Shown: positions 1 to 55,308 of the stretch, piece by piece | Position numbering within the stretch: position 1 is the stretch's first letter | How the letters are laid out: every line of letters starts with the position of its first letter | IMG/VR virus record: IMGVR_UViG_3300045988_052571 | Strand: one strand, 5' to 3' | DNA: 55,308 nt | Origin: a virus | Notes under the pieces: generated by a model | Told to the model about the DNA's origin: nothing | Databases searched by the model: none | The model's input: the letters and a program-made list of their open reading frames with translations, nothing else | Made by a program: the position numbers and the translations under genes

Positions 1-55
1 GTTGGTGGACGAACCGCAACGCCGGACGAACCCATGCGTTGAGATTTCGCCTTAC
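1..55. repeat. 55-bp terminal direct repeat identical to 55254..55308 (circular-contig overlap or short terminal redundancy)
   Basis: Both window ends read GTTGGTGGACGAACCGCAACGCCGGACGAACCCATGCGTTGAGATTTCGCCTTAC; an ORF reads through the junction. Confidence 0.9.
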
Positions 56-100
56 AGCGTTATTTTCATTATTCCACTTCCCGGAAAACTGGTACGCTGA
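1..100 (+). CDS. int: 3' end of the large serine recombinase gene (continuation of 53695..55308 after circularisation; unique part 56..100)
   Basis: The frame open at 55308 continues at 56 as SVIFIIPLPGKLVR and stops at TGA 98..100; positions 1..55 duplicate the last 55 nt of the window. Confidence 0.75.
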   Translation, partial: LVDEPQRRTNPCVEISPYSVIFIIPLPGKLVR

Positions 101-194
101 TAAAATCCATCTGCCGCTTTGCATAATACAATTCGCTTCTACGTTCTTTATTCTTTCGGACAGAGGTTTGCATTCCGTCACCTCCACAGACAGC

Positions 195-243
195 AAAAAA
201 TCCCCCGCCAGCTTTCCTTTCGGATTGCCAGCGGGGGATTTTT
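195..243. terminator. bidirectional intrinsic terminator between convergent int and lysis genes
   Basis: AAAAAATCCCCCGC ... GCGGGGGATTTTT: 13-bp GC-rich stem flanked by an A-run and a T-run. Confidence 0.6.
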
Positions 244-303
244 AGTTATGCAGTTTTAATGCACTGATTCGTCAGTTTGCCGTACACGTCCTCGTACAAC
301 CTT

Positions 304-621
304 TCAGTGCAGGAATGCCGCCAGTTCATAGGCTACAATGCCGGAAATAAGCGCCGCAATGACCGCCCACCACAGCTTGTTTCCAAATGCTCCGGGGGCT
401 TTTTCTAATTCGGTCAGGCGGTCGTCCTGCCTTTTGTTTTGAGCTGTGACGATTTCAAGGCTTTTGTTCGTTGATTCAAGTTGCTGGATTGTCAGCTTGA
501 TGTTGGTGTTCATGCCGTTCACCGCGTCGGTCAGCCTTTCCAGGTCATCGAGTCGGTGGGTGTTGCTCTTGCTTCTGCTTTCAACATCCGTCAAGCGGTG
601 TTCCAGTTCCTCGTCAGTCAT
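304..621 (-). CDS. XhlA-like lysis-associated membrane protein
   Basis: 105 aa; N-terminal coiled-coil and a single C-terminal TM helix (LWWAVIAALISGIVAYELAAF); first of three lysis genes. Confidence 0.55.
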   Translation of the reverse strand: MTDEELEHRLTDVESRSKSNTHRLDDLERLTDAVNGMNTNIKLTIQQLESTNKSLEIVTAQNKRQDDRLTELEKAPGAFGNKLWWAVIAALISGIVAYELAAFLH

Positions 622-1009
622 ATTTGTTGTCCTCCCCCGCCTTACCGAAACGGGCCACAGTTGCGGTTTCCTTGGATTTCTTTTCCATGTATGCTTCGAG
701 CTTGCTCTTGGTGACTTTGAAAATCAGTTCAACGAAAAAGTCCAGGAACTTTTCGTTGATAGCCCAATCTAACCAGTCAGGTGTCAGATCGCGCAGGGCT
801 TTGATAACCTGCTTCTTTTTCTCTTCGCCCATCTTCGAGCCGATCACGTTCTCTTCTGCCCAGCAAATCCATTTGTAGGCAGCCTTTGCCACGACGACGC
901 TGTAACCCAGGCGCACCAGAGCCAGCGCGCCGATGAACACGCCGCCGACCAGGCACACGACTGCCATCCATGCAGGCATTGCAGAAATAACCATCTTGAT
1001 AGCTTCCAT
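614..1009 (-). CDS. holin (N-terminal TM helix, LL-H-like architecture)
   Basis: 131 aa; TM segment AWMAVVCLVGGVFIGALALV followed by a charged tail; sits between the XhlA-like gene and the endolysin. Confidence 0.5.
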   Translation of the reverse strand: MEAIKMVISAMPAWMAVVCLVGGVFIGALALVRLGYSVVVAKAAYKWICWAEENVIGSKMGEEKKKQVIKALRDLTPDWLDWAINEKFLDFFVELIFKVTKSKLEAYMEKKSKETATVARFGKAGEDNKYD

Positions 1010-1033
1010 GATATTTCCTCCGTTTCCTTTCTC

Positions 1034-1435
1034 TTAACCTTTCCAACGACTCTTTGCGGCGCGCACATCGACGTGCACAAAGTTGTCGTTGTAATACCGC
1101 CCGATTCCGCCCCGGTTGGGGAGCAGGGTTTCGACGTATGCGGCCAGCGTATCCACCGACACGCCAGCGATCCAGATGTCCGCAGCCTTTCCGTAGAGGT
1201 GCTTGCTGTAATGGGACGCATTCTTCTGCTTCGCATTATGCGACGCAGTACGGAACGCAGAGTTGATGTTCACCGCTTTTCCAAAGTGGGTGCGGATTTT
1301 TTGCAGAACTTCCACCAGTTCCGAATCAATAAAGATCGGATCAGAGCCGTCCTTGCATCTGAACTCGCGCACCTTAAAATCCGTGGACAGCTTTTTCGTT
1401 CCGTCCTTTGCCAGCGAATAGGCGTTAATCGCCAT
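1034..1435 (-). CDS. endolysin, peptidase M15 family (zinc D-Ala-D-Ala carboxypeptidase-like)
   Basis: 133 aa; motifs SAFRTASHN, HLYGKAADI and FVHVD match the H/D/H zinc ligands of M15 peptidases. Confidence 0.75.
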   Translation of the reverse strand: MAINAYSLAKDGTKKLSTDFKVREFRCKDGSDPIFIDSELVEVLQKIRTHFGKAVNINSAFRTASHNAKQKNASHYSKHLYGKAADIWIAGVSVDTLAAYVETLLPNRGGIGRYYNDNFVHVDVRAAKSRWKG

Positions 1436-1598
1436 CGTTCACATCTCCTTTCGGGCGCAGGTCTGCGCCGCAGGCTCTTGTACAGCACTCGGCAATGAGC
1501 GTGGCAAACTCCCCGCGCTCGTCGGAGGTATCAGCCCCCGCCGCTTCCAGCTTCTCAAGCAGCCTTTCGCACAGATCGGGCCAACTTCTTTTCTTCAT
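1425..1598 (-). CDS. hypothetical small protein (start uncertain)
   Basis: Internal Met of ORF 1425..1643; overlaps the RT 3' end; no recognisable motif. Confidence 0.2.
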   Translation of the reverse strand: MKKRSWPDLCERLLEKLEAAGADTSDERGEFATLIAECCTRACGADLRPKGDVNDGD

Positions 1599-2739
1599 AA
1601 GTCCCTTTCCAGATGTCCGTTTCCGGCCCGGTTTGTCTACCATACTTCTGCATGGTGTCCCGGTAGATCAGGTTCAACCGCCCGCGCAGGCTTGCGCTCT
1701 GCGTGTGCGCCAGCAGTCCTTTGATGCTGGCAACGCGGCGGTCAAAATCTTCCTTGCTCATTTCCCCGGTGGCGTACATCTCCGTTATCTTCTTGACCTC
1801 TCGCTTCAACCTGCCGACGGTGGACTTGCGCAGTTTCATGTGGGTTGCGTAAATCCGCACTCCTACAAATTCAATGCCCATGCTCACCGGGCGGATGCAG
1901 GTCTTGTCGTTCAGGTCAAGGAACAATTCATCCCGCAGGAATGCTTCGATTCTCTCTTTCCACTCTTGGAGCTGTTCTTTCGTTTCGGCCAGCACAATTA
2001 CATCATCCATATACCGTATATAGTAGTGGATGTGCAGAACGTGCTTGGCGTATTGATCCAGCTCGTTCATGTAGATATTTGCGAAAAGCTGGCTTGTGAG
2101 ATTGCCTATCGGCATACCCACGTCGTATAACCATTCTTCCGGCGGCGTGTCTTGCGGTGTTCTCCCGCGCGGCAGGCCAAAGGCTTCTGCCCGACTGTTT
2201 ATCACGCTGTCCAGGAAGCGCATCAACTCCGGGTCTTTGATTCTTCTGGATAAAATTTCTAGCAGCTTGGCATGGTTTACCCGGTAGAAGAATTTGGATA
2301 TATCCAGCTTTAAGTAGTACCACTTCGCGTCTGGTTTCCGGCTGACCTGCCGCATCCAGTATTGCAGGCGTTGTGCCGCTTTGTGGCTGCCCTTATCTTT
2401 CCTGCACGCATACGAATCCTCGATAAAGAGTTTGTCGTATATCGGGTTGAGGTACTGGTATAGGCTCCACTGTACGATACGATCAGGATAGCGCAGGGCC
2501 ATCACCAAACGCTTCTTTGGTACGAAAACCCACAGCTTGCGGTACGGGCCGAGAATGTATGTGCCGCCCTGCATCTGCGCTTGGATCACAAACAGGTTAT
2601 GTTCAAACGCCGCAGTAAAAGCCAAAATCTCTTGTCTGTACCGTTTTCCTTTGCGGGCGTTATGGTCGGCCTCACAGAGATATTCAAACTCCGTTATGAC
2701 CGCCCATGCGTTTTGAATTGTCTTTATTTCACCTGGCAT
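1555..2739 (-). CDS. DGR reverse transcriptase
   Basis: 394 aa; DGR-type motif MPIGNLTSQLFANIYMNELD and catalytic YIRYMDDVIV; lies directly downstream of the TR; RBS AGAGG. Confidence 0.9.
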   Translation of the reverse strand: MPGEIKTIQNAWAVITEFEYLCEADHNARKGKRYRQEILAFTAAFEHNLFVIQAQMQGGTYILGPYRKLWVFVPKKRLVMALRYPDRIVQWSLYQYLNPIYDKLFIEDSYACRKDKGSHKAAQRLQYWMRQVSRKPDAKWYYLKLDISKFFYRVNHAKLLEILSRRIKDPELMRFLDSVINSRAEAFGLPRGRTPQDTPPEEWLYDVGMPIGNLTSQLFANIYMNELDQYAKHVLHIHYYIRYMDDVIVLAETKEQLQEWKERIEAFLRDELFLDLNDKTCIRPVSMGIEFVGVRIYATHMKLRKSTVGRLKREVKKITEMYATGEMSKEDFDRRVASIKGLLAHTQSASLRGRLNLIYRDTMQKYGRQTGPETDIWKGTYEEKKLARSVRKAA

Positions 2740-2919
2740 TTCTGCCTCTTTTCACCGTCGCCGTGTGTGACGTTACCGCCTCCACGGCAATTCAAAATTT
2801 TTCCGGGTTGCTCTCCCGGAATGGAAATGCGCTCCTTTAGACACACGCACCGACTATGACCCGTAGATCACAGCCCCCATATCCAGCGTGGTGTCGCCGC
2901 ACATAATGTGACGTGGTGT
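2740..2919 (-). ncRNA. DGR RNA spacer between TR and RT (expected to be co-transcribed with the TR)
   Basis: ORF-free 180 nt between TR and the RT start, in the position of the priming spacer in characterised DGRs; boundaries are inferred. Confidence 0.35.
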
Positions 2920-3035
2920 AAAGCGGAACGGCCCCCGATGTTCCAGTTGGAATTGCTGCGCGGATTGTTGAGGTTCAAGTTGAACAGGCCGGCGTTGCCG
3001 CCATTGTTCCAGTTGCCGCCCCGATTCGGAAGCCG
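2920..3035 (-). repeat. DGR template repeat (TR)
   Basis: 116 nt aligning without gaps to 3635..3750 and (111 nt) to 49614..49724; every mismatch is at a TR adenine (T on + strand); Asn-codon-rich frame. Confidence 0.92.
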
Positions 3036-3074
3036 AGTATAGTACATTCCCATGTATGAAAATCGGCAAACCGC

Positions 3075-3518
3075 TTATAGCGTCTTTATGTAGCCGCCCA
3101 GCAGTTTGCCTATTTCCTCGTTGTATTTGGCCCACACCTCGTATTGGTGCATCGTAAGTGGCGGCGGGTACTTGCCCCCGTGTAACTTCTTACTCGCCGC
3201 CAGCCGTACCATTCCGCGCAGTACGTCCAGCTCCACGTCGAGATTCTGGGTCGTGGTTTTCTTAAAATATTTGCGGTCGATTTCGATACTCAGGCGATAG
3301 ATCGTCAGGATGGATTTCTTCAACTCGTCTGCGAGTTCCCGGTCTTTCCGTGGAAAACTCATTGTCAACGGGTAGCCGTAGTCCACCATTTCCTCGATCT
3401 TTTCCCTAAGATGAAACGGCTCCACCTTTTTCTCGTCGTTCTTTTCTCCCGCGCCCTTTTCGGGCTTCCCCTGCTGGGGCGGCACGTCGGCTTCTTTCGG
3501 CACAGTCAACACCTCCAA
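3075..3518 (-). CDS. avd: DGR accessory variability determinant (Avd)
   Basis: 147 aa, basic and helical; C-terminal EEIGKLLGGYIK resembles the Avd signature; located between target and TR. Confidence 0.8.
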   Translation of the reverse strand: MEVLTVPKEADVPPQQGKPEKGAGEKNDEKKVEPFHLREKIEEMVDYGYPLTMSFPRKDRELADELKKSILTIYRLSIEIDRKYFKKTTTQNLDVELDVLRGMVRLAASKKLHGGKYPPPLTMHQYEVWAKYNEEIGKLLGGYIKTL

Positions 3519-3577
3519 AAAATCGGCGCGGCGGCCCGCTGGCCCACCGCGCTTTCTGGTTTTTTATTTTTCGCTTC

Positions 3578-3599
3578 TGTCCTGCGCTACCGCGCAGGA
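3578..3599. other. GC-rich hairpin downstream of VR1
   Basis: GTCCTGCGC-TACC-GCGCAGGAC: 9-bp perfect stem, about 35 nt 3' of the VR1 end. Confidence 0.5.
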
Positions 3600-3609
3600 C
3601 GACAGCTTA

Positions 3610-4716
3610 TCAGGATTCAGCGGGCAGCTCCACAAAAGCGGAACGGCCCCCGACGTCCCAGTTGGAACTGCTGCGCGGATTGCCGAGGTACAAGTAGAAC
3701 AGGCCGGCGTAGCCGCCATCGCCCCAGTTGCCGCCCCGAAGCGGAAGCCGCTCTTCTGCGCCGTTGTTGAACCAGAAATAATCGCCGCCATAGGTGGTAT
3801 CAATGCCAGTGCCAGTAAGAGCGGCATCCGGCATCAGCGCCAGTGCCATAAGCACCAGCTTTGCAGCGTCGCCCACAGCAGAACCGGCAGTAATGTCCTT
3901 GAACGAGCAGCCGCGCCCCTCGTCTTTCTGGTCGGTGATTGTGGTGTCCCACACAGCCTTGCCGGACACGACGTTCAGCTTGATGGAGCCGGAGGTCGTG
4001 CCGTTGCCGTCGGGAGTAATCAGCGCACCGTCGCTGGCTCGGATTGCTTTCCATGCTGCGCTGGAAGCGGCCGTGGACACGGAGTTGTCGGCGGCGTTGT
4101 TGTCTGCAATGATTTGCAGTTCGCCCTTGTACAGACGCAGGCCGAGCAGCCACTCCCACACATTGCCGTTCATATCCCAGATGCCGTCCATCTGGCCGTT
4201 GTGACTCCACGGCAGCGGGCCAGTACCCGTCAGCACGCGGGCGGTCTTGCCGCTGTCCTGCACGCCAGGTGCGGGAATTGCATCGTATGTGGACTCGTTC
4301 GTGTCCTTGCCGTAATTATTATTGCCCCGCGGCTCACATCCGCGCTTGTGGCACCACAGGGCAACGGCGGCCCACTCGGCCACGGTGGCCTCATGCCAGC
4401 CCGTGCCGTTCGCCTTGGTCTTGCTGGCGAACCAGTCAAAGTTCTGGCTTACGGTGGGATCTTCTGCGGGCAGGCTGTATGCGCGCTCGTTGTAAACCTT
4501 GGTCTGGTATTTGCCAAAGTAGAAGCCTGCGATTTCCTTGCCGTTCACACGGAATGCCGGGTGAATGTCGGTGCTGGTGGTGGACAGAACATCACACAGG
4601 CGGAACGCAGGAATCCACACAAAGACAGACGGCATACCCTTGTCGTCCATCAGAATTTTGTTCTTGGGAAATGCGCACTGCAATGCAAATGCGGCTGCCT
4701 CGAAATTGTTTGCCAT
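3610..4716 (-). CDS. DGR target protein 1, FGE/C-type-lectin-fold receptor-binding protein (distal tail-fibre module)
   Basis: 368 aa; GWHEATVAEWAAVALW and GNVWEWLLG motifs; C-terminus LPLRGGNWGDGGYAGLFYLYLGNPRSSSNWDVGGRS is VR1. Confidence 0.9.
   Translation of the reverse strand: MANNFEAAAFALQCAFPKNKILMDDKGMPSVFVWIPAFRLCDVLSTTSTDIHPAFRVNGKEIAGFYFGKYQTKVYNERAYSLPAEDPTVSQNFDWFASKTKANGTGWHEATVAEWAAVALWCHKRGCEPRGNNNYGKDTNESTYDAIPAPGVQDSGKTARVLTGTGPLPWSHNGQMDGIWDMNGNVWEWLLGLRLYKGELQIIADNNAADNSVSTAASSAAWKAIRASDGALITPDGNGTTSGSIKLNVVSGKAVWDTTITDQKDEGRGCSFKDITAGSAVGDAAKLVLMALALMPDAALTGTGIDTTYGGDYFWFNNGAEERLPLRGGNWGDGGYAGLFYLYLGNPRSSSNWDVGGRSAFVELPAES
3635..3750 (-). repeat. DGR variable repeat 1 (VR1)
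   Basis: 116 nt; 13 mismatches to TR, all at TR adenines. Confidence 0.92.
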
Positions 4717-4730
4717 AGTCTTTTACCTCC

Positions 4731-5162
4731 TTACAGAATGTTGAAGTCCTCGACGCTCCACAGGCTCAAGGTCACCTTGTCGGTGTCCAGCGGCTTTGCC
4801 TTGCGCTCAATGTGAGTCTTGGGTGCGGTGTCCTCGGTGCTGTCGTTCTCGTCCGCCACTTCTGCGGCGGCCATGACCACGTTTTCGGCCTCGCCCTCAA
4901 CTTCCACTTCCTCATACTCGGTCGCCGGAATCTCGACGATGGCAACATAGAAGCGGCCATCGGCGTTCTTTTCGGGCAGGGTATCGGGCTTGTCGATCAG
5001 CAACAGGTTGCCGTCCTTGTCACCGATCACCGTCTTGGTAATATCGCTGTCGCGCTGGTACTTTGCCAGGTTCACGGTCAGCGTACCGTCCGCAAAGTCC
5101 AGCTTCGTGCCGTTCAACTCGTACTCGATTTTCCGGCCTTCGTTCAGCTCTACAACTTTCAT
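4731..5162 (-). CDS. hypothetical tail-fibre-module protein
   Basis: 143 aa with an acidic central region; tightly packed between fibre genes. Confidence 0.5.
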   Translation of the reverse strand: MKVVELNEGRKIEYELNGTKLDFADGTLTVNLAKYQRDSDITKTVIGDKDGNLLLIDKPDTLPEKNADGRFYVAIVEIPATEYEEVEVEGEAENVVMAAAEVADENDSTEDTAPKTHIERKAKPLDTDKVTLSLWSVEDFNIL

Positions 5163-5163
5163 G

Positions 5164-5700
5164 TTACTTCATACCTCCTGTCACTTTCACGGCCACAACA
5201 ACAGTCTTTGCGCTGCCGTCATGGGTCAGCTTGAAGCCGTTCACCAGCTTGTCGCTCACGGTAATGTCGCCCAGCCTGCCGCCGGAATAGCTTTTGACAG
5301 CCACGTCCACGTCATAGCTGGTGTTCTTTCGTGTGGTCGTCAAGGCCACCGCCGTTTCCTTGGTGCAGAACGGCCACGGATTGCTGTTCGCGGTCAGGGT
5401 TACTTCCTTGACCTCTGCGGCAATCTCCGACTCCACCGCCGACAAGCGGCTGTTCTGCGTGGTGTCGGTGGACTTGATGCTGGCAATGTCCGTGTCGTGG
5501 CTGTTGCTGGAAGTTTCCAGCACACCCAGCCTGCGGCCAAACCACAGCACGACGTTCTGAATGATGCGGTATGCCAGATGGATGTCGGAAATGCCGACCT
5601 CCATGTTGTTCAAGTGTGCCTGGTCGATCAGCGTACCCTGCTGAATAACCTGTCCGTCCTGATCCTCCACCTGGTCTACCCAGAATGTTCTATTGTGCAT
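5164..5700 (-). CDS. hypothetical tail-fibre protein
   Basis: 178 aa; placement after the baseplate genes; no motif recognised. Confidence 0.5.
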   Translation of the reverse strand: MHNRTFWVDQVEDQDGQVIQQGTLIDQAHLNNMEVGISDIHLAYRIIQNVVLWFGRRLGVLETSSNSHDTDIASIKSTDTTQNSRLSAVESEIAAEVKEVTLTANSNPWPFCTKETAVALTTTRKNTSYDVDVAVKSYSGGRLGDITVSDKLVNGFKLTHDGSAKTVVVAVKVTGGMK

Positions 5701-5716
5701 AACCTGTTGTCCTCCT

Positions 5717-6025
5717 TTACGTTGCTTCCACCAGCGGGAACGTGAAGCGCAGGAGTCCGGCGTTCACGCTGTCGCGGGTCAGGCTCACGGTCTGGCTCCC
5801 GGCCAGTTCACCGTTGCGGTCATACACACGAACCGCCGTGATGGTGTCTTTCTGGCCGGACGACGGAGCGTTGACGTACACCACGACTGCGTTCCCGACA
5901 ACCTGCTTCGAGTTGATTTCGCCGTCTTTCCATGTACTGCCGTTAAGCTGGTACTGGAAGCGGCTCACCGCCCGCAGCAGTTCTTCGCGGCGGGCTTTCA
6001 GAAAAGTATCTGTGAAAAAAGCCAT
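5717..6025 (-). CDS. hypothetical tail-fibre-module protein
   Basis: 102 aa; RBS GGAAAGGAGAAAG upstream. Confidence 0.5.
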   Translation of the reverse strand: MAFFTDTFLKARREELLRAVSRFQYQLNGSTWKDGEINSKQVVGNAVVVYVNAPSSGQKDTITAVRVYDRNGELAGSQTVSLTRDSVNAGLLRFTFPLVEAT

Positions 6026-6045
6026 GCTCTTTCTCCTTTCCCTGC

Positions 6046-6069
6046 ATAATAAAAGCCCCTGTCCGGGGC
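6046..6069 (-). terminator. short intrinsic terminator between baseplate and fibre/DGR genes
   Basis: Minus strand GCCCC-GGACA-GGGGC followed by TTTTATTAT. Confidence 0.4.
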
Positions 6070-6079
6070 GGTTGCAGCG

Positions 6080-7003
6080 TTACTTGTTACACTTTGCTCT
6101 GCCGCAGACGCGGGGTTTTACCTTGAACGCCTCCACCTTTACGGCGTTCGATACCGTAGCGGCGGAGCTTGCGCCCAGCGTGGCCGCCTGCGGCTTCTCG
6201 CCAGTTGCCGTGCCGTCGCCGGATTCCGCCGGGTGGATTTTGTAAGCGTCCATCTGCGGCGTAGCATCCAGCGTTTGTCCGCCGCTCCATCCCTTTGTGC
6301 TGATCCGTGGGATTGTACCCGTGATCTTCGGGCTGTCCAGGAATGCTTCTGCCTGTCCGCCGACGTTCAGCAGGCCGTTGGACGACCAGCCTAACGTACT
6401 GGGCCGCCAGTATGTGCCGCAGATTGCCACCCCGCAGATAGGGACTTTGTACGCCATGCACTCCACCTGCGCACCAATGGAAATTCCGTGCCGCACCATG
6501 TAGCTGATATGCTCAAGGTGAGCTGTCAGGCGCTTGGTGTAGCCCAGCAAATCTTCCATTTCGTCGATGGTGTGATACTGCGCCGGGGCATCGGTGATGT
6601 TCACATTCAGCCGCCAGAAGCCAGGAGTGCCGCCGTAGTCGAACCACTCTTCTACTTCGGAATCCGGGTAGGTCACGCTGACCTGTTCCCGGACGGCCTT
6701 TACCGTTCCGGCGTACCGCTGAATTTCAATGGCCGTCTTGATGATCCTGCGCTTTGTTTCCAGGTCTGCGGCGGAATCGTACCACTCAACCTTTAGATAC
6801 ACGGCCATCTGGTCGAGCGTTTCTTCGGAGCATTTGTCCACTTCTGAGAACGTCACACCAGCGTCAAGGCAATCCAGTACCCGGCCCTGCAACTCGGCGT
6901 AGACTTCGGACAAAACCTGCACCCAAGGCTGGGCGGCGACGATCTTAGGCACGCCGTCGGTTATCCTGGCCTCGCGGAGTTTAATCATCCTCGACACCTC
7001 CAT
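6080..7003 (-). CDS. baseplate/tail protein I-like (P2 gpI / Mu gp48-like)
   Basis: 307 aa; position directly after the J-like gene; the start may be Met6 (6988). Confidence 0.5.
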   Translation of the reverse strand: MEVSRMIKLREARITDGVPKIVAAQPWVQVLSEVYAELQGRVLDCLDAGVTFSEVDKCSEETLDQMAVYLKVEWYDSAADLETKRRIIKTAIEIQRYAGTVKAVREQVSVTYPDSEVEEWFDYGGTPGFWRLNVNITDAPAQYHTIDEMEDLLGYTKRLTAHLEHISYMVRHGISIGAQVECMAYKVPICGVAICGTYWRPSTLGWSSNGLLNVGGQAEAFLDSPKITGTIPRISTKGWSGGQTLDATPQMDAYKIHPAESGDGTATGEKPQAATLGASSAATVSNAVKVEAFKVKPRVCGRAKCNK

Positions 7004-8162
7004 AGACGACCGTTGGCTGGCCGCTCAACTTCGGAATCTGCACGAGTGCCTTTTCCTTGTCTGCGCCGCTCTCCACCACCTTGAAAGCAGGTTCCCGCAT
7101 TTCCACGCGCTTCACGCCCGCGGCGCGCAGGCGGTAGATCAACTCCATCGGGTTGATGTCCCGACCAATGGAGCGTTGCCAGTCCTGGTACTCCTGCACC
7201 GCCTGTGCCACATTCTGCTGCACGATGTCGGCGTTCTTCTTCGAGCTGGCCCCGATGTAGTAGGTGAAGTCGATGCTGTACTCCACCTCTTCCGGGGCCT
7301 TGCAGATCACAAGGTCTGTCATTGGGCGACGGGCCTCATTCATCATAAAGGTTTCCATTTCGGAAATGTCCTTTTCGCTCGGCATCTTTCCGCCCGTGAG
7401 CATGAAGTAGATGTATGCCGTGCAAGGCTGGCTTCTCGGAGAAATCGCAATGGCGTTTTCAATGTCAGAGCGAAAGCTCATAGCCCAGAACTCGTAGGCA
7501 TCACGCGGGCCTGCGCAACTGTACGTCGTGGGGGACAGCCAGATTCTACGGGTCAGGCTGTCGTCGCTCTCTACGTCTGCGCCGCCGCTGCTGGTATCAA
7601 TGTTCACAGCGCCAGCCACAAACGGGATTGCGTCTACCAGCGTATCAATAACGCCCGGTGGAATATCGTTGCTTTCCGCGCCGACTTCTTCCGCCTTTGC
7701 CAGCACATCAACGCTCGTTTCGCCAATGTTGATCTGGGCGTATTCCGTCGTGGCAAAATAAATACCCGCACCAGTTCGGATGCGGGTTCCCTGCGGAATC
7801 ATTGCCACGCTCTTCTGCGCCGCCGACAAGGTAAAGCGGATCGTCACCGTGGCGTATGTGGCCGGGTTTCTTTTCACGCCGAAAGGCAAGCCGATGTTGT
7901 CCAGCTGTGCGCCCTCTGCCGATTTCAGCATGGCGGCCAGTGCGCGCCGCTCCGCCACCTGCATAGCCATGTAGTACAGCATAGCCATGCTTTTAAGGGT
8001 CAGCGTCAGCGGGTCACTGTCGTACAGCGGCGGGGCCTTGGCATAAACCTTTTTGTAGTTCTCGGTGTAGATGTCCATAACAAGGTCACGCGCACCTTGC
8101 AGGGTGAGATTTCCTGTTACGCTGTACTCCGGGATGTCTGCAAACTCTGTGATATTAGACAA
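6981..8162 (-). CDS. baseplate J-like protein
   Basis: 393 aa; size and order W-J-I as in P2/Mu baseplates. Confidence 0.65.
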   Translation of the reverse strand: MSNITEFADIPEYSVTGNLTLQGARDLVMDIYTENYKKVYAKAPPLYDSDPLTLTLKSMAMLYYMAMQVAERRALAAMLKSAEGAQLDNIGLPFGVKRNPATYATVTIRFTLSAAQKSVAMIPQGTRIRTGAGIYFATTEYAQINIGETSVDVLAKAEEVGAESNDIPPGVIDTLVDAIPFVAGAVNIDTSSGGADVESDDSLTRRIWLSPTTYSCAGPRDAYEFWAMSFRSDIENAIAISPRSQPCTAYIYFMLTGGKMPSEKDISEMETFMMNEARRPMTDLVICKAPEEVEYSIDFTYYIGASSKKNADIVQQNVAQAVQEYQDWQRSIGRDINPMELIYRLRAAGVKRVEMREPAFKVVESGADKEKALVQIPKLSGQPTVVYGGVEDD

Positions 8163-8481
8163 TTTTCACCACCACCTTTGGCCGGATATATCCTTTCTTG
8201 CCGTCCTGTTCGCTATAATCAACCTGCTGCACCTGCGCGTGCTGTTCGTAGCGCGCCGTCTTTCGGGTGATCTCCGCGGTCAAGAGGGCTTCCGCCGCTT
8301 CCGCCGGGAGGCTCAAGCAGGAAATGTCCAGGCCAAACTCCCGGTCAAGGGTCTGTTCTCCTACTCGGCTTCCGTACAGCGTTATGAGGCGATTGTACAC
8401 GTCGCGGTCTTGGTCGCCATCGGACGGCTCAACTTCAACTTCGATGTCGCCCAGCAGCAAATTGTTCAGTTCGTTACTCAT
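8155..8481 (-). CDS. baseplate wedge protein, gp25/GPW-like
   Basis: 108 aa; position before J; short overlaps suggest translational coupling. Confidence 0.55.
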   Translation of the reverse strand: MSNELNNLLLGDIEVEVEPSDGDQDRDVYNRLITLYGSRVGEQTLDREFGLDISCLSLPAEAAEALLTAEITRKTARYEQHAQVQQVDYSEQDGKKGYIRPKVVVKIV

Positions 8482-8879
8482 ACATACTCCTTTAGGGTCA
8501 GCGTCACCTTGCAGGACTTGAGGCCCCAGAATCTATGTACCACGTCCCAGGTGTCCGACATTTTCTCGAACTTGAACGGATAGCGGGAAAGCGGCCTGTT
8601 GTTGATTATGAAGTAGTCAACAGCGCCAGCCTCGCACAATTCCTGCAAAGCGTTCAGCACCTTGCGCGGGTTTACTCCGAACTGTGAATTAAGCAGCAAC
8701 TCGAACTGGTACTCTTTGAGTCCCGGCCCTACATACTCGCTCTTTTCCTTTCCGCCAATCACGCTATGGGCGGCCCAGTTGCTCGACGTGGAGCCGTTGA
8801 TATTGTCCGGCGTTACGACGCGCCAGCTCGACACTGTGAATACCAGCCCTGCAAAGCTGCCAATTCCGCCCCATGCCAT
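8478..8879 (-). CDS. small baseplate/tail protein (possibly P2 gpU-like)
   Basis: 133 aa; pattern resembles gpU-family proteins; the call is weak. Confidence 0.35.
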   Translation of the reverse strand: MAWGGIGSFAGLVFTVSSWRVVTPDNINGSTSSNWAAHSVIGGKEKSEYVGPGLKEYQFELLLNSQFGVNPRKVLNALQELCEAGAVDYFIINNRPLSRYPFKFEKMSDTWDVVHRFWGLKSCKVTLTLKEYV

Positions 8880-8894
8880 AGAACCACCTCCCGA

Positions 8895-9509
8895 TTACTG
8901 CGGCTTCCCTGTAACGCCAGCCACGGTATACGGGCCAGCAGTTGCGCCGCCGTCGTGGCCGTGGAGGTGATTCACAAGGCTTATTCCGTTTATCTTGCAA
9001 TCTCCGCTCCCGCCGCTGATGTTCACGGTGGAGCCTTTGATTTCAACGTCCGTTCCCTCGATTTTGATAGTGCCGCCCTGCGTCAGCGTGACGGTAGAGC
9101 CACCGACTATGAATTTCAGATCGCCGCCGATTTTGTGGGTTGCGTTCTTGCCGACCGTTTCCGTCGTATTTCCATCGATCTTTTCTTCATAGTTGCCGCT
9201 TTTTCCGTCATAGCTTTCGTAGGCCACGCCCTGCTTGTCGTTGTAGTCGTAACGATACAGGCCCTCCTTTCCGCCGGGGGGCTTGTTGTCGTCGTTCCAA
9301 AAGGTTCCGATGCACGTCCCCATTTCCTGATCTGCGGAGTTGTGCAGGACGCACGCCATCTGCCCAACAACAGGCATCCGATACAGGTTGTTCGACACCA
9401 TGCAGATTTCATCCGTTACGGAATCGTCGCGGTCTTTGTAGGCAACCTCTATCGTTCCCTTGTCGTAGTTGACCTTGGAAACCTCACCAACGCGGATCAC
9501 GCTCTGCAT
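8895..9509 (-). CDS. baseplate spike, gpV-like
   Basis: 204 aa; N-terminal OB-like IRVGEVSKVNYDKGTIEV, C-terminal beta-helix repeats and an HLHGH tip motif. Confidence 0.65.
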   Translation of the reverse strand: MQSVIRVGEVSKVNYDKGTIEVAYKDRDDSVTDEICMVSNNLYRMPVVGQMACVLHNSADQEMGTCIGTFWNDDNKPPGGKEGLYRYDYNDKQGVAYESYDGKSGNYEEKIDGNTTETVGKNATHKIGGDLKFIVGGSTVTLTQGGTIKIEGTDVEIKGSTVNISGGSGDCKINGISLVNHLHGHDGGATAGPYTVAGVTGKPQ

Positions 9510-9514
9510 ATAGA

Positions 9515-10552
9515 TCAGCCTCCCACTCTGCTTCCTGCGTATTCGTTCGTGAGGCCGCCGGAGTTATCCAGCGGTCGGGTGATACTATCAAGATAATACT
9601 TCCCGTCCATCTTTCCGTACCCCTGAATGTTCACGCACTGTGTTGCGTGGATATTCAAGTCGCCCATTGTCTTGAACGACACGGTGGTATTGGAATGATT
9701 CTTCATTGCAATAGCTGCTTCGAGCTGTCGTTTCGCGTCGGCCTCGCTGGACGCATACTGGTTTAGTTTCAACATCCTGTCACCGCTACCGACGGTGACA
9801 TTGATATTGACTTTCTTCCGCTGGTTGGTGTATGTGAACACGCCGCCTGTGTATGTTCCGGCCAATGTTGTGTTCCAGGAAAAGGAACCCGGTACAATGT
9901 CCGCCGGGGTGAATGTCCTTACGGCATCCTTTTGTTTGTATTTCTCGCGGTCGAAAATCCAAATCTTCCCCATGTACACTTTCAGGATCAGGCCGTAGGT
10001 TTCGCACAGGCTCTTGAGGAAAGCACTGTCGTTGTCGTCCTGTTCCTTGATGGCAATGTCCACATCTTCGGCATCCATCGAGCATTGCAGGCTGTTGCGC
10101 TCCGCAATGGTCGATGCAATGCGCTGGATGGATGTGTTCTTCCAGACCTGTTCTCGGTTTCTCTCGTGGAAGCCCGTATCGCTTGGCCGCGCCACCGCGC
10201 CGATTGTCAGCACGTCCGGGCAGCCTGTGAAGCCCAGGTCATCCACCACCAAAACGCCGCAGTCCAGTTCTGCACTGTCGCCCTGCACGATCCAGTTTTT
10301 CGTGCAGAGTTTCGGATGCAGCTTTGCGGCAATGTCCGGCATCCACCCATTTTTCCATTTCACGTTGCTGGCGTTCACCTTGATGGAAAGGCTATCAGAA
10401 GAATCCGATCCGCTGTCCGTAAAAGTGAAACTCTCCACATCGTTCTTAATGTCAGCGGTCATATCGTTGTCGTTGTATTCGACTGACAGGAACGCTTGGC
10501 GTGGTAAGAACACGTCGATCACCTCACTTCTTCCAAGGCGGCAGGTTTTCAA
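9515..10552 (-). CDS. baseplate hub / late control D-like protein
   Basis: 345 aa; order X-D-V as in P2; an alternative GTG start at 10522 gives a GTGA overlap. Confidence 0.55.
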   Translation of the reverse strand: MKTCRLGRSEVIDVFLPRQAFLSVEYNDNDMTADIKNDVESFTFTDSGSDSSDSLSIKVNASNVKWKNGWMPDIAAKLHPKLCTKNWIVQGDSAELDCGVLVVDDLGFTGCPDVLTIGAVARPSDTGFHERNREQVWKNTSIQRIASTIAERNSLQCSMDAEDVDIAIKEQDDNDSAFLKSLCETYGLILKVYMGKIWIFDREKYKQKDAVRTFTPADIVPGSFSWNTTLAGTYTGGVFTYTNQRKKVNINVTVGSGDRMLKLNQYASSEADAKRQLEAAIAMKNHSNTTVSFKTMGDLNIHATQCVNIQGYGKMDGKYYLDSITRPLDNSGGLTNEYAGSRVGG

Positions 10553-10721
10553 CCTCCGTCTTTACCGTGACTTCCGGGGTGACAAGCTGCACCCCGGAAT
10601 CAAACTGGTAAACGTCGTTGTACTCTCTGTTGGCGGTCATCAGCACGTCCGCCCGCATTTCGTCGTCATAGACGATCTTTGCGATCCCGTCCCATGTGTC
10701 GCCGCTTTTGGTAACGTACAT
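10524..10721 (-). CDS. tail protein X-like (LysM-type)
   Basis: 65 aa; YVTKSGDTWDGIAKIVY is LysM-like; follows the tape measure. Confidence 0.6.
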   Translation of the reverse strand: MYVTKSGDTWDGIAKIVYDDEMRADVLMTANREYNDVYQFDSGVQLVTPEVTVKTEVENLPPWKK

Positions 10722-10733
10722 AGAACCGCCTCC

Positions 10734-13700
10734 TTATGCGTACTTCGTGCGCTGTTCTCTGCGCTGTTCTTCCTTGATCTCCTTTTTGATTTCAGCCTTG
10801 AACTTCTCGAACTGCTCACGCATGATTTGCTCAATCTCTGCGCGGTCAGCCTTTCCGTATGCTGTAATCTGCGGGGAGAATACAAACTGCATCCCGTCGC
10901 CGTCGCCCCCGCCGGAGGTTCTGGAACTTCTGTATGCAGCCTGCGGAATCTCGCTCAACTCTGTTGTGCCTGCATCACGCGGCGGCAGGACGTAAAGGGG
11001 TACTCCCGTGTCTGTTAGAACACCGTTTCCCCAGCTCGAAAGCACCGTCCCGCCGTTGTAGGTTTTCGCCGCTTCGGTCAGGAGCGACGTTGCCTCGTTG
11101 TCGCCAAGGTACTTTTTCAGCACGATGGGGGCCACGTCTGCGGCAATACTGGTGGCGGCCAAGGCCAAGGAGCCGTCGCCCGCCATAGAGTTATTCGTCA
11201 CGCTCCACAGCAGCGAGGCCGCGTCGCCCGCCGTGCGGATTCCGTTGGAGCGCAGGGCATATTCGCCATACGCCTTGCTAAAGTCGATCAGGTTGTCCAG
11301 CTTCTCGCGGCTACCGTCGGTAAACCCGCCGTTGGCAAAGTAGGACACGTTCTGCGGCCCGATGGCACGGGTCGCATCCTCCCCGGTCACGCCCAGCATC
11401 CGGCCAGCCCGTACCCAGTGATTCACGTTTTCATCGTGAACGCTGCGTTTGAAGCTGATAACCGCCTCCGTCCCGGCCTCACCTGCGATACTGACACCGT
11501 GGGTGAATCCGCCGTTGGCAAATGCAGGAGCCGGAACTTCTGCAAGGCTAAAGCCCCACTCCTTGCCCGCGATGCCCTCCGGCAGAGAAATACCGAGGAT
11601 TTTTGTAGGCATCTTGATGTGGATTTTGTTCAGCGCGCGGATGATGGTATTTACCACGGAAACGCCGATGGAAGCAATGCCCTTTATCAGCCCGATTATT
11701 CCCTGAATCACAGGCTCAATTACAGGCAGGAGACCGTGAATCACATCCACGATTACCTTAATTGCGTTTACCAGCGTCGTTCCCACCAGGTCTATAATCG
11801 TACTAATCAGCGGGGCCACCGCCGGGAACAATTCATTCACCACAAAGCTCATCACATCCGCCAGCAGGGGCTTAATGTGATTTACGCCCAGGTCTACGAT
11901 CTGGCTTACCAGCCCTGTCACAGACTGGATAATGGGAATGGCCGCCCCGAACGCTTGGCCGAGGTCTACGCCAAACATACTTTTCCCGCTCAGCTTCTCC
12001 TGAATGTTCAGCAGGTTGTCCAGCGAGAAAGCATTTTTAATTCCATCACCGATTTTCTTGACATCTGCAAAGAATGTATTGAAAATCTTCAACCCGGTCG
12101 GGCCAAAAACTTTCAATACGATCTGCTGAATATCCGCGAAATGGTCTCCCAGCAGGGACACCACCGCAATGATGCTGCCGATTCCGGCAATTACCGGGCC
12201 GAATGTTCCGAGCAAGCCCATAAACGCGCCACCCAGTTTCCCGGCCACCGGGCCGAGAACCGTTTGCCCCACATTGAGTCCTGCTCCAAGGAACTGCGTC
12301 ACGTCCTTTACGCCCTGCACAGCACCGCCGCCGATTTTAACCGCCGTCTGTCCAACTTTGGAAGATGCAATATTTCCGGCGAGCGTCTTTGCTCCGTAAA
12401 GCGTGTTGCCCGCAAAATTCTTTACGCCGCCGACCGCGCCTTTTCCGAGGCCGACCGCCTTTTGGCCGATGCTTGTAATGAAGTTGCCCAGCGGGCTGTT
12501 CATTGCATTCTGCATTGGGCCGCCAAAGATTCCCGCGAGGCTGCTTGCAATTCCGCCGACTCCGTTCTTCGCCGTCTGTCCAAGCCATTTCCCGACTCCG
12601 ATAGTTTGCTGAACCAAGTTCGTTCCATGCAAGCCCTTTACCGAGTTTACCACGCTCGTTCCGTATTGGCCCAAAGAACTTCCCTTGAGCATCCCGAAGA
12701 GGCCACCGGAACTTTTGGCGGCTGTGATCTGATCTGCTGTTTTCAGAACATTCTTCCACAGCGTTTCCGGCTTGCTCGTTTTGCTCGTCAGTTGCTTTTT
12801 GTTTTTCAGGCCGAAGATCGTACCGATAATCGTGTTCTCTGCATTTTGCAGAAAACCGCCGATACCGCTGGATGTGACAGGGCTGCCGTTTGCCTGAGTC
12901 ATGCTGCTGTTTGCCAGACCTGCGCCCAGCTTTGCGGCATTCCACATATCCACGGTGTTTCCTGCGGCGGCGGCTCCTTTTCCGAAGATGCTGTCTTTTG
13001 CAACGCTCAACGGGCCAGTGCCTTTTCCGCCGCCAAAAATCCTTGTTGCACCATTCACCACTTGGAGAATCTGCGGGGCGACGGACATTGCGGCGAACGT
13101 CGCGGCGGTTCCTCCGATTACCTTTGTAACCGTCGCGCTGTTGTCGTAGCTACCGTTCTCGCTCTTTACGTTGATGAACTCAAGGAATTTCTTCACGATC
13201 TGCCAGAGCGATTCCAGCGCGCCGCCCAGGGCAGAAATTCCGTTTTGAGCAAGCTGTGCAAGCTGGCCTGTTACGCCAGCAATCAGTGGAGCGTTTGCCT
13301 CGACTTCTTTTGCAAACCCAACAAACCAGTCTGCGCCCTGTTTTACCACAGGGAGGAACGCTTCACCGAACGACTCCCGCAGATTGCGCCACGCATTTTG
13401 TGCAAGCTGGATGGAGTTTTCCGCCGTATCGCTACGAGTCAGATACTCGTTTTCCATGCTACCTTCCCATGCGTGCTTCCCGCTGGTGTCAGTGTCGCTG
13501 ATCCAAGAGAGGTTTTGTTCCAGCATCGGGATATTCTGTGCTATTTTCGTTGCGGACTCCACGGCACGCTTTCCGAAATACTGGCCCATCAAACTGATCT
13601 GTTGATCCTGCGGCATCGTCTGGATGCGGGAGAAGAAGTCCTTGATGGCCCCGACGGAATCCTTCTGCATTCGCTTTGCAAATTCCACCGGGTCAAGACC

Positions 13701-14483
13701 CAGCTTTCCCATGACCTTTTCTTCCGTGCTGGTCGCCGCGCTGCCCGCCGTCCACTTCAAGAACATATTGCGCAGGCTGGTTGCGGCGGAGTCGTCGTCA
13801 ACTCCCGTTGCCACCAGAACGTCCGCCATTGCGGCTACAGAACTTGTGTCCACGCCAGCCATTCCGCCCAGACTGCCAACGCGGGTTACAATGCCCGCCA
13901 GGTCGGCGGCTGTTGCATTCGTGTTGTTGGACAGGAAGTTTAGCTGATCCGCTAAGCCGACGATTTCTTTTTCCGTCAGGTTGAACGCCTGCTTCCACGT
14001 TGCCATCCATTTGCCGGATTGCTTCGCGTCGGAATCAAAGGCAATCGCCATCTTTGCGGCATCCGCTGTGTAGTTGAGGATTTCCGGGGTAGAGGTAACG
14101 CCGCTCTGACCAAACGCAGCAGCAATAGCACCAGCGTCCTCAAACTCCATAGGAATCAGGGTTGTCATATCTTTTAACCCGGATTTCATTTCGTCGTAAT
14201 GCACAGTGAAATTGCCGTTGTCATCTTTCAGTTCATCGACCACCTTTGCCACTTCTGCCATCGTGCTTTCGTACTTCATGGCATCTTTTGTGGCATCTGC
14301 AAAGAACTTCGTCGTGCCAACTGCAAGCCCGGTCATTGCACCGAGTCCAATTTTTCCGACGTTGCTTATCGTCTTTGCCAGCTGGCCGATCTGGCCGTTT
14401 GCGCTTTTTACGGCCTGCGCCAACGAGTTGTCAACTCGTCCGCCAATCAGGATAGAAAGTTCTAGTTCCTGATTTTTCGCCAT
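10734..14483 (-). CDS. tail tape measure protein
   Basis: 1249 aa, Gly/Ala-rich and helical; follows the chaperone frameshift pair. Confidence 0.85.
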   Translation of the reverse strand: MAKNQELELSILIGGRVDNSLAQAVKSANGQIGQLAKTISNVGKIGLGAMTGLAVGTTKFFADATKDAMKYESTMAEVAKVVDELKDDNGNFTVHYDEMKSGLKDMTTLIPMEFEDAGAIAAAFGQSGVTSTPEILNYTADAAKMAIAFDSDAKQSGKWMATWKQAFNLTEKEIVGLADQLNFLSNNTNATAADLAGIVTRVGSLGGMAGVDTSSVAAMADVLVATGVDDDSAATSLRNMFLKWTAGSAATSTEEKVMGKLGLDPVEFAKRMQKDSVGAIKDFFSRIQTMPQDQQISLMGQYFGKRAVESATKIAQNIPMLEQNLSWISDTDTSGKHAWEGSMENEYLTRSDTAENSIQLAQNAWRNLRESFGEAFLPVVKQGADWFVGFAKEVEANAPLIAGVTGQLAQLAQNGISALGGALESLWQIVKKFLEFINVKSENGSYDNSATVTKVIGGTAATFAAMSVAPQILQVVNGATRIFGGGKGTGPLSVAKDSIFGKGAAAAGNTVDMWNAAKLGAGLANSSMTQANGSPVTSSGIGGFLQNAENTIIGTIFGLKNKKQLTSKTSKPETLWKNVLKTADQITAAKSSGGLFGMLKGSSLGQYGTSVVNSVKGLHGTNLVQQTIGVGKWLGQTAKNGVGGIASSLAGIFGGPMQNAMNSPLGNFITSIGQKAVGLGKGAVGGVKNFAGNTLYGAKTLAGNIASSKVGQTAVKIGGGAVQGVKDVTQFLGAGLNVGQTVLGPVAGKLGGAFMGLLGTFGPVIAGIGSIIAVVSLLGDHFADIQQIVLKVFGPTGLKIFNTFFADVKKIGDGIKNAFSLDNLLNIQEKLSGKSMFGVDLGQAFGAAIPIIQSVTGLVSQIVDLGVNHIKPLLADVMSFVVNELFPAVAPLISTIIDLVGTTLVNAIKVIVDVIHGLLPVIEPVIQGIIGLIKGIASIGVSVVNTIIRALNKIHIKMPTKILGISLPEGIAGKEWGFSLAEVPAPAFANGGFTHGVSIAGEAGTEAVISFKRSVHDENVNHWVRAGRMLGVTGEDATRAIGPQNVSYFANGGFTDGSREKLDNLIDFSKAYGEYALRSNGIRTAGDAASLLWSVTNNSMAGDGSLALAATSIAADVAPIVLKKYLGDNEATSLLTEAAKTYNGGTVLSSWGNGVLTDTGVPLYVLPPRDAGTTELSEIPQAAYRSSRTSGGGDGDGMQFVFSPQITAYGKADRAEIEQIMREQFEKFKAEIKKEIKEEQRREQRTKYA

Positions 14484-14623
14484 TCCTCCGCCACCTCCTC
14501 GTTAATCTCCACCATTTCACGCACAGGGAGGTTGAGGTAAAAGTCTGCTCCCGTGTGCGTGACGGAGGCCAAACCTACCGCCGCCTTTCTGATTTCTTTG
14601 TAACCGCCTTTTACTCGAAAAAA
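14462..14623 (-). other. -1 frameshift extension ORF of the tail assembly chaperone (slippery T TTT TTC at 14617..14623)
   Basis: The minus strand reads GAT TTT TTC GAG TAA. The -1 frame stays open for about 50 codons (FFRVKGGYKEIRK...EEWRKIRN) to TAG 14462..14464, overlapping the tape-measure start. Confidence 0.55.
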
Positions 14624-15285
14624 TCCTTATCGTTCACCGCGTTTTTCAGGGGCATAGCCTCGCACAGAGGCAGACCCAGGAAGAACTTCACGTCCTTGCC
14701 AGTCGCCATGCTTGCCATCAGGCAGCAGTAGTAGTAGTTACTGGTGCGCTCGATGGCACGAATGTCCTCTTCCTCCATGCGGTTCTCTGCCTGCCGGATG
14801 TTCATGCCCGTAAGGCTGCCCACGCCGGAGAGGTCAACTTCGGTGTGGGTTTCGCCCTTGTAGAGATAGGGCTTGTGCAGGTGCAGAATGTGGGGGCGGG
14901 TGTCGCTCTCGTCTTTCTGTGCAGGGACAGTGATCGCGCCCTGCACCATCTGGCGCACCTTTTTGCTTGCGCCGATGGGCAGGAGTTTGAAAAACTCAAT
15001 GGGCAGGTCGGTTGCCTTGGCTGCCAGCTCGTCGGTGTAGGCGGTGGAGGTTTCGGGCATCACCATCGCGGCCAGTTCGCCGTCGCCCGTCAGCTTTTTC
15101 ACGGTCAGCACCGCATCCTCGATAGTCAGCTTGTCCAGGCCGGACAGGTCGATTTCGGAATATTCCTCGTCGTCGAATTTGTACGGCTTTGCCAGCTTCA
15201 CCAGCTTATCGTTGGTCTGCTCTGCGGCGGGTGCGGTCTGCTCGGTAACTTTCTGCTCAACTGCGGTAGAAACATTCTTTTCCAT
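14611..15285 (-). CDS. tail assembly chaperone (gpE/gpG-like)
   Basis: 224 aa from Met22 (RBS GAAAGGA); internal duplication; sits between the tube and tape-measure genes. Confidence 0.6.
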   Translation of the reverse strand: MEKNVSTAVEQKVTEQTAPAAEQTNDKLVKLAKPYKFDDEEYSEIDLSGLDKLTIEDAVLTVKKLTGDGELAAMVMPETSTAYTDELAAKATDLPIEFFKLLPIGASKKVRQMVQGAITVPAQKDESDTRPHILHLHKPYLYKGETHTEVDLSGVGSLTGMNIRQAENRMEEEDIRAIERTSNYYYCCLMASMATGKDVKFFLGLPLCEAMPLKNAVNDKDFFE

Positions 15286-15360
15286 GTTGTTTTTCCTTTC
15301 TCTGCATACAAAAAATTGACCGCCCCGATTCTTTTCCGGGGCGGTCATGCCGTTTGCTTT

Positions 15361-15888
15361 TTAGATCAGCGCGCTCACATCCGCCAGCATATCCTCGCCG
15401 TTGACGCGATAAATGCCGTTGAGCTTGTCGATCTCGATAATCTGCTGACCGTCGTTCTCGATCATCAGGTAGGTGAGTTCCAGCTTCACCTTTGCGTCCA
15501 TGCCCTCACCGGGCTTGATCTTACCGGGGGTGAACTCCTTGACGCGGCCCACCTCAACGATGCGCAGACCCTTGTAGGCATAACCGAGGTTCTTGTCCAC
15601 GGCCTGCTGGGCGGCGCGAATGGTAAGGTTTACCTGCCGCTTCGGGGACAGCATATCCACGAAAGAAGAGTAGATCAGGTTGAACGTGATCTCCTGTTCG
15701 ATGGATTCAAACTGGCCGATGTTCGGGGCGGAAATCTTGCCGAGGATGCCAGTGCCGGAAACGTCGATAGTTTCCGAGGTGATGGTCGGCATAGAAATCT
15801 CGCTGGTAACGCCGATTGCCTTATTGCCGTTGATGTAGGTGTTATAGGAGTTGACGACCTCCGGGGTCAGGTTAGTGTCGAGTGCCAT
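15361..15888 (-). CDS. tail tube protein (P2 FII-like)
   Basis: 175 aa directly downstream of the sheath gene. Confidence 0.7.
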   Translation of the reverse strand: MALDTNLTPEVVNSYNTYINGNKAIGVTSEISMPTITSETIDVSGTGILGKISAPNIGQFESIEQEITFNLIYSSFVDMLSPKRQVNLTIRAAQQAVDKNLGYAYKGLRIVEVGRVKEFTPGKIKPGEGMDAKVKLELTYLMIENDGQQIIEIDKLNGIYRVNGEDMLADVSALI

Positions 15889-15911
15889 AGTCTTTTACCT
15901 CCTTGCGCCGC

Positions 15912-17360
15912 TTACTGGGCCAGGGCGGTGGACAGCGCATCCGGGTCAAACTCGACCAGTTCCTCGATGTCCTCCGCAGGGCCAAACGGGGTCATGTACT
16001 TGTGGAAAGTAATGCAGCCGTTCAGCAGGTTGGTGGTCGGGTTCTCCGACTCAAGGTATTTCAGCTCATAGCGGGCGCAGATGCCGCGGGAGACAAAGCT
16101 GTTGCCGCGGACGTTCTCGCTGTCCACCAGGGCCTCGATCAGACGCTTATTTGCGGGGCTGTCCACTTTCTGAAAGTACGTCTGAATGAACGTGTTGTCG
16201 TCCCAGCAGAAGAAGCGGCGGACGCTAAACCATCTGTCCTTGGGGTCGGTGTTGCCGGGGTAGCAGGCAGTGTTGTTGCCCCACAGGCGGAAGCCGTTGA
16301 TGTTCAGCCAGGTTGCCACGCCAAAGCTGTTCACGACGTTGGCCTGCTCCTGATCGAGCAGCACTTCCGTGCCGTCTTTCAGACAGGCGGCGGAGATCGG
16401 GACGGTCTTGTTGGACGGGCTGACGTTCGGGATGTCGCCGTTATCCGCATCGGTCGCCACGGTCACAGCGGCGGCCATTGCAGAGCCAGCGTAGAGAACG
16501 TCGCCCGCCTTGGCGTACAGCCACACGGCGTAGCAATTTGCGCTGGTGACGGCCTGCTTCTCTTTCTGCTGCTTCACATCGTCGTACTTGGTCGCGCCAT
16601 TGGTGGAACTGTCGATGTCCACGATGCAGACGCAGTTAAACACGCCGTTGATACGGGTGGTCTTTGCCTGCAAGCCAGCAGACACGATGGCGTTCTCCGA
16701 CCAGCCGGGAGCGATCAGAATACCCGGAACCATGTTCAGCTTCGGGAAGATCATGCGGATGCACTCCATGCCGGACTCAACGCCAGCGGCGGAAACTGCG
16801 CCCACAATGTCCGCCGGGGTGACTGCGGACGGATCGATCTGAACGCCGCTCACGGTCAGGCTGGTTGCGGACTTGCCCGCGCCGCCGGGGATAACAACGA
16901 TATTGACGTAGCCGTTATCGTCAAACGCCGCAGTGTAGTCAGTGCCAGCGGTCAGCGTTGCGGATGCCGCCTTGACGACCAGCTTGTCCAGCAGCACGCC
17001 TTTCTCTTCCAGAACGGCAACTCCGCTGTTGATCTGCACGGTCTTTTCGGTCAGGTTCTTCTTGTGCTTGTTGGGATCAAGCACGTTGATAAGAACCATC
17101 GGTGCGACGTTCACGACCTTAAAACTTGCGCCCATGCTCTGGCAGAGGGTGTAGTTTTCGTAGTCGTCGCTGTAACCAACTGCCGCAGTTGCGCCAGCCA
17201 GCGTGTTTGCCAGCATGGGAACATTGGTGCAGTGGTAGGGGTCACTTGCCTGGTTGACAGGTGCAGTGCCGATTACGACCTGCAATCCTGCCGTGGCAAC
17301 GACCGGGGCAACCAGGCTGGTTGCCTGCTCAGTGGTATATACGCCATGCTTATATGCCAT
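15912..17360 (-). CDS. contractile tail sheath protein
   Basis: 482 aa; N-terminus MAYKHGVYTTEQATS is typical of sheath proteins; sheath-tube order. Confidence 0.85.
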   Translation of the reverse strand: MAYKHGVYTTEQATSLVAPVVATAGLQVVIGTAPVNQASDPYHCTNVPMLANTLAGATAAVGYSDDYENYTLCQSMGASFKVVNVAPMVLINVLDPNKHKKNLTEKTVQINSGVAVLEEKGVLLDKLVVKAASATLTAGTDYTAAFDDNGYVNIVVIPGGAGKSATSLTVSGVQIDPSAVTPADIVGAVSAAGVESGMECIRMIFPKLNMVPGILIAPGWSENAIVSAGLQAKTTRINGVFNCVCIVDIDSSTNGATKYDDVKQQKEKQAVTSANCYAVWLYAKAGDVLYAGSAMAAAVTVATDADNGDIPNVSPSNKTVPISAACLKDGTEVLLDQEQANVVNSFGVATWLNINGFRLWGNNTACYPGNTDPKDRWFSVRRFFCWDDNTFIQTYFQKVDSPANKRLIEALVDSENVRGNSFVSRGICARYELKYLESENPTTNLLNGCITFHKYMTPFGPAEDIEELVEFDPDALSTALAQ

Positions 17361-17374
17361 GATCTTTTACCTCC

Positions 17375-17668
17375 TTACTCAATGGCCGCTTTCACGGCGG
17401 CAAAAAGAATACCCGCTGCGCTCTTGGGATTTTCCAGAGCTTTGCGGGTATCACTGAACTGTTCGATGGGAACCAACAGGCCCTTTGCCATCGGAACCGT
17501 TTCAAGGAAGCGGTTCATCATATCCGGCAGCATATCGCCGTCGGCGTACACCGTGTACTGTTTCACGGTGTTCTTCACGGTCGGGCCGCAGTAAACGACA
17601 GGGCCAGTTGCCTTAACCTCTGCGGCGTTCTCTGCCTGCTCGGCCTGTTTTGCTTTTGCAGTGCTCAT
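17375..17668 (-). CDS. hypothetical structural protein
   Basis: 97 aa; coupled to neighbouring genes. Confidence 0.45.
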   Translation of the reverse strand: MSTAKAKQAEQAENAAEVKATGPVVYCGPTVKNTVKQYTVYADGDMLPDMMNRFLETVPMAKGLLVPIEQFSDTRKALENPKSAAGILFAAVKAAIE

Positions 17669-18201
17669 GTGAGTGCCTCCACTTCCGGGTTGTTTTCTCT
17701 GCTCATGCTTGGGCCTGTAACGTCCATCTGAACAGTAGAGAAATAATACGGTTTTGTATCGTCCTGCTGAATTACGCAGGTAATCGGCATTAAGACGTTG
17801 AAGTAATCTCCAAAGACGTTGTACACTTTGAAATGCTGACTAATATCCTGCATGATGTTGTACAAATCCAGAAGAGCCGGTGCCTTTTTTAGTTTCTCGA
17901 TCTCTTCCTTGCTTCGCGCAGGTGTTTGGTATGTACAGATAACCATGCTCATGTCAATCATTTCAGGCTCTTCTATGTCGGTGCTCCACCCGGCTGCTTT
18001 CACAAGCACGAATGGGGCAGCGGCGGCCAGTGTGTCCACATCTTCGTCGTTACCGTTATCGTCCGGGAACTCGAACTCAAAAAACTTCAGCTGCTTGTTC
18101 CCGCCCTGGCCGCTGAATGTTTTCCCTTCAAAGAGTTTTTCTAACTCCTTGCGCAGAACTTTTACCGCATCAATGGGGGTGTAGTTCGTCGGTTTGCTCA
18201 C
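17665..18201 (-). CDS. putative neck/tail completion protein
   Basis: 178 aa; called on position only. Confidence 0.4.
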   Translation of the reverse strand: MSKPTNYTPIDAVKVLRKELEKLFEGKTFSGQGGNKQLKFFEFEFPDDNGNDEDVDTLAAAAPFVLVKAAGWSTDIEEPEMIDMSMVICTYQTPARSKEEIEKLKKAPALLDLYNIMQDISQHFKVYNVFGDYFNVLMPITCVIQQDDTKPYYFSTVQMDVTGPSMSRENNPEVEALT

Positions 18202-18881
18202 TTCTTCTTACCTCCTGCCTGCATCAAGATTTTTTCAACCTCGTGCCGCAAGCGATCCTGCAAGATGATCTCGCTTTCCGGCTCTACTTCTTCCCGCCAT
18301 ACGGTACTGTGCATGGAACTTGCAGACGGCGCAGACATGGTGTAAAGATATTCGATAATCCCGTTTTTGCTCTTCCACCGTGTCGGCTTCGGATTCTTTG
18401 CAGGCTTGCCGATAATTCTTTGCACCATGCCAACGTGTCCGCTCTCGAACCGCACCAAGAAGCCCTTGCTTCCCGGCCCGATAAGTGTTTGTCCGCCTGT
18501 CAGGTTATCCATTGGCGATTTTTTCAAAACCTTGCCTGTATGAAATTCAGGCGAGTGTACCCAGTTTCCGCCCATGTGTGGTTCGGTTGGGTTTGTCTTG
18601 AAATCCGCCAGATCGTTTCTTCGACTTTTGATGAAAATTTCTGCGGTCGGATTCTGTATCGTTGCGCGGTTTCGGAGTTTCAGTTGGTTTAGGTGGCGGC
18701 GGCCCGCCGTGCTTACGGCGTATCGGAGTTTCGCTTGCCGGATCATCATGTTTTTTGCGCGGGTCGCCGTTTGGTTCACCGCGTTTTTCATGGCTCTAGG
18801 AGCCTTGTCCTTTGCGTCGCCCAGTGCCTTTTCTACTTCGTAGATGTTCGGCACAGATACGTCATAGATTGCCTTCGCCAT
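18198..18881 (-). CDS. HK97 gp10-like neck protein
   Basis: 227 aa; N-terminal pattern AMKNAVNQTATRAKNMMIRQAK resembles the gp10 family. Confidence 0.45.
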   Translation of the reverse strand: MAKAIYDVSVPNIYEVEKALGDAKDKAPRAMKNAVNQTATRAKNMMIRQAKLRYAVSTAGRRHLNQLKLRNRATIQNPTAEIFIKSRRNDLADFKTNPTEPHMGGNWVHSPEFHTGKVLKKSPMDNLTGGQTLIGPGSKGFLVRFESGHVGMVQRIIGKPAKNPKPTRWKSKNGIIEYLYTMSAPSASSMHSTVWREEVEPESEIILQDRLRHEVEKILMQAGGKKK

Positions 18882-19225
18882 TACTGCCGCACCCTCTCAA
18901 GTTCCACCAGGTACAACCCGTGCTCCGTCTGGCAACTTCTGATCGTGTAGCAGATTCCGTCGTACTCCATCAGCTTTCCAACCTTTGGGGCCGTGCCGTA
19001 ATCTTCCTTGCGAATGAAGAACTGCTTTGTGGACAGGTAAAGTCCCTGGTCAAAGTTCTGCTTTGCTCCTGCTTCCCAGTGCGCCTTACGTTCCTTGAGG
19101 GTCATTTCATACGGCACAACGTCAAACGGCTTCCCGTCGATTTTGTGCTGCTCCACAAACTCCTGAAAGAACACAGAGTCAATGTCCGCAAGGGCTTCTT
19201 CCAGAAAATCCGTCATGCGCTCCAC
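18881..19225 (-). CDS. putative head-tail connector protein
   Basis: 114 aa; called on position only. Confidence 0.4.
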   Translation of the reverse strand: MERMTDFLEEALADIDSVFFQEFVEQHKIDGKPFDVVPYEMTLKERKAHWEAGAKQNFDQGLYLSTKQFFIRKEDYGTAPKVGKLMEYDGICYTIRSCQTEHGLYLVELERVRQ

Positions 19226-19234
19226 CGCCTTTCT

Positions 19235-19465
19235 TTACGCGGTGGCCGCTTTGCTCTTTCTGGTGCGCTTTGTCGCCGGGGCGTTTTTCTGCGGCTCGAT
19301 CTCCGGCTGTGCTTCCGGCTGACAGACCGCAACGCCCAGGGCGGCCAGACGGTCAGCTTCATCATCCGGCAGGCAAACAAATTCCCCCGCCCGAATCAAC
19401 CGGGTGGGGGAGCCTGCCTTTTCACGGTAGCCGTAGCCGCCGGACGTGATCTGAACAGTTTTCAT
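19235..19465 (-). CDS. hypothetical protein
   Basis: 76 aa downstream of the capsid gene. Confidence 0.4.
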   Translation of the reverse strand: MKTVQITSGGYGYREKAGSPTRLIRAGEFVCLPDDEADRLAALGVAVCQPEAQPEIEPQKNAPATKRTRKSKAATA

Positions 19466-19484
19466 GCCGTTGCTCCTTTCTCAC

Positions 19485-20561
19485 TTACTGCACAACATCT
19501 GCTGCGTAGATGTAGGGGCAGTAGCTCTTGGGTGCAGCCAGCGGGCGGCAGCCCAGACGGAGTTTGCGGCTGTCCTCGGCCTGATCCACGACCAGCTTTG
19601 CCACGCGCTTTGCGGCATAGGTGGTGTAGTCGGTCTGGCCGTAGTCCATCTGGGTGATGGAGCCGTACATCATGTGGCCGCAGTCGGGAGCAGTAACCAT
19701 AGCTGCGGTCTTGGGGAAGAAGCTGGCGATCTGGCCGTTCTCGTCCTCGTAGGTTTCGTCCACAGAGAACACGTTCAGCATGAAGCCGCCGAAGTTCAGA
19801 ACGCCCATGAACACCACGCCGTCGTACTGGGTGAGCTGCTGGCGAATCTCGCCAACGATAATGCCGCTGTTCTTGTCGAGAAGCTGGCGGGTCTTTTCGT
19901 CGGCCAGGATGTAGTCGGCAGCGTCAGTACCCAGAATCAGGTCTTTTGCAGGCAGGCCGCGATAAGAGAGCATCCGGCACATAGCCTTAATGTCTGCCCA
20001 GAAGTCGCCGCCAGTGGCGTTCCACTTCTTTGCAACAGTGTAGGTATGGTCGCTCTTGTTGTCGTAGAAGCGCACGATCTTCTTGTCGCCCTTGGTCTTG
20101 CCGTCGATCATTTCCTGCATAGTGCAGCCGTTGGAGATCATGGTCTGTGCAGCCATCCATTCCTCGGTGCCTGCAATGCGGTTTTCCATGTCGTTCATGT
20201 CATCCGCCAGCAGACGAGCGGCGCGCTGTGCTTCGTCCATGCCCGGATACAGAGCCTCACCAAAGCCACGCTTTTTCAGCTCGTCCATGGTCAGCACGCG
20301 GGACGGCGCAATGTACGCAGGCTGGTAGGAATGGACCTCATAGCCGCGGCGCGCAATGGGAATGTCATGTACGTCGGGAGCAACGAAAGCGGCCAGCTTA
20401 CGGTCGCCCTTGCGGTACTCCGTCAGCACCTCGTCGGCCTTGAAAATATCGCCTGCCCCGGTGGGGAAATAGCGGTCTTTGAAGAAGCCACGCTTCGGCA
20501 CGATCTCTTCCGTGATGGCCTGAAGAATGACGTTATCAAAGAAGTTCAGCAGAATTGCCAT
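19485..20561 (-). CDS. major capsid protein, lambda gpE-like
   Basis: 358 aa from Met16 (RBS AGGAGG); order protease-decoration-capsid as in lambda. Confidence 0.75.
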   Translation of the reverse strand: MAILLNFFDNVILQAITEEIVPKRGFFKDRYFPTGAGDIFKADEVLTEYRKGDRKLAAFVAPDVHDIPIARRGYEVHSYQPAYIAPSRVLTMDELKKRGFGEALYPGMDEAQRAARLLADDMNDMENRIAGTEEWMAAQTMISNGCTMQEMIDGKTKGDKKIVRFYDNKSDHTYTVAKKWNATGGDFWADIKAMCRMLSYRGLPAKDLILGTDAADYILADEKTRQLLDKNSGIIVGEIRQQLTQYDGVVFMGVLNFGGFMLNVFSVDETYEDENGQIASFFPKTAAMVTAPDCGHMMYGSITQMDYGQTDYTTYAAKRVAKLVVDQAEDSRKLRLGCRPLAAPKSYCPYIYAADVVQ

Positions 20562-20577
20562 AGTAAACGTCCTCCTG

Positions 20578-20976
20578 TTACATTTCGATGATGGGCAGGA
20601 GCGCAATGTCGCGCATACGCAGAGCGTCCTTGTCCGCCTCGGTCATGGTGTAGCTGTCCTTTACGGTCAGCTTTTCCGGGTTGAAGCAGCCTGCCAGGTA
20701 GACCACGACAGTTTCATCGTCGGTAGAACCCACAGTCACGTCCTGCACCAGAATGCAGTCCGCGGTCAGCGTATCGCCAGAAGTAGCAGTGCTGCCCAGG
20801 ATGTACAGCTTGCCGTCCTTTGCGCTCTTGGCAAACACAGTGCCGCGAACATAGGTCGTCTCTGCCGCTCCTTTGGCGATTACGCCGGGGCCGACGCGCT
20901 TCTTCGGGTTGAGACCAACGATCAGGCCGTCGTACTCAACCTCGCCCAGCTTCTCGTTCAGCATCTTTTCAGCCAT
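20578..20976 (-). CDS. head decoration protein (lambda gpD-like)
   Basis: 132 aa immediately upstream of the capsid gene. Confidence 0.5.
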   Translation of the reverse strand: MAEKMLNEKLGEVEYDGLIVGLNPKKRVGPGVIAKGAAETTYVRGTVFAKSAKDGKLYILGSTATSGDTLTADCILVQDVTVGSTDDETVVVYLAGCFNPEKLTVKDSYTMTEADKDALRMRDIALLPIIEM

Positions 20977-20979
20977 AAC

Positions 20980-22191
20980 TTAGCCCTCCTTCTTGGGGTG
21001 CAGCAGGTTCTTCACCATTGCCCGCTTCTCGGCATCGGTCTGGTTCTGGTTCTTAGTGCCAGTGCCAGCCACGCCGTCGGGGGCTGCGCCGCCAACGCTG
21101 TTTGCGCCGCTGGTGTTTGCATCATCTGCGGTATCTTCCAGCAGCTTGCGGTGATTCTTCTTTGCGTCAACTGCCGCACGGTACGCAAGCTGCTCCGCAG
21201 AGCAGGCGTTCTCGCCGTACTTTGCCTCCGCCACCATGTTTGCCGGAATCGTTTCTGCGATCTCGTCAATGGCGGCAAGGCGTTCACGCTCGGCTTTCTG
21301 TGCGGCTGCGCGCTCACTGTCCACGATCTCTTTCACGAGGTCGGGGCAGCCATTGCGCAGTTCGTCCACGTTCTTGAACTCCATGTCGTTCCCTCCGTTG
21401 TTTTCTCCCGACGGTTCCGCCGGGTCGTTGTTATTTACAAAACCGTCGTCGTTGTCAGGTACGACCACGGCGCGGTTTCGCACAAATTCAGGTGCGCTAT
21501 CAAAAGTGCCTGGGACGGCCACGCTGTTTACGAACAGCACGCCGTTCCTGTTTTCGATTTTGGCGGTCTGGTTTCCCTCCACGATCTCGTCAATGAAACC
21601 GTTTTCCTTGGCCTGCTCCGCAGTCCACCACGTCGTCTTGTCCATCCATGCGGCCAGTTCTTCATTGCTTTTCCCGGTCTTTTTCTCGTACTGTCCGAGA
21701 ATCGTAGAGCGCATAACCGTAATGGAATCAATGAGTTGCTGCAATTCCTCCACGCCCATGAAGTTATCGCTCTTGGCTTTCACAGGATGAATCATGTAGC
21801 TGCTGTCCGGCGTGGCCTTGACGACCTTGCAATGACAGGCAATGATCGTTGCCGCACTTGCGCACAAGCCCTCTATCTGTGCCGTCACCGTGCCAGCGCG
21901 GCTTTCGAGCTGGCCACCAATGGCCTGCGCAGCCCATACGTCGCCGCCGCCGGAACAGATGCGGACGGTCAGATCATCTTCCGTCGGGATTGCGGCAAGG
22001 TCTGCGGCAAATTTCTGTGGGGTGATCTCGTCGCCCCACCAGCTTGTCCGGCTAATGTCGCCGTACAGCACCAGTTCCGCATGGCCTCCCGTTTCCGCCG
22101 AATTGCGAATCTGCCAGAACTTTTCACCTGTTTTCACTGGAACCGCCGACGGCCCGTTGAGCAGCAGGGTTTTGTGTTTGCGTTCCTGCAA
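20980..22191 (-). CDS. prohead protease (ClpP/S49-type) fused to a scaffold-like C-terminal region
   Basis: 403 aa; ICSGGGDVWAAQAIGGQL and GLCASAATII are ClpP-like; acidic/helical C-terminal half. Confidence 0.7.
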   Translation of the reverse strand: MQERKHKTLLLNGPSAVPVKTGEKFWQIRNSAETGGHAELVLYGDISRTSWWGDEITPQKFAADLAAIPTEDDLTVRICSGGGDVWAAQAIGGQLESRAGTVTAQIEGLCASAATIIACHCKVVKATPDSSYMIHPVKAKSDNFMGVEELQQLIDSITVMRSTILGQYEKKTGKSNEELAAWMDKTTWWTAEQAKENGFIDEIVEGNQTAKIENRNGVLFVNSVAVPGTFDSAPEFVRNRAVVVPDNDDGFVNNNDPAEPSGENNGGNDMEFKNVDELRNGCPDLVKEIVDSERAAAQKAERERLAAIDEIAETIPANMVAEAKYGENACSAEQLAYRAAVDAKKNHRKLLEDTADDANTSGANSVGGAAPDGVAGTGTKNQNQTDAEKRAMVKNLLHPKKEG

Positions 22192-23740
22192 TGTCGTCTA
22201 CCTCCTTTTTCATTGCGGCTTCGCCTTTGCGTAACCTCATGTTGGCCGCATAGCTGCCGCCCGTCATTTGCGCCGTTTCCTGTTCAGCTGTGCTAAACCC
22301 GCAGTCAACGCGCATCTTCGCCGCCTCGACTTCATCCTTGGGGTTCAGGTTCGTTCTGGCAGGGCCGTTCCATGCGCACTGCATATAAGCTGCGGCAATG
22401 GCCGGGTTTTCCAAGAATCCGGGTGCTTTTATTCGCCCACGCTGTACTGCCTCGCAAAACCACGCCTCATAAATTGGTCGGCAGAAGTTATCTGCAAACC
22501 AGTCACGGTGCATTCCGCAAGTGCGCCAGTATTCGTTTAGCGCGCCGCGGGCGGCGGAGTAGCTGGTCGAGAACTGCTTGTACAATACTTCGCTCGGAAT
22601 TTCCAGGGCGGCGGCCATCTGTTTAACAATGGCGTTCATAAAAGCCTCAAAGCCCGTCGCCGGGTGCTTCGGGTCTGCGAACTCCACTTTTTCGCCAGGG
22701 TTAAGGTCGATGAACGCGCCCGGAGCCAGTTCCACGCTGGTTTTGTCCGGCGTATCCACTTGCACTTCCTGCGGCAGCATTTCGCCCAGCGGAATTTCGC
22801 TGGACTGATCCTCTTTGGTGATAAACACTGTGAACATGGCGGAGATCACCGCTGCGGTCAGTTCCGCGTCTGTGAACCGTCCGAGTTGCTTTAGGCTTTC
22901 CAGCACCGGGGCAAGCAACGGAACGCCGCGCAGTTGCCCCGCCCGCTCCCGCTGCAACAGGAGTAGGACGTTTTGCCGCCCGGTCTTTTTTCCGTATGCC
23001 TCAACCCTCGTCCAGTGATCCGCCGTCAGCGTCGCAGTCGTGGCAGAGGCCAGCGGGTGACGGTCGCAAATCCAGTAGGCCACCACCATTCCGTCTGCAT
23101 CCGTTTCCACGCCCTGCGTAATCCTCTGGACAAGTCGCCCGTCGATTTCTCGCGGGGAGTCAATGTCCGTGAATGCAGGCGAACACAGACGGTCAGCTTC
23201 CACAATCCGCACCCGCAGATCATACGGAACATTGGGTGTCCGTTTGTTTTGGAGCACCGCCAGCGCGTCGCCGTTCATAAGAAATCCTGTAAACGCCAAC
23301 TGCTGCAACATATAGAAGTTGTCGATTCTGTCAGCGTCACAGGTCGGTTTGTCTGCCCACAAAGAAAATTCGCGCATAATCTGCGCGTTCACTTTCTGCG
23401 CTTCCTCGTCGGAAATGCCCAGGAACTCGTTATCAATCTGCGGTGTCGGCGTAAGCCCACCGCAAATTACGTTGGTTCGCATCGTTTTGATGGCTCCCGT
23501 TGCAAGCGGAACGCCCATGTAAGCGTCGCGGCTTCTTTCTCGCAGGACTCGGAGATTATCTTCGATGTCCCTTTTCGAGTCGCCGCCGTGCCACATCCAG
23601 CCCCGCATGGACTTCTTGTGCAGGTTTGCGCCGTAGTTGCCGTAGCCAGAGTTGAGCGTCTGGATTGCCATGCGCGCCGCTGCTGTCTTGACTGCCCGTT
23701 CCGGGGAAAGGGTGGCAAGCAGGTGATCCATAAATCCCAT
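22124..23740 (-). CDS. portal protein, lambda family
   Basis: 538 aa between gpW-like and protease genes. Confidence 0.8.
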   Translation of the reverse strand: MGFMDHLLATLSPERAVKTAAARMAIQTLNSGYGNYGANLHKKSMRGWMWHGGDSKRDIEDNLRVLRERSRDAYMGVPLATGAIKTMRTNVICGGLTPTPQIDNEFLGISDEEAQKVNAQIMREFSLWADKPTCDADRIDNFYMLQQLAFTGFLMNGDALAVLQNKRTPNVPYDLRVRIVEADRLCSPAFTDIDSPREIDGRLVQRITQGVETDADGMVVAYWICDRHPLASATTATLTADHWTRVEAYGKKTGRQNVLLLLQRERAGQLRGVPLLAPVLESLKQLGRFTDAELTAAVISAMFTVFITKEDQSSEIPLGEMLPQEVQVDTPDKTSVELAPGAFIDLNPGEKVEFADPKHPATGFEAFMNAIVKQMAAALEIPSEVLYKQFSTSYSAARGALNEYWRTCGMHRDWFADNFCRPIYEAWFCEAVQRGRIKAPGFLENPAIAAAYMQCAWNGPARTNLNPKDEVEAAKMRVDCGFSTAEQETAQMTGGSYAANMRLRKGEAAMKKEVDDIAGTQTQNPAAQRAVGGSSENR

Positions 23741-23756
23741 CGGCTACTCCCTCCCT

Positions 23757-23987
23757 TTACAGGTCGCGGGGAACAAAATGGTACATCCTGTTGCGCCCCG
23801 CCTTTTTTCTCGAAAGTTCTTCAACTTTGTTCGACCAATACTCAATGCGTTTCCCGATTTGGGTTACATCGGCGTAGGTCAGCATTCGGTTTCCAATCTG
23901 GTAGCTTTGGCCGTGCGTAACCTTGCGTTCCGCTTCCAGCCATGCGTCAAGCTGCGATTGTGCAGTTTCCAGTGTGATTCCCGCCAT
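23757..23987 (-). CDS. head-tail joining protein, gpW-like
   Basis: 76 aa between TerL and the portal, as in lambda. Confidence 0.55.
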   Translation of the reverse strand: MAGITLETAQSQLDAWLEAERKVTHGQSYQIGNRMLTYADVTQIGKRIEYWSNKVEELSRKKAGRNRMYHFVPRDL

Positions 23988-23990
23988 TGG

Positions 23991-25856
23991 TTAGATACCT
24001 CCCGAAATTTGGCGACGGCCTCGCCCGCAGTTTGCCGCCGGGGTAGGTGTCGTCACGTCCGGGGCCTGCTTTTTCAACACAGGCCGTGTAATGGAAAGAG
24101 CCGCCAGTGCGTAATTGCGCAAGTCTAGCGGCTCATTTCTCTTGTGTTCTTTGTCTTTGATTTCCCAATACTCTTTGAGGTGTCCCTTGACGAAGCGCAC
24201 CACTTTCTTCTCGGCTGTCAGGCCCTTAAAGTAGTTTTCGTCGTAGCCAGCCTCCTGGTTGCTTGGGAAGTGGCAGTAATTCGGGCCAGGCGTTTTCACT
24301 TCCAGCCTTTGATAGATAGAGGTTTTGCCCGCATCCACACCGATGATAAACAGGTTCGTTTTCACACGATTGTTCTTCGATGGGTTGCGGATGTACGGAA
24401 CGCCCGCGCCACCCATGCCCTTGATGGCAAAGATACGGCGATTCAGCCTGTCTTTCGCAAAGCGGTAAACCTCGTCCGTGTGATGGCCGCCAGAGTCGAT
24501 GCAGGTAGCCAGCAATGTGTACTCTGTTCCATCCGCCTTGCGCCAGGAACGGAGAAGAAAGTCGTCCAAGTCCTGCCACACCTGATCCGACAGCATATCG
24601 CCAAAGATTTTCTGGTAGCGGATGCCCCAGCATTCCGCGCCCTCGCCCCAGCCGACCACTTCCACCTCGAAACGATCATCCTGAACGTCAACGCCAGCGG
24701 TGAGGAACAGCACATCGTCCGGCACTTCCGCCGGGTAGATTTCGCGGCGGTTGTACAGCTCGGTGTCCTCCAACTGGATTCCGCGCTCTTCCCAGGTCTG
24801 CCCAAGTTCAGTGTTTACCCAGACTTTCATTTCCTCCGGGTTTCCGTGGTCGAGAGCTTCTTTTGCTTCCAAGAACTTCCGCACCACTTCGTCCCATCCG
24901 ACAAACGTAGAGGCAAGGGTGTTGAGGTGGAATCCTCTTGTCGCTGCGCCCGGATTGGCCGCAACGTACTTGCCTTTGATCTCCTGTGCTTTCCAGCGGT
25001 ATTCATTTGCCACGCATCCGCACTCACGGCAAACATAGTCGATGCCCTTTTCCAGATTGTCCGGGTCGAACTTCACGTTTTCCCAAACGAGCGGCTGGTA
25101 TGCGCCGCACTCCGGGCAAGGGATGTTCCACTCTTCTTGCGTCGAGAGATTGAACGCATCCTCAATTCGGCTGTCGCCTTTTATGGTCGGCGTGGAAACC
25201 ATGACGGTTTTGCAGTCCCAGAAAGTCGTTTGGCGTTTCTTCGCCAGATTCAGAGGATCACCCTCTGTTCCTGCACTTTTTGGATAGCGGTCTATCTCGT
25301 CAGCCAGCAGAACTTTGATAGGACGGCTGGCAAGGCTCGACGGGGAGTTTGCTCCAACGATGGTTATGTGGCCGCCGATGAAGTTCTTCTTCATCACGGT
25401 GTTTCCGGCGAATCTGCTTTTGACATCAACCAGCCCTTTGAGGCGCGGCGTGTCCCGAAGCATCGGGGAAATTCTATCTTTGGAAAGCGTCTGGCCCATG
25501 TCGAGGGTAGGTTGCATACACATGATGGGGGCCGGGGCGTAGTCCATGTAGTAGGCCAGCACGTTCAAAATGAACGCATCGGTTTTCCCGATCTGTGCCG
25601 CCGACATTACCACTACTTCCCGGACGTGCGGATCACCGATGGCATCCATAATGGCCCGCTGGTACGGAGCCTTGTCCGTGTGCCATCTGCCCGGTTCTGC
25701 GCTGGACTCGGAGGACAGTACCCGGTACTTGTCCGCCCACTGGCTGATTGTCAGCGGCGGTGGCGGTTTCAGCTTTTGCAGAACGACCGCAAACAGCTTA
25801 ACCGTCTGCGGCTCCATCTTTACGATGATGTTCTTTTTCTTCGGCACTTTGTTCAC
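23991..25856 (-). CDS. terL: terminase large subunit, GpA family
   Basis: 621 aa; VVMSAAQIGKTD Walker-A-like motif; Cys-rich CPECG...CRECG insert; lambda-like gene order. Confidence 0.85.
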   Translation of the reverse strand: MNKVPKKKNIIVKMEPQTVKLFAVVLQKLKPPPPLTISQWADKYRVLSSESSAEPGRWHTDKAPYQRAIMDAIGDPHVREVVVMSAAQIGKTDAFILNVLAYYMDYAPAPIMCMQPTLDMGQTLSKDRISPMLRDTPRLKGLVDVKSRFAGNTVMKKNFIGGHITIVGANSPSSLASRPIKVLLADEIDRYPKSAGTEGDPLNLAKKRQTTFWDCKTVMVSTPTIKGDSRIEDAFNLSTQEEWNIPCPECGAYQPLVWENVKFDPDNLEKGIDYVCRECGCVANEYRWKAQEIKGKYVAANPGAATRGFHLNTLASTFVGWDEVVRKFLEAKEALDHGNPEEMKVWVNTELGQTWEERGIQLEDTELYNRREIYPAEVPDDVLFLTAGVDVQDDRFEVEVVGWGEGAECWGIRYQKIFGDMLSDQVWQDLDDFLLRSWRKADGTEYTLLATCIDSGGHHTDEVYRFAKDRLNRRIFAIKGMGGAGVPYIRNPSKNNRVKTNLFIIGVDAGKTSIYQRLEVKTPGPNYCHFPSNQEAGYDENYFKGLTAEKKVVRFVKGHLKEYWEIKDKEHKRNEPLDLRNYALAALSITRPVLKKQAPDVTTPTPAANCGRGRRQISGGI

Positions 25857-25954
25857 CCCGCCTTACGCACTCCGGGAACATACAGATAATGAGCTTCTGG
25901 TGGAGTCTTTTACCCCACGGGCAATGCCTGCACTTGCGCCACGGTTTGCCCGGT

Positions 25955-26452
25955 TTAGGTTCCGTCGTCTGCATCTTCATCTTCCTTTGGCGATTCCAAC
26001 GCCGTTTCGTAATGCGAAAACTCGTCCAGAATTTCATAGAACGTGTCCCGCAACACGTCCTGTATCTCGTCCTCGTTGCCGCCCAGCTTCGCAATACTGG
26101 GAGCAAGTTTGTTCGGAAGAGCCATCATGCGGGAACGCAGGTTCATTAACATGGTGCTCAAGCCCAGCATGATGTCCTGTTTCCTGTACAGTTCGCCGCT
26201 CTTGACTTTGTTTTCCTGTTCCGCTGCAATGCGCTTTTCGCGCGTCAGCTTTGCCCTCTCTTCGTTCAGGTCGGCTTTGCCGTCTGCGTTGCCCCGCAGG
26301 AAGTTGATATATCGCCGTACATTGGGCCACAGTTCATACAGGCCAGGGGCGGCTTCTATCAAAATGCCCTCTTCCCGGAGCTGCCGCACCCGGCGTTCCG
26401 AAAGGTCAAGGCAATTCGCCATCACCTTTACCGTGTAAAGTTTCATCGGCAT
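25955..26452 (-). CDS. small terminase-like HTH protein (Nu1/MerR-like)
   Basis: 165 aa; N-terminal HTH MANCLDLSERRVRQLREEGIL. Confidence 0.5.
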   Translation of the reverse strand: MPMKLYTVKVMANCLDLSERRVRQLREEGILIEAAPGLYELWPNVRRYINFLRGNADGKADLNEERAKLTREKRIAAEQENKVKSGELYRKQDIMLGLSTMLMNLRSRMMALPNKLAPSIAKLGGNEDEIQDVLRDTFYEILDEFSHYETALESPKEDEDADDGT

Positions 26453-27194
26453 TCACCCCCTCGGCATCCGGGCCGTCCATGTCAGCCACCCCCGTTGCTC
26501 TGATCTTGGCAATATCCAGGCGTTGTACTTCAAGATCGTACCGTTTCTCGAACTCTTCACCCTGCCGCAGTTGGCCTATCAGCGTTGCGATTCTGCCAGA
26601 TACTTTGTACAGTGCCTCTTGCAGTTTCTCCCGCCGGGTGAACGCGCTGTCCTTGTTGTACAGGCCCATCTTCTGCTCTGCGCCGTCGGTGCGCTTTCCG
26701 CCCTCGGACTTTCCGGGGCGGCGCATATCCGTCAGTGTCGCAATGTAAAGATCATCGTCTGCGCACTCCGAATATTTTTCGAGTGCGGCCAGAATCTTTT
26801 TCTGCCTATACCGCAGGACTCGCAACTCAAGCAGAGTGTTTTCTTTTGCCCCGGTCGGCAGATTGTCAAGCCACTCCTTTTCTTCGTCGGACAACTTATC
26901 AAAAAAGACGGCACTATATGCGCCGTCTTTTTCTGCGTTCTTATTTTCCCGCGGCGCGCCGCCGTGGTTGCCCTTGGCATTTTTCTTTCCCTTGCTGTTT
27001 CTGTTTCCGGGCTGGCCGCCGCGCTTGCGCTCTAGTGACTCGTCCCATTGGTCAATACGCTTCCAGTTTCGCACCGTCCCATAGGGTACGCCCACCCGAT
27101 CCGCAAACTCTTTGAGATTTATTTTTTCGCCCGCCCGCCGTCGTTTGATGTACTCGGCCTTGGCGGTGTCACGCTGGCTGTTCCGCGCTGGCAT
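26406..27194 (-). CDS. small terminase-like HTH protein (YjcR-type)
   Basis: 262 aa; EFADRVGVPYGTVRNWKRIDQW motif; first gene of the late operon. Confidence 0.5.
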   Translation of the reverse strand: MPARNSQRDTAKAEYIKRRRAGEKINLKEFADRVGVPYGTVRNWKRIDQWDESLERKRGGQPGNRNSKGKKNAKGNHGGAPRENKNAEKDGAYSAVFFDKLSDEEKEWLDNLPTGAKENTLLELRVLRYRQKKILAALEKYSECADDDLYIATLTDMRRPGKSEGGKRTDGAEQKMGLYNKDSAFTRREKLQEALYKVSGRIATLIGQLRQGEEFEKRYDLEVQRLDIAKIRATGVADMDGPDAEGVNADETLHGKGDGELP

Positions 27195-27230
27195 CCAACA
27201 TCACCCGCACCTCGTTTCCAAAATCTGCGC

Positions 27231-27266
27231 AAAAGAAAAAGCCCCACGACTTGCGCCGTGGAGCTT
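27231..27266 (-). terminator. intrinsic terminator immediately upstream of the first late gene
   Basis: Minus strand: AGCTCCACG-GCGCAAGT-CGTGGGGCT followed by TTTTTCTTTT. Confidence 0.55.
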
Positions 27267-27287
27267 TGCTTACTTATCACTGTACTA

Positions 27288-27296
27288 ATTATATCA
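27288..27296 (-). promoter_or_regulatory. extended -10 promoter (TGATATAAT), candidate late promoter
   Basis: The minus strand reads TGATATAAT about 20 nt upstream of the terminator stem; a TACAGTG motif lies at the predicted start. Confidence 0.45.
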
Positions 27297-27647
27297 GAAA
27301 AAGTGCATCACAAAACATCATTTCAAAAATTTCTTCAAAAAACACCCCCCTTACTTTTTCCAGACCCCCTTCGAGGAAGCCCAAAAATCCCCTCATACCT
27401 AGAAAAATTTCGCGCTTTCGGACCCGCACCGCCGAAAAACGCCTCCGGCAGTACCTAAAGGGGGCCGGGTCGGCCCGTCGGCCTCATCGGGCAGGCCGCC
27501 GACGGTGGGCGGGGCCGTGGCGGCGCGTCGTCGTCGAGGTGGGCAGCCCAGGGCGAGGCCGGGGAAGAAAGGGGGTTGGGGGATAGATAGGGCAGTATAT
27601 AGCCTCTTAGCCTTACCCCTACTGGCAAAGCTATATCCCGTTAGGTT

Positions 27648-27666
27648 GAGAATCTGACCCCTCCGG
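27648..27666. repeat. inner inverted repeat, left copy
   Basis: GAGAATCTGACCCCTCCGG is the exact reverse complement of 28128..28146. Confidence 0.9.
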
Positions 27667-27676
27667 CGGCGGGCCA

Positions 27677-28000
27677 TTGCAAGACCGCGGCGGCGCTGAT
27701 CTGCTGGCCGTCGTGGTCATCATCGGGGCGGCGCAGGCGGTGCAAGGCGCAGGCAGCAGGCGGCGCGGTCTGCTGCTGTATGCGGCGGGGCAGATGGGGC
27801 GCAGGTGGTGCGGTCTGCTGCTGGCGTGGTCATCTGGTGCGGCGCTGGCGGTGCTGATCTTTCCCGGTGCAGGTGGCGGGCGTAATATCCGGGTACTGTG
27901 TCCAGCGCTCCCCGGGTACTTTCCAGCTTTTCCCCGGGGCGGCTGCCAACAACACCCAGCGCGTGCCGGGGTGCTGATCCGGCACGCCGGGCAGGCATGA
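27677..28000 (+). CDS. possible small membrane protein inside the IR-flanked segment
   Basis: 107 codons; TTG start with no clear RBS; two hydrophobic helices (LLAVVVIIGAAQAV, CGLLLAWSSGAALAVLIF) separated by Arg clusters. Confidence 0.2.
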   Translation: MQDRGGADLLAVVVIIGAAQAVQGAGSRRRGLLLYAAGQMGRRWCGLLLAWSSGAALAVLIFPGAGGGRNIRVLCPALPGYFPAFPRGGCQQHPARAGVLIRHAGQA

Positions 28001-28127
28001 AAGCAGGGCGAAAAGAAAAAGCCCAGGGCGGCGGCGCAGGTGGTGCGCGTGTCGCTCTGGGCTTGTGTCGTCGGTGCTGGTCTGCTGCCGATCCGGCAGG
28101 GCCACGGCGGGGGCATTTTGCCGTTTG

Positions 28128-28146
28128 CCGGAGGGGTCAGATTCTC
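28128..28146. repeat. inner inverted repeat, right copy
   Basis: CCGGAGGGGTCAGATTCTC. Confidence 0.9.
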
Positions 28147-28214
28147 CACTTTACCGGGTAGTGCTCTAGGTGTAGGGCTAGAACTTAGTGAGTTATAGCC
28201 TCCCCAGTAACCCC

Positions 28215-28472
28215 CTATAATCCCCCTTCTTCCCCACAGTTTTGGCCGTCCACGGATTCCGGGCCGGACGGATTGCCCACGGTGAGCGGCTGCCCCTCTG
28301 CCTGCATCCTGGCGCGCACGGCTTGCAAAATATATCCTTGCAAGCTCTGGCCGCTGGCAACTGCCGCCGCCTTGATTGCCGCCGCCTCTTGAGAGAGAGG
28401 CTTTATATTTATTTGCGTGCATTTCGCGTTGTATTTGTCGTTTGTCAGTCGTTTTTTTGCAGATATAGCCAT
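28215..28472 (-). CDS. ribbon-helix-helix (Arc/CopG-like) DNA-binding protein
   Basis: 85 aa; beta strand TQINIKP followed by two helices (SQEAAAIKAAAVASGQS, LQGYILQAVRARM); divergent from the early operon. Confidence 0.5.
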   Translation of the reverse strand: MAISAKKRLTNDKYNAKCTQINIKPLSQEAAAIKAAAVASGQSLQGYILQAVRARMQAEGQPLTVGNPSGPESVDGQNCGEEGGL

Positions 28473-28524
28473 AATTTTACCCCTGCTTTTATTTTATAAA
28501 TATATAATACCACCCCAGCTGCCG

Positions 28525-28656
28525 CCCTGTACAGTGCCAAATTGCACAAAAGCACGGTACAGGTTTTGTGCAAAAAGTAGATTGCACGGTACAGGGCTTG
28601 ACATTTTGCCGGGTGTCGTGGTACAGTGTAGCCACAGCAAGCGGCACGGTACAGGG
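28525..28656. promoter_or_regulatory. operator array: five copies of GCAC(G/T)GTACAGGG
   Basis: Copies at 28525-37 (inverted), 28552-64, 28584-96, 28616-28 (degenerate) and 28644-56; 10-bp IR TTGCACAAAA/TTTTGTGCAA flanks copy 2. Confidence 0.65.
28598..28627 (+). promoter_or_regulatory. sigma70-like promoter of the rightward early operon
   Basis: TTGACA (28598-603), 18-bp spacer, TACAGT (28622-27); overlapped by operator copies 3 and 4. Confidence 0.5.
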
Positions 28657-28692
28657 TCGCAAGCAAAACAACAGCGAACAGGAGAAACGCAC

Positions 28693-28782
28693 ATGAACAA
28701 GCATTTTTTTGAACTCTCGCCCCGCACTCGCCGGATCATCTGGGCCGCCCTGCTGGCCCGCTGGCAGGCAAAGCAGGCGTAA
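28693..28782 (+). CDS. hypothetical 29-aa peptide
   Basis: RBS AGGAGA 7 nt upstream of the ATG; MNKHFFELSPRTRRIIWAALLARWQAKQA. Confidence 0.3.
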   Translation: MNKHFFELSPRTRRIIWAALLARWQAKQA

Positions 28783-28822
28783 CCCGCCGCCGAACATTCA
28801 CCCATCAACAGGAGGCCGCGCA

Positions 28823-29167
28823 ATGAAATACTACGATCTGGACCCGCTGCCCATCGTAAGCGGCGACCCGGCAGAGCTCTTTTTCGATGACCGCGAAGAT
28901 TGCGAGTTTGCACGCACCCTTGCAGCCCGCACCGCCGCGATCATCTCCCAGGTGCGGCGCTACACCGTCACCCGGTACACCTGCTCAGGGCGGCAGATCA
29001 TCGTATCCCCCAGCACCCGCACCCCGGGCGGCTGGCAGGTGACTTTCTACCATACCGACCGGATCACCGGCGATATGGAGCCATCCTATCACACCGACTG
29101 CGACACGCTGGAAAAGGTCGCCGCCGAAATCCCGCACAGCTTTTGTGCCGCCGATGCCGTTGCATGA
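28823..29167 (+). CDS. hypothetical early protein
   Basis: 114 aa; RBS AGGAGG. Confidence 0.5.
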   Translation: MKYYDLDPLPIVSGDPAELFFDDREDCEFARTLAARTAAIISQVRRYTVTRYTCSGRQIIVSPSTRTPGGWQVTFYHTDRITGDMEPSYHTDCDTLEKVAAEIPHSFCAADAVA

Positions 29168-29175
29168 TTCACCCC

Positions 29176-29236
29176 GGACACCTTGACGGGCCGCACCGTA
29201 AAGCGACCCGATCCCGCCACCCCGGCAACAGCCGGG
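29176..29236 (+). repeat. intergenic structured repeat, copy 1 (TTGAC subtype)
   Basis: GGACACCTTGACGGGCCGCACCGTAAAGCGACCC...CCCGGC-AACA-GCCGGG. Confidence 0.75.
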
Positions 29237-29275
29237 AGAAAGTCGAGCATCAACCACAGCACAGGAGGTTTTACA

Positions 29276-29623
29276 ATGCGCAAACTGAAAAAGATCATCA
29301 CCGCCGCGGCTCTGGCTGCCGCAATGCTGGCAGGTGCGCCCCGCACCGCTGCCGCCTGTCCCTACACCCCCGGCCCCCTGGGCCGCTACATTGTCCCCGC
29401 TCAAGTGCTGGGGATGTACGCCGACGGCGACGGCGTGCAAGTCTGGTGCACCGACCTGGGCGACGGTTGCGACTGGTTTTTTATCGTCGATGCAAAAACC
29501 GATCTGCGGATTTATGACCGGGTGCAACTCGTTGTAGAGGACAACGACACCCCGGACGACTACACCGACGACCGCGTTATTGACGCGCTTTACTGCCATG
29601 ACTGCGACGACGTGGACGACTAA
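29276..29623 (+). CDS. secreted/lipoprotein-like small protein
   Basis: 115 aa; signal-like MRKLKKIITAAALAAAMLAGAPRTAAAC; acidic Cys-containing C-terminus. Confidence 0.5.
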   Translation: MRKLKKIITAAALAAAMLAGAPRTAAACPYTPGPLGRYIVPAQVLGMYADGDGVQVWCTDLGDGCDWFFIVDAKTDLRIYDRVQLVVEDNDTPDDYTDDRVIDALYCHDCDDVDD

Positions 29624-29638
29624 CAGGAGGTGCAGGCA

Positions 29639-29800
29639 ATGCGTTACCAGATCGTTTATTGCAAGCGGGGTTTACCGCTCACCACCTGGGCCAACACCGC
29701 CGACCAGGCGCGCCAGTTGGCCGACCAACTCCGCCGCGTCGGTTATTCCGTGGACGTGTGGCAGCACACCTCCGACGGATCGCGGAAAACTGACCTTTGA
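29639..29800 (+). CDS. hypothetical 53-aa protein
   Basis: RBS AGGAGG; below the ORF-track size cut-off. Confidence 0.4.
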   Translation: MRYQIVYCKRGLPLTTWANTADQARQLADQLRRVGYSVDVWQHTSDGSRKTDL

Positions 29801-29810
29801 CCCCCCCGCC

Positions 29811-29871
29811 GGATGCTCTAGCAGGGTTGCACCGTAAAGCAGCCCCGCCCCATCTACCCGGCCCCGCCGGG
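29811..29871 (+). repeat. intergenic structured repeat, copy 2 (divergent, with compensatory changes)
   Basis: GGATGCTCTAGCAGGGTTGC-ACCGTAAA-GCAGCCC...CCCGGC-CCC-GCCGGG. Confidence 0.7.
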
Positions 29872-29906
29872 ATGAACCACAACTAAAACACAGGAGGTTT
29901 TACACT

Positions 29907-31118
29907 ATGACCAACGAAGAGATCATTTTGAAGAGCGTTCAAGCGCACTTGACCCCAGCCCAGCGGCACGAGATCGCCGCCGCGGCATACACCCCGGAGC
30001 AGATCGCCCACGCCGTCGAGCATATCCCGGACGGCCTCGACGCGCTGGCCGCCTCTCAAGTCCACACTTTTGCATGGTGGAAAGACAACGGCAAGAGCGT
30101 GAAGAGGGGAGAAAAAGCCCTTTTCACCTGCCCGCTGTGGAAGTACACCGACAAGCCAAGCAAAGCCCAGATCAAGGCGGCAGAGGCCGCAGGCAAAGAG
30201 GTACAGCCCGCGGCTCATTACTACCCCACCACGTCGTATATGTTCAGCCGCTTACAGGTTGAAAGCAGCAAGCCCGCCCCCGCCGGCCGCTTTAAGAGTA
30301 TCGACGAGATCAAGGCCTATAACAAGATGCTGGCAGAGCAGCGGCGCGCCGCGAGAGTATCCGCCGCCATCAAAACCGCCGCGGATGCAATCGCCCAGGA
30401 CGTTACAACAGAGGCGCGGCAGGCAGCACAGCAGGCAGCCGCCCGCGTTGTCGTGGCTGTGGAAGAACGCCACGAACTGCCCGAACTTGTAGAGGCTCCC
30501 AAGCCTGCCACGAAAAAGGCCCGCAACGTAACACCGCCGGACACCATCAAGATCACCCTGCACAACAACCCCCAGAACTACATAGAACTAAACCCCGGCT
30601 TTTTCCCCTGCGGCGTTGGCCAGTTTAAGCAGATTATGAAGTTGGTTCGAGAGGACACCGCCCACACCGACGAACTCACCGCCGCTATCATTGACATTTT
30701 GAAGCGCAAGGCAAGCACTTGCGGCCCGGATCAGGCCGCCGCACGGCGGAACCTTGTAGCCCTTGGCGAAATCAAGGAAGAAAAAAGCCCGGTAAAGGTC
30801 AGCAACAAACCGGAATTTTTTGAAACCCTCATGCGCAACGGAAGCGGAAATTTCCGCCGCCTGCGCTCTGGCTACCGTGCAGAGTATGCCGGGTTTACGT
30901 TTTTCTTCTCCAAGTGCAAGGATTTCAAACGCTGGGATATTTACGAATCCCGGTGCGGCCTGCTGGCTCTTCCCGCCGGAATGTGTGGCCGCACGAAAGC
31001 GGAATGTGCTTCTTGTCTCGTCAAATACTTTGACGTGGAAAAGGCAAAGACGCTCAACCTTGACAAGATGGAGCAGATCAAAAAGGCCGCTCCCCTGGAA
31101 GCAGCGGCCAGCATTTGA
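29907..31118 (+). CDS. early protein with an ArdC-N-like ssDNA-binding motif (weak)
   Basis: 403 aa; HTFAWWKDNGKSVKRGEKAL resembles the ArdC/DUF1738 W-x-T-x-xQ...V-KGEK motif. Confidence 0.35.
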   Translation: MTNEEIILKSVQAHLTPAQRHEIAAAAYTPEQIAHAVEHIPDGLDALAASQVHTFAWWKDNGKSVKRGEKALFTCPLWKYTDKPSKAQIKAAEAAGKEVQPAAHYYPTTSYMFSRLQVESSKPAPAGRFKSIDEIKAYNKMLAEQRRAARVSAAIKTAADAIAQDVTTEARQAAQQAAARVVVAVEERHELPELVEAPKPATKKARNVTPPDTIKITLHNNPQNYIELNPGFFPCGVGQFKQIMKLVREDTAHTDELTAAIIDILKRKASTCGPDQAAARRNLVALGEIKEEKSPVKVSNKPEFFETLMRNGSGNFRRLRSGYRAEYAGFTFFFSKCKDFKRWDIYESRCGLLALPAGMCGRTKAECASCLVKYFDVEKAKTLNLDKMEQIKKAAPLEAAASI

Positions 31119-31129
31119 ACCACAGCAGC

Positions 31130-31186
31130 GGACACCCCAGCAGGGCCGCACCGCACGAAAGCGGCCCCGCCCCAGCCCACACGGGC
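31130..31186 (+). repeat. intergenic structured repeat, copy 3 (CCAGCA subtype)
   Basis: GGACACCCCAGCAGGGCCGC-N11-GCGGCCCCGCCCC, then GCCC-ACAC-GGGC. Confidence 0.75.
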
Positions 31187-31214
31187 CACACGAAAACGAA
31201 AAGGAGCTGTTACA

Positions 31215-31424
31215 ATGATTCCCGAAAAAATCCGCCAGCGCCAGCGCGCAGAACTCGCCGCCATTCACCGCCTAGATGCCGCAGGCTACACGGTCGAGGG
31301 ATGGAACCACATCACCAGCCTTTGCACCGTCGCCCGCCTGGACGGCTTGAACACGAACCACGACAAGAGCAAATTTTGGAGCTTTCCGACGTGGCAGGCT
31401 GCCGCGGCCGCTCTACTCGATTGA
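31215..31424 (+). CDS. hypothetical early protein
   Basis: 69 aa; RBS AAGGAG. Confidence 0.45.
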   Translation: MIPEKIRQRQRAELAAIHRLDAAGYTVEGWNHITSLCTVARLDGLNTNHDKSKFWSFPTWQAAAAALLD

Positions 31425-31434
31425 TCCCAGCGCC

Positions 31435-31485
31435 GGACACCTTGACAGGCCGCACCGTAAAGCGACCCGATCCCAGCCGAAAGGC
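31435..31485 (+). repeat. intergenic structured repeat, copy 4 (TTGACA subtype)
   Basis: GGACACCTTGACAGGCCGCACCGTAAAGCGACCCGATCCCA, then GCC-GAAA-GGC. Confidence 0.75.
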
Positions 31486-31519
31486 ACAACACGAAACACA
31501 AATCAGGAGGTTTGAATTT

Positions 31520-32005
31520 ATGTCTTGTATGATGCTTTCGCCCGCTCACATTGCCACCGTTGCGCATGGTCTGGCGTATCTGCTCAATCAATCCGAAATG
31601 TGCCAGCTTTCCGCCGCTGGTGAGCTGTACGACGCTCTGAGTGACTGCAAATACCCGCACGATTTTCTTTATGACGACCGCAAAATTTACCCCGTTCTGT
31701 ATCGTCACAACGAATTAGCATACGAGGGCCGCTACAAAGTCGAGCCGGACGAAACCGACGAAGCGCCAGCCATGCCGGACAATGTTCCGCACCTGCTGCA
31801 CCACCTGAGCTACAACGAGCATTATTTTCTCGATGCTGATTTCTTCAAATTCTTAAAGCTGCTTGACTGCTTTATTTACCAGTGCGAAGAGCAGGCCACA
31901 GCTGACACGAATTTGCAGAAAGCCCTTGTAAAGACTTCTATCCGCCTTTACGCATTCGCCGCCCATCAGAATGCAGAATACAGCGCCGCGCCCTGGTGCA
32001 TCTGA
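31520..32005 (+). CDS. hypothetical early protein
   Basis: 161 aa; RBS AGGAGG. Confidence 0.5.
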   Translation: MSCMMLSPAHIATVAHGLAYLLNQSEMCQLSAAGELYDALSDCKYPHDFLYDDRKIYPVLYRHNELAYEGRYKVEPDETDEAPAMPDNVPHLLHHLSYNEHYFLDADFFKFLKLLDCFIYQCEEQATADTNLQKALVKTSIRLYAFAAHQNAEYSAAPWCI

Positions 32006-32014
32006 TCCCGCGTC

Positions 32015-32065
32015 GGACACCTTGACAGGCCGCACCGCAAAGCGACCCGATCCCAGCCGCAAGGC
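32015..32065 (+). repeat. intergenic structured repeat, copy 5 (TTGACA subtype)
   Basis: As copy 4, but hairpin 2 is GCC-GCAA-GGC. Confidence 0.75.
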
Positions 32066-32103
32066 ATAACGAACCACGAAAACGAAACGGAGGATTTTAT
32101 ATT

Positions 32104-33039
32104 ATGGCAACTTACACGATCAACGAGAACACCGCCCGCCTCTCTCACGAAATGCGCTCTTTCAGAGACTACCACGCAGGCAGCGCAACGGCGGAGTACG
32201 AGGCCCGGGTGGCCCAGGCCGCCGCCATCTTGGAGCAGGTCAAGGCCAAGTGCTTCACCGAAGAGCAGAAAGAGCGGGCCGAATACCTGTTCGACCGTTA
32301 CGCCAAGACGCTGGCAGAGGCCACCAACAAGGAGAACGAGATCGGCACGCGCTGCCCCAGCGTGATGATCTGCGGCGCTGGCAACTTCCCCGTGCGGAAG
32401 AAAGAGAAGCAGATCAAAGCATTTGAGGCCAACCGGGAGAACTGGCGCAAGGCTGAACACTATCTCGACCAGCTCAAGAGAGCGCACACCCTGGCCGTGA
32501 AAGACTCCGATCCCGAAGTGCTGGACTTCCTGCGGGCCAAGCTGGCAGGTCTGGAAGCCGGACACGAATTGATGATCTCCGCCAACGCATACTACCGCAA
32601 GCACAAGACACTGGACGGTTTCGAGGGTATCCCCGAAAAGACGCTTGCCTGGATCACGAAACCCGGCGTTTACATGGCAGGCGGGCGGAACGGCGACGGC
32701 TCCCCGCTGGCGTTCCACGGCAAGCCGTTCCCCACCTACGAACTGACGAGCAGCAAAGCCACCATCAAGCGGGTGCAAGCACGAATCGCAAAGATCGAGG
32801 CTGCCAAGGCTGCCGCCCCGGTGGAGGATGAACACGACGGTTACACCTACAAAGAGGATCAGGAGTCCATGCGGGTTCAGCTTATCTTCCCCGGCAAGCC
32901 CGACGACGAAACCCGCGACGTACTCAAGCACAACGGTTTTCACTGGTCGCCCCGCAACGGCGCATGGCAGCGGCAGTTAAACGACGCTGGCAAGTATGCC
33001 GCACACCGGGTCATGGAATTTCTGGACGGCAACGAATAA
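32104..33039 (+). CDS. early protein, possibly DUF3560-like
   Basis: 311 aa; C-terminal LKHNGFHWSPRNGAWQRQ resembles the DUF3560 GF-W-x(4)-W motif; the call is weak. Confidence 0.35.
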   Translation: MATYTINENTARLSHEMRSFRDYHAGSATAEYEARVAQAAAILEQVKAKCFTEEQKERAEYLFDRYAKTLAEATNKENEIGTRCPSVMICGAGNFPVRKKEKQIKAFEANRENWRKAEHYLDQLKRAHTLAVKDSDPEVLDFLRAKLAGLEAGHELMISANAYYRKHKTLDGFEGIPEKTLAWITKPGVYMAGGRNGDGSPLAFHGKPFPTYELTSSKATIKRVQARIAKIEAAKAAAPVEDEHDGYTYKEDQESMRVQLIFPGKPDDETRDVLKHNGFHWSPRNGAWQRQLNDAGKYAAHRVMEFLDGNE

Positions 33040-33049
33040 CGAAAACAAC

Positions 33050-33107
33050 GGACACCCCAGCAGGGCCGCACCGCACAAAAAGCGGCCCCGCCCCAGCCCG
33101 AAAGGGC
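33050..33107 (+). repeat. intergenic structured repeat, copy 6 (CCAGCA subtype)
   Basis: GGACACCCCAGCAGGGCCGC-ACCGCACAAAAA-GCGGCCCCGCCCC, then GCCC-GAAA-GGGC. Confidence 0.75.
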
Positions 33108-33138
33108 CACAACAAAACAACTTTGGAGGTATCACTTT

Positions 33139-33423
33139 ATGGAGCAACGAAAATGGTTTTTTAACCACGGTGCCAATTTCGAGCTGTTCAACGTGCTCTT
33201 TGACCGTGACGGTTTTCTTGTTGTCCAGAACGACGAAACCCGTACTATTTCTTTCGGCACGGCAGACTGTTTTGGTTCTCTCTTTGGCTTTCCCGTGAAT
33301 CAGTCCTGCCTTACTAAGGACGAGGCGATTTCTGTTCTTCGTGGCTGGATCGAGATTGACAAGGGTTATGGTTTTCCAACTTCTCGTTGGAAGAACATGA
33401 TTAGCGTCATCCAAGCGGCGTAG
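33139..33423 (+). CDS. hypothetical early protein
   Basis: 94 aa; RBS GGAGG. Confidence 0.45.
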   Translation: MEQRKWFFNHGANFELFNVLFDRDGFLVVQNDETRTISFGTADCFGSLFGFPVNQSCLTKDEAISVLRGWIEIDKGYGFPTSRWKNMISVIQAA

Positions 33424-33479
33424 TGGCTCCACTATGGCCGCACCGCACAAAAAGCGGCCCCGCCCCAGCCCGAAAGGGT
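33424..33479 (+). repeat. intergenic structured repeat, copy 7 (5'-truncated)
   Basis: GGCCGC-ACCGCACAAAAA-GCGGCCCCGCCCC, then GCCC-GAAA-GGGT; lacks the GGACACC box. Confidence 0.7.
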
Positions 33480-33499
33480 TTCAAGTCGAATATTTCTAA

Positions 33500-33539
33500 T
33501 CAAGCTAATCAAGCTAAGTATTCAAGCTAATCAAGCTAA
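33500..33539. repeat. four exact TCAAGCTAA 9-mers (two tandem pairs)
   Basis: 33500-08, 33509-17, 33522-30 and 33531-39; a degenerate copy at 33481. Confidence 0.8.
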
Positions 33540-33559
33540 ACGAATTTGGAGGTTTTCAC

Positions 33560-33817
33560 ATGGCAAACGAAAAGAGTAGCAACGAATCCGGCGGCGGTCT
33601 GCGCACCGTCACCCTCACCAACGTACAGTGGAACAAGCTGTACATCTATCTGCTCACCACAACGAATTACCGCAAAGAGCAGATCAGCGCATGGGAAGAA
33701 CTGGCGCGCAAAACGAATCCCGACGGTTCCCCGGAATACCCGAACGCCGCAGGCAACGCAGAGTATTTCCGCGAATTGGAACGTGACCTGTCCGAGATTG
33801 TCCAGAAAATTTGCTAA
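33560..33817 (+). CDS. hypothetical early protein
   Basis: 85 aa; RBS GGAGG. Confidence 0.45.
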   Translation: MANEKSSNESGGGLRTVTLTNVQWNKLYIYLLTTTNYRKEQISAWEELARKTNPDGSPEYPNAAGNAEYFRELERDLSEIVQKIC

Positions 33818-33825
33818 TGGCATCG

Positions 33826-33850
33826 GCCCCGGTTCCCCGCCGGGGCATTT
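33826..33850 (+). terminator. intrinsic terminator (weak U tract)
   Basis: GCCCCGG-TTCCCCG-CCGGGGC, then ATTT. Confidence 0.4.
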
Positions 33851-33852
33851 CG

Positions 33853-33861
33853 TGCTATACT
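33853..33861 (+). promoter_or_regulatory. extended -10 promoter TGCTATACT
   Basis: TGnTATACT located 27 nt upstream of the GTG at 33888. Confidence 0.4.
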
Positions 33862-33887
33862 GTCATTAACGAAATGGAGGTATTTCT

Positions 33888-34262
33888 GTGAACGAAATGC
33901 AGACTTTTTATCCCTGGTGCGTGGTTGCCGCCTTTTCTGACGGTTCCCGGCTCACGTTCGGCGGTTCTACCGAAGAGCAGGCCCGCAACGCAATGGAAGC
34001 CGCCAGCAACGAACACGGTGAAATATCCTGGTGGGATCATGTCACCGACACGAATTATGTTGACGGTCAGTATTACCAGCTTTTGCCCGATTTGCCCACG
34101 CTCCACGTCGTCGATCTCGCAGGGTATGACGGCCCGGTGGATGCAAACGGTTTTCCCGCTGGCCTGCCGGACAAAATCGCCCGGTACGCCGTGGAGCATG
34201 GAGCCGCCGAGGATGAAGCCCAGGTCATTGTCAGGATGCACGAAAGGTGGCGGCGCACATGA
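33888..34262 (+). CDS. hypothetical protein
   Basis: 124 aa; GTG start; RBS GGAGG. Confidence 0.45.
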   Translation: MNEMQTFYPWCVVAAFSDGSRLTFGGSTEEQARNAMEAASNEHGEISWWDHVTDTNYVDGQYYQLLPDLPTLHVVDLAGYDGPVDANGFPAGLPDKIARYAVEHGAAEDEAQVIVRMHERWRRT

Positions 34263-34531
34263 ACATTCTCCCGGAAGAGTTGCAGGCCATTTTGAAGAAA
34301 GGCCTATCCGATACGTTCCAGCGTGATCAGATTATTTCGGAGGACGAACGCCTGCGCAGTCTTGAATCCGCTGTGCAGAAGAACATCTGCACGCTCCACG
34401 ATCTCCCGCCTGACGATGTTGTTGTTTCTGGCCGCAAGGATGCGCCCGGCGTGTTTACTTTCATCATCACAGAACGAACGCCGGAAATTGTATTTACTTT
34501 TGACGCAGACTCTTTTCACGAACACGAATAA
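34259..34531 (+). CDS. hypothetical protein
   Basis: 90 aa; ATGA overlap with the upstream stop; RBS AAAGGTGG. Confidence 0.45.
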   Translation: MNILPEELQAILKKGLSDTFQRDQIISEDERLRSLESAVQKNICTLHDLPPDDVVVSGRKDAPGVFTFIITERTPEIVFTFDADSFHEHE

Positions 34532-34534
34532 CGA

Positions 34535-34578
34535 AAACTCCCTCGACGGAATTGCCCGCCGGGGGAGTTTCTTTTGTT
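34535..34578 (+). terminator. intrinsic terminator at the end of the rightward operon
   Basis: AAACTCCC ... GGGAGTTT stem followed by CTTTTGTT. Confidence 0.5.
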
Positions 34579-34776
34579 CCTATTCGCAAGTTGTTTTTCC
34601 AGGGAGCTTTTCGCTCTCGCGGAAGTCCCCACTTTTACGCGCGCACAAATCCGGCATCATCATAGCCTTTAATGTTTTTCCGGCACACGAATTTTGCCGC
34701 CGCCTGTCTGGGGCTTTTCATGGCGTTTTGATAGATTTTCTATCACGAATCTGCCTTTGTGCTTTTCCTGTTGCTT

Positions 34777-35280
34777 TTAATCGCGCGCGTCATACGCGCG
34801 CAAGAGGATTTCTTCTGCCATTGGCATTTCGTCCAGCATCGGGCCGAGAATGGCAAGTGCGACCTTTTCTTTCCGCTGGGCGGTGATCTCCTTTACTCCC
34901 AGTTCCGCCGCAATGCTCGTCCAGCCTCTTTGTAACGATTTTTGCGTGTAAACGTACCGCCCGCGCAGAATGATTTTGTAATCACCGTTCATGCGGTCTA
35001 ATTGGTCACGAATATTATCCCTGTCAGCCAGCAAAACGCCCCTGCGCACCAGCAGGCGGTTTTCTGTGCGTTTGTATTCCTCGCTGCTGTCTGCCAGCTT
35101 CACTGCCAGCGACGCGGTGCTGTCGCCCGGAGTGGTTCCATGCGGCATCCCGTCCATGTCCATGCCCTTGATGGGGTTGTAGCGATCCTGCAACTCTGCA
35201 AGTTCTCTGTTCACGTCATAGAGCTGTGCTTCAATCCCGCCCAGGTAACGCAAAATCATTTTCGCTTCTTCTGCCTGCAT
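34777..35280 (-). CDS. sigma-70 region-4-like HTH protein (candidate late-gene regulator, RinA/ArpU-type role)
   Basis: 167 aa; C-terminal ILRGRYVYTQKSLQRGWTSIAAELGVKEITAQRKEKVALAIL resembles sigma region 4; last gene of the leftward early operon. Confidence 0.45.
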   Translation of the reverse strand: MQAEEAKMILRYLGGIEAQLYDVNRELAELQDRYNPIKGMDMDGMPHGTTPGDSTASLAVKLADSSEEYKRTENRLLVRRGVLLADRDNIRDQLDRMNGDYKIILRGRYVYTQKSLQRGWTSIAAELGVKEITAQRKEKVALAILGPMLDEMPMAEEILLRAYDARD

Positions 35281-35304
35281 TTTACCCTCCCGCGTTTTGC
35301 TCTG

Positions 35305-35922
35305 TTAGAATTTCCCGAAAATCTGGCCTGCGCCCGGTTCTGCTGCTACCTCGACGCTTCCGCCCATGATCTCCGCCGCCTTGCGGCCAAGCATGGTATG
35401 CGCCGCATACTCACCGTCAACGGCCCATTCCAAGAACTGCTCATAGTTCCTGCGAACCTCTTCCACGGCTGCATTGATCTGCGCCCGGTCGTAGCCCATT
35501 TCGTTTAAGCCCTCCACGAAATAGCGGATCGCCAGGTCGCCAGCATCCCGGCGTTCTGCCAGCACGTCTTTTTCATGCTGCTTTCGCGGGTACTCTCCCG
35601 CCGGGAGAACAAACGACCTGTCCAGCATCGGTTCCGTGCGCTCTCTAAGTAACTGCCGCGCGCGGGTCTGCCCCAGCACGGCGCGCTCTGTTGTGTACAC
35701 GTCGGCGCGGTTTTTCATGGCCGCCGTCAAACGGTCAAGCGCGTCCTTGTCAAATTCCAGCACATCAAAGGCCGCAATGGTGATGCAGTAGCGCAGCACC
35801 TCGTCTGTGGCCTTTCTGTTATCCACGATATTCTTTTTCGTGCTGGTTTTCGATGTCGCGCAACGGCTGACAGAATTTCGCACCATCATGCGCTGTACTG
35901 CCGCGTTCGGTCTAGCTTTCAT
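35305..35922 (-). CDS. hypothetical protein
   Basis: 205 aa. Confidence 0.5.
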   Translation of the reverse strand: MKARPNAAVQRMMVRNSVSRCATSKTSTKKNIVDNRKATDEVLRYCITIAAFDVLEFDKDALDRLTAAMKNRADVYTTERAVLGQTRARQLLRERTEPMLDRSFVLPAGEYPRKQHEKDVLAERRDAGDLAIRYFVEGLNEMGYDRAQINAAVEEVRRNYEQFLEWAVDGEYAAHTMLGRKAAEIMGGSVEVAAEPGAGQIFGKF

Positions 35923-35925
35923 GGT

Positions 35926-36441
35926 TTATCCTTTCTGCTTTGCAAGCTTCTTCCACGCCTTGATCTCCGCCGATGTGTCAGGCGTGATGTGTTCGACAAA
36001 TTTCCATCCCCTCGGCTCTGCCACAAGGTCGATGAACAAGCGGCGGCGGTAAATATAATCCCGCTGCTGCCGCCTAGTAAATTTGCTTTTCACCTCCACA
36101 ACCTCCGTTGTGCCGTCTGCATAGGTCAACACAAAGTCGGCGGTGTATCTGGCCGCCGGGAGTTTCACGTTTCCGTATTCCTTTTCCGGGAGCAGGGAAA
36201 ACGCCCGGTGCGTTTCCACGTTGACGATCTGCCCCCGCTGTACTTTCGGCAGGATTACGCCCATGTAGTAGTTATACTCGCCGCGGGAGTCAAATTCCAT
36301 GCCTGCGGTTTTGGCAATGCTTGCCGCCGCAGCCATTGACGGCGCGGCAGACGCTTTTTTCTTGCCTCTGGCCGCAATCTGCGCTTCTGCCTGGGCGCGG
36401 ATGCGGGGCGGCAGGTCGGAAAGTTCAAGCCTCACGCTCAA
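35926..36441 (-). CDS. DUF1064-like nuclease-fold protein
   Basis: 171 aa from a TTG start (RBS AGGAGG, TTGA overlap); FDSRGEYNYY...YTADFVLTY...VEVK pattern. Confidence 0.55.
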   Translation of the reverse strand: MSVRLELSDLPPRIRAQAEAQIAARGKKKASAAPSMAAAASIAKTAGMEFDSRGEYNYYMGVILPKVQRGQIVNVETHRAFSLLPEKEYGNVKLPAARYTADFVLTYADGTTEVVEVKSKFTRRQQRDYIYRRRLFIDLVAEPRGWKFVEHITPDTSAEIKAWKKLAKQKG

Positions 36442-37268
36442 GGTTGATTCCTCCTGTTCTTCATCCCAGTTTCTTTGCGGTAAAGGCGCACGATCAGATG
36501 GCGGGTGCTGTTTCCCGTGATGATTGGTTCGCAGTAGTGCAGGGTATAGCCGGGGTACATTTTCTCCCAGAACGCACGATCTTCCAGACGGTTTTCGCAA
36601 ACGTCCTTGAGTTTACCGCGGCTCATTTTCCCATCGTTCGGGCGTGGCATTTTGGGCGGTTTCAGCCCGCGGCTCTGCCGCCAGTGCCGTTTACACCGAA
36701 CATTTTTCATGATGTACTTGGACAGGCCCACAACATAGCCGTGGTCAAAATGCAGCGGTTCGCACCGAGCCATTCCCCGGTCGCCCCATGCCTTTTCTAT
36801 CATTTCGCGGGTCAAGCCTTTTGTGTGCTGCATAACGATGTGGTGATGGTGTCTGCCGATCCACCGTCCATCAACATACGTCATATACTCCGCAACGTCG
36901 ATCCAGCCCGGATGTTCGATCCCGGCCTTGTCGCACATACGGTACAGCTTTTTCATTGCGGCGGAAAAATCCTTATCCACACGCTCCATGTCGCCGGGTG
37001 CAGGCAGACGGTCGTTGTCGTAGGTGTATGTAACGGAGTAGTCCGTTCTGCGGAAGTTGCGCTGGATCAGCAGTTCCAGGTATCGCCCGGACTGCCGTAA
37101 ATTGTACGCTTCTTTCGCAATGGAGCTGGCAAGTTCTTTCTTCTTGCGGGTGCTGGCCTTGTGCTGCTGTTCCGTGATCTCGAAAAAGTCAACCTGCATC
37201 GTTTCAGCCGTGGCGTAATCTTTGCCGCAGATGAATTTTTGCTCTCGCACTCTGAAACCGCCTGCCAT
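36438..37268 (-). CDS. HUH-type rolling-circle replication initiator-like protein
   Basis: 276 aa from Met10 (RBS AAGGAGG); GRHHHHIVM (HUH-like) and GLSKYIMKN (Y-x-x-K) motifs. Confidence 0.45.
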   Translation of the reverse strand: MAGGFRVREQKFICGKDYATAETMQVDFFEITEQQHKASTRKKKELASSIAKEAYNLRQSGRYLELLIQRNFRRTDYSVTYTYDNDRLPAPGDMERVDKDFSAAMKKLYRMCDKAGIEHPGWIDVAEYMTYVDGRWIGRHHHHIVMQHTKGLTREMIEKAWGDRGMARCEPLHFDHGYVVGLSKYIMKNVRCKRHWRQSRGLKPPKMPRPNDGKMSRGKLKDVCENRLEDRAFWEKMYPGYTLHYCEPIITGNSTRHLIVRLYRKETGMKNRRNQP

Positions 37269-37331
37269 ACTCTCTACGTCCCTCCTTCCGTTCACGTCAT
37301 GGAACTTTCTTTATCTTGACCCACAAACGAA

Positions 37332-37467
37332 AGAGGGGAACGATGCAGAGGAACAACGCCGGGCCGCGTTTCCTTTGCCCTCTATTCCGATAAGCTGCCG
37401 GAACGCCGCCCTCGTTTTCCCTCTGCACTCCCTTTCCCCGCCGGGGGTAGGTGCATCGTTTCGCTCT
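37332..37467. promoter_or_regulatory. candidate replication origin / structured leader next to the Rep-like gene
   Basis: 16-nt arms AGAGGGGAACGATGCA / TGCATCGTTTCGCTCT (14/16 complementary) enclose about 100 nt; AGAGGGNAA occurs three times (37332 on +; 37375 and 37416 on -). Confidence 0.35.
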
Positions 37468-37591
37468 TCTTTCTCGTCGTGTCCCTTAACTTAGCTTCCG
37501 TATACAAGCCCCTTGCCGCCTCGTCATGGCGGCTATTTAACGACGGACTACTATGTATAATATATAATGTAAGAGGCTTGCTCTTCGGCGG

Positions 37592-37810
37592 TTACTTTTT
37601 CTTGAGGAAGCCGCCAATGATTTTCTTGTATTCCTTGCTACACTCCGGGCAAAGGTCGCGCTTGCGGCCATGGTCGTCTGTCACTTCTTCCCAGTCCCTC
37701 GTCATACGTTCGCGGACACTGTTCATGGTGCTGCACATATCCGTCGGCGCAAACATGGTCTTGCCGCATTTGTCGCAGGTATACTCGACCCCATCCCTAG
37801 TCATTTTCAT
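37592..37810 (-). CDS. zinc-ribbon mini-protein
   Basis: 72 aa from Met34 (RBS GAAAGGAAAG); CDKCG...CPEC. Confidence 0.5.
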   Translation of the reverse strand: MKMTRDGVEYTCDKCGKTMFAPTDMCSTMNSVRERMTRDWEEVTDDHGRKRDLCPECSKEYKKIIGGFLKKK

Positions 37811-37949
37811 CTTTCCTTTCTTTCCATTCCGGGCAGGTGTTCTCCGGGTCTGTAAAATCCGCCCGGTGTTCAGATAAGCCGTTGAAGCATACCCACGAGA
37901 AACTGTCATGCCATGCGCAGGTGGAGCAATTTTCTTCGCTGTGTTCCAT
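37797..37949 (-). CDS. Cys-rich 50-aa mini-protein (not in the ORF track)
   Basis: MEHSEENCSTCAWHDSFSWVCFNGLSEHRADFTDPENTCPEWKERKDEND; RBS GGAGGAAGAG; fills an apparent gap. Confidence 0.45.
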   Translation of the reverse strand: MEHSEENCSTCAWHDSFSWVCFNGLSEHRADFTDPENTCPEWKERKDEND

Positions 37950-38171
37950 TTACTCTTCCTCCAATTTTGTTCCGCATACCGGGCAGAAGTTCAGGTCGAA
38001 TGTTCCATGCGTCACTGTCCCGATGTTCTTCCCGCGCCGCTGGTATCCATGCACCAAAGCCGCCTTATACATCGGTTTTTCTCCCTGTCGCCAGTTTATT
38101 TCACTCTTGTCCACCTTTTTCATGCAGGACAGAAACTCGCAAAAATCACAGTGCTGTTTATTCTCGTTCAC
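37950..38171 (-). CDS. zinc-ribbon mini-protein
   Basis: 73 aa; GTG start with GTGA overlap; CDFC...CPVCG. Confidence 0.45.
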   Translation of the reverse strand: MNENKQHCDFCEFLSCMKKVDKSEINWRQGEKPMYKAALVHGYQRRGKNIGTVTHGTFDLNFCPVCGTKLEEE

Positions 38172-38632
38172 TCTCGCTCCTCCCAGTTCCAGCAAGAATC
38201 TTCCGGGGTCGTTCTGGGTCTTTTTTCCAGGTCGTTGAAGCACGTCGTATCTCGCAAATGCCACCTGCAAAACTCGCAGCTTTTGTGTATGATGATTTTT
38301 GCGCCGCATTCCGGGCAGTGCTTAAACGTGTACTCGCAAAGTTCTTTCTCCCCGTCATCCGGGTCAATCTTGATTCGCTTCCAGTCCTCAATATGGATTC
38401 CGCACTTGTGGCAGATAAATTCGTCGCAATCCAGGTAGTCCATATTTTCGTTGTACGTCAGCGGTTGCAAGCTCTCCGCAGTTATGGTCGGTTCAGCTTC
38501 CAGACTTCCCATAATCAACTTCACCACGTCGATCTTGATTTTTCCATACGTCAGTTCGCCTTTCAAGGCGCACGCTATGTTTTTGAGCACCTGCTCAAAG
38601 TGGTTTGCGTCAACCAGCCGTTTTTCTTTCAC
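38168..38632 (-). CDS. Cys-rich hypothetical protein
   Basis: 154 aa from a GTG start (RBS AAAGGAGGAAA); CHKCG, CPECG and CEFC motifs. Confidence 0.5.
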   Translation of the reverse strand: MKEKRLVDANHFEQVLKNIACALKGELTYGKIKIDVVKLIMGSLEAEPTITAESLQPLTYNENMDYLDCDEFICHKCGIHIEDWKRIKIDPDDGEKELCEYTFKHCPECGAKIIIHKSCEFCRWHLRDTTCFNDLEKRPRTTPEDSCWNWEERE

Positions 38633-38897
38633 TCTTGCTTTCCTCCTTTGGTTCATACTCTCCCGACAGTACCAATGCCATTGCCTCGCAGACTATCGTC
38701 ACCTTGACGCGCTCCCAGTTTTCCCACGGGATGTCTTTCGGGCGGTCTTTGCGCTGACCTGCCGTTTTCTGCATAATCATCTGTCGCATTTCCATGCAGG
38801 CTTCTTTCAGCGCCGGATAGTTTGCCTTTAGGCCGCCCATTTCCATGAAGTGCCGCATAGTATCCAGCATCGGATTCCACGGTTCAGGTTTTACCAT
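38610..38897 (-). CDS. hypothetical protein
   Basis: 95 aa from an internal Met of ORF 38610..39056. Confidence 0.4.
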   Translation of the reverse strand: MVKPEPWNPMLDTMRHFMEMGGLKANYPALKEACMEMRQMIMQKTAGQRKDRPKDIPWENWERVKVTIVCEAMALVLSGEYEPKEESKSERKTAG

Positions 38898-39123
38898 CGG
38901 TTTTTGCCTTTCTCTTGGGCGGTCGTTTCTTCGGTGCTTCCGGGATTGTAGCCGCAACTTCCTTTTGCTTCTGCTGCTTTTCCATTTCCGCCTGGATGGC
39001 CTCAACCAGATTTCTAAAACTCTGTAAGGTTTGAAGCGCCTGCATCTCGAACACAAGCCGCGCCAGCTCTTCCGGCGTTCCTTGTTGGATGGAGTGGCCG
39101 TCCGGGTATATCGTTATCGTCAT
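38884..39123 (-). CDS. hypothetical protein
   Basis: 79 aa; ATGA overlap with the upstream stop. Confidence 0.4.
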   Translation of the reverse strand: MTITIYPDGHSIQQGTPEELARLVFEMQALQTLQSFRNLVEAIQAEMEKQQKQKEVAATIPEAPKKRPPKRKAKTDGKT

Positions 39124-39614
39124 TCCGTACCATCCTTTTCTTTCAGTTCCACTTTCGGCATCGGCTGATCCGAACGGTTTAGCGGGGAGAAGAAGTCGTT
39201 CCACATTCCACCCTCCGGGAAGTCGTGCCACGCCAGGGCATAACGGATCGCCAGCCATACGGATTCTGCCCGGTACGCTTCCCTCAATGTAAACTGGATA
39301 GAAGCTGTCGGCACATTCTGCGTCCAGAGCGCGCGCAGCCCCGCCCGCATACGGTCGCGGAGCCGCATACACTTGTAAAAATCCTGCTCGTGATCCCGGT
39401 TGAATTTCTTCCGTTCCTCGGTAGTGTGGCACTCTTTCTCCATCTGCTCCACATAGTCCCAGCAGCAGACCTCGTTTGTGAAGTCCTCAAACTGGCCCAT
39501 CCGCAGGCGGAGATATTCTTCACACGCTTGCTTTACCGCTTCCGCCGTTTTCCGGCTCATGGTTATGGTTACAGTTTCCACATCCGCCGGGTGTGACTTT
39601 CTTTTTTGTGCCAT
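39120..39614 (-). CDS. hypothetical protein
   Basis: 164 aa from Met17 (RBS GGAAAGGAAAA); overlaps the 3' end of the upstream gene. Confidence 0.4.
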   Translation of the reverse strand: MAQKRKSHPADVETVTITMSRKTAEAVKQACEEYLRLRMGQFEDFTNEVCCWDYVEQMEKECHTTEERKKFNRDHEQDFYKCMRLRDRMRAGLRALWTQNVPTASIQFTLREAYRAESVWLAIRYALAWHDFPEGGMWNDFFSPLNRSDQPMPKVELKEKDGTE

Positions 39615-39951
39615 ACTGGTTTTCCTTTCCGCCAGGCCATCCACGGTGCTGGCCGTGCTCAAACTTTTTCACCATTGCGGCTACCTGAATCGCTTCCACT
39701 GCCAGACTGACAGCCATTTCACGGATTTCTTGAAGTTCTTCCCGCGAAATTGTTTTGTTTGCCTTGACGGCGTTCCACATTCTCTTTTTGACGTGGAGTT
39801 CCAGCGGCATAAGTGCCTGTTCAACTTCTTCCAGCTCTTCCCGGACGATGTTCTGCCCCTCGTGCGGGCTGGCAAAAGGCCGGAACCGCTTGTTTGCAGC
39901 GTTCAGTTCCTTGTTTACCAGCTTGCGAACGTCACTTCTGATTGCATCCAT
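39520..39951 (-). CDS. possible MazG-like nucleotide pyrophosphohydrolase (weak)
   Basis: 143 aa; helical, with a FASPHEGQNIVREELEEVEQAL pattern. Confidence 0.3.
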   Translation of the reverse strand: MDAIRSDVRKLVNKELNAANKRFRPFASPHEGQNIVREELEEVEQALMPLELHVKKRMWNAVKANKTISREELQEIREMAVSLAVEAIQVAAMVKKFEHGQHRGWPGGKENQYGTKKKVTPGGCGNCNHNHEPENGGSGKASV

Positions 39952-39965
39952 CTTTCTTCCTCCGT

Positions 39966-40697
39966 TTATCTGTCCATGTTTTCCAGCCAGTAGATGATTC
40001 CGACCCAGAAGCCGATTATTTGAAGCACCCGATCGCTCAATGTACGGCGTTTCTTCTTTTTCTCAAGCTGCTGCGTCAAAACTGCTATGTGCTGCTCTGC
40101 AACATTTTTGCTGATTTCTGCTTTTTTCTGTTCGTCCTGAATCTTTCTTTTCAGGAGATAAATTTCTCTTTCCTGGTATGCGCAAACGCTTTCCTGCGCC
40201 TTGAGTTTTTCCCAGAGCATAGCGTTCACGGCCTCAGTTGTTGCCTTTTGGCTCTGTCTGATCCGTTCCATTTGCAATGCTTTGTCGTTCCAACTTGGGT
40301 TGTCATCTTTCATCAGACACGGCGTACTGTATGTCAGTGTTACTTGTTTTTGTGGCATCTGAGCCATGCTTGGGTATTCCCGTATGCAGAGCTGCACAAG
40401 CACCTGATCCATAGTCATTGCGCGCTTCTGTTCGTACTCCCAAACCCTGCTGTGAATAATCGCCCGCACCAGACTTGCGCTTTCTGCGTCCGCCTTTATT
40501 CCCCACTCGACCAGTTCCTCGAATTTTTCTGCCGGGAAAATGTTATCTTTGAAAAACTCTGCGAACTCTTTTGCCCTATCCGATTCCAGGTAAATCCCAT
40601 CGTGGGTCATAGCCTCGTTATTGAGAAGCTGTACAGCAAAGACCCCTGTTTCTTTGAACCGTTCAATGTCAATTTCCGGCACAACGTATATATTCAT
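39966..40697 (-). CDS. hypothetical protein with a C-terminal TM helix
   Basis: 243 aa from Met27 (ATGA overlap); coiled-coil followed by LQIIGFWVGIIYWL. Confidence 0.45.
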   Translation of the reverse strand: MNIYVVPEIDIERFKETGVFAVQLLNNEAMTHDGIYLESDRAKEFAEFFKDNIFPAEKFEELVEWGIKADAESASLVRAIIHSRVWEYEQKRAMTMDQVLVQLCIREYPSMAQMPQKQVTLTYSTPCLMKDDNPSWNDKALQMERIRQSQKATTEAVNAMLWEKLKAQESVCAYQEREIYLLKRKIQDEQKKAEISKNVAEQHIAVLTQQLEKKKKRRTLSDRVLQIIGFWVGIIYWLENMDR

Positions 40698-40939
40698 TCC
40701 GTTGCCCCCTCGTCTTTGACCTTGAGACCCATAAAATCGGCTACGCCATAGCTTCCGTCGCCGCAGGAATGGCACTCATACAGCGTCGGTTCCATGACTT
40801 CTTCCGGCTTTTTCTGCCTTACGGCCCGGTACATCATGTCCATTACAAACCGCTGGTTGCTCTTTTCTCCGCTGGTTGAGCATTCCACATACTCTTTGCC
40901 GCACAGGCGGCACTTGTATATAGCGTCAAGTCTCTTCAT
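40694..40939 (-). CDS. zinc-ribbon mini-protein
   Basis: 81 aa; CRLCG...CHSCG. Confidence 0.5.
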   Translation of the reverse strand: MKRLDAIYKCRLCGKEYVECSTSGEKSNQRFVMDMMYRAVRQKKPEEVMEPTLYECHSCGDGSYGVADFMGLKVKDEGATE

Positions 40940-41576
40940 CGTCCGCCTCGGTTTCCTCGTTGCCTCCTGTCGGCCAGCACTGGCGCGTTATGTCCACCGT
41001 GCCGTCCTTTAAGCCCTCCATACGCAGGAGCGTCATTGCTTCCAGCAGCGAATCCCGCAGGGCTTCTTTCACGTCCGGCTGCATGATCGCCGCCCGGACA
41101 GAAAATCCGTCCTTTACTACGATGTACTTTTCGCCCTGGCTGGATGTCCGCAGATAGAACGCCATATACGCAGAGCTTGCAAATTCACCCTGCAACGGGG
41201 CCAGATCATCGGCGGTAGCAATGGCAATCACGTTCTTTTGCTCGTCCGTCAGCAGGCGGAGTTCCTGGCCGTGAATCGACACGTCAATGTCCATCGTCAC
41301 CAGCCGGATTTCTCCCTCCGCACTGTCGGTCAGGTTGTATCCCTCAAGCCATGTCGCATCCTCGTCGGTGAAGTCGTTGTAGGCGATATTCTCCATCGTC
41401 TTAGGGCCGATGCCAAACATCATAGCGGTTTCGTCCCGGTCAATGGGCTTCGGGTAGCCGTTCAGGCGGTAGATGCCGTGTGCCGTCATAATCCATACTT
41501 CACGCAGCGGGCCGACGTAGTGAACGCCGCACACCCCGCTTGCCTTGATGTTCTTTGCGATAGCTGCAAGTCTCAT
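40926..41576 (-). CDS. hypothetical protein
   Basis: 216 aa from Met23 (ATGA overlap). Confidence 0.45.
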   Translation of the reverse strand: MRLAAIAKNIKASGVCGVHYVGPLREVWIMTAHGIYRLNGYPKPIDRDETAMMFGIGPKTMENIAYNDFTDEDATWLEGYNLTDSAEGEIRLVTMDIDVSIHGQELRLLTDEQKNVIAIATADDLAPLQGEFASSAYMAFYLRTSSQGEKYIVVKDGFSVRAAIMQPDVKEALRDSLLEAMTLLRMEGLKDGTVDITRQCWPTGGNEETEADDEET

Positions 41577-41758
41577 TTTCTGATTACCTCCACGTCCGGC
41601 TTTTCGGTCTCTCTGAATCTCGGATAAAACGTCATTGCGCACATCCTTGCTTCATGGAGTGCGGCCTTTACACTTGCCGCATCGAGTTTGTACGGCAGAT
41701 ACATTGGTTGCTTCGTGTAGCTGTCGATTCCGTGCAGGGCTATGCTATATCTTTCCAT
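41573..41758 (-). CDS. hypothetical 61-aa protein
   Basis: RBS GGAAAGGAGAAAA. Confidence 0.4.
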   Translation of the reverse strand: MERYSIALHGIDSYTKQPMYLPYKLDAASVKAALHEARMCAMTFYPRFRETEKPDVEVIRK

Positions 41759-41786
41759 TGTTTTCTCCTTTCCTTTTATTTTTCTC

Positions 41787-41834
41787 TGCGGGCAATCCCG
41801 GAATCGAACCGGGCGGTGGGCCTGTCCCTTGCTC
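41787..41834 (-). ncRNA. tRNA-like minihelix / tRNA 3' fragment (T arm plus acceptor 3' strand)
   Basis: Minus strand: GAGCAAG-N14-CCCGG-TTCGATT-CCGGG-ATTGCCC-G; there is no D or anticodon arm. Confidence 0.45.
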
Positions 41835-41867
41835 ATAAAAAAGGAGCCGCCGCGTGGGCGGCTCCTT
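41835..41867 (-). terminator. intrinsic terminator after the SPFH gene
   Basis: Minus strand: AAGGAGCCGC-CCACGCG-GCGGCTCCTT followed by TTTTTAT. Confidence 0.7.
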
Positions 41868-41873
41868 AAAAGC

Positions 41874-42785
41874 TTAGTTGATGCCGTTGATAATGGGGAT
41901 GCTGTTGCCGTCGCCAACGTAGGTAGGCAGTTCGCCGTTCCACAGGGAGTCCACGTTGGTGATCTTGTAGTATTCCAACAAGTTACTATTCAAGCTGTCA
42001 TTCAGTGCACGGTTCGCCTCAGCCTTTTTCTCGGCTACATACAACTCCGCATCTGCTGCCACCTTGGATTTTTCGGCCTCGGCATTTGCGGCGATCAGGT
42101 CAGCGTCCGCCGTGGCCTGGGCCTCGACGCGGCGTTTTTCTGCGTCCGTTTCCGCCTTTTCCTTTTCCTGCTGGGCTTTTACCTTTGCCTCCACCGCATC
42201 GGTGAATGTGTCGGTGAAGTCAAAATTCGTCACGGAAATGTACTGCAAGTCGATGTTGTACTCTGTCAGCACCTCGCGGAGTTTTGCATCCATCTGCGCC
42301 GCTACCGCATCCCGGTTTGAAATGAGGCTGCTTGCATCGTAGTGCGCCACCACCGCTTTCACCGTTTCCAGCACGCGGGGAGTAATCAGCGTGTCCTCGT
42401 ACTTCTTGCCAACGGACTTATAAATCGTCATGGCGTTGGCCTGGTTGATACGGTAGCCAACGGATACGCTGGTTGAGACCTCCTGAATGTCAGAAGAGAA
42501 CGCAGATAAATCCATGCTCATTTCCTGCACCCGGTTGTCCATCTTCACAATGGACTGCCAGGGCTGTTTGAACACGATACCTGCGTCCTTTGTACCGTCC
42601 TCGACTTTGCCAAAGGTCGTAACGATGCCCGTATAGCCAGTAGGGACGTAGGACACGCAGGAAATGCCGATCATAACCACGGCGACCACCGCCGGGATAA
42701 TTGCGCTGTTCTTGTATTCTTTTGCCAGGAGCAGCACTGCCAGCGCAAACAGGGCGGCGACCACACCGATGATGAAGAAAATCAT
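41874..42785 (-). CDS. SPFH/band-7 (prohibitin/HflC-like) membrane protein
   Basis: 303 aa; N-terminal TM helices, an SPFH-like core (GIVTTFGKVEDG...), and an Ala/Glu/Lys coiled-coil. Confidence 0.7.
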   Translation of the reverse strand: MIFFIIGVVAALFALAVLLLAKEYKNSAIIPAVVAVVMIGISCVSYVPTGYTGIVTTFGKVEDGTKDAGIVFKQPWQSIVKMDNRVQEMSMDLSAFSSDIQEVSTSVSVGYRINQANAMTIYKSVGKKYEDTLITPRVLETVKAVVAHYDASSLISNRDAVAAQMDAKLREVLTEYNIDLQYISVTNFDFTDTFTDAVEAKVKAQQEKEKAETDAEKRRVEAQATADADLIAANAEAEKSKVAADAELYVAEKKAEANRALNDSLNSNLLEYYKITNVDSLWNGELPTYVGDGNSIPIINGIN

Positions 42786-42863
42786 GTTTCCTCGCTTTCG
42801 CTCATTCGTTTATGTACGGGCGGAAGTTCTGTTGAATCTGATCGTGGCAGGTACGGTCTCCAC

Positions 42864-43286
42864 TTATTTTTTGCCATCTTTTTTGTTCCTCTGCGGCTTC
42901 TTCTGTTCGGCCAGGATTTCCGACACGAGTTCAACCAGCCGTTCCAGCTCCCAACGTACTTCATGGAAACCGTATGCGTGTTTATCGTCGTAGGCATAGT
43001 TGAAAATCTTTTCTGCCGCAGTTCTGGACAGGTTATGTCCCACGTCGTCCTGTATTTTCTGGTAGACCAGTTCGTGTACGGCCAACATGGCTTTATTTTT
43101 TGCCGTATTCAGGCGGCCAACTTCGTCCTCAAATTTTTTGTTTTCCTCTTCCAGCTTGTCGCGGTTCCACTTGACTGACATATTTTCGTCGAAAATGTGT
43201 CCGGCCTTATACTTCTGCAAGCCTGACGGCTTGCATGACATTCCGTATGCCCGGTCAAACTCGCTCTGAATTTCATCCCATTCCAT
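42864..43286 (-). CDS. hypothetical protein
   Basis: 140 aa. Confidence 0.5.
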   Translation of the reverse strand: MEWDEIQSEFDRAYGMSCKPSGLQKYKAGHIFDENMSVKWNRDKLEEENKKFEDEVGRLNTAKNKAMLAVHELVYQKIQDDVGHNLSRTAAEKIFNYAYDDKHAYGFHEVRWELERLVELVSEILAEQKKPQRNKKDGKK

Positions 43287-43298
43287 TGTTTCCCTCCG

Positions 43299-44123
43299 TT
43301 ATAAAATCGGCAGTTTCTCATATCCTCCGATAATTCCAAGCGTTTCGCGCCACGGTTCCGTACACCACGGTTGCCTTGTTGCATTCGCCCGGTAATCTTT
43401 CATCAGCATTGTTTCGCCGCAGAATGGACACTTTTTCGAGAGTTTTTCGTTCGGGATTCCACCGCACTGTTTGTGGTGTATTGTCGTGTCGCAGTAAACG
43501 CACCTGTATTCCAGTTCGATTCTTACAGGTGCATTTTTATCAAAGCTAACCGGGAACCTTTTGATCTTCGGATAGATTTTGTTCTCGTGGATGTCGTACA
43601 GCTTATTGAATCCACCCTCCGCTTTCTTCATCCAGTTGAATTGCCCTTTGGCGGCATCGTGCAGGTTCTCGTAGCGGTTCACGGTCACAGGCATACCGTC
43701 GTTGAAGTCTTGGTGCGTTACCCGTGTTTCAAATCTACACGCGCCGCAGGCAATCGGGCGCGTTTCAATCTCGTACCCATTGACCTTGCTTTCGAGTTTT
43801 CCAAAGTCCGTTGCGTCGATGGTGCTCTTTGCACGGTCGTCCCAGTATTCTGTTGCTCCAACCTTGCGTGGATCATTGTTCCAGGTGTCAACCCACGACG
43901 GCAGGTTTTTGTTCACCGCGTCGAACGTCAGACCCCATTTTGCACAGGCCTCCACAGCATCGTTCAGTTCCTTTCCTGTCCTGCACGTCCACAGAATCAG
44001 GGCTGCGCCGTTTTCCTGCTCGGACAGAGCCTTGAAGATAACACCCCAGCGCGGCAGACCGATTTCGGGGTATTTGTTTTCACAAAGCGTCCCGTCAAAA
44101 TCAATCGCAATTACTTTCTGCAT
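43299..44123 (-). CDS. HAD-superfamily phosphatase-like domain fused to a Cys-rich C-terminal domain
   Basis: 274 aa from Met13 (RBS GAAAGGAG); IAIDFDGTL DxDGT motif; C-terminal CVYC...CPFCG. Confidence 0.55.
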   Translation of the reverse strand: MQKVIAIDFDGTLCENKYPEIGLPRWGVIFKALSEQENGAALILWTCRTGKELNDAVEACAKWGLTFDAVNKNLPSWVDTWNNDPRKVGATEYWDDRAKSTIDATDFGKLESKVNGYEIETRPIACGACRFETRVTHQDFNDGMPVTVNRYENLHDAAKGQFNWMKKAEGGFNKLYDIHENKIYPKIKRFPVSFDKNAPVRIELEYRCVYCDTTIHHKQCGGIPNEKLSKKCPFCGETMLMKDYRANATRQPWCTEPWRETLGIIGGYEKLPIL

Positions 44124-44134
44124 TGTTGCTCCTT

Positions 44135-44674
44135 TCATTCCGCTTCCCGGATGATCCACACCCGATGTTCACCGTACCCGCTCCATGCCAGCGCATTTTC
44201 GTGGGTGTCAACAGCCACGTCGAGGTGGTAGCCCTGCACACCTGCGCCCTTGTCTTGCACAATACGGATGCCCACGCCCTCTATGTACAAAACCGTTCCA
44301 TAGGGGAGAAGTGTTTGGTCTGCCGCCACCGTCACGTCCGCCTGGATCGGCTGACCGCTGGCAGTGATTCCGTGTCCCTCTCCGCAAATGTGTTGATACT
44401 GCTCCGTGCAGTACGCCGTACACATAAACGTCCCGGCTTCTTCCAGATAAACCTTGCCGTCTGCCATCGAATCAAGCCGATCCTGCAAGGTGGAAATGGT
44501 TTCTTCGTCCCGGATCGCGCGGTCAGACCAGTTCTGAAACCTGCTTGCGTAGATGTCGCGCTCCTGCGTGAGCTGCTGCACTCTGGCGTTCAGCACCGCG
44601 CCGTTGAATATTGCCAGTCCAAGTGCTGTGCTGCTCAATGCGAGAGAGAGCGTCGGCAGCATAGGCTTTCTCAT
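44135..44674 (-). CDS. 3D-domain (MltA/RlpA-like) cell-wall protein with an N-terminal signal/TM
   Basis: 179 aa from Met10 (ATGA overlap); FMCTAYC...GITASG...VAAD...PYGTVLYIEGVG...DKG pattern. Confidence 0.6.
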   Translation of the reverse strand: MRKPMLPTLSLALSSTALGLAIFNGAVLNARVQQLTQERDIYASRFQNWSDRAIRDEETISTLQDRLDSMADGKVYLEEAGTFMCTAYCTEQYQHICGEGHGITASGQPIQADVTVAADQTLLPYGTVLYIEGVGIRIVQDKGAGVQGYHLDVAVDTHENALAWSGYGEHRVWIIREAE

Positions 44675-46404
44675 GATTTCACTTCCTTTTCTCCGAACCA
44701 TTTCTTTGTTACGGCGATAGGGAACTCTTCAATCTCAGAGGCCCACGCCGCCGTCCCGGCTCCGTATGTTGTTTCCCACACCAGCGGAAACCCGCCGATG
44801 CCGTCAAACAAACTGCCCAGCTTTGCGCCGCCGCCCATGTACGGTTTCATTTTCTGGACGATCCAGAACCATTGCGGAAGAGCAATGCTATTTCCCAATG
44901 CTTTGTACCGTGGACTGTCTGCCGCCTTGTGCTTTTTCCCTTTGGTGTCCGTCCATTCTCCAATGTCCGTCCATCCGTCCGGGTAGCCTTGCAGACGTTC
45001 GCACTCTGTCGGTGTGAGGCGGCGCACGATCCAGGCAATCTTCTTCGGCAGTTCCATGTGTTCTATTGCAACCGCCTGCGCATCGTGCATCGTGTCCAGT
45101 GTGCCAGACTTTTCTTTTGTGACCGACGCATGAGCCTGTCCGTTCCCGATTCCATAGCTTTCCATGACCTGCGGCCCGGAATGTGATGCTATGCTCCGGC
45201 AGGTGATAGATGTGGCCGTATCTCCCGTCACGGCTCCATTGTACAAGTCAACTGCAATAGCGGTGTAGTCCGTGATTCTGCTTTCGTGGTCGCCCGTAAT
45301 AGTCGGCACTATCTTGCCGTCGCCATTTCCTCGTGCATCAAACACTTTCACAACGGCGGATGGCGTATGCGCGCTTTCAGCCAAAGGATGGCACGGGTCG
45401 CCCCAGTGCGGGTTACTTCCGTTCTGCGGGCTGGTTAGTTGTGTAGTGTCAAACGGCAGTGCATCAAGAACAATCGGGTCATGGCCTTTTGCATTTGCCC
45501 TCAATGTTCCCACCACGTCATACGACACATCCATCTTGCCGCCGCCCTGGTCGTTCAAGACCGGAACTTTGTACGCTACCGCTGGACGGTCAACTGTGTT
45601 CAATGTGTAGCTTCGATTTTCCTTTACGCCCAATCCGTTTGCGCCAGCTGTTTCTGAACGGTCAATTATATTTCCCGCTAGGCAATAGACCGGCTGGAAG
45701 AGCGTCTGGTCTTGTAGCGTCGATAGCGTCCCGGTTTTCTCCGTCTGCACCAGCGCACCCTTGCCGCCGCCTGCACATCCCCCTCTAATTTTCAGGGTAT
45801 ATGCGTTCCGCCCCCCCTCTGCCACCACTCGATCATTTCCAGCAGGGCGGTTTCCAGCAGTTCTTGCAGCTTCTTTCCACGTCGGGATGCTCTGGTCAGG
45901 ATGCCCCGGCAGGCTTTCGCGCTCAAATAGTATTTCTCCGGCACGTCCGCCTGCAAAATCCACGACAAGAGCGATACGCTTTCTTCTCTGGGGGACTCCC
46001 CAATGTTGAGCGTCGAGCTGTCGCCAAGCAAGGCTCCATCCGGCTCCGGCGATTGCTCCGGCTTTGCTCCATCTGCCCCCCCTCGGAGGTCTAGGAACAA
46101 TAGCGTCTGGCTGTTCCACGCGGGCAAGTTCTTCCAGAACGGCGCGGAAGTCCTCTCCGCCGTTGGAGCTGAACGCTCCTGGTACATTTTCCCAAATAGC
46201 GAAAGTTGGGTACATTCCATTTGTCGCTTTCCTCATTTCCCTGATGATTCGCACGGCATCAACAAAAAGACCAGACCGCCCTCCGGCAAGTCCCGCCCTG
46301 CGTCCCGCAATGGACAAATCCTGGCACGGACTGCCGAACGTGATGCAATCCACAGGCTCTATCTGGTCGCCGTGAATCTTTGTAATATCGCCAAGGTGGA
46401 TCAC
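44671..46404 (-). CDS. DNA (cytosine-5) methyltransferase with apparently circularly permuted motif order
   Basis: 577 aa; GSPCQDLS (IV), ENVPGAF (VI) and QRRKRIALV (VIII) are N-terminal; RRLTPTECERLQGYPDGW (IX) and ALGNSIALP (X) follow; LFDGIGGF (I) and ASEIEE (II) come at the extreme C-terminus. Confidence 0.75.
   Translation of the reverse strand: MIHLGDITKIHGDQIEPVDCITFGSPCQDLSIAGRRAGLAGGRSGLFVDAVRIIREMRKATNGMYPTFAIWENVPGAFSSNGGEDFRAVLEELARVEQPDAIVPRPPRGGRWSKAGAIAGAGWSLAWRQLDAQHWGVPQRRKRIALVVDFAGGRAGEILFERESLPGHPDQSIPTWKEAARTAGNRPAGNDRVVAEGGRNAYTLKIRGGCAGGGKGALVQTEKTGTLSTLQDQTLFQPVYCLAGNIIDRSETAGANGLGVKENRSYTLNTVDRPAVAYKVPVLNDQGGGKMDVSYDVVGTLRANAKGHDPIVLDALPFDTTQLTSPQNGSNPHWGDPCHPLAESAHTPSAVVKVFDARGNGDGKIVPTITGDHESRITDYTAIAVDLYNGAVTGDTATSITCRSIASHSGPQVMESYGIGNGQAHASVTKEKSGTLDTMHDAQAVAIEHMELPKKIAWIVRRLTPTECERLQGYPDGWTDIGEWTDTKGKKHKAADSPRYKALGNSIALPQWFWIVQKMKPYMGGGAKLGSLFDGIGGFPLVWETTYGAGTAAWASEIEEFPIAVTKKWFGEKEVKS
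45792..46220 (-). CDS. protein-like ORF in the +1 frame inside the methyltransferase gene (possible overprinted gene)
   Basis: 142 codons; ATG with GAGGA 9 nt upstream; balanced composition with a helical segment VPEKYYLSAKACRGILTRASRRGKKLQELLETALLEM. Confidence 0.25.
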   Translation of the reverse strand: MECTQLSLFGKMYQERSAPTAERTSAPFWKNLPAWNSQTLLFLDLRGGADGAKPEQSPEPDGALLGDSSTLNIGESPREESVSLLSWILQADVPEKYYLSAKACRGILTRASRRGKKLQELLETALLEMIEWWQRGGGTHIP

Positions 46405-46700
46405 GTCTGTTGACCTGCCTTTCTTGCCATTTCCACGACCTGCTCTGCGGTCAGCCAGCCCTCAACGCCGTTATCGTCCCGGATGTTGCCCATCACTTCA
46501 AGCAAGCCCTGTTTGAATCCGTAGGAACCGTAACCGCAGATGGCATCCCAGCTGCCGCCAAAGTTCTTGTCGTTCACCGTGACCTGCCAGCCCCAGTCCT
46601 TGTCCGAAAAGTCCTTGTCCATCTCCGGGAAGCGGCGGTGCAAATCATGGTTGACGTGCAACTCCGTCAGCATTGCGTCGAGCTTTTCAATCTCCGTCAT
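46401..46700 (-). CDS. hypothetical protein
   Basis: 99 aa; GTGA overlap with the methyltransferase start. Confidence 0.5.
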   Translation of the reverse strand: MTEIEKLDAMLTELHVNHDLHRRFPEMDKDFSDKDWGWQVTVNDKNFGGSWDAICGYGSYGFKQGLLEVMGNIRDDNGVEGWLTAEQVVEMARKAGQQT

Positions 46701-46897
46701 GCCTCTTTCGCCTCCCAGTTCTCTACAATCCAGCGAATTGCGGCATGAAGTGCGCGCTTCGGGCAGGCTCTAACCGTTGCCATTTTTGCTACCAGCCGGA
46801 TTGCCGTGCGCACCTTTTCTCTTTCTGCCTCGGTAATTGGCGTAAAGCGATCATCTGCCATATCTTCCAGCAGTTCGATAGCCTCTGAATACAGCAC
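46697..46897 (-). CDS. hypothetical 66-aa protein
   Basis: GTG start 9 nt after RBS AAGGAGG; the longer TTG-initiated ORF (to 47137) is rejected. Confidence 0.45.
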   Translation of the reverse strand: MLYSEAIELLEDMADDRFTPITEAEREKVRTAIRLVAKMATVRACPKRALHAAIRWIVENWEAKEA

Positions 46898-46929
46898 GAA
46901 ATCAACCTCCTTTGTTTTATTTTTTCTTG

Positions 46930-47404
46930 TGTGGGCGGTTGGAGTCGAACCAACTTTTATCTCGGTGTTTTGGGGGAGATAAACGCCGCCGTCGCCGTCA
47001 GCCATAGGCGCGCCCACATATAAGACCGCCGCCTCCCTGGAGATAATCGTAAAGACGGAGAGGCGGCGGGCGGCCTTATCTGCCTTTAACCAGCAGGGGG
47101 AAAGGCCTGCCGCCTTTGGCTTGGGCGGGTAGGACAAGGCGCTTCTTCGCTTGTGCGGCGGCGCACCCTCTTTCGGCTTCCGTTGCCGTCATGCAGGGTA
47201 CGACTTGACTAGGAGCAGCATGGTTTTTCACCAGCTTTCGCGTTAGGAGGGACGCTGCCATACGGCACTCTTTCGCCCTGTTGGTACGCAAATGTTATGG
47301 AAAATCGCACCAGCTTCCATGATGCCTATACGCAACCGACGCAGGCGGGGTTTGGCCCCGCTTTCAGCGGATCAGCCGCGGCAACGGCTGATCCGCCCTG
47401 CGTC
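46930..47404 (-). ncRNA. large structured RNA candidate with a 3' tRNA-like module (GOLLD/ROOL-class by context; identity unverified)
   Basis: About 475 nt with no credible ORF; perfect 3-way junction at 47338-47404; multiple helices; 3' module with a 7-bp acceptor and T arm GTTGG-TTCGACT-CCAAC. Confidence 0.55.
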
Positions 47405-47406
47405 AC

Positions 47407-47443
47407 ATAAAAGGCCGCCGCACTGACGCTGGGTGTAGCGGCC
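47407..47443 (-). terminator. probable terminator after gene 47467..47940
   Basis: Minus strand: GGCCGC ... GCGGCC with an inner CAC/GTG pairing, followed by TTTTAT. Confidence 0.4.
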
Positions 47444-47466
47444 CTGCAAAATAAGCCAAATGGGGG

Positions 47467-47940
47467 TTACTTATTCTTCGGTCGATAGTGCTTGCACTGT
47501 TTGTCGTAGCCGCCGCACGGCGCGCACCGCGGGATGGTTATTTTGAACGTATGCTCACACTGTACTTCTCTTGTTGCACCCTTTTGCGGGGCAGTCTTGG
47601 TGTATGCGCTTCTTGCCAAACGGTTCTCCTTTTTCGCTTTTTGGATGTAACTTGCGCGCCCCATCGGGGCCGGATGTTCTCGTTCGTCCTGCCAGATTTC
47701 CCAGCGTTCCGGCTTGTTATAATTTCTTGTCAGCCGCCGACACTGCCAGATGTACCGATAGTAGATTCCACCTTTACAAGCGTCCCAGGCTGCCAGTCCG
47801 GCAGTTGCTATATATGCAATCTCGGCTTCCGAAAGCCCGCAGTTCAAATCTTCCGGCAGGAGTGTAGCATCTCCCGTGATTCTTGTTCCATCCGGCAGAT
47901 ACACAACGTACCTTGCCGGGTTTGCATTACCGTTCATCAT
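47467..47940 (-). CDS. hypothetical protein
   Basis: 157 aa; Cys-containing basic C-terminus. Confidence 0.5.
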   Translation of the reverse strand: MMNGNANPARYVVYLPDGTRITGDATLLPEDLNCGLSEAEIAYIATAGLAAWDACKGGIYYRYIWQCRRLTRNYNKPERWEIWQDEREHPAPMGRASYIQKAKKENRLARSAYTKTAPQKGATREVQCEHTFKITIPRCAPCGGYDKQCKHYRPKNK

Positions 47941-48487
47941 AGTGGGTGGCGATCATGTCTGCGAAATGCAAGCAGAGAACTTCGGGATAGCGGTCATAGG
48001 CTGTTCCGAGTGTGTCCCAGCTTTCCCTGCCGCAGTACGCGCCCATGTGCCAGCGAACCGCAATGATTTCTTTCCCGGTCAGCTTGATAAACCGCTGTGC
48101 CATAATCACGCTCTCTTCACCATGACCCAGCAGGCCGCGATCCTCATAACCGTACTTGTGGAATGCAGTTTCGTGGTACTTGTTGACCTTGCAAATGTCG
48201 TGCAGGAGTGCCGCCACCAGCACGGCGTTCTTGTCGCAGTCCTTAAAGGCGTGGTTGGTTTCGCACAGTTCCATTGCCGCATCCGCAACATTGACGGTGT
48301 GGGTTGCCAGGCCGCCGAAACGGTTTGAGTGGTGCTTAATGCTTGCCGGGAGATCAAAGAACCCCCGCTTCTCTAAGTCGTAGAGCAGTGCATCCGCACC
48401 GGGCCGTTTGTGAAGTCCTGCTTTCAGCCACAGTGCTTCAAACTTTTCCCGCGGCTCCATGTCCTCATACAGCTTTTCGTTTGCCAT
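47927..48487 (-). CDS. HD-domain phosphohydrolase
   Basis: 186 aa; HHSNRFGGLATHTVNV and LVAALLHDICK (HD motif). Confidence 0.7.
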   Translation of the reverse strand: MANEKLYEDMEPREKFEALWLKAGLHKRPGADALLYDLEKRGFFDLPASIKHHSNRFGGLATHTVNVADAAMELCETNHAFKDCDKNAVLVAALLHDICKVNKYHETAFHKYGYEDRGLLGHGEESVIMAQRFIKLTGKEIIAVRWHMGAYCGRESWDTLGTAYDRYPEVLCLHFADMIATHYDER

Positions 48488-48626
48488 TGCGCTTACCCTC
48501 CTGTTTCTTCTGCCATTCCTCTAACCGCTTTACGTTCGCCGGGTCAGAGTAGAAAAGTTCTGCCAAGTCAAGCAAGCTGCGGGTCTGGTATTCCGTAACG
48601 ATGGGCTGGGCTTTTTTTCTTGCCAT
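48465..48626 (-). CDS. hypothetical 53-aa protein (not in the ORF track)
   Basis: MARKKAQPIVTEYQTRSLLDLAELFYSDPANVKRLEEWQKKQEGKRNGKRKAV; weak RBS. Confidence 0.3.
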   Translation of the reverse strand: MARKKAQPIVTEYQTRSLLDLAELFYSDPANVKRLEEWQKKQEGKRNGKRKAV

Positions 48627-48642
48627 TGCCGTACCGCCTTTC

Positions 48643-48933
48643 TTAGAACTTCCCCATGAGCAGATGTGCGAAAAACTCCGTCATGCTGTCTGTCTGCACA
48701 CCGCGCTTGCCGCTGATCTTGTCGAGCCATTCTTCCTTGCAGGCTTCGTCGATCATCTTGTGCATAACATTCTTGAGTTCGGCCAGCTCTTTTTCGTTGC
48801 TCGCCACGGTCACAAGCACCCCGGATGCAATTCTTCCGGCCAGCATGAGCAGACCAGCTCCCGTCCCTTCCAGACCGATCAGCATTTTCCCGGATTCGTC
48901 CCGGCTTGCGTTGATTTTTGCAGGTGTTTTCAT
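48643..48933 (-). CDS. hypothetical protein
   Basis: 96 aa; RBS AAAGGAGAA. Confidence 0.5.
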   Translation of the reverse strand: MKTPAKINASRDESGKMLIGLEGTGAGLLMLAGRIASGVLVTVASNEKELAELKNVMHKMIDEACKEEWLDKISGKRGVQTDSMTEFFAHLLMGKF

Positions 48934-49218
48934 GTTCGTTCTCCTTTGGTTTCTGTTTTATATTCGGATATGGAGGCGCTTCCCGGAGTCAGCACCGGGC
49001 GGGCGGGTGAATAACTCCCGCCTTGCACTGGCTGCGCCATATCAAAGGGGCGGTTTTGACAGGTTGCCGCCCCGCCCATGCGGGCCGCCCTGGCGTGTTC
49101 TTTTTGTCCTTGTCAGGTAGGACACCCGGTAAATCCGATGAACCGGGGTGGCCGTCTGCGTCCCCCGCTTCCGGCCACATGGCAGGCGTGTTTCGGGTCG
49201 CCCAGCCCGTGCTGGGTG

Positions 49219-49395
49219 TTATTCCCAGCCATCACCGCCGCCGATAAAGACGGCTATCACCAGCAGGAAGAGCCAAACCAGGGCGACGATGCCCCAGCTA
49301 AAAGCCGTAGCGGACACCCAGCAGAGAAATGCTGTTACCGCCAGTGCTATGACGAACAGGACAATGAGCATCACGCACAGAACAATGATCGTCAC
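49219..49395 (-). CDS. small two-TM membrane protein
   Basis: 58 aa from a GTG start (RBS GGGAGGAAAAAG); IIVLCVMLIVLFVIALAV and WGIVALVWLFLLVIAVFI. Confidence 0.45.
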   Translation of the reverse strand: MTIIVLCVMLIVLFVIALAVTAFLCWVSATAFSWGIVALVWLFLLVIAVFIGGGDGWE

Positions 49396-49538
49396 TTCTT
49401 TTTCCTCCCGCGTTTCTTCTTGTGCTGCTGTGTCTGCCGTGCCTTTGTGCGGTCTTTGCACGGTCGGCAGTACATCGAAACCAGCGTATCGCACCGACGG
49501 TATGCTGCGCCGTCGTGCCTGCGTTTTGAGCAGTTCAT
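49392..49538 (-). CDS. Cys-rich basic 48-aa peptide
   Basis: MNCSKRRHDGAAYRRCDTLVSMYCRPCKDRTKARQTQQHKKKRGRKKK; RBS AAAGGAAG; GTGA overlap with the next gene. Confidence 0.3.
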   Translation of the reverse strand: MNCSKRRHDGAAYRRCDTLVSMYCRPCKDRTKARQTQQHKKKRGRKKK

Positions 49539-49596
49539 TCGCTTCTTCCTTTCCGCCTCGCTACCGCTCGGCTCACAGCTTGCCAGCGAACAGCTT

Positions 49597-50829
49597 TCAG
49601 CGTTTCTTGAAATAAGCGGAACGGCCCCCGATGTACCAGCTGGAATAGCTGCGCGGACTGCCGAGGTACAAGTCGAACAGGCCGGCGCTGCCGCCATCGT
49701 CCCAGTTGCCGCCCCGAAGCGGAATGTATTCGCCCTCCGTCGCGTCCACAGCACAGACCGCCTCGCCCTCACCAGCAAACAAGCCCAGTTCCATAAGCTG
49801 GTCGCTCCAACATAACATCCGCACGTCTTCCCAGCTCTCAAAGTTGGCGCGTCCATGCTGCGGTTTCTCTGTGGTGAACTTGATGCCGTCCATTGCATCG
49901 ACGTAAACCTGGTCGCCGTTGCTATCCACGATGGGCTTCCATCCGTTGCCGCAGGTTGTCAGGTCTGTTTCCGGCAGGGCTGCGTTGTTGTTCTCCGCTG
50001 CCCAGAGCGCGCCGTCCTTGATCCGCAGACCCCGGACGATCTCTAAGACGTTGCCGCACAGGTCATGTACACCTGTCGGCGTGTGGTCGTGCGTCCAGGT
50101 AGCAGGGCCAGAACCAGTCAGCGTCTTGTTGCTGTCCTTGACGTTCACACCGCACTCTGTCGGGTCGGCGTGGTACTTGCCGCAGTTGGTGTTACCGTGT
50201 GGCAATGTGCCGTTCTTCCAGCTAAGACAGGCCAGCAAGCCCCACTCCGCCGCCGTCATGCAGTGCCATCCCTCGCCCTTGGCGAAGCAGGCATCTGCAA
50301 ACTTGTCTGCGGTAATGTCGGTGACAGGCTCCATGTAGGGCAGGCTGTACGGTTTACCGTTAATCATGGTGTTCTCGTAGACCGAAATGTAAATCTCGTC
50401 GTATACCTCGCCGCCGATGATGAACGCCGGGTGCGGCTTGTCCTTTCCGCCGCGGAACAGGTCTTTGTCGTTCATGCGGCGGAAGCGGTGCATGATGCTT
50501 GGAATGCCTGCGTTGTCGTAGATTGCAACAACATCCCACTGTGCGCCGGGGGCTACCTCTTCCGGCTCGGTCAAAGGCTTTACCGAATTTGCTTTCTCGT
50601 AGGTTTCGCAGCTCTCGCAGTCGTCATTGCATCCCACACATTCCGGCTCTCCAACGCCCTCTTCCGGGTCACGGCAGCCGTCCCGGAAGATGGTCGGCAG
50701 CACATCAAAGCTGATCTTGTGCGCCTCCTTCACATACTTCAAGAACTGCTCTGCCTGGGCCAGAACTGCGGCATCCTCACCCTCGGCTTTCATGCTCATG
50801 GGCGGCCAGTTGATCTTTACTTTCGCCAT
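49597..50829 (-). CDS. DGR target protein 2 (paralogue of target 1, FGE/C-type-lectin fold)
   Basis: 410 aa; GWHCMTAAEWGLLACLSW and HDLCGNVLEIVRG motifs; C-terminus IPLRGGNWDDGGSAGLFDLYLGSPRSYSSWYIGGRS is VR2. Confidence 0.88.
   Translation of the reverse strand: MAKVKINWPPMSMKAEGEDAAVLAQAEQFLKYVKEAHKISFDVLPTIFRDGCRDPEEGVGEPECVGCNDDCESCETYEKANSVKPLTEPEEVAPGAQWDVVAIYDNAGIPSIMHRFRRMNDKDLFRGGKDKPHPAFIIGGEVYDEIYISVYENTMINGKPYSLPYMEPVTDITADKFADACFAKGEGWHCMTAAEWGLLACLSWKNGTLPHGNTNCGKYHADPTECGVNVKDSNKTLTGSGPATWTHDHTPTGVHDLCGNVLEIVRGLRIKDGALWAAENNNAALPETDLTTCGNGWKPIVDSNGDQVYVDAMDGIKFTTEKPQHGRANFESWEDVRMLCWSDQLMELGLFAGEGEAVCAVDATEGEYIPLRGGNWDDGGSAGLFDLYLGSPRSYSSWYIGGRSAYFKKR
49614..49724 (-). repeat. 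DGR variable repeat 2 (VR2)
   Basis: 111 nt aligning to TR 2921..3031; 13 mismatches, all at TR adenines. Confidence 0.9.
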
Positions 50830-51115
50830 GCTTCTTTTTCCTTTCTTCTATCTGGCGGCGAATTGTTTCTTTCGCCTTTCTTTTTCTGTCGTCCTCCCGT
50901 GCGCGCCACACGCCGTAGGAAATCCCCGCGGCATCCGCCGCCCGAACGTCCAGCGTCAGGGCATCCGGGGGCGGCTTTCGGTATCCATTCCCACGGGCGG
51001 GGCCGGGGATGTTCCTGCGGGCAGAGCAGCAGGGGCAGTATTTGCTTGCCGGGTTTTCGGCTACAAATACCGTTCCGCAGTCGGCGCACTTTTTCAGCAC
51101 TCCCGTTACTGCCAT
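50777..51115 (-). CDS. zinc-ribbon protein with a basic C-terminus
   Basis: 112 aa; CADCG...CPCC. Confidence 0.45.
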   Translation of the reverse strand: MAVTGVLKKCADCGTVFVAENPASKYCPCCSARRNIPGPARGNGYRKPPPDALTLDVRAADAAGISYGVWRAREDDRKRKAKETIRRQIEERKKKHGESKDQLAAHEHESRG

Positions 51116-51279
51116 TTGCCGCGCCTCTCTTCCTGGGCCTTTTTGTATGCAGAGAACCAGCGGTCAAGGGCTTCTTTCTGCCGGACGTACCGACGGCGAT
51201 TGCGGATCATCGTTACGATGGTGTACGTTACCGTGCAAGCCGCCACGACGATCACTGCCAATGTCGTAAACTCATTCAT
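51106..51279 (-). CDS. single-TM 57-aa protein (not in the ORF track)
   Basis: MNEFTTLAVIVVAACTVTYTIVTMIRNRRRY... Confidence 0.35.
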   Translation of the reverse strand: MNEFTTLAVIVVAACTVTYTIVTMIRNRRRYVRQKEALDRWFSAYKKAQEERRGKWQ

Positions 51280-51442
51280 TGGCTGCCTCCTTGCCCGCCG
51301 GGTCGGGCTGTTCTGCCTCCGGCTCCATAGACTTTGCCAGCTTCATGCCCTGGGCCAGCCCCGCCAGGTAGATTTTGGCCGTCGGATTCTCCGCCAGCAC
51401 CTTGGCGATCTCTTCGCTCTTCATCTTCTCTTTCTCGCTCAT
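51272..51442 (-). CDS. hypothetical 56-aa protein
   Basis: Met17 of ORF 51272..51490; RBS AAGGAG. Confidence 0.4.
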   Translation of the reverse strand: MSEKEKMKSEEIAKVLAENPTAKIYLAGLAQGMKLAKSMEPEAEQPDPAGKEAANE

Positions 51443-51456
51443 GTTATCACGCTCCT

Positions 51457-51522
51457 TGTTGTCCGCCCCTGCCCGCCGTGCTATAATCATGGCAGGCGGA
51501 AAGGGGGTGATTTCAAATGCCT
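51457..51522 (+). promoter_or_regulatory. promoter/RBS cassette, copy A
   Basis: TTGTCC, 17-bp spacer, TGCTATAAT (51479-87), RBS AAAGGGGGTGA, then ATGCCT; about 60 nt repeated at 52060..52125. Confidence 0.6.
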
Positions 51523-51726
51523 ACATATAAAATCGTCACGAAAGACAAGGGCCTTACCAGTTCCCAGATCACGGAGGTTGAAAATCTCGTGGATTCTTCC
51601 TACGCAATCGCCACTCCAAACCCCCGCCTTGGATTTATCCATGTTACGCCGCTTGGCAACTATTCAGCAAAAGACCTGCCCGTGTTGCCTTATGGCCTGA
51701 CCTACGAAGAAAACCCCGGAACCTGA
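51517..51726 (+). CDS. hypothetical moron-like protein
   Basis: 69 aa with its own promoter and terminator; antisense to the early operon. Confidence 0.55.
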   Translation: MPTYKIVTKDKGLTSSQITEVENLVDSSYAIATPNPRLGFIHVTPLGNYSAKDLPVLPYGLTYEENPGT

Positions 51727-51733
51727 TTGTCCG

Positions 51734-51765
51734 CGCCCCGCTTGTGCAAGAAGCGGGGCGTTTTT
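51734..51765 (+). terminator. intrinsic terminator
   Basis: CGCCCCGCTT-GTGCAAG-AAGCGGGGCG followed by TTTTT. Confidence 0.8.
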
Positions 51766-52049
51766 CATTCTCTCGGTTCTTTCATCCCGGACACCGTGAC
51801 GAGTGCCGCCGGGTAGTCCGGGTCATAGTGAAACTCGATCCGTATTTTCTTTTTGGGGTCAACCATAAATTCCAGCTCCGAAAGAAATCCAATTCCTCTT
51901 ATGGCTTCCTCTCTGGGCCACGTCCCATGATAAACGTCAGGATTGCCGTACACCTGCGACGGTTCCAGCCCGAAGTGCCTTGCCACTTCATCGTGTGTTA
52001 CGCCGCACTTCTCATAAAGCGGGTCGTTCACTTTTTCCACCTGCCTCAC
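51765..52049 (-). CDS. hypothetical protein
   Basis: 94 aa. Confidence 0.5.
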   Translation of the reverse strand: MRQVEKVNDPLYEKCGVTHDEVARHFGLEPSQVYGNPDVYHGTWPREEAIRGIGFLSELEFMVDPKKKIRIEFHYDPDYPAALVTVSGMKEPRE

Positions 52050-52059
52050 CTCCCTTTAA

Positions 52060-52125
52060 TGTTGCCCGCCCCTGCCCGCCGTGCTATAATCGTGACAGGC
52101 GGAAAGGGGGTGATTTTGTATGCCT
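52060..52125 (+). promoter_or_regulatory. promoter/RBS cassette, copy B
   Basis: TTGCCC, 17-bp spacer, TGCTATAAT (52082-90), the same RBS, then ATGCCT. Confidence 0.6.
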
Positions 52126-52335
52126 ATCTGTCCTCGTTGCGGTTCCGCTGTTGGTTCTGACGCTCGATTCTGTTCCAACTGCGGCGCACCTCTGAATGTC
52201 AGTTCTGAAAACTTCTGCACCAATCCTGATTGCAAACGTCATAAGGAACATTTTTCTTTTGCTCCCGGCGTTCGTTTCTGCGACCAGTGCGGAAAGCTGA
52301 CGACTGACGGCAAAAAGATTGAAGCTCTGATTTGA
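52120..52335 (+). CDS. double zinc-ribbon moron-like protein
   Basis: 71 aa; CPRCG...CSNCG...CTNPDC...CDQCG. Confidence 0.55.
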   Translation: MPICPRCGSAVGSDARFCSNCGAPLNVSSENFCTNPDCKRHKEHFSFAPGVRFCDQCGKLTTDGKKIEALI

Positions 52336-52350
52336 GCATCTTTCTTTTCT

Positions 52351-52386
52351 AAGCTCCTGCTTGTGGAAGAAGCGGGAGCTTTTTTA
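52351..52386 (+). terminator. intrinsic terminator
   Basis: AAGCTCCTGCTT-GTGGAAG-AAGCGGGAGCTT followed by TTTT. Confidence 0.75.
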
Positions 52387-52704
52387 CGCCCACTTTTCGC
52401 CGTTCAGTCTGACCCAGACCAGCTTGCCGGACTTGTCCTTGAACAGAACAACTTCTTCTCCGTCGTCGATGTTCTCAAACTCGCGGGCAAGTTTCAGGCG
52501 GTCGTCCAGCGTTTCGACCTTTGCCGACCCGCCGATGTTCCCGCCCTGCATCTTTATCAGTTCGGACAGCATCGCGGCCCGTTCCGCCTTGCGCCCCTCA
52601 AAGAGTACACGGCGAATCGTTCCGTAGAGGTTGTACATATCGCGCACACGCCAGCTAATCGCACTTTTCAGAACATCCGCGTATATACTTTTCTCTTTCT
52701 GCAT
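52384..52704 (-). CDS. first gene of the leftward early operon (Cro/antirepressor position)
   Basis: 106 aa; divergent from the CI-like repressor; function unknown. Confidence 0.45.
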   Translation of the reverse strand: MQKEKSIYADVLKSAISWRVRDMYNLYGTIRRVLFEGRKAERAAMLSELIKMQGGNIGGSAKVETLDDRLKLAREFENIDDGEEVVLFKDKSGKLVWVRLNGEKWA

Positions 52705-52744
52705 CTCTCTTCACCTCTCTTTTCTGTTGTTCTTATGTTGCCTG

Positions 52745-52841
52745 TCGGAACTTTACAGTGCCATTATAGTCAATTCTCGGAACATTGTCAATGGTTTTCT
52801 GGGTTTCTTTTGTTGATTTTCGGAACTTTATTTGCTATAAT
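52745..52841. promoter_or_regulatory. divergent switch region: three TCGGAAC sites and an extended -10 for the repressor gene
   Basis: TCGGAAC at 52745, 52777 and 52820; TGCTATAAT at 52833-41; TACAGTGCCA at 52754-63 is shared with 28530-39. Confidence 0.5.
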
Positions 52842-52871
52842 GGGATTGCAGAAAGGTGGTGAATAAAATAA

Positions 52872-53372
52872 ATGACCATTGGCGAAAGAATTAAAGTCCT
52901 CCGTAAAGAGAAAAATCTTTCGATGGAGGATTTTGGCTCTGTAATCGGTATGGGCAAGTCTGCTGTCAGCCGTATCGAAAACGGGGTCAACGGAACAACG
53001 GATCAAACTATCCGCTCCATCTGCCGCGAGTTCGGGGTCAATGAACGCTGGCTCCGCACTGGCGAGGGAGAGATGTTCGAGCAGACACGGGAAACTGTAC
53101 TGGATCGGCTGGCCGCCGAATACAGCCTGGACAAAGAGCAGGTCTCGGTGATTGAGAACTTTCTTGATCTGTCCCCGCAGGAACGCACGCTGTTCCTTAC
53201 ACAGATGCGCAAGGTCTTTGGCGGGCCTGCCGTACAGCCGCCCCGCCGGGTGGACGTGTCCGACGATGTGGCCGCTGCCGTTGTCAACGTGCAGGACGAG
53301 GTAGCCCGGTACAACGCCGAGCAGGCCGACGAGGCCGCCAGTGGGGGAAAAGAATCTTCTTCCACAGGTTAG
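52872..53372 (+). CDS. XRE-family (CI-like) repressor
   Basis: 166 aa; HTH IKVLRKEKNLSMEDFGSVIGMGKSAVSRIENG. Confidence 0.75.
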   Translation: MTIGERIKVLRKEKNLSMEDFGSVIGMGKSAVSRIENGVNGTTDQTIRSICREFGVNERWLRTGEGEMFEQTRETVLDRLAAEYSLDKEQVSVIENFLDLSPQERTLFLTQMRKVFGGPAVQPPRRVDVSDDVAAAVVNVQDEVARYNAEQADEAASGGKESSSTG

Positions 53373-53438
53373 TGCTTGACCGTGCCGCCGCTGAATGGCG
53401 CAGGAAGCACCAGTAAAATTCAGCACACAAAAAGAAAA

Positions 53439-53471
53439 AGCCCACCGGGGGACAGCCCGGTAGGCTTTTTC
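53439..53471 (+). terminator. intrinsic terminator after the repressor gene
   Basis: AGCCCACCGGG-GGACAG-CCCGGTAGGCT followed by TTTTT. Confidence 0.65.
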
Positions 53472-53694
53472 GTGTATGGCAAATAAAAACACCCCATCTT
53501 CTCCGCAGAAAAGACAGGGCGTTTTGGAACGAGTTGAACCTAAACGTGCAACTCTACTTATATAAATGGCTCCCAGATATGATATTTCGGAAATGAATTT
53601 AACTTTTTGACTGTTGAAAGTGTGGAAAGATTTATTTTCCCCAGAACTTGCAACGGCTTGCAACAAACTTAAAACTACTTGAAAGGTGGTATTT

Positions 53695-55308
53695 ATGCCT
53701 CGCAAAAAGAAACTGCAAGAGGTAGGCGGACTGCGGCTGGTGGCGTACTATCGCTACTCCAACGGCGGCCAGCAGACCGAGCAGAGCATTGAGGGCCAGC
53801 GCCGGGACTGTGAGGCCTACGCCAAAGCCCACGGCTACAAGATCGTCCATGAGTATATCGACCGCCACATTTCCGGCAAGAGCGACAGCCGCCCGGCGTT
53901 CCAACAGATGATCTCCGACAGCGACAGCCACCTCTTCGACGCTGTGATCTGCTGGAAAACAGACCGCCTCGCCCGCAGCCGCTACGACTCCATCATCTAC
54001 AAGACCCGCCTGCGGAGGAACGGGGTCAAGATTCTGTATGCCGCCGAGACGGTGGTAGACGGCCCAGAGGGTATTATCATTGAGGGCTTGATGGAATCCC
54101 TGGCCGAGTATTACTCCGCCGAACTGGCGCAGAAACTCCGCCGCGGCCAGCGGGAAAGCGCGCTCAAGTGCATTGCCCTGGGCGGCAACCGTAGCTTTGG
54201 CTACGACATCGGGCCGGACAAGCACTACTGCATCAACGAGAAGCAGGCCCCCGCCGTGCGGTACATCTTTGAGCAGTACGCCGCCGGGGCTACCGCCGCC
54301 GACATCGTGCGGGAACTGACCGCCCGCGGCTACCGCACCAGCCGTGGCAATCCGTTCAACAAGAACTCTATCTGCCGGATCATCACCAACGAGATGTATC
54401 TTGGCGTGTACAAATACGCCGACATCCGCATTGAGGGGGGAGTGCCTGCCATGATCGACCGGGAGCTGTTCAACCGCTGCCAGACCCAGCTTGCCTTTAA
54501 CCGCGCCCACGGTGGCGGCAAGGGTGCGCCCAGGGCTGACTATGTGCTTGTTGGTAAACTGGACTGCGGCCTGTGCGGTCATGCCATGAAAGGAGCCAGC
54601 GCCACGGGCCACACCGGGAGCAAGCACTACTACTACACCTGCACCCAGCACGTCGAGAAGAAGTGTCCCAAGACCTCCATTGAAAAAAACTATCTGGAAC
54701 AGGTCATCGTGGACGGCGTTGCAAAGTACGTCCTTACCCCGGAAAAGATTTCTCAGATTGTGGACTGCATGATGGAATTGCAGGCCAAGGAGCAGGAGCC
54801 GAAAGGCAACCCGGAGAAGGACGCTCTGGAAGCAGAGCTGGCCGAGTGCCGCCGCAAGCAGAACAATATCCTTGAGGCCATCGAAGAGGGCGGCAGCGCC
54901 CGCCTTGCGGCCCGCCTGCGCGCTCTCGAAGAACAGGAAGCCCAGCTTACCTTTGCTCTGGGCGAGATCAACAACGCCCCCGCGCCGCCCCAGTTCAGCC
55001 GGGAAGCGCTCACGTTCATGTTCGAGCAGTTCCGCCGGGAAGAGGACGAGGTGGACGAAGAGTACCGCCGCCGCATCCTGGATACGTTCGTTTCGTCCAT
55101 CCTGCTGTACGAGGATCGGGCAGAGGTCAAGTTCAATATAACCGACCAGAAAACCGGGGACTTTGAGTGGGTGATTTTACCCATTTCTGCAAACAAAAAG
55201 CCCCCGGAAGATGACGATATAACGTCAAATTCCGAGGGTTCTACCGCGTTGCGGTTGGTGGACGAACCGCAACGCCGGACGAACCCATGCGTTGAGATTT
55301 CGCCTTAC
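53695..55308 (+). CDS. int: large serine recombinase (integrase); ORF open at the window end and completed at 56..100
   Basis: ATG 53695 with RBS GAAAGGTGG; my translation MPRKKKLQEVGGLRLVAYYRYSNGGQQTEQSIEGQRRDCEAYA...DAVICWKTDRLARS (resolvase catalytic domain), recombinase domain, Cys-rich CGLCGH...YYYTC, coiled-coil; absent from the ORF track. Confidence 0.9.
   Translation, partial: MPRKKKLQEVGGLRLVAYYRYSNGGQQTEQSIEGQRRDCEAYAKAHGYKIVHEYIDRHISGKSDSRPAFQQMISDSDSHLFDAVICWKTDRLARSRYDSIIYKTRLRRNGVKILYAAETVVDGPEGIIIEGLMESLAEYYSAELAQKLRRGQRESALKCIALGGNRSFGYDIGPDKHYCINEKQAPAVRYIFEQYAAGATAADIVRELTARGYRTSRGNPFNKNSICRIITNEMYLGVYKYADIRIEGGVPAMIDRELFNRCQTQLAFNRAHGGGKGAPRADYVLVGKLDCGLCGHAMKGASATGHTGSKHYYYTCTQHVEKKCPKTSIEKNYLEQVIVDGVAKYVLTPEKISQIVDCMMELQAKEQEPKGNPEKDALEAELAECRRKQNNILEAIEEGGSARLAARLRALEEQEAQLTFALGEINNAPAPPQFSREALTFMFEQFRREEDEVDEEYRRRILDTFVSSILLYEDRAEVKFNITDQKTGDFEWVILPISANKKPPEDDDITSNSEGSTALRLVDEPQRRTNPCVEISPY
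55254..55308. repeat. 55-bp terminal direct repeat (second copy)
   Basis: Identical to 1..55. Confidence 0.9.

Follow-up and report, generated by a model that had tools for sequence, protein, structure and literature searches.

The window analysed here, a 55,308-nucleotide stretch of viral DNA (IMG/VR record IMGVR_UViG_3300045988_052571), very probably (about 93%) carries a genuine and intact diversity-generating retroelement (DGR) with two targets, in a temperate phage with a contractile tail that infects Faecalibacterium or a close relative in the human gut. An earlier note on this DNA had described a complete DGR cassette. Its target, Avd, TR and RT all held up, but a remote second target containing VR2 is also part of the element, so the cassette is not the whole of it. 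The gene order matches that of Bordetella phage BPP-1, as the note had said: target, avd, TR, RT, small ORFs and endolysin follow one another here as they are annotated there. The principal components are as follows.

3610..4716, minus strand: target gene 1, 368 aa, a TaqVP/Mtd-like variable protein with a C-type-lectin fold (5vf4, phrog_2889)
3635..3750, minus strand: VR1, 116 nt; codes for the final ~38 structured residues of target 1
3075..3518, minus strand: avd (accessory variability determinant; Pfam PF22296 bAvd)
2920..3035, minus strand: TR, the invariant template, 116 nt with 26 adenines
1555..2739, minus strand: DGR reverse transcriptase, 394 aa (PIGNLTSQ and YMDD; RVT_1)
49597..50829, minus strand: target gene 2, 410 aa, paralogous to target 1 (5vf4; AlphaFold/Foldseek)
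49614..49724, minus strand: VR2, 111 nt, matching TR 2921-3031

Re-deriving the TR/VR1 alignment returned the counts given in the earlier note: a gapless match over 116 nt, both copies on the minus strand, with 13 mismatches, each at a position where the sense strand of TR has A. Changes were thus found at 13 of the 26 adenines and at 0 of the 90 other bases (TR composition A26 C37 G32 T21), the latter being where the note had said that mismatches would speak against its reading. Thirteen mismatches placed at random would all fall among the 26 A positions with a probability of 1.9e-10 (hypergeometric, VR1 alone). When the whole window was scanned with mismatches tolerated at adenines, VR2 emerged as a third copy of the repeat, with 13 of 13 mismatches against TR 2921-3031 again at TR adenines. 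Neither alignment contained indels. The TR/VR1 homology ends abruptly on both sides, and the VR 3' end, CGGGGGCCGTTCCGC, is GC-rich and IMH-like. Position 2919, outside the clean repeat, is A beside TR and T beside VR and may be a 14th adenine mismatch.

In its reading frame TR specifies the peptide RLPNRGGNWNNGGNAGLFNLNLNNPRSNSNWNIGGRSA, and VR1 specifies RLPLRGGNWGDGGYAGLFYLYLGNPRSSSNWDVGGRSA at the C-terminus of the 368-aa ORF; both had been quoted correctly. Twelve AAY codons together with one AGC and one ATC contain all 26 TR adenines, so that stop codons cannot arise. The number of possible protein variants is ~15^12 x 16 (2e15) per target.

VR1 and VR2 each encode the C-terminus of a protein resembling TaqVP, the product of a DGR in the bacterial chromosome of Thermus aquaticus rather than in a phage. 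Both targets align with TaqVP (PDB 5VF4) nearly end to end at ~31% identity, and the VR-encoded C-terminal segment aligns with the TaqVP VR. For target 1 the match covers residues 21-362 (E 7e-58) and is accompanied by one to phrog_2889 (4.8e-115), supporting the formylglycine-enzyme-like C-type-lectin fold that had been proposed. The same proposal placed target 1 last in a tail-fibre module. It does follow genes for Baseplate_J and Tail_P2_I, and the tail-fibre label is an assignment by position. Target 2, located in the early region beside the lysogeny module ~8.5 kb beyond the RT, is 34% identical to target 1 and matches 5VF4 by sequence with an E value of 1e-45. Its AlphaFold model (pLDDT 78.9) was aligned to TaqVP by Foldseek (TM 0.68-0.73, E 1e-31). 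Compared with both target 1 and TaqVP, target 2 adds an N-terminal region of ~100 aa that is rich in Cys and for which disorder is predicted over residues 42-96.

The RT was confirmed to contain IGNLTSQ, as part of PIGNLTSQ, together with YMDD, and it matches Pfam RVT_1 (5.7e-23). By far its best solved relative is the BPP-1 DGR RT (8ub7_A, E 1.1e-47), compared with 1e-18 for group II intron RTs and 1e-16 for a retron-type RT. Because NCBIfam has no DGR-RT model, the enzyme was placed by solved structures and motifs and not by phylogeny; these support the DGR type claimed earlier, nearest to the Bordetella phage enzyme. The Avd-like protein that had been noticed between target and TR matches Pfam PF22296 bAvd (7.7e-21; 75.1 bits, cut-off 40) and, among solved structures, Bbp7 (4dwl, 7e-4) and Avd (8ub7_B, 5e-3). 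Its score against the NCBIfam equivalog DivGenRetAVD was just below the cut-off (74.8 versus 80 bits). Public gene calls start avd at GTG 3503, giving 142 aa. No promoter for avd-TR-RT was identified.

Conserved RNA helices bracket TR exactly, and they account for both ends of the 116-nt repeat. The elements are listed below, with roles assigned by analogy to BPP-1.

3041..3053, minus strand: 5' strand of the putative stop duplex, ATGGGAATGTACT, 6 nt upstream of TR, pairing with 2821-2833
2852..2875, minus strand: stem-loop GGCTGTGATC-TACG-GGTCATAGTC with a UACG (UNCG) tetraloop
2834..2844, minus strand: putative primer strand GUGUCUAAAGG, pairing with the TR 3' end and the first post-TR bases (CUUUA + CACCAC)
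2821..2833, minus strand: 3' strand of the putative stop duplex, AGCGCATTTCCAT, pairing with 3041-3053
2798..2819, minus strand: hairpin CCGGG-AGAGCAA-CCCGG, then a run of A in invariant columns
2759..2789, minus strand: long stem TGCCGTG/CACGGCG around GGCG-GTAA-CGTC (GNRA tetraloop), shortly before the RT start

Across 22 loci, 83.6% of pair cells held standard pairs, compared with 39-49% in slid controls. Both sides had changed in 33 of 47 pairs, a value reached by 0 of 500 shuffles. The duplex between 3041-3053 and 2821-2833 was paired in 93% of cells, with changes on both sides in 10 of 13 pairs, and comparison with Handa et al. suggests that it corresponds to the 'cPRT Stop' duplex of BPP-1. 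The 2852-2875 stem-loop, a candidate Avd-binding element, showed such changes in 8 of 10 pairs. Pairing between TR and the spacer (5 bp, a 1x1 mismatch, then 4-8 bp) was found in 22 of 22 loci, its distal halves covarying. Using BPP-1 Sp A56-G57-C58 as the analogue, we predict the priming adenosine at 2836 and the first templated base at 2923. The 2798-2819 hairpin (both-side changes in 4 of 5 pairs; 65% paired, in a gappy part of the alignment) and its A run may correspond to the BPP-1 stop-element stem-loop and A-minor adenosines. The two helices of the long stem, a candidate RT-binding element, were 98% and 93% paired, with both-side changes in 5 of 7 and 2 of 4 pairs. In the automatic alignment the stem-loop, template:primer and A-run helices were only 65-74% paired. 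Overall, the pattern argues for a cis-acting RNA like the BPP-1 DGR RNA.

The DNA 3' of each VR contains a second set of signals, which the TR flank lacks.

3595..3627, minus strand: periodic CTG array on the VR1 side, five CTG with spacings of 7, 7, 8 and 8
3579..3600, minus strand: GC hairpin/cruciform on the VR1 side, GTCCTGCGC-GGTA-GCGCAGGAC, 9-bp stem
3526..3552, minus strand: second GC stem-loop followed by TTTTTT, GCGCGGTGGGCC-AGC-GGGCCGCCGCGC CGATTTTTT
49576..49600, minus strand: periodic CTG array on the VR2 side, four CTG with spacings of 7, 7 and 8
49555..49572, minus strand: hairpin on the VR2 side, GCCGAGC-GGTA-GCGAGGC

The VR1-side array lies between VR1 and the hairpin and runs over the stop codons, while that of VR2 lies largely past the target 2 stop codon. 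Across the whole window, four CTG spaced 7-8 nt apart were found in the two VR 3' flanks only (shuffles expect 0.095). The array is enriched family-wide, and we found no earlier description of a periodic CTG array after a VR in the literature consulted. Published DGR target sites have a GC inverted repeat with a 4-nt GRNA loop ~4-34 bp after VR (Guo et al. 2011). The VR1-side hairpin has each of these properties: its loop is of the 4-nt GRNA type and it starts 34 nt past the VR1 end (fold z -2.6). Its stems covary across related loci, where the loops read GNNA. The VR2-side hairpin has the same GGTA loop and tandem G.A/A.G in its stem, and it starts 41 nt past VR2, slightly outside the published range. 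In a single-sequence DNA fold it was not the minimum-energy structure of its flank; the form CCGAGC-GNNA-GCGAGG was found again in many related loci. The target-1 transcript likely ends at the stem-loop at 3526..3552, acting as an intrinsic terminator. This element was read off the sequence and was missing from the output of a simple terminator scan.

Comparison with natural relatives revealed information flow from TR to VR. Among relatives 97.5-98% identical overall, target 1 differs at 1.6-2.9% of positions outside VR, compared with 50-77% of adenine sites inside it. Non-adenine VR differences occur only where a relative's own TR differs. A block of non-adenine TR variants in relatives recurs in their own VR1 and VR2, and in two of them (L028 and L029) VR2 carries the non-adenine variants of the TR in the same genome. 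TR itself is constant within a lineage, apart from rare non-adenine changes. Clustered at 90% identity, the two targets comprise 3,632 and 2,957 distinct sequences. Sampled members have 3-8 residues at each of 14 adenine-templated codons, and other columns vary sporadically between two or at most three residues. At the population level, VR diversification is ongoing while TR is invariant.

By analogy with BPP-1, the RNA comprising the avd end, TR and the 180-nt spacer would fold round an RT-Avd complex. The spacer adenosine at predicted position 2836 would prime cDNA synthesis at the TR 3' end (~2923), and RT would copy TR faithfully save at its 26 adenines. Synthesis would halt at the duplex formed by the spacer with the sequence just upstream of TR (3041-3053), after which the mutagenised cDNA would replace a homologous VR. 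There would be two recipients, VR1 in the 368-aa lectin-fold protein, which occupies the slot expected of a tail fibre, and VR2 in the 410-aa paralogue. The CTG array and GGTA-looped GC hairpin, present 3' of each VR and absent from the TR flank, would mark a VR as recipient.

Could the repeats be ordinary paralogous sequences, kept alike by recombination or gene conversion, with an adenine bias from selection on Asn codons? Some similarity is expected because the two targets are paralogues, yet proteins that share 34% identity outside the repeat are joined by 111-116 nt identical at every non-adenine base. Over both VRs, 26 of 26 mismatches lie at adenines (p ~2e-10 for VR1 alone). TR is moreover non-coding in its context, between avd and a DGR-type RT, and among relatives it is fixed while the VRs vary. 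This explanation is effectively refuted. Nor do the data support a retron, group II intron or abortive-infection/defence RT lying near the repeats by coincidence. The best NCBIfam match is indeed a group II intron RT model, and Drt and retron models match weakly, but these scores fall far under their cut-offs (127 versus 300 bits for the group II model). Against solved structures the DGR RT leads by 29 orders of magnitude. The protein has the IGxxxSQ motif, Avd and TR adjoin it, and neither a maturase/endonuclease domain, an Rfam intron RNA nor msr/msd was present.

It is unlikely, though less remote than either of these, that the DGR was recently silenced or is only occasionally active, such that the VR differences were written in the past and this genome no longer diversifies. 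An identical target-1 protein is encoded on 8 contigs, one copy among them being integrated and another joined, and VR1 was therefore stable across those assemblies. In culture, Lagaffe, Lelie and CP11 showed no read-level variation, while cognate genomes varied (PMC11792537). Against silencing, every ORF is intact, the RT catalytic and DGR motifs are present, and the RNA helices and hairpins are preserved. Silencing would also let non-adenine TR/VR mismatches accumulate, and there are none. The strongest rival accepts the element as described but takes target 2 to be, instead of a second virion receptor-binding protein, a non-structural or lysogen-expressed one, active for instance inside the cell early in infection or in lysogeny, whose ligand surface is diversified for another purpose. 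This reading is somewhat doubtful but deserves real weight: the gene sits among early and lysogeny genes distant from the tail module, and its product has the Cys-rich N-terminal extra that target 1 lacks. The second target of Lagaffe lies in the same place, and PMC11792537 gives no function for it. Conversely, target 2 shares the fold and VR of target 1, an N-terminal signal peptide or membrane segment was not evident by eye, and the published discussion favours two Mtd-like receptor-binding proteins (PMC11792537).

Beyond the order mtd-avd-TR-brt, the window element shares with the prototype BPP-1 DGR its genome slot between tail genes and lysis cassette, its closest solved RT, a homologous Avd, adenine-only mutagenesis and, following VR, a GC hairpin whose 4-nt loop is of GRNA type. 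The RNA elements also follow a common order: UNCG stem-loop, template:primer duplex, stop duplex, stem-loop with adenosines, and long pre-RT stem. The UNCG-capped Avd-binding stem-loop of BPP-1 lies just after TR, at the spacer start, whereas its counterpart here is ~45 nt into the spacer. BPP-1 diversifies one target, the trimeric Mtd, while the two targets here are of TaqVP type with a whole FGE-like domain (Foldseek to Mtd, TM 0.21). In BPP-1, IMH and IMH* are alike; in the window the TR and VR flanks are unrelated past the repeat, and the VR flank has a regular array of 4-5 CTG units where BPP-1 has only CTG..CTG..CTTG. Unlike that of BPP-1, the host is a Gram-positive gut anaerobe.

The closest backbone was that of FP_Toutatis and Lelie (Toutatisvirus): roughly half of the structural region matches at ~77% identity, and parts of the replication region match at ~80%. 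These phages carry a DGR in the same slot, from baseplate/tail fibre to M15 endolysin, plus a remote second target (PMC11792537). Their cassette differs, however, being ordered avd, TR, RT, target and diversifying DUF6273 or Hoc-like proteins rather than lectin-fold TaqVP-like ones (PMC11792537). Among GenBank phages FP_Lagaffe (Cornuault 2018) has the closest cassette: parts of the target, avd and RT genes are 69.5% identical in nucleotide sequence, although only 18% of the cassette aligns at the DNA level. Membership of the genus Lagaffevirus was considered and rejected, as only these cassette parts align and the backbone is Toutatis/Lelie-like. The layout is identical: target 1, avd, TR, RT, lysis, lysogeny module, and a homologous Mtd/SUMF1-like second target ~8.5 kb downstream. 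In our scan both Lagaffe VRs differ from TR at adenines only, with 13 and 11 mismatches, and have CTG-type arrays. The two phages differ in that Lagaffe has its VR2 inside the gene while the window VR2 is C-terminal, and in that the Lagaffe integrase is annotated as IS30-like while the window phage has a large serine recombinase.

With a Toutatis/Lelie backbone but not the Toutatis/Lelie cassette, the window phage appears to combine a Toutatis-like backbone with a DGR of Lagaffe type. Two VRs have been described for Lagaffe, whose two-target activity was inferred from cognate genomes (PMC11792537). As two-target DGRs of the same type are thus published for this Faecalibacterium phage, the element belongs to a known kind, and its diversified target surfaces would serve to bind host receptors.

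The template repeat (TR, 2920–3035, minus strand) and the first variable repeat (VR1, 3635–3750, minus strand) were realigned on the minus strand. As the earlier note had claimed, they matched without gaps over 116 nt with 13 mismatches, all at TR adenines. Changes were present at 13 of the 26 adenines and at none of the 90 other TR bases, an outcome with a probability of 1.9e-10 under random placement; inspection of the re-alignment for non-adenine mismatches revealed none. Homology broke off sharply at either end. The peptides, ORF sizes, and reverse transcriptase (RT) motifs listed in that note were likewise all found in the sequence. Two ORFs lying over TR (61 and 93 aa) were regarded as artefacts, as TR is itself copied from coding sequence.

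An adenine-tolerant scan of the whole window identified a third copy of the repeat, VR2 (49614–49724, minus strand, 111 nt). Compared with TR positions 2921–3031, VR2 contained 13 mismatches, 13 of 13 at adenines, in a substitution pattern unlike that of VR1. VR2 lies within a 410-aa ORF (target 2, 49597–50829, minus strand), of which it encodes the C-terminus. This protein and the 368-aa target 1 (3610–4716, minus strand) are paralogues (34% identity, E 5e-49) and both belong to phrog_2889. The first and last 55 bp of the window are identical, and related contigs L028 and L029 cross the junction uninterrupted, which places VR2 about 8.5 kb past RT on the real molecule. Across this junction, RT and VR2 are separated by a lysis cassette and then a lysogeny module.

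The RT (1555–2739, minus strand) matched RVT_1. Its assignment to the diversity-generating retroelement (DGR) type was supported by structure search, where the best of all solved structures was the DGR RT of Bordetella phage BPP-1 with Avd and RNA (8ub7_A, E 1.1e-47). The E values for group II intron RTs and a retron-type RT were far weaker (1e-18 and 1e-16, respectively), arguing against membership in either of these classes. Conservation in the alignment with 8ub7_A included PIGxLTSQ, a segment that touches both the template base and the incoming nucleotide in bRT (Handa et al.). An NCBIfam search gave the RT no class, as NCBIfam is without a DGR model. The ORF between target 1 and TR, previously called Avd-like, was confirmed as Avd by Pfam bAvd (75 bits, cut-off 40). 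It scored 74.8 against the NCBIfam Avd equivalog (cut-off 80) and also matched the solved Avd structures 4dwl and 8ub7_B.

The lectin fold proposed for target 1 was borne out by a near end-to-end alignment with TaqVP, the Thermus aquaticus DGR variable protein (5vf4, E 7e-58). Target 2 aligned with 5vf4 from residue 91 on (E 1e-45), and its AlphaFold model (64 homologues, pLDDT 78.9) superposed on TaqVP with a TM of 0.68–0.73. Mtd, TvpA, and PvdO were the next, distant lectin/FGE-fold matches of this model. Residues 1–37 are predicted to form a small hairpin-helix unit and residues 42–96 to be disordered.

Variation among relatives was drawn from protein cluster members and related contigs. 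A degenerate TR pattern with N at all adenines gave no matches in viral, metagenome, or genome contig collections, because one non-adenine position of TR has changed from C to T in close relatives. Viral contigs were therefore searched by RT, which yielded 60 loci, 46 of which had adenine-biased TR/VR pairs in the target-avd-TR-RT arrangement of the window by self-comparison scan. Four complete close relatives (RT 98–99%, genomes about 97.5–98% identical) were then compared. Target 1 differed from theirs at 1.6–2.9% of positions outside VR, compared with 50–77% of adenine-templated positions inside it. Non-adenine VR differences occurred only where the relative's own TR differed. For example, the lineage of L005, L028, and L029 carried a block of non-adenine changes in TR which was repeated in VR1 and, where sequenced, VR2. 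This is the signature of TR copying into both VRs.

Protein clusters at 90% identity contained 3,632 (target 1) and 2,957 (target 2) distinct sequences; clusters related to these held up to 14,370. Among the full-length members sampled (15 and 11), 3–8 residues occurred at each of the 12 Asn (AAY), AGC Ser, and ATC Ile positions. Variation in the other columns of the same members was sporadic, with two, at most three, residues. The observation and the interpretation of the earlier note are thus both upheld, and the analysis adds a second target, whose repeat, VR2, also has adenine-only mismatches. All DGR-defining features that can be examined in silico are present. Judged from sequence, we put the probability of a working DGR acting on two targets at about 0.93.

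Two VRs were also seen in L039 (2840–2953 and 7432–7548) and L080, both loci from the related set, at other placements; in L039, one VR is found 5.3 kb upstream of TR. How many targets there are, and where they lie, therefore changes within the RT family.

The BPP-1 DGR RNA offers a model for the region around TR (Handa et al.). It includes a stem-loop, capped by a UNCG tetraloop, to which Avd binds; a duplex in which the spacer pairs with the TR 3′ end and the priming adenosine is presented; a second, 'stop' duplex in which the spacer pairs with sequence 5′ of TR; a small stem-loop with adenosines after it; and, beside the RT gene, a long stem bound by RT. We aligned 22 distinct loci, starting 35 nt before TR and ending where RT begins, and drew the structure on the window sequence. 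Standard pairs filled 83.6% of cells across the 22 loci, versus 39–49% with slid partners. Changes on both sides were found in 33 of 47 pairs, and none of 500 shuffles attained the observed values. The duplex 3041–3053/2821–2833 was 93% paired with both-side changes in 10 of 13 pairs. The stem before RT (2759–2789) was 98% paired, and its inner GNRA-capped helix 93%. Pairing was lower in a UACG-capped stem-loop (2852–2875; 74%) and in a hairpin with an invariant A run (2798–2819; 65%), partly because of alignment gaps.

RNAalifold, applied to the spacer alone, proposed a local GGRG/UUCC hairpin as an alternative. It was rejected in favor of the long-range duplex, which covaries at 10 of 13 pairs. 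In 22 of 22 loci, the TR 3′ end and the first bases after TR pair with a spacer strand ending AAAGG, and the distal halves covary. By analogy to BPP-1 Sp A56-G57-C58, cDNA synthesis is predicted to be primed by the adenosine at about 2836 and to copy about 2923 as its first templated base. At the other end of TR, 6 nt separate the stop duplex from the upstream limit of TR/VR homology at 3035. The coincidence of these two RNA-defined limits with both repeat ends explains the 116-nt repeat length. While the aligned sequences demonstrate the helices around TR, the roles of individual helices are probable by analogy with BPP-1. Rfam gave no family on the DGR RNA, its only window matches being to RAGATH-5 elsewhere.

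The VR 3′ ends are GC-rich (CGGGGGCCGTTCCGC), and the flanks outside the repeat show no likeness to the TR flank. A hairpin follows VR1 by 34 nt (GTCCTGCGC-GGTA-GCGCAGGAC) and VR2 by 41 nt (GCCGAGC-GGTA-GCGAGGC). Across the family, the stems of these hairpins differ and covary, with loops that are almost all GNNA. Guo 2011 describes GC stems of 7–10 bp with 4-nt GRNA loops, 4–34 bp from VR, and the hairpins of the window fit this description, that of VR2 lying slightly outside the distance range. The GGTA hairpin after VR2, which is supported by its recurrence in related loci, did not emerge when the flank was folded as a single DNA sequence. Consensus scans showed no excess of promoters (3 sites versus 2.0 in shuffles) or terminators (4 versus 4.5), the latter scan missing an obvious stem-loop and T-run at 3526–3552.

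Between each VR and its hairpin lies a periodic array of CTG units, which extends over the stop codon into non-coding DNA.

CTG arrays 3′ of the variable repeats
3595–3627, minus strand: array after VR1, five CTG at 7–8 nt spacing
49576–49600, minus strand: array after VR2, four CTG at 7–8 nt spacing

When both strands of the whole window were scanned with a four-unit CTG pattern, only these two VR flanks matched (0.095 expected). Faecalibacterium phage Lagaffe also has CTG arrays after both of its VRs, one inside coding sequence, while distant DGRs from CPR/Patescibacteria (candidate phyla) have CTTG at similar spacing. BPP-1 itself contains CTG, CTG, and CTTG inside its 21-bp IMH element. 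Across the related loci L001–L142, chains of three to five C(T)TG units at 7–10 nt spacing lie immediately 3′ of VRs. Chains of at least three units were present in 42% of 72 distinct VR 3′ flanks, sequences which are not phylogenetically independent, versus 0% of TR 3′ flanks, 0% of VR 5′ flanks, and 0.7% of random windows taken from the same loci. The flanks with such chains include those of the distant CPR/Patescibacteria DGRs.

The sections of Guo 2011, Wu 2018, and a 2026 PLoS Genetics paper that were covered contain no mention of this periodicity. Given the non-independent sequences and partial literature coverage, we record the array as unexplained and possibly new; it is the sole feature here that might be. 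It is conceivable, if rather unlikely, that the C(T)TG array is an undescribed, widespread DGR target-site element, and the part of 'IMH' that tells the recipient VR from the donor TR. The longest chain in the 72 VR flanks was five units. From this ceiling we speculate that the array could be recognized, as single-stranded or extruded DNA, by a multimer such as the pentameric Avd barrel.

The window is a temperate phage. Baseplate_J, Tail_P2_I, and P2 GpU type genes lie upstream of target 1, and a small ORF, an M15 endolysin, and two holin/hemolysin-like genes lie downstream of RT. This agrees with the gene order noted earlier for BPP-1 (tail, mtd, avd, TR, brt, small ORFs, endolysin). The RT gene overlaps at its 3′ end with the small ORF (1425–1643, minus strand), which is 72 aa as the longest ORF and 57 aa in public gene calls, matches phrog_37638, and is retained by every close relative. 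Small ORFs to which no function is assigned also lie between RT and endolysin in BPP-1 and Lagaffe.

Over the junction lie a large serine recombinase gene (Resolvase, Recombinase, and Zn-ribbon domains) and an XRE repressor-like gene. The 555-aa recombinase ORF runs from 53686–55253 into 1–100 (plus strand) across the junction of the 55-bp repeats (1–55/55254–55308). On L143, a human gut metagenome contig with the same prophage, host genes (DUF1836, DegV, phospholipase D, and ABC transporter) begin exactly at window position 1, locating the attachment site at the window ends. This site overlaps the 3′ end of the integrase gene. The joined form is present on L144, a 122-kb scaffold.

Gut Faecalibacterium phages are rich in DGRs. 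Among GenBank phages, the nearest DGR cassette was that of Lagaffe (69.5% over parts of the cassette), while the structural and replication backbone was nearest to Faecalibacterium phages Toutatis and Lelie (about 77–81% over parts). The nearest isolate-genome RT was from Faecalibacterium intestinale (77%). From these similarities in sequence, we infer a Faecalibacterium-like host. A 2024 study of Faecalibacterium prophages described two VRs in two Mtd-like proteins of Lagaffe, both of which vary among cognate genomes (PMC11792537). The Lagaffe map places the second target after the lysogeny module, as in the window. The DGR itself is thus ordinary, and its two-target, Mtd-like arrangement has already been published for Lagaffe.

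The window is a mosaic. Positions 14400–29300 and 30200–45000 (head, tail-sheath, and replication) are Toutatis/Lelie-like, while 1555–4716 and 49597–50829 are Lagaffe-type. In the same genomic slot, Toutatis and Lelie have a DGR of different order (avd, TR, RT, target) with DUF6273/Hoc-like targets. A Lagaffe-type cassette and remote target within a Toutatis-like backbone suggest swapping of DGR modules; whole modules, remote target included, appear to have been exchanged between phage lineages.

Two further sets of repeats were observed. RAGATH-5, a ribozyme type in Rfam, had four matches above the gathering score within about 3 kb; the copies are small structured RNAs arrayed in tandem between phage genes.

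RAGATH-5 matches and related repeats
29174–29223, plus strand: RAGATH-5 match
29809–29859, plus strand: RAGATH-5 match
31128–31181, plus strand: RAGATH-5 match
32013–32062, plus strand: RAGATH-5 match
31427–31490: related repeat
33057–33106: related repeat
33429–33478: related repeat

In the lysogeny region, a 67-nt direct repeat (51457–51523 and 52060–52126, plus strand; copies 91% identical) looks like a duplicated promoter and leader. Each copy combines a TATAAT-like box with a GGGGGTGAT ribosome-binding site and ATG, and stands at the head of a short ORF on the plus strand. Of these two ORFs, of 69 and 71 aa, the 71-aa one is zinc-ribbon-like.

The value of this element lies in its being an unusually complete natural example of one TR serving two paralogous targets, with thousands of natural variants on record for each. 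An outsized cluster for a short phage protein is also a usable flag for DGR targets in a protein database. Backed by covariation, the RNA architecture of this family of phages from Gram-positive hosts matches the model of BPP-1 obtained by cryo-EM. The element also offers a clean data set for DGR RNA and target-site features. The least understood step of DGR biology is how the cDNA finds and replaces VR. If the C(T)TG array is a real signal, it would bear on this step and could aid target design in DGR-based mutagenesis tools.

Follow-up and report, generated by a model that had tools for sequence, protein, structure and literature searches.

The window analysed here, a 55,308-nucleotide stretch of viral DNA, contains on its minus strand a gap between two genes, which raises the question of whether the intervening segment is spacer or encodes an RNA of its own. 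The initial annotation had proposed that this segment holds a structured RNA, free of ORFs and with a tRNA-like module at its end, and comparative evidence, in particular covariation, supports this proposal: positions 46925-47412 (minus strand) encode a structured non-coding RNA that belongs to a new family and that, in the window, is a pseudoknotted molecule of ~480 nt with a tRNA-like domain at its 3' end. The search for homologues, which the annotation had recommended, provided 168 distinct sequences of 375-490 nt with strong covariation, originating from FP_Toutatis, Lelie, IMG/VR and human-gut metagenomes. All of them reside in Faecalibacterium phage or prophage DNA, and their carriers are temperate Toutatis-like phages, a single group infecting a single host genus. 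The family is previously undescribed, and a search of the literature on Faecalibacterium or Toutatis in conjunction with tRNA-like or structured RNA returned no description of it. Existing annotations either leave the gap empty or have the downstream ORF intrude on the tRNA-like domain, in public gene calls by ~120 nt.

The fold is modular: a three-way junction at the 5' end is followed by peripheral domains that are optional, by a universal core (P4-P8), which two covarying pseudoknots lock, and by the 3' tRNA-like domain. Its elements and both flanking genes are listed in the direction of transcription:

47467..47940, minus strand: upstream gene, 157 aa, C-terminal ~35 aa zinc-knuckle-like; candidate partner protein
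47413..47443, minus strand: P0, GC-rich hairpin after the upstream stop codon, 11 positions with one mismatch, 9-nt loop
47405..47412, minus strand: U-rich leader UUUUAUGU, ending directly before G+1 of P1
47338..47404, minus strand: 5' three-way junction composed of P1, the P1a hairpin and P1b
47398-47404 with 47338-47344, minus strand: P1, GACGCAG(G)/(C)CUGCGUC
47385-47396 with 47367-47378, minus strand: P1a hairpin, 12 bp, double changes in 9 of 12 pairs
47356-47361 with 47345-47350, minus strand: P1b, 5-6 bp, 5-nt loop, 99.4% paired
47318..47322, minus strand: PKa 5' strand UCAUG, pairing with 47189-47193 in a long-range helix
47282..47312, minus strand: P2 hairpin UGGUGCG/CGUACCA, basal pairs covarying and 100% paired
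47213..47270, minus strand: optional P3 domain, GCAGC/GCUGC plus a UGGU/ACCA hairpin, helices 92-96% paired
47162..47202, minus strand: P4, CGUACCC/GGGUGCG, double changes in 4 of 7 pairs, 98% paired
47185-47188 with 47174-47177, minus strand: P4a hairpin, double changes in 3 of 4 pairs
47139..47156, minus strand: P5 hairpin, double changes in 3 of 4 pairs, 99% paired
47110..47138, minus strand: H-type pseudoknot formed by PKb and P6, with A-rich third loop CCAAA
47124-47128 with 47110-47114, minus strand: P6, double changes in 4 of 5 pairs
47072..47107, minus strand: P7, variable hairpin, double changes in 3 of 4 basal pairs, 97% paired
47026..47069, minus strand: P8, GC-rich variable hairpin CCGCCGCCUC/GAGGCGGCGG, found in all lineages with varying length
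47018..47025, minus strand: linker UCUUAUAU, second hairpin-UAUAU|G junction, before the tRNA-like domain
46930..47017, minus strand: tRNA-like domain with acceptor, D-like region, long arm, T arm and discriminator A46930
46925..46929, minus strand: 3' tail CAAGA, conserved, CAAAA in a minority
46697..46897, minus strand: downstream gene, 66 aa, strong RBS and GTG start, outside the element

The element of the window folds with an MFE z-score of -4.5, and none of 100 shuffled sequences folds as well. Across 29 representatives, 95.6% of cells are paired compared to 38-44% in controls with slid partners, compensatory double changes are found in 33 pairs compared to 4-9, and the covariation score amounts to 0.30 compared to 0.06-0.08, with several pairs in each of P1, P1a, the acceptor and the T arm having changed on both sides. 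The transcribed strand is fixed by the abundance of G-U pairs. In the same representatives, every forward frame contains 1-7 stops, just 22% of indel runs have a length divisible by three and no conserved reading frame is found, in line with the initial view that the segment holds no credible ORF. A conserved coding frame or a lack of covariation had been named as observations that would speak against a structured RNA; the frames are broken and covariation is abundant. Small ORFs starting from the AUG of UAUAUG were considered and, when read by eye, are not conserved.

At the 5' end, a hairpin is found at the place of P0 in every lineage, with differing sequences, which by its appearance looks like a terminator and which in the L203 lineage is devoid of a U-tract. 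The subsequent leader reads UUUUAUAU instead of UUUUAUGU in most lineages and follows the consensus UUUUAU(A/G)U|G in the 168 sequences. The three-way junction had already been recognized in the window and is both present there and conserved, with P1, the 12-bp hairpin and a second hairpin of 5-6 bp. P1 is paired in 99.5% of cells, with two-sided changes in five of its seven pairs. The L203 lineage carries a different sequence in place of this domain.

The first pseudoknot, PKa, pairs its 5' strand with the sequence CAUGA (47189-47193), which is enclosed by P4 together with hairpin P4a. Its first pair is U-A in 115 and C-G in 52 sequences with none of the 167 mismatched, and the exchange between UCAUG/CAUGA and CCAUG/CAUGG leaves all 167 consistent; in alignment A6 the helix is 100% paired. 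Both strands are built from the palindrome CAUG. In the adjacent P2, the basal pair varies between C-G (15), U-A (9) and U-G (5). In the L059 clade, whose RNAs measure 375 nt, the hairpin retains 4 bp and the P3 domain is missing. P3 exposes an unpaired anti-Shine-Dalgarno-like CCCUCC at 47246-47251 (minus strand), and an unpaired CUCC or CCUCC is found in 126 of 126 sequences having the domain, while the 16S-like anti-Shine-Dalgarno CCUCCUUUC is present in 52 sequences. The internal fold of P3 is ambiguous, with alternative helices overlapping. A search by eye for a conserved internal partner of the CCUCC motif or of the C-rich loop described below found none, and several invariant loops are equally without an internal partner. 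The loop of P5 is near-invariant with its 10 nucleotides conforming to (A/U)RGCGNAGAA. In the second pseudoknot, PKb, CUUG (47135-47138) pairs with CAAG in the loop of P6 (47120-47123), a combination found in 110 sequences and replaced by CCUG/CAGG in 41 and by UCUG/CAGG in 7; at the alignment pair 296:312, U-A is found 20 times and C-G 9 times. RNAalifold had instead paired CUUGU with the ACAAG of the tail. This pairing was rejected: where J5/6 changes to CCUG, the P6 loop changes to CAGG and the tail stays CAAG, so that tail and CUUG show no covariation, with 9 of 29 cells broken at the very pair that covaries in PKb. The 10-bp helix noted initially at 47026-47069 persists in all lineages as P8, whose low pairing of 68-74% of cells reflects the poor MAFFT alignment in this region. 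Two smaller elements of the annotation are found in the window without being features of the family: a 6-bp hairpin (AUGGAA/UUCCAU, 47297-47320) is lost or disrupted in many lineages, shows no covariation and overlaps with the covarying PKa and P2, and two CGAAAGAG motifs are, according to the alignments, specific to the lineage of the window.

At the linker preceding the tRNA-like domain, U-A-U at positions -3 to -1 is invariant in most lineages. Within the domain, the 7-bp acceptor GUGGGCG/CGCCCAC (47011-47017 with 46931-46937, minus strand) shows double changes in five of eight pairs if -1:73 is counted and is 99.6% paired, and the T arm GUUGG-UUCGACU-CCAAC (46950-46954 with 46938-46942, loop UUCGACU) shows them in three of five pairs and is 96.6% paired. 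The sequence GGUUCGA is nearly invariant and the GG of the D-loop is conserved. Acceptor, D-like arm (CGCC-N10-GGCG), T arm and discriminator A are thus found as initially described; the arm located in place of the anticodon arm contains 8 bp (UUUAUCUC/GAGAUAAA) rather than the reported 6, with a 12-nt loop. Across lineages, this arm spans 5-8 bp and is capped by a C-rich loop, either of 12-17 nt or containing a nested pentaloop, whose apical CCCC(C) is complementary to the anticodon loop AUGGGGU of the host tRNA-Pro(GGG). The domain retains the stack of acceptor and T arm and the 'elbow' between T-loop and D-loop. It contains neither an anticodon arm nor an encoded CCA nor G3:U70, the pair 3:70 being G-C, and the discriminator base is A or G. 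It is followed by an (A/G)CAAG tail in 144 of 158 scored sequences; the encoded end is CAAGA and not CCA, which the two examined host genes do encode.

The annotation had pointed to GOLLD and ROOL as precedents and had left undecided whether the RNA is a member of either class, and the comparison with Rfam that it suggested was carried out for the window and seven other lineages. Nothing relevant was detected at gathering score in the window or at E<=10 in the region of the element, nor at E<=1 in the seven lineages, and covariance models of GOLLD, ROOL, tmRNA, tRNA and introns gave no match in either. The sole hit besides chance ones is tRNA-Sec (RF01852), which was dismissed because its 20 bits (E 0.38) fall short of the gathering score, 47, and no UCA anticodon loop is present. 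ARAGORN predicts no tRNA or tmRNA in the window and none at the element in ~75 loci; elsewhere in these loci it finds only the host ssrA (in L278, L319 and L329) and tRNA-Pro, located kilobases away. The hallmarks of a tRNA that are present include a 7-bp acceptor on a 5-bp T stem, a GTTCRA T-loop and the GG of the D-loop, but an identity as tRNA (RF00005) was rejected, with no match by ARAGORN or the model and no 5-bp anticodon stem with 7-nt loop. An identity as tmRNA, a class distinguished by a tag ORF and four pseudoknots, was equally rejected in view of the negative ARAGORN and Rfam searches and the G-C at 3:70. Since neither the Rfam models nor ARAGORN provide a match, we assign the element to a new family.

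The RNA is directly preceded, in every locus and on the same strand, by a gene whose product carries in all lineages the motif QCxHTFxIT-x3-CAPCxGY-x3-C-x2-Y, either as a protein of 57-58 aa or at the C-terminus of proteins of 95-176 aa. When searching with the protein only, the RNA was found 50-90 nt downstream in 80 of 80 loci, with 76 copies being full-length. Single protein clusters of the linked gene contain hundreds to thousands of metagenomic members. Searches of Pfam, PHROG, NCBIfam and PDB sequences gave no match for this zinc-ribbon protein, and a PADLOC match to PtuB was discarded as near noise at 15 bits. Its gene neighbourhood makes the protein a likely partner of the RNA, and it is from this linkage that RNA binding is proposed; the AlphaFold2 model (39 sequences, pLDDT 45) is unusable.

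What the RNA does is inferred. We favour the view that it functions in trans as a stable RNA or RNP, which would be cut from the transcript of an early operon at junctions of the tRNA type (UAUAU|G), a reading to which we assign about an even chance. Since a scan reveals no separate promoter (a single promoter-like site was dismissed because it coincides in part with the upstream gene's start codon), the RNA would be co-transcribed with the zinc-ribbon gene and subsequently freed by host enzymes of tRNA maturation. RNase P would cut twice, ahead of P1 and ahead of the tRNA-like domain, in each case at a hairpin-UAUAU|G junction that would copy the leader junction of host ssrA and tRNA-Pro, and the GC-rich hairpins P0 and P8 would shield the new 3' ends. 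The host sequence smpB-hairpin-UUUAUAU|GGGGGCG(ssrA) in L278 and the leader AAAUAU|C of the host tRNA-Pro in L361 match the junctions of the phage RNA, which read UUUUAU(A/G)U|G ahead of P1 and UCU(U/G)AUAU|G ahead of the tRNA-like domain, with the comparison covering these two host genes. Bacillus-type RNase P prefers A(-4) and U(-1) in the leader, and the sequence context is compatible with a substrate of this enzyme. Recognition at the 5' junction is uncertain because P1/P1b contain no T-loop, and since the upstream hairpin with its U-tract looks like an efficient terminator, transcription of the RNA would require read-through or an unseen promoter. The product would act in trans as stable RNA or as RNP, with the zinc-ribbon protein as its likely partner, and the tRNA-shaped domain with its C-rich apical loop might dock onto, or serve as decoy for, a host factor recognizing the shape of a tRNA. 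A more specific and rather doubtful extension is that an RNP with the zinc-ribbon protein hijacks the translation or tRNA machinery of the host, or else that the RNA forms a ROOL/GOLLD-type cage with attached tRNA mimic. In the former case, the tRNA-shaped domain would occupy a site at which the ribosome, RNase P or a tRNA-targeting defence nuclease binds tRNA, and the C-rich loop, together with the anti-Shine-Dalgarno mimic CCUCCUUUC that most lineages contain, would engage tRNA or mRNA.

Release in trans has to be weighed against a role in cis, which we consider a tenable though clearly lesser possibility. Here, the RNA would stay part of the mRNA, or be cleaved only to shape it, and as leader or operon punctuation govern stability or translation of whichever genes follow: a 5' cap shaped like a tRNA could keep RNase J off the downstream mRNA, hairpins could protect the upstream fragments and CCUCC could mask a Shine-Dalgarno sequence. 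The next RBS follows the tRNA-like domain after 15-40 nt in most lineages and a scan found no terminator in between, an arrangement that suits a cis-acting leader equally well. The terminator-like hairpin ahead of the RNA, the strict presence of unpaired CUCC or CCUCC in P3 and a C5 DNA methyltransferase that is usually encoded 0-3 genes downstream also agree with it. On the other hand, the gene that follows differs among lineages (ORFs of 59, 107 or 45 aa or a C5-methyltransferase) whereas the zinc-ribbon gene upstream is constant, an entire clade is devoid of the CCUCC-bearing P3, and a double-pseudoknotted core of 300 nt with invariant loops exceeds what the protection of mRNA ends would require.

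An RNA-only homo-oligomer, a cage or ring displaying or enclosing the tRNA-like domain in analogy to ROOL and GOLLD, with the protein linkage being incidental or regulatory, appears improbable. Like these RNAs, the present one is large, encoded by phages, folded with several pseudoknots and linked to tRNA, the palindromic nature of CAUG makes the covariation of PKa equally compatible with pairing within or between molecules, and the invariant loops without internal partner could be accounted for in this way. Against this stand the failure of both models to match in sequence or structure, a size that is smaller than ROOL and far smaller than GOLLD, and the strictly linked protein gene, which distinguishes it from both.

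The decay of a captured host tRNA or tmRNA next to non-functional spacer DNA, or a remnant of an att site, might be suspected from related prophages located 3.8-8.6 kb from host ssrA or tRNA-Pro(GGG). In hand counts of acceptor and T-arm positions, the domain of the window type equals the host tmRNA at 25/32 and that of the Toutatis type the host tRNA-Pro at 23/32, but the L059 type shows no preference with 20/32 for each gene, and a copying of the host gene beside the prophage, which is thus weak for two lineages and fails for the third, was rejected. Compensatory changes keep the acceptor and T stems paired across lineages, which implies selection on the RNA, the upstream 390 nt are similarly conserved and covarying, and the element is located kilobases from the ends of the prophage. 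Lelie moreover integrates at intergenic sites by a phiC31-type serine integrase (PMC11792537). Owing to the covariation, this scenario is effectively refuted and retains hardly any probability. A protein-coding region, for which TTG-initiated ORFs of 146 and 71 aa (46697-47137 and 47076-47291) and the extended public gene calls might be invoked, is even less credible, given the broken frames and indels described above, substitutions that preserve base pairs instead of codons and the absence of the entire 100-nt block in one clade.

Large covarying RNAs of bacteria and phages are rare, with OLE, GOLLD, ROOL, HEARO and raiA as the usual short list, and each of them has initiated structural and functional work. 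The present case adds an undescribed RNA in which two covarying pseudoknots are combined with a fused mimic of tRNA, and whose gene is strictly linked to that of a candidate protein partner; it occurs in phages infecting Faecalibacterium, an abundant bacterium of the human gut and a dominant commensal associated with health. FP_Toutatis and Lelie are cultured or inducible carriers, the latter undergoing spontaneous induction (PMC11792537), which brings genetics, end-mapping and cryo-EM within reach. If the reading as RNP that hijacks host machinery or as cage were true, the RNA would represent a functionally new class of viral RNA, residing in one of the most abundant bacteria of the human gut.

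Among known systems, YrlA, a bacterial Y-RNA-like molecule with a tRNA-like module bound by Ro60 that is sometimes phage-borne, shares the character of a non-coding RNA mimicking T-arm, D-arm and acceptor and the proximity to the gene of a partner, which here is a candidate; the present RNA is much larger, pseudoknotted and without Rfam match, and the neighbouring genes that were annotated do not include rsr (Ro). The 3' tRNA-like structures of TYMV, TMV and BMV, which form the ends of RNA-virus genomes, terminate in CCA and are aminoacylated, show the same order of parts, with pseudoknots followed by a 3' tRNA mimic devoid of a normal anticodon arm, whereas the mimic described here is located within the transcript of a DNA phage, does not encode CCA and has A or G as discriminator. 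The c4 RNA of phages P1 and P7, the CI RNA of P4 and the mascRNA of MALAT1 and MEN-beta contain tRNA-like signals for RNase P or RNase Z, with c4 and CI being antisense regulators of ~80 nt in proteobacterial phages and MALAT1 being eukaryotic. As predicted for our case, a tRNA-shaped element is embedded in a longer transcript, where it sets the ends of stable regulatory RNAs, but none of them contains a pseudoknotted core of 300 nt, and processing of the present RNA is a prediction.

The resemblance to tmRNA and SmpB extends to a tRNA-like domain without anticodon arm in combination with pseudoknots, an RNA gene directly following that of the candidate partner and a host smpB-ssrA junction (hairpin, UUUAUAU, G+1) resembling the junctions of the phage RNA. 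The two differ in that the phage RNA carries its tRNA-like domain as one continuous stretch at the 3' end, whereas that of tmRNA is built from both termini, in the lack of G3:U70, an encoded CCA and a tag reading frame, and in an upstream protein that is not SmpB. ROOL, with ~580 nt, and GOLLD are similar in being phage-encoded RNAs of hundreds of nucleotides with many helices, covarying pseudoknots and an association with tRNA. Both form nanocages, many GOLLD members exceed 800 nt and GOLLD can carry tRNAs within a linker (PMC12286853). In contrast, the RNA described here is shorter and matches neither Rfam model at permissive thresholds, is confined to one phage group of a single host genus, contains its tRNA element as a fused non-decoding mimic instead of a neighbouring tRNA gene and is strictly coupled to the gene of a zinc-ribbon protein, which, as ROOL and GOLLD lack such a partner, offers an experimental handle on its function.

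Direct reading of the minus strand between window positions 46925 and 47443 recovered the elements described in the initial annotation, including a GC hairpin with a U-tract after the stop codon of the upstream zinc-ribbon gene (47467-47940), a three-way junction (47338-47404), a GC helix of 10 bp (47026-47069) and an 88-nt tRNA-shaped module (46930-47017). This module combines an acceptor helix (GUGGGCG/CGCCCAC), a T arm (GUUGG-UUCGACU-CCAAC) and a D-like arm with a long stem and a 12-nt loop at the place of the anticodon arm. The claim that the interval holds no credible reading frame agrees with a listing of its ORFs, which overlap each other and start exclusively with TTG or GTG. The 486-nt stretch folds with an energy of -209 kcal/mol (z = -4.5), which is equalled by none of 100 shuffled sequences.

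In a blastn search of 50,697 phage records, homologues were identified only in the Faecalibacterium phages FP_Toutatis and Lelie and in one unverified faecal scaffold, in a context syntenic with the window. IMG/VR, metagenomes and GTDB genomes were also scanned for patterns; filtering with an nhmmer profile left well over 150 loci, with genome matches in Faecalibacterium intestinale and an uncultured Faecalibacterium, and a further, more divergent clade came from searching with the upstream protein. The resulting set of 168 distinct full-length homologues (375-490 nt) divides into about ten lineages, with 57-90% identity between lineages.

Helices of the RNA, minus strand (RNA position p corresponds to window coordinate 47413-p)
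P1, RNA 9-15 / 69-75
P1a, RNA 17-28 / 35-46
P1b, RNA 52-57 / 63-68
P2, RNA 101-107 / 125-131
P3 domain (optional), RNA 143-200
P4, RNA 211-217 / 245-251
P4a, RNA 225-228 / 236-239
P5, RNA 257-260 / 271-274
P6, RNA 285-289 / 299-303
P7, RNA 306-311 / 336-341
P8, RNA 344-353 / 378-387
Acceptor, RNA 396-402 / 476-482
T arm, RNA 459-463 / 471-475

With the full model applied to 23 sequences, 88.6% of cells are paired and both sides have changed at 42 pairs, compared to 36-45% and 12-16 pairs when partners are slid. After inclusion of the divergent clade (29 sequences, alignable helices only), the equivalent values are 95.6% versus 38-44% of paired cells, 33 versus 4-9 pairs with double changes and a covariation score of 0.30 versus 0.06-0.08, with none of 500 shuffles attaining the observed values. 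The proposal of a structured RNA is thus sustained by homologues with abundant covariation, and the transcribed strand is fixed as the minus strand by its many G-U pairs, which the opposite strand would show as C-A. Two details of the initial annotation fared less well: a 6-bp hairpin at 47297-47320 shows no covariation and overlaps with P2 and the pseudoknot PKa, and the CGAAAGAG motifs, although present in the window, are lineage-specific.

The universal part of the RNA comprises P4-P8, two pseudoknots, the tRNA-like domain and a CAAGA tail, and its most conserved sequence is the stretch GAGCGNAGAA..GCCUUGUCC..CCCAAGCCAAAGG. In PKa, the internal loop of P4 supplies the strand CAUGA (220-224), to which UCAUG (91-95) pairs; the outer pair is U-A (115 sequences) or C-G (52), with zero exceptions. 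PKb joins CUUG (275-278) to CAAG (290-293) of the P6 loop, giving a compact pseudoknot of the H type whose third loop is A-rich; 110 sequences have CUUG/CAAG, 41 have CCUG/CAGG and 7 have UCUG/CAGG. An RNAalifold prediction that joins CUUGU to the conserved ACAAG of the 3' tail was rejected, as the tail is unchanged when CUUG changes and the pair is broken in 9 of 29 cells; we find no pairing between the CAAGA tail and the core CUUG. At the P3 junction (47246-47251) and the equivalent position of homologues resides an unpaired anti-Shine-Dalgarno-like motif. It contains CUCC in 126 of 126 P3-bearing sequences, CCUCC in 86 and CCUCCUUUC in 52, the last of which matches the 3' end typical of bacterial 16S rRNA.

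The RNA is modular. P3 and most of P2 are missing from the L059 clade (375 nt), in the L203 lineage the 5' junction is swapped for a different sequence and L290 is a recombinant of two types. In L018 (5100-5715, equivalent to L403), L410 and L429, only the 5' part is detectable and the tRNA-like end is replaced or, as in L018, lost; these natural variants may be decaying copies, or may indicate that the domains are able to work on their own.

Within the tRNA-like domain, compensatory changes are found in 5 of 8 counted acceptor-helix pairs and 3 of 5 T-stem pairs. GGUUCGA and the GG of the D region are near-invariant, which suggests that the tRNA elbow is probably preserved. The anticodon arm is substituted by a 5-8-bp stem that bears either a 12-nt loop or an internal loop and a mini-stem of 3-5 bp closed by a (U/C)CCCC pentaloop, with at least three consecutive C in 159/168 sequences. 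The domain carries no CCA, its pair 3:70 is G-C and its discriminator is A or G depending on the lineage. Judged from its sequence, it is a shape mimic and not a decoding or obviously chargeable tRNA. The apical loop of the long arm (46964-46975) contains a conserved C-run, (A)UCCCCCAU in most lineages, which is complementary to AUGGGGU, the anticodon loop of the host tRNA-Pro(GGG) seen in L361; no conserved G-rich partner was found within the RNA. The CAAGA tail (46925-46929) follows the discriminator in nearly all lineages, with positions 74-76 reading CAA, one base off CCA, and the sequence beyond is not conserved.

The carrier phages are temperate, and Lelie is spontaneously induced and encodes a serine-type integrase (PMC11792537). 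Prophages of the window type are located 7.2-8.6 kb from host ssrA, those of the Toutatis, L059 and L361 types 3.8-6.3 kb from an identical tRNA-Pro(GGG) gene. In L278 (11715-12160, minus strand), L319 and L329, host smpB is followed by a hairpin, UUUAUAU and ssrA (tag DNNNYQLLAA). In a hand count over 32 acceptor and T-arm positions, the window-type domain (46930-47017) matches tmRNA at 25 and tRNA-Pro at 19, whereas the Toutatis type (L276/L312) matches tRNA-Pro at 23 and tmRNA at 18, with CGGGUGUAGC common to tRNA-Pro; the L059 type shows no preference (20/32 for each). The domain is thus closer to the host gene adjoining its own prophage than to the other in two lineages, a resemblance that could reflect ancient capture or chance.

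Both flanking genes are on the strand of the RNA. The upstream gene always terminates with the motif QCxHTFxIT-x3-CAPCxGY-x3-C-x2-Y, found in a whole-protein form of 57-58 aa or as tail of 95-176-aa proteins, and its family of at least 261 members has neither annotation nor Pfam domain. When loci were searched by this protein only, the RNA was present in 80/80, full-length in 76, starting 50-90 nt past the stop codon. An HD-domain phosphohydrolase gene (47927-48487, minus strand; weak YhaM/Cas3-HD-like match) overlaps the zinc-ribbon gene at its start. In Toutatis it carries the annotation '3'-5' exoribonuclease', and it is found in the lineages of the window, Toutatis and L006, though not in all. 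The gene directly downstream of the RNA varies, and a C5 DNA methyltransferase is usually found within a few genes. In public gene calls of L478 (3924-4244) and L479 (925-1245), a downstream 66-aa ORF is lengthened to 106 aa by an automatic start inside the tRNA-like domain, and public protein sets therefore hold a spurious RNA-derived N-terminal extension.

Since scanning and reading revealed neither an evident promoter between upstream gene and RNA nor a terminator after it, the RNA is probably made within an operon transcript. P1 and the tRNA-like domain each follow a GC hairpin and a U-rich UAUAU/G (slash marking the junction); the host smpB-ssrA junction reads hairpin-UUUAUAU/GGGGGCG and the tRNA-Pro leader ends in AAAUAU/C. 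Firmicute RNase P favours A at -4 and U at -1 of the leader. Based on these parallels, we propose that RNase P would cut one or both UAUAU/G junctions and that P0, the GC hairpin between gene and RNA (47413-47443), and P8 would shield the new 3' ends. The expected product, a stable core RNA that may or may not include the tRNA-like piece, would act in trans and probably be bound by the zinc-ribbon protein. A cis-regulatory leader stays a serious rival, since the next RBS lies right beside the RNA; the trans-acting RNA is favoured by the strict linkage to the upstream gene and by the variability of the downstream one.

A search of Rfam 15 at gathering score gave no match at the element, and the only hits were RAGATH-5 (RF02685) copies elsewhere in the window. 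Together with two weaker matches, these form a block between plus-strand ORFs (29174-33102), flanking ORFs 29907-31118 and 32104-33039, where transcription is opposite to the remaining phage and the AT skew flips (28-34 kb).

RAGATH-5 matches in Rfam
29174-29223, plus strand, above gathering score
29809-29859, plus strand, above gathering score
31128-31181, plus strand, above gathering score
31433-31482, plus strand, just below gathering score
32013-32062, plus strand, above gathering score
33048-33102, plus strand, just below gathering score

At permissive settings (E<=10, local 900 nt), the sole relevant line was tRNA-Sec, with 20 bits versus a gathering score of 47, and seven other lineages gave no match at the element at E<=1. 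With ARAGORN, neither the window nor the element in about 75 related loci yielded a tRNA or tmRNA call. The GenBank entries for both cultured carrier phages show no annotation in the gap, and full-text literature searches found no description of the RNA. The element represents a real family of structured phage RNAs not described before, with a tRNA mimic fused to the RNA and a protein gene as its dedicated neighbour. While belonging to none of the known RNA families, it is similar in kind to the large, tRNA-associated phage RNAs ROOL and GOLLD, and it also resembles tRNA-like processing modules.

Follow-up and report, generated by a model that had tools for sequence, protein, structure and literature searches.

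A distal C-type-lectin gene as the probable second target of a single phage DGR

Results

The T2 gene and the fold of its product

The window analysed here is a 55,308-nt stretch of viral DNA (IMG/VR record IMGVR_UViG_3300045988_052571), on whose minus strand the gene for target 2 (T2; 49597..50829) encodes a 410-aa TaqVP-like, FGE-subtype C-type-lectin (CLec) variable protein with a C-terminal variable region, VR2. GC content by codon position in T2 (0.57/0.44/0.75) is gene-like. A longer plus-strand ORF that overlaps it (50065..51330, 421 aa) was rejected on the basis of its codon-position GC (0.71/0.50/0.55) and the existence of homologues for T2. The protein shares 34% identity over 342 aa (E 5e-49) with target 1 (T1) and both fall into phrog_2889, bearing out the paralogy behind the shared architecture that a first-pass annotation of this DNA had described. 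Pfam and NCBIfam assigned no family to T1 or T2, and their fold was recognised solely from PHROGs, a sequence search against the PDB and a predicted structure.

Structural comparison of the T2 model (pLDDT 76) revealed its best match, in both sequence and fold, to be TaqVP of a Thermus aquaticus prophage DGR (PDB 5VF4; PMC6328139; phmmer 1e-45; Foldseek E 6e-30, TM 0.67/0.72, 31% identity), likewise an FGE-subtype CLec protein with a C-terminal VR. In contrast to TaqVP, which is the cassette-adjacent sole target of its own DGR, T2 carries about 90 additional residues at its N-terminus, modelled as low-confidence beta-hairpins and a helix followed by a disordered Cys/acidic linker (residues 37-79). 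For the N-terminal 100 aa, neither a paralogue within the window nor a match to a known domain was found, and T2 has no TM or signal-like segment and no effector domain. The codons that vary in VR2 belong to the part of this TaqVP/Mtd-like C-type-lectin protein that binds ligand, at its C-terminus.

A single DGR cassette adjoins T1

The only DGR cassette in the window has the gene order T1-Avd-TR-RT, and no second RT or Avd was found there. T1 (3610..4716, minus, 368 aa) is the final gene of the tail/baseplate module, and its Pfam context in the related assembly L031 comprises tape measure, GpU, Baseplate_J and Tail_P2_I. The accessory gene (3075..3518, minus) matches PF22296 bAvd with 75.1 bits (cut-off 40) and NCBIfam NF033474 with 74.8 bits, slightly below the cut-off of 80, while its matches to the BPP-1 Avd structures 4DWL and 8UB7_B are weak; the ORF starts with TTG at 3518, and with the start used in relatives the protein would have 142 aa. 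The DGR reverse transcriptase (1555..2739, minus, 394 aa) matches RVT_1 (5.7e-23) and carries IGNLTSQ and YMDD motifs. Its top PDB match is the bRT of BPP-1 (8UB7_A, 1.1e-47), with group II intron RTs at 1e-18; NCBIfam lacks a model for DGR RTs, and the score of its group II model is far under cut-off. Searches of the DGR and T2 regions against Rfam at the gathering threshold returned no match.

Genome geometry and the neighbourhood of T2

An exact 55-nt terminal overlap (1-55 = 55254-55308) defines a circular phage genome of 55,253 bp. The 3' end of ssrA, the tmRNA gene of the host, serves as the integration site of prophage copies, and the window junction corresponds to attP. Its crossover core, CCACCAAC (1..8 = 55254..55261, minus), matches the 3' end of host ssrA and lies inside the 3' end of the ORF for a large serine recombinase (53686..55308, plus, 555 aa), which runs over the junction to position 100. 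Orthologues of this integrase in L002 and L032 match the Pfam families Resolvase, Recombinase and Zn_ribbon_recom. Integrated copies show tmRNA, integrase-repressor and, further on, T2 at one end (L002), and T1-Avd-TR-RT-lysis abutting host DNA at the other (L031, L035). Since the junction is attP and integration occurs at the tmRNA 3' end, TR and VR2 lie 8,449 bp apart across the junction of the circle and 46.6 kb apart, at opposite ends, in the prophage; VR1, the variable region of T1, is 0.6 kb from TR. These measurements agree with the roughly 8.4 kb across the junction that had been noted earlier, and they turn its conditional proposal, of targets about 45-50 kb apart at opposite prophage ends with only one of them adjoining the RT, into a mapped arrangement.

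T2 lies outside the tail module, in a minus-strand early operon, as its earlier placement among early and lysogeny-proximal genes had implied. About 1.9 kb upstream, a putative early promoter (52763..52791, minus), recognised by pattern match to a sigma-70-like consensus (TTGACA-17-TATAAT, 12/12), is divergent from the serine integrase and an XRE-type repressor (52872..53372, plus; phrog_8/phrog_4, HTH_3 in L002), and it may head the operon that contains T2. The Cys-rich basic peptide and two-TM mini-protein previously reported to follow T2 are both present: an ORF of 48 aa (49392..49538, minus), in whose first 12 codons the differences among relatives are synonymous, and one of 58 aa (49219..49395, minus), which has a 4-nt overlap with the preceding stop codon and is predicted as a gene in both L002 and L032. 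Genes for an HD hydrolase and a DNA methyltransferase (44671..46404) lie further downstream. A scan of species-representative genomes for T2 returned only two distant relatives (49-52% identity). The phage host (55% GC) is probably a member of the gut Clostridia, as the flanking genes and relatives suggest.

TR, VR1 and VR2 differ at adenines only

Scanning both strands of the window revealed three copies of the repeat: TR (2921..3031, minus), VR1 (3636..3746, minus) at the 3' end of T1, and VR2 (49614..49724, minus) at the 3' end of T2, where it covers residues 370-405 and 14 variable codons. TR, the invariant copy, is identical across L031-L036; of its 111 nt, 26 are adenines, and in the target frame it reads as 12 AAY codons plus AGC and ATC, the recoding of which in VR2 could yield about 2e15 proteins. 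In an ungapped comparison on the coding strand, VR2 differs from TR at 13 positions (8 A>G, 4 A>T, 1 A>C), all 13 of them TR adenines (hypergeometric P = 3.5e-10), as do the 13 mismatches of VR1. VR2 is thus identical to TR at 85/85 non-A positions, although overall identity between T1 and T2 is only 34%, and beyond both ends of VR2 identity to TR falls to background at once. The adenine-only alignment with abrupt ends recorded in the first-pass annotation was therefore reproduced, with none of the non-A differences that would have spoken against its reading.

Candidate recognition elements 3' of the variable regions

The GC-rich 3' end GGGGGCCGTTCCGCTT is identical in TR, VR1 and VR2. Apart from this shared segment, a periodic CTG-N4-CTG-N4-CTG-N5-CTG motif occurs once per VR, 3' of VR1 (3603..3627, minus) and immediately 3' of VR2, where it overlaps the T2 stop codon (49576..49600, minus); these are its only two occurrences in the window, against 0.00 expected, and TR is without this target-type 3' flank. 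The hairpin described by Guo 2011, GC-rich, downstream of the VR and capped by a 4-nt GRNA loop, is present after VR1 as a perfect 9-bp, GC-rich stem with a GGTA loop (3579..3600, minus; -14.7 kcal/mol, z -4.8). After VR2, the same loop occupies the same position, but the stem is broken by GA/GA: this imperfect hairpin (49555..49572, minus; GCC-GA-GC / GGTA / GC-GA-GGC) contains a tandem G.A and scores -3.5 kcal/mol with DNA parameters (z +0.65, not significant) and -8.9 with RNA parameters (z -1.7, marginal). It is invariant in 10 relatives, and the L029 orthologue has the same design. We regard it as a candidate structure and make no claim of proof; in BPP-1, weakening of the stem strongly cut homing (PMC3240598).

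VR2 follows its TR and is hypervariable among relatives

Comparison of ten T2 orthologues revealed polymorphism at 26/26 TR-A positions, compared with 11/85 of the VR positions that are not A in TR and 148/1122 of those elsewhere in the gene, and in the protein alignment the variation coincides exactly with the 14 A-containing codons. The 90%-identity protein clusters hold 2,957 distinct sequences for T2 and 3,632 for T1. Hence the heterogeneity at VR2 adenines on which the earlier proposal had been staked is strong across public assemblies, that is, between assemblies and not within one sample. In L033, whose TR and RT protein are the same as in the window, VR2 carries 12 differences, 12/12 at A. 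VR2 also tracks changes in TR: three non-A changes of the L004 TR and six of the L011 TR, relative to the window, recur in the respective VR2, each of which has 0 non-A mismatches to its own TR. Between the window and Dulem virus 37, the two VR2 copies are identical at 56/80 non-A sites, while agreement with the TR of the same genome is 85/85 and 80/84 at such sites, respectively, a pattern of concerted evolution.

These observations bear directly on whether VR2 might be a relic, in which an old duplication of T1 carried along a VR copy whose A-biased differences were inherited after DGR writing had ceased. The paralogy of T1 and T2, the degenerate VR2 hairpin, the four non-A mismatches of the Dulem virus 37 VR2 to its own TR and the occurrence of identical VR2 in several assemblies would all suit such a history. 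However, the duplication is old (34% identity between T1 and T2 versus 51-61% between orthologues in other phages), yet VR2 has no non-A difference from the present TR; the co-variation in L004 and L011 already contradicts a relic, genomes that share a TR differ in VR2 at A sites only, and complete polymorphism of the A sites stands against a background of 13%. We therefore find a relic barely credible. VR2 could instead have been renewed indirectly: VR1, or a co-infecting phage, would have donated sequence by homologous recombination or gene conversion, in place of direct cDNA homing. Near-identity of VR1 and VR2 over 111 nt could support recombination, and seven identical substitutions are common to the two in the window. 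Against this, the A-site identity of VR1 and VR2 within genomes (16/26, 13/26, 11/24) does not exceed cross-genome controls (13/26, 13/26), so gene conversion from VR1 to VR2 was rejected for want of an excess; the limits of its homology to TR, 5' and 3', are particular to VR2, which also has its own copy of the target-type 3' flank, and trans action of avd-TR-brt has been demonstrated experimentally for BPP-1, as cited in PMC5758913. Indirect renewal is accordingly very unlikely.

We thus favour the reading that VR2 is a genuine second target of the phage's single DGR and is currently maintained by it (probability about 0.93). The earlier suggestion that one TR diversifies two proteins in trans gains support from the lone cassette, the tracking of TR changes by VR2 and the A-only variation. 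Because the VRs are identical in the window, L031, L032 and L035, which stem from different studies, the DGR is not constantly active, and for this particular genome we infer activity at VR2 from its relatives.

Discussion

By analogy with the BPP-1 paradigm, the avd-TR-RT unit (3518..1555, minus) would be transcribed, and RT together with Avd would copy the TR RNA into cDNA, misincorporating opposite adenines. The cDNA would then replace the homologous 111-nt stretch in two recipient genes, at VR1 and VR2, the latter being reached in trans, over 8.45 kb while the genome is circular or replicating and over 46.6 kb once it is integrated as a prophage. Recipients may be marked by the GC-rich 3' end GGGGGCCGTTCCGCTT, the four CTG repeats and the GGTA-loop (GRNA-type) hairpin.

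The cassette resembles that of BPP-1 (mtd-avd-TR-brt) in its target-Avd-TR-RT order, the Avd family and an RT closest to bRT (8UB7, 1e-47), and further in the A-only differences between TR and VR, the location of the VR at the C-terminal CLec binding face, the GC-rich 3' end and the downstream GC hairpin with a GRNA loop (PMC3240598). It differs in having two targets, the second distal, where BPP-1 has one; in targets that are TaqVP-like single-domain proteins, whereas Mtd of BPP-1 is a three-domain trimer; and in a hairpin placed about 33-41 nt from the VR end, after four CTG repeats, with a tandem G.A in the VR2 stem.

Distal second targets in prophage DGRs are already documented (PMC5758913; PMC11792537; PMC12629997), so the arrangement is not new and its novelty had been overrated in the first-pass annotation. 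The Faecalibacterium phage Lagaffe/Lagaffe_CP has two variable regions, with population signal at both (PMC11792537), and a comparable layout: a myovirus-type tail module is followed by a T1-Avd-TR-RT-lysis-lysogeny module, and a second FGE/CLec target, some 7-8 kb away from the RT, opens the early region. Its targets share only 33-52% protein identity with those of the window, however, the second VR lies inside its protein, some 110 aa before the end, and the phage carries an IS30-type transposase where the window phage has a serine integrase. Wu et al. 2018 (NAR; PMC5758913) describe non-adjacent prophage targets that show A-to-N differences only, are not part of another DGR and lie less than 50 kb from the RT, one target being adjacent and one not. 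By the properties used there for distal targets, T2 has 0 non-A differences, no second RT or Avd accompanies it, and it lies inside an att-bounded prophage. The window genome is absent from that survey, and both the prophage and the circular geometry are mapped here. PMC12629997 includes four double-VR species, and the window phage resembles them as a temperate gut phage with a distal second VR; VR2 in the window lies a few kb from the DNA methyltransferase gene (44671..46404). In that study the DGR-carrying inducible prophages come mostly from Bacteroidota, whereas the host here is probably clostridial.

The closest GenBank phage for T2 is Dulem virus 37 from lemur gut (PP511443.1; 61% identity), which shares with the window the T1-Avd-TR-RT-lysis ... 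T2 ... serine-integrase layout. After both of its VRs it carries the CTG x4 motif, shared with the window, and an identical GATA-loop hairpin of its own. It differs in that T2 lies on the RT side of the integrase and VR2 has four non-A mismatches. In its record, both targets are labelled CalU17, without DGR-target annotation.

The role of T2 is more evenly balanced. That it is a second virion-borne receptor or adhesion protein has, in our view, not quite an even chance: the closest characterised relatives of T2, namely Mtd and the phage tail-fibre CLec tips in BFVD, are virion proteins. A serious possibility, rated lower, is that T2 is no virion receptor-binding protein but is made early, stays in the cytoplasm and serves as a hypervariable binder in conflicts of the phage with its host or with other phages, where variable defence proteins or proteins of rival phages might be what it acts against. 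In support of this notion, T2 resides in an early operon, 1.9 kb from the putative early promoter, with HD hydrolase and DNA methyltransferase genes downstream; the Lagaffe paralogue gp40 holds the same position, before exonuclease/Gam/Erf/SSB genes; in L029 and L030, no RT lies within 10 kb of a T2-lineage gene; T2 has no TM or signal-like segment; and PMC12629997 notes distal second VRs near counter-defence genes. However, T2 is without an effector domain, gene position is weak functional evidence, and TaqVP itself has no known function. A search of PMC5883640 for Lagaffe virion proteomics found none. A broader proposition would make the T2 lineage an ancient class of DGR target, conserved in its own right, that is invariably encoded at a distance from the cassette among early or lysogeny-proximal genes and whose products are not virion proteins but hypervariable intracellular binders, expressed early and used in conflict with hosts or other phages; we consider it rather unlikely. 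If it were true, one phage DGR would simultaneously diversify a receptor-binding protein and a counter-defence-type protein.

Taken as the second target of a single DGR, VR2 provides a clean and well-documented example in which two genes are rewritten in trans from a single TR, and it leaves the current picture of DGRs unchanged. The second target belongs to an old paralogue lineage among the early genes of several divergent gut phages, and public data already contain natural variants of the two targets by the thousand. The switch in donor-recipient distance between circle (8.45 kb) and prophage (46.6 kb) may be useful for timing homing within the phage life cycle, and the phage would be convenient for asking how far recognition tolerates an imperfect hairpin and what job distal DGR targets perform.

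Two variable repeats and one cassette

A scan of both strands of the window recovered exactly three copies of the repeat, all on the minus strand: the template repeat (TR, 2921..3031; 111 nt, 26 A) and the variable repeats VR1 (3636..3746) and VR2 (49614..49724), each of which differs from TR by 13 mismatches that all lie at A. The first-pass annotation had proposed VR2 as a second, remote target of the diversity-generating retroelement (DGR), citing A-only mismatches and an abrupt loss of homology at both ends. The ungapped 111-nt comparison agrees, with 8 A>G, 4 A>T, and 1 A>C (probability that 13/13 fall on A, 3.5e-10, given 26 A in 111 nt), and identity falls to background directly beyond the 111 nt. 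The homology of VR1 to TR exceeds that of VR2 by about 4 nt 5′ and 1 nt 3′; unequal repeat boundaries have already been noted for multi-target DGRs (PMC5758913).

The cassette lies entirely on the minus strand in the order target 1 (T1), Avd, TR, RT. T1 (4716..3610) encodes 368 aa, Avd (3518..3075) matches PF22296 with 75.1 bits and NF033474 with 74.8 bits, the latter slightly below the cut-off of 80, and the 394-aa RT (2739..1555; RVT_1) carries IGNLTSQ and YMDD motifs. The closest solved structure to this RT is the bRT of Bordetella phage BPP-1, the DGR paradigm, in the bRT-Avd complex 8UB7 (1.1e-47, vs 1e-18 for group II intron RTs). No further RT or Avd was found in the window.

The template repeat and the distal target

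Comparative sequence evidence indicates that VR2 is written by TR, with five independent lines in agreement. The T1 orthologues of Dulem virus 37 (PP511443.1) and of Lagaffe, a Faecalibacterium phage with two variable regions, share 51-52% identity with T1, and the Dulem virus 37 orthologue of target 2 (T2) shares 61% with T2; T1 and T2 share 29-37% and, on these comparisons, are old paralogues. Despite this, VR2 is identical to the present TR at every non-A position (0/85 differ). The VR2s of the window and Dulem virus 37 are identical at 56/80 non-A sites, while the match of each to its own TR is 85/85 and 80/84, respectively. In two further relatives, L004 and L011, the TR carries 3 and 6 non-A changes relative to that of the window, and the VR2s, located 9.2 and 8.1 kb from their own TR on the same contig, carry these changes and differ from that TR at A sites only (13/13 and 8/8). 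In L033, whose RT protein and TR are identical to those of the window, VR2 shows 12 differences from TR, each at an A, in a pattern unlike that of the window. The first-pass annotation had tied its proposal to heterogeneity at the A positions of VR2, and in a set of 10 orthologous T2 genes polymorphism affects 26/26 TR-A positions, compared with 11/85 other VR positions and 148/1122 in the rest of the gene. In a 16-protein T2 alignment, variation coincides exactly with the 14 A-containing codons. The 90%-identity clusters are of similar size, with 2,957 distinct sequences for T2 and 3,632 for T1. Neither outcome that the first-pass annotation had named as refuting was observed, since VR2 is heterogeneous at A positions and its alignment to TR contains no non-A difference. 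The claim that one TR diversifies two proteins is thus supported by TR co-variation and by A-only VR2 differences among relatives.

Target 2 and its early-operon setting

T2 (49597..50829, minus) shows gene-like codon-position GC, unlike an overlapping plus-strand ORF, which was rejected. The architecture that T2 was said to share with T1 is borne out by 34% identity over 342 aa (E 5e-49) and by a common family, phrog_2889; no family was found for T2 in Pfam or NCBIfam. An AlphaFold2 model (67 sequences, pLDDT 76, pTM 0.76) matches TaqVP (5VF4), the variable protein of a Thermus aquaticus prophage DGR, with a Foldseek E of 6e-30 and TM of 0.67/0.72 (phmmer, 1e-45). The viral proteins matched in fold come from phages and bear CLec, many of them under a machine-assigned tail-fibre label. 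The extra ~90 aa at the N terminus comprise a beta-hairpin and helix unit, predicted at low confidence, and then a disordered Cys/acidic linker that is missing in some orthologues. No TM or signal-like segment was found in T2. In the T2 frame, the TR codons (12 AAY, AGC, and ATC) make 14 residues variable (371-400), enough for about 2e15 different proteins.

T2 sits within a tightly packed minus-strand operon, downstream of small ORFs that include a zinc-ribbon protein; the closest promoter-like site upstream is a perfect TTGACA-17-TATAAT (52791..52763), divergent from the repressor promoter. As the first-pass annotation described, T2 is followed by a 48-aa Cys-rich basic peptide (49392..49538, minus; C-X12-C ... 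C-X2-C) and a 58-aa two-TM protein (49219..49395, minus), whose ORFs overlap by 4 nt, and then by an HD-domain protein and a DNA methyltransferase. The differences that relatives show at the start of the peptide ORF are synonymous, which suggests that the two ORFs are a real, translationally coupled pair. The second target of Lagaffe, gp40, has a corresponding position, between the lysogeny module and the exonuclease/Gam/Erf/SSB genes. No RT was found within about 5-10 kb of the T2-lineage genes in the relatives L029 and L030.

A 67-nt direct repeat of 91% identity (51457-51523 and 52060-52126, plus) lies in the stretch from the early promoter to T2. Each copy combines an extended -10 promoter-like TGcTATAAT with a Shine-Dalgarno sequence and an ATG, from which a small plus-strand ORF (69 and 71 aa, respectively) runs antisense to the early operon; a terminator-like site lies at 51733-51761 (plus). 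Separately, four plus-strand matches to RAGATH-5 (RF02685, Rfam) above the gathering score (51.6-64.2 bits; 29174-29223, 29809-29859, 31128-31181, and 32013-32062) coincide with direct-repeat families D2-D4 and are intergenic in the replication/early region.

Attachment site and prophage map

The window ends share a 55-nt exact overlap and thus define a 55,253-bp circular genome, in which a large serine recombinase ORF (53686..100, 555 aa) crosses the junction with an XRE repressor immediately upstream. The integrated copy L002 (87.7-kb scaffold) reads smpB - tmRNA, then int - repressor - ... - T2, and the integrated L031 and L035 read tape measure - baseplate - T1 - Avd - TR - RT - M15 peptidase - 131-aa ORF - XhlA, then host genes. 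Because phage homology breaks at CCACCAAC, the ssrA 3′ end and equal to window positions 1..8, the junction is attP, and the linear reading of the window is therefore the prophage map. The TR-VR2 separation is 8,449 bp in the circle vs 46,582 bp in the prophage, and the distance to the nearer attachment site is 1.5-4.7 kb for the cassette (attR) and about 4.4 kb for T2 (attL). The opposite-end geometry, which had been offered as a conditional inference, is thus correct.

The attP lies within the 3′ end of the integrase ORF (window 1-8 / 55254-55261; L002 5532-5880; L031 about 12740), and the integrase measures 555 aa in the circle vs 536 aa in integrated L002. The attB is the final bases of the host tmRNA gene, adjoining smpB. 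The contig ends fall at attP, as they should if the assembly graph forked where the excised and the integrated form part. In L033, an rve-family transposase and a Gp49/HTH (HigBA-like) pair (12619-14506) are inserted between XhlA and the integrase, at or beside attP.

Tempo of diversification and relation to known systems

VRs are identical among the window, L031, L032, and L035, which come from different studies, which argues for a DGR that is episodic rather than continuously active; episodic activity has also been argued for Lagaffe-type phages (PMC11792537). These identities suggest a lysogen lineage that is stable and widespread. VR1 (locus 8994) is the same as in the window in assemblies from three different studies (L031, L032, and L035), and L032 shares the VR2 of the window as well (18269). 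L033, L034, and L036 have the same RT and TR as the window, with VRs that differ.

The observation of a second target is confirmed and the first-pass interpretation is supported. The two-target locus fits published DGR descriptions and is no new kind of arrangement: targets not adjacent to the cassette are known within prophages, and avd-TR-brt acts in trans (Wu et al., PMC5758913); the Faecalibacterium prophages Lagaffe_CP, CP11, and Lelie have two VRs with population signal at both (PMC11792537); and remote second VRs have been noted close to counter-defence genes (PMC12629997). Dulem virus 37 also carries a two-target DGR, as yet undescribed. In its GenBank record, both targets (23202-24281 and 34247-35392) bear the label 'CalU17 biosynthetic pathway protein', and the ORF that contains TR is called 'enediyne biosynthetic pathway protein'; these labels look like annotation errors.

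Target-side cis elements

TR, VR1, and VR2 have the GC-rich end GGGGGCCGTTCCGCTT in common, while the periodic motif CTG-N4-CTG-N4-CTG-N5-CTG is present downstream of VR1 and VR2 and not of TR. It occurs twice in the 55-kb window (expected 0.00), both times at a VR flank and between the VR end and a GGTA-loop hairpin (3603..3627 and 49576..49600, minus). The motif recurs in relatives (Dulem virus 37, 20283-20307 and 31383-31407; L016, 11018-11042; L029, 5803-5827; and the 3′ flanks of L017-L023). Every target examined in this DGR clade has it between the VR end and a GRNA-loop hairpin. The coding sequences with which the motif partly overlaps differ from target to target, so its presence is not accounted for by protein coding; it may serve as a further signal in target recognition. 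In the accessible text of Guo et al. 2011 (PMC3240598), the hairpin lies 4-34 bp from the VR and has a 7-10 bp GC stem with a GRNA loop, BPP-1 homing drops when the stem is weakened, and CTG periodicity is not mentioned.

The stem of the VR1 hairpin is GC-rich and perfectly paired over 9 bp (-14.7 kcal/mol, z -4.8). In the VR2 hairpin (49555..49572, minus; GCC-GA-GC/GC-GA-GGC) a tandem G.A interrupts the stem, which is weak with DNA parameters (z +0.65) and marginal with RNA parameters (z -1.7). The VR2 hairpin is unchanged in 10/10 close relatives, and the tandem G.A stem is found again in the 52%-identical orthologue of L029 (about 5830-5850; loop GTGA, z -3.4). In Dulem virus 37, the fourfold CTG motif stands after each VR, together with a perfect GATA-loop hairpin that is the same at both. 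The conservation of this flank of CTG repeats and hairpin, and with it that of the imperfect stem beside the distal target, merits follow-up.
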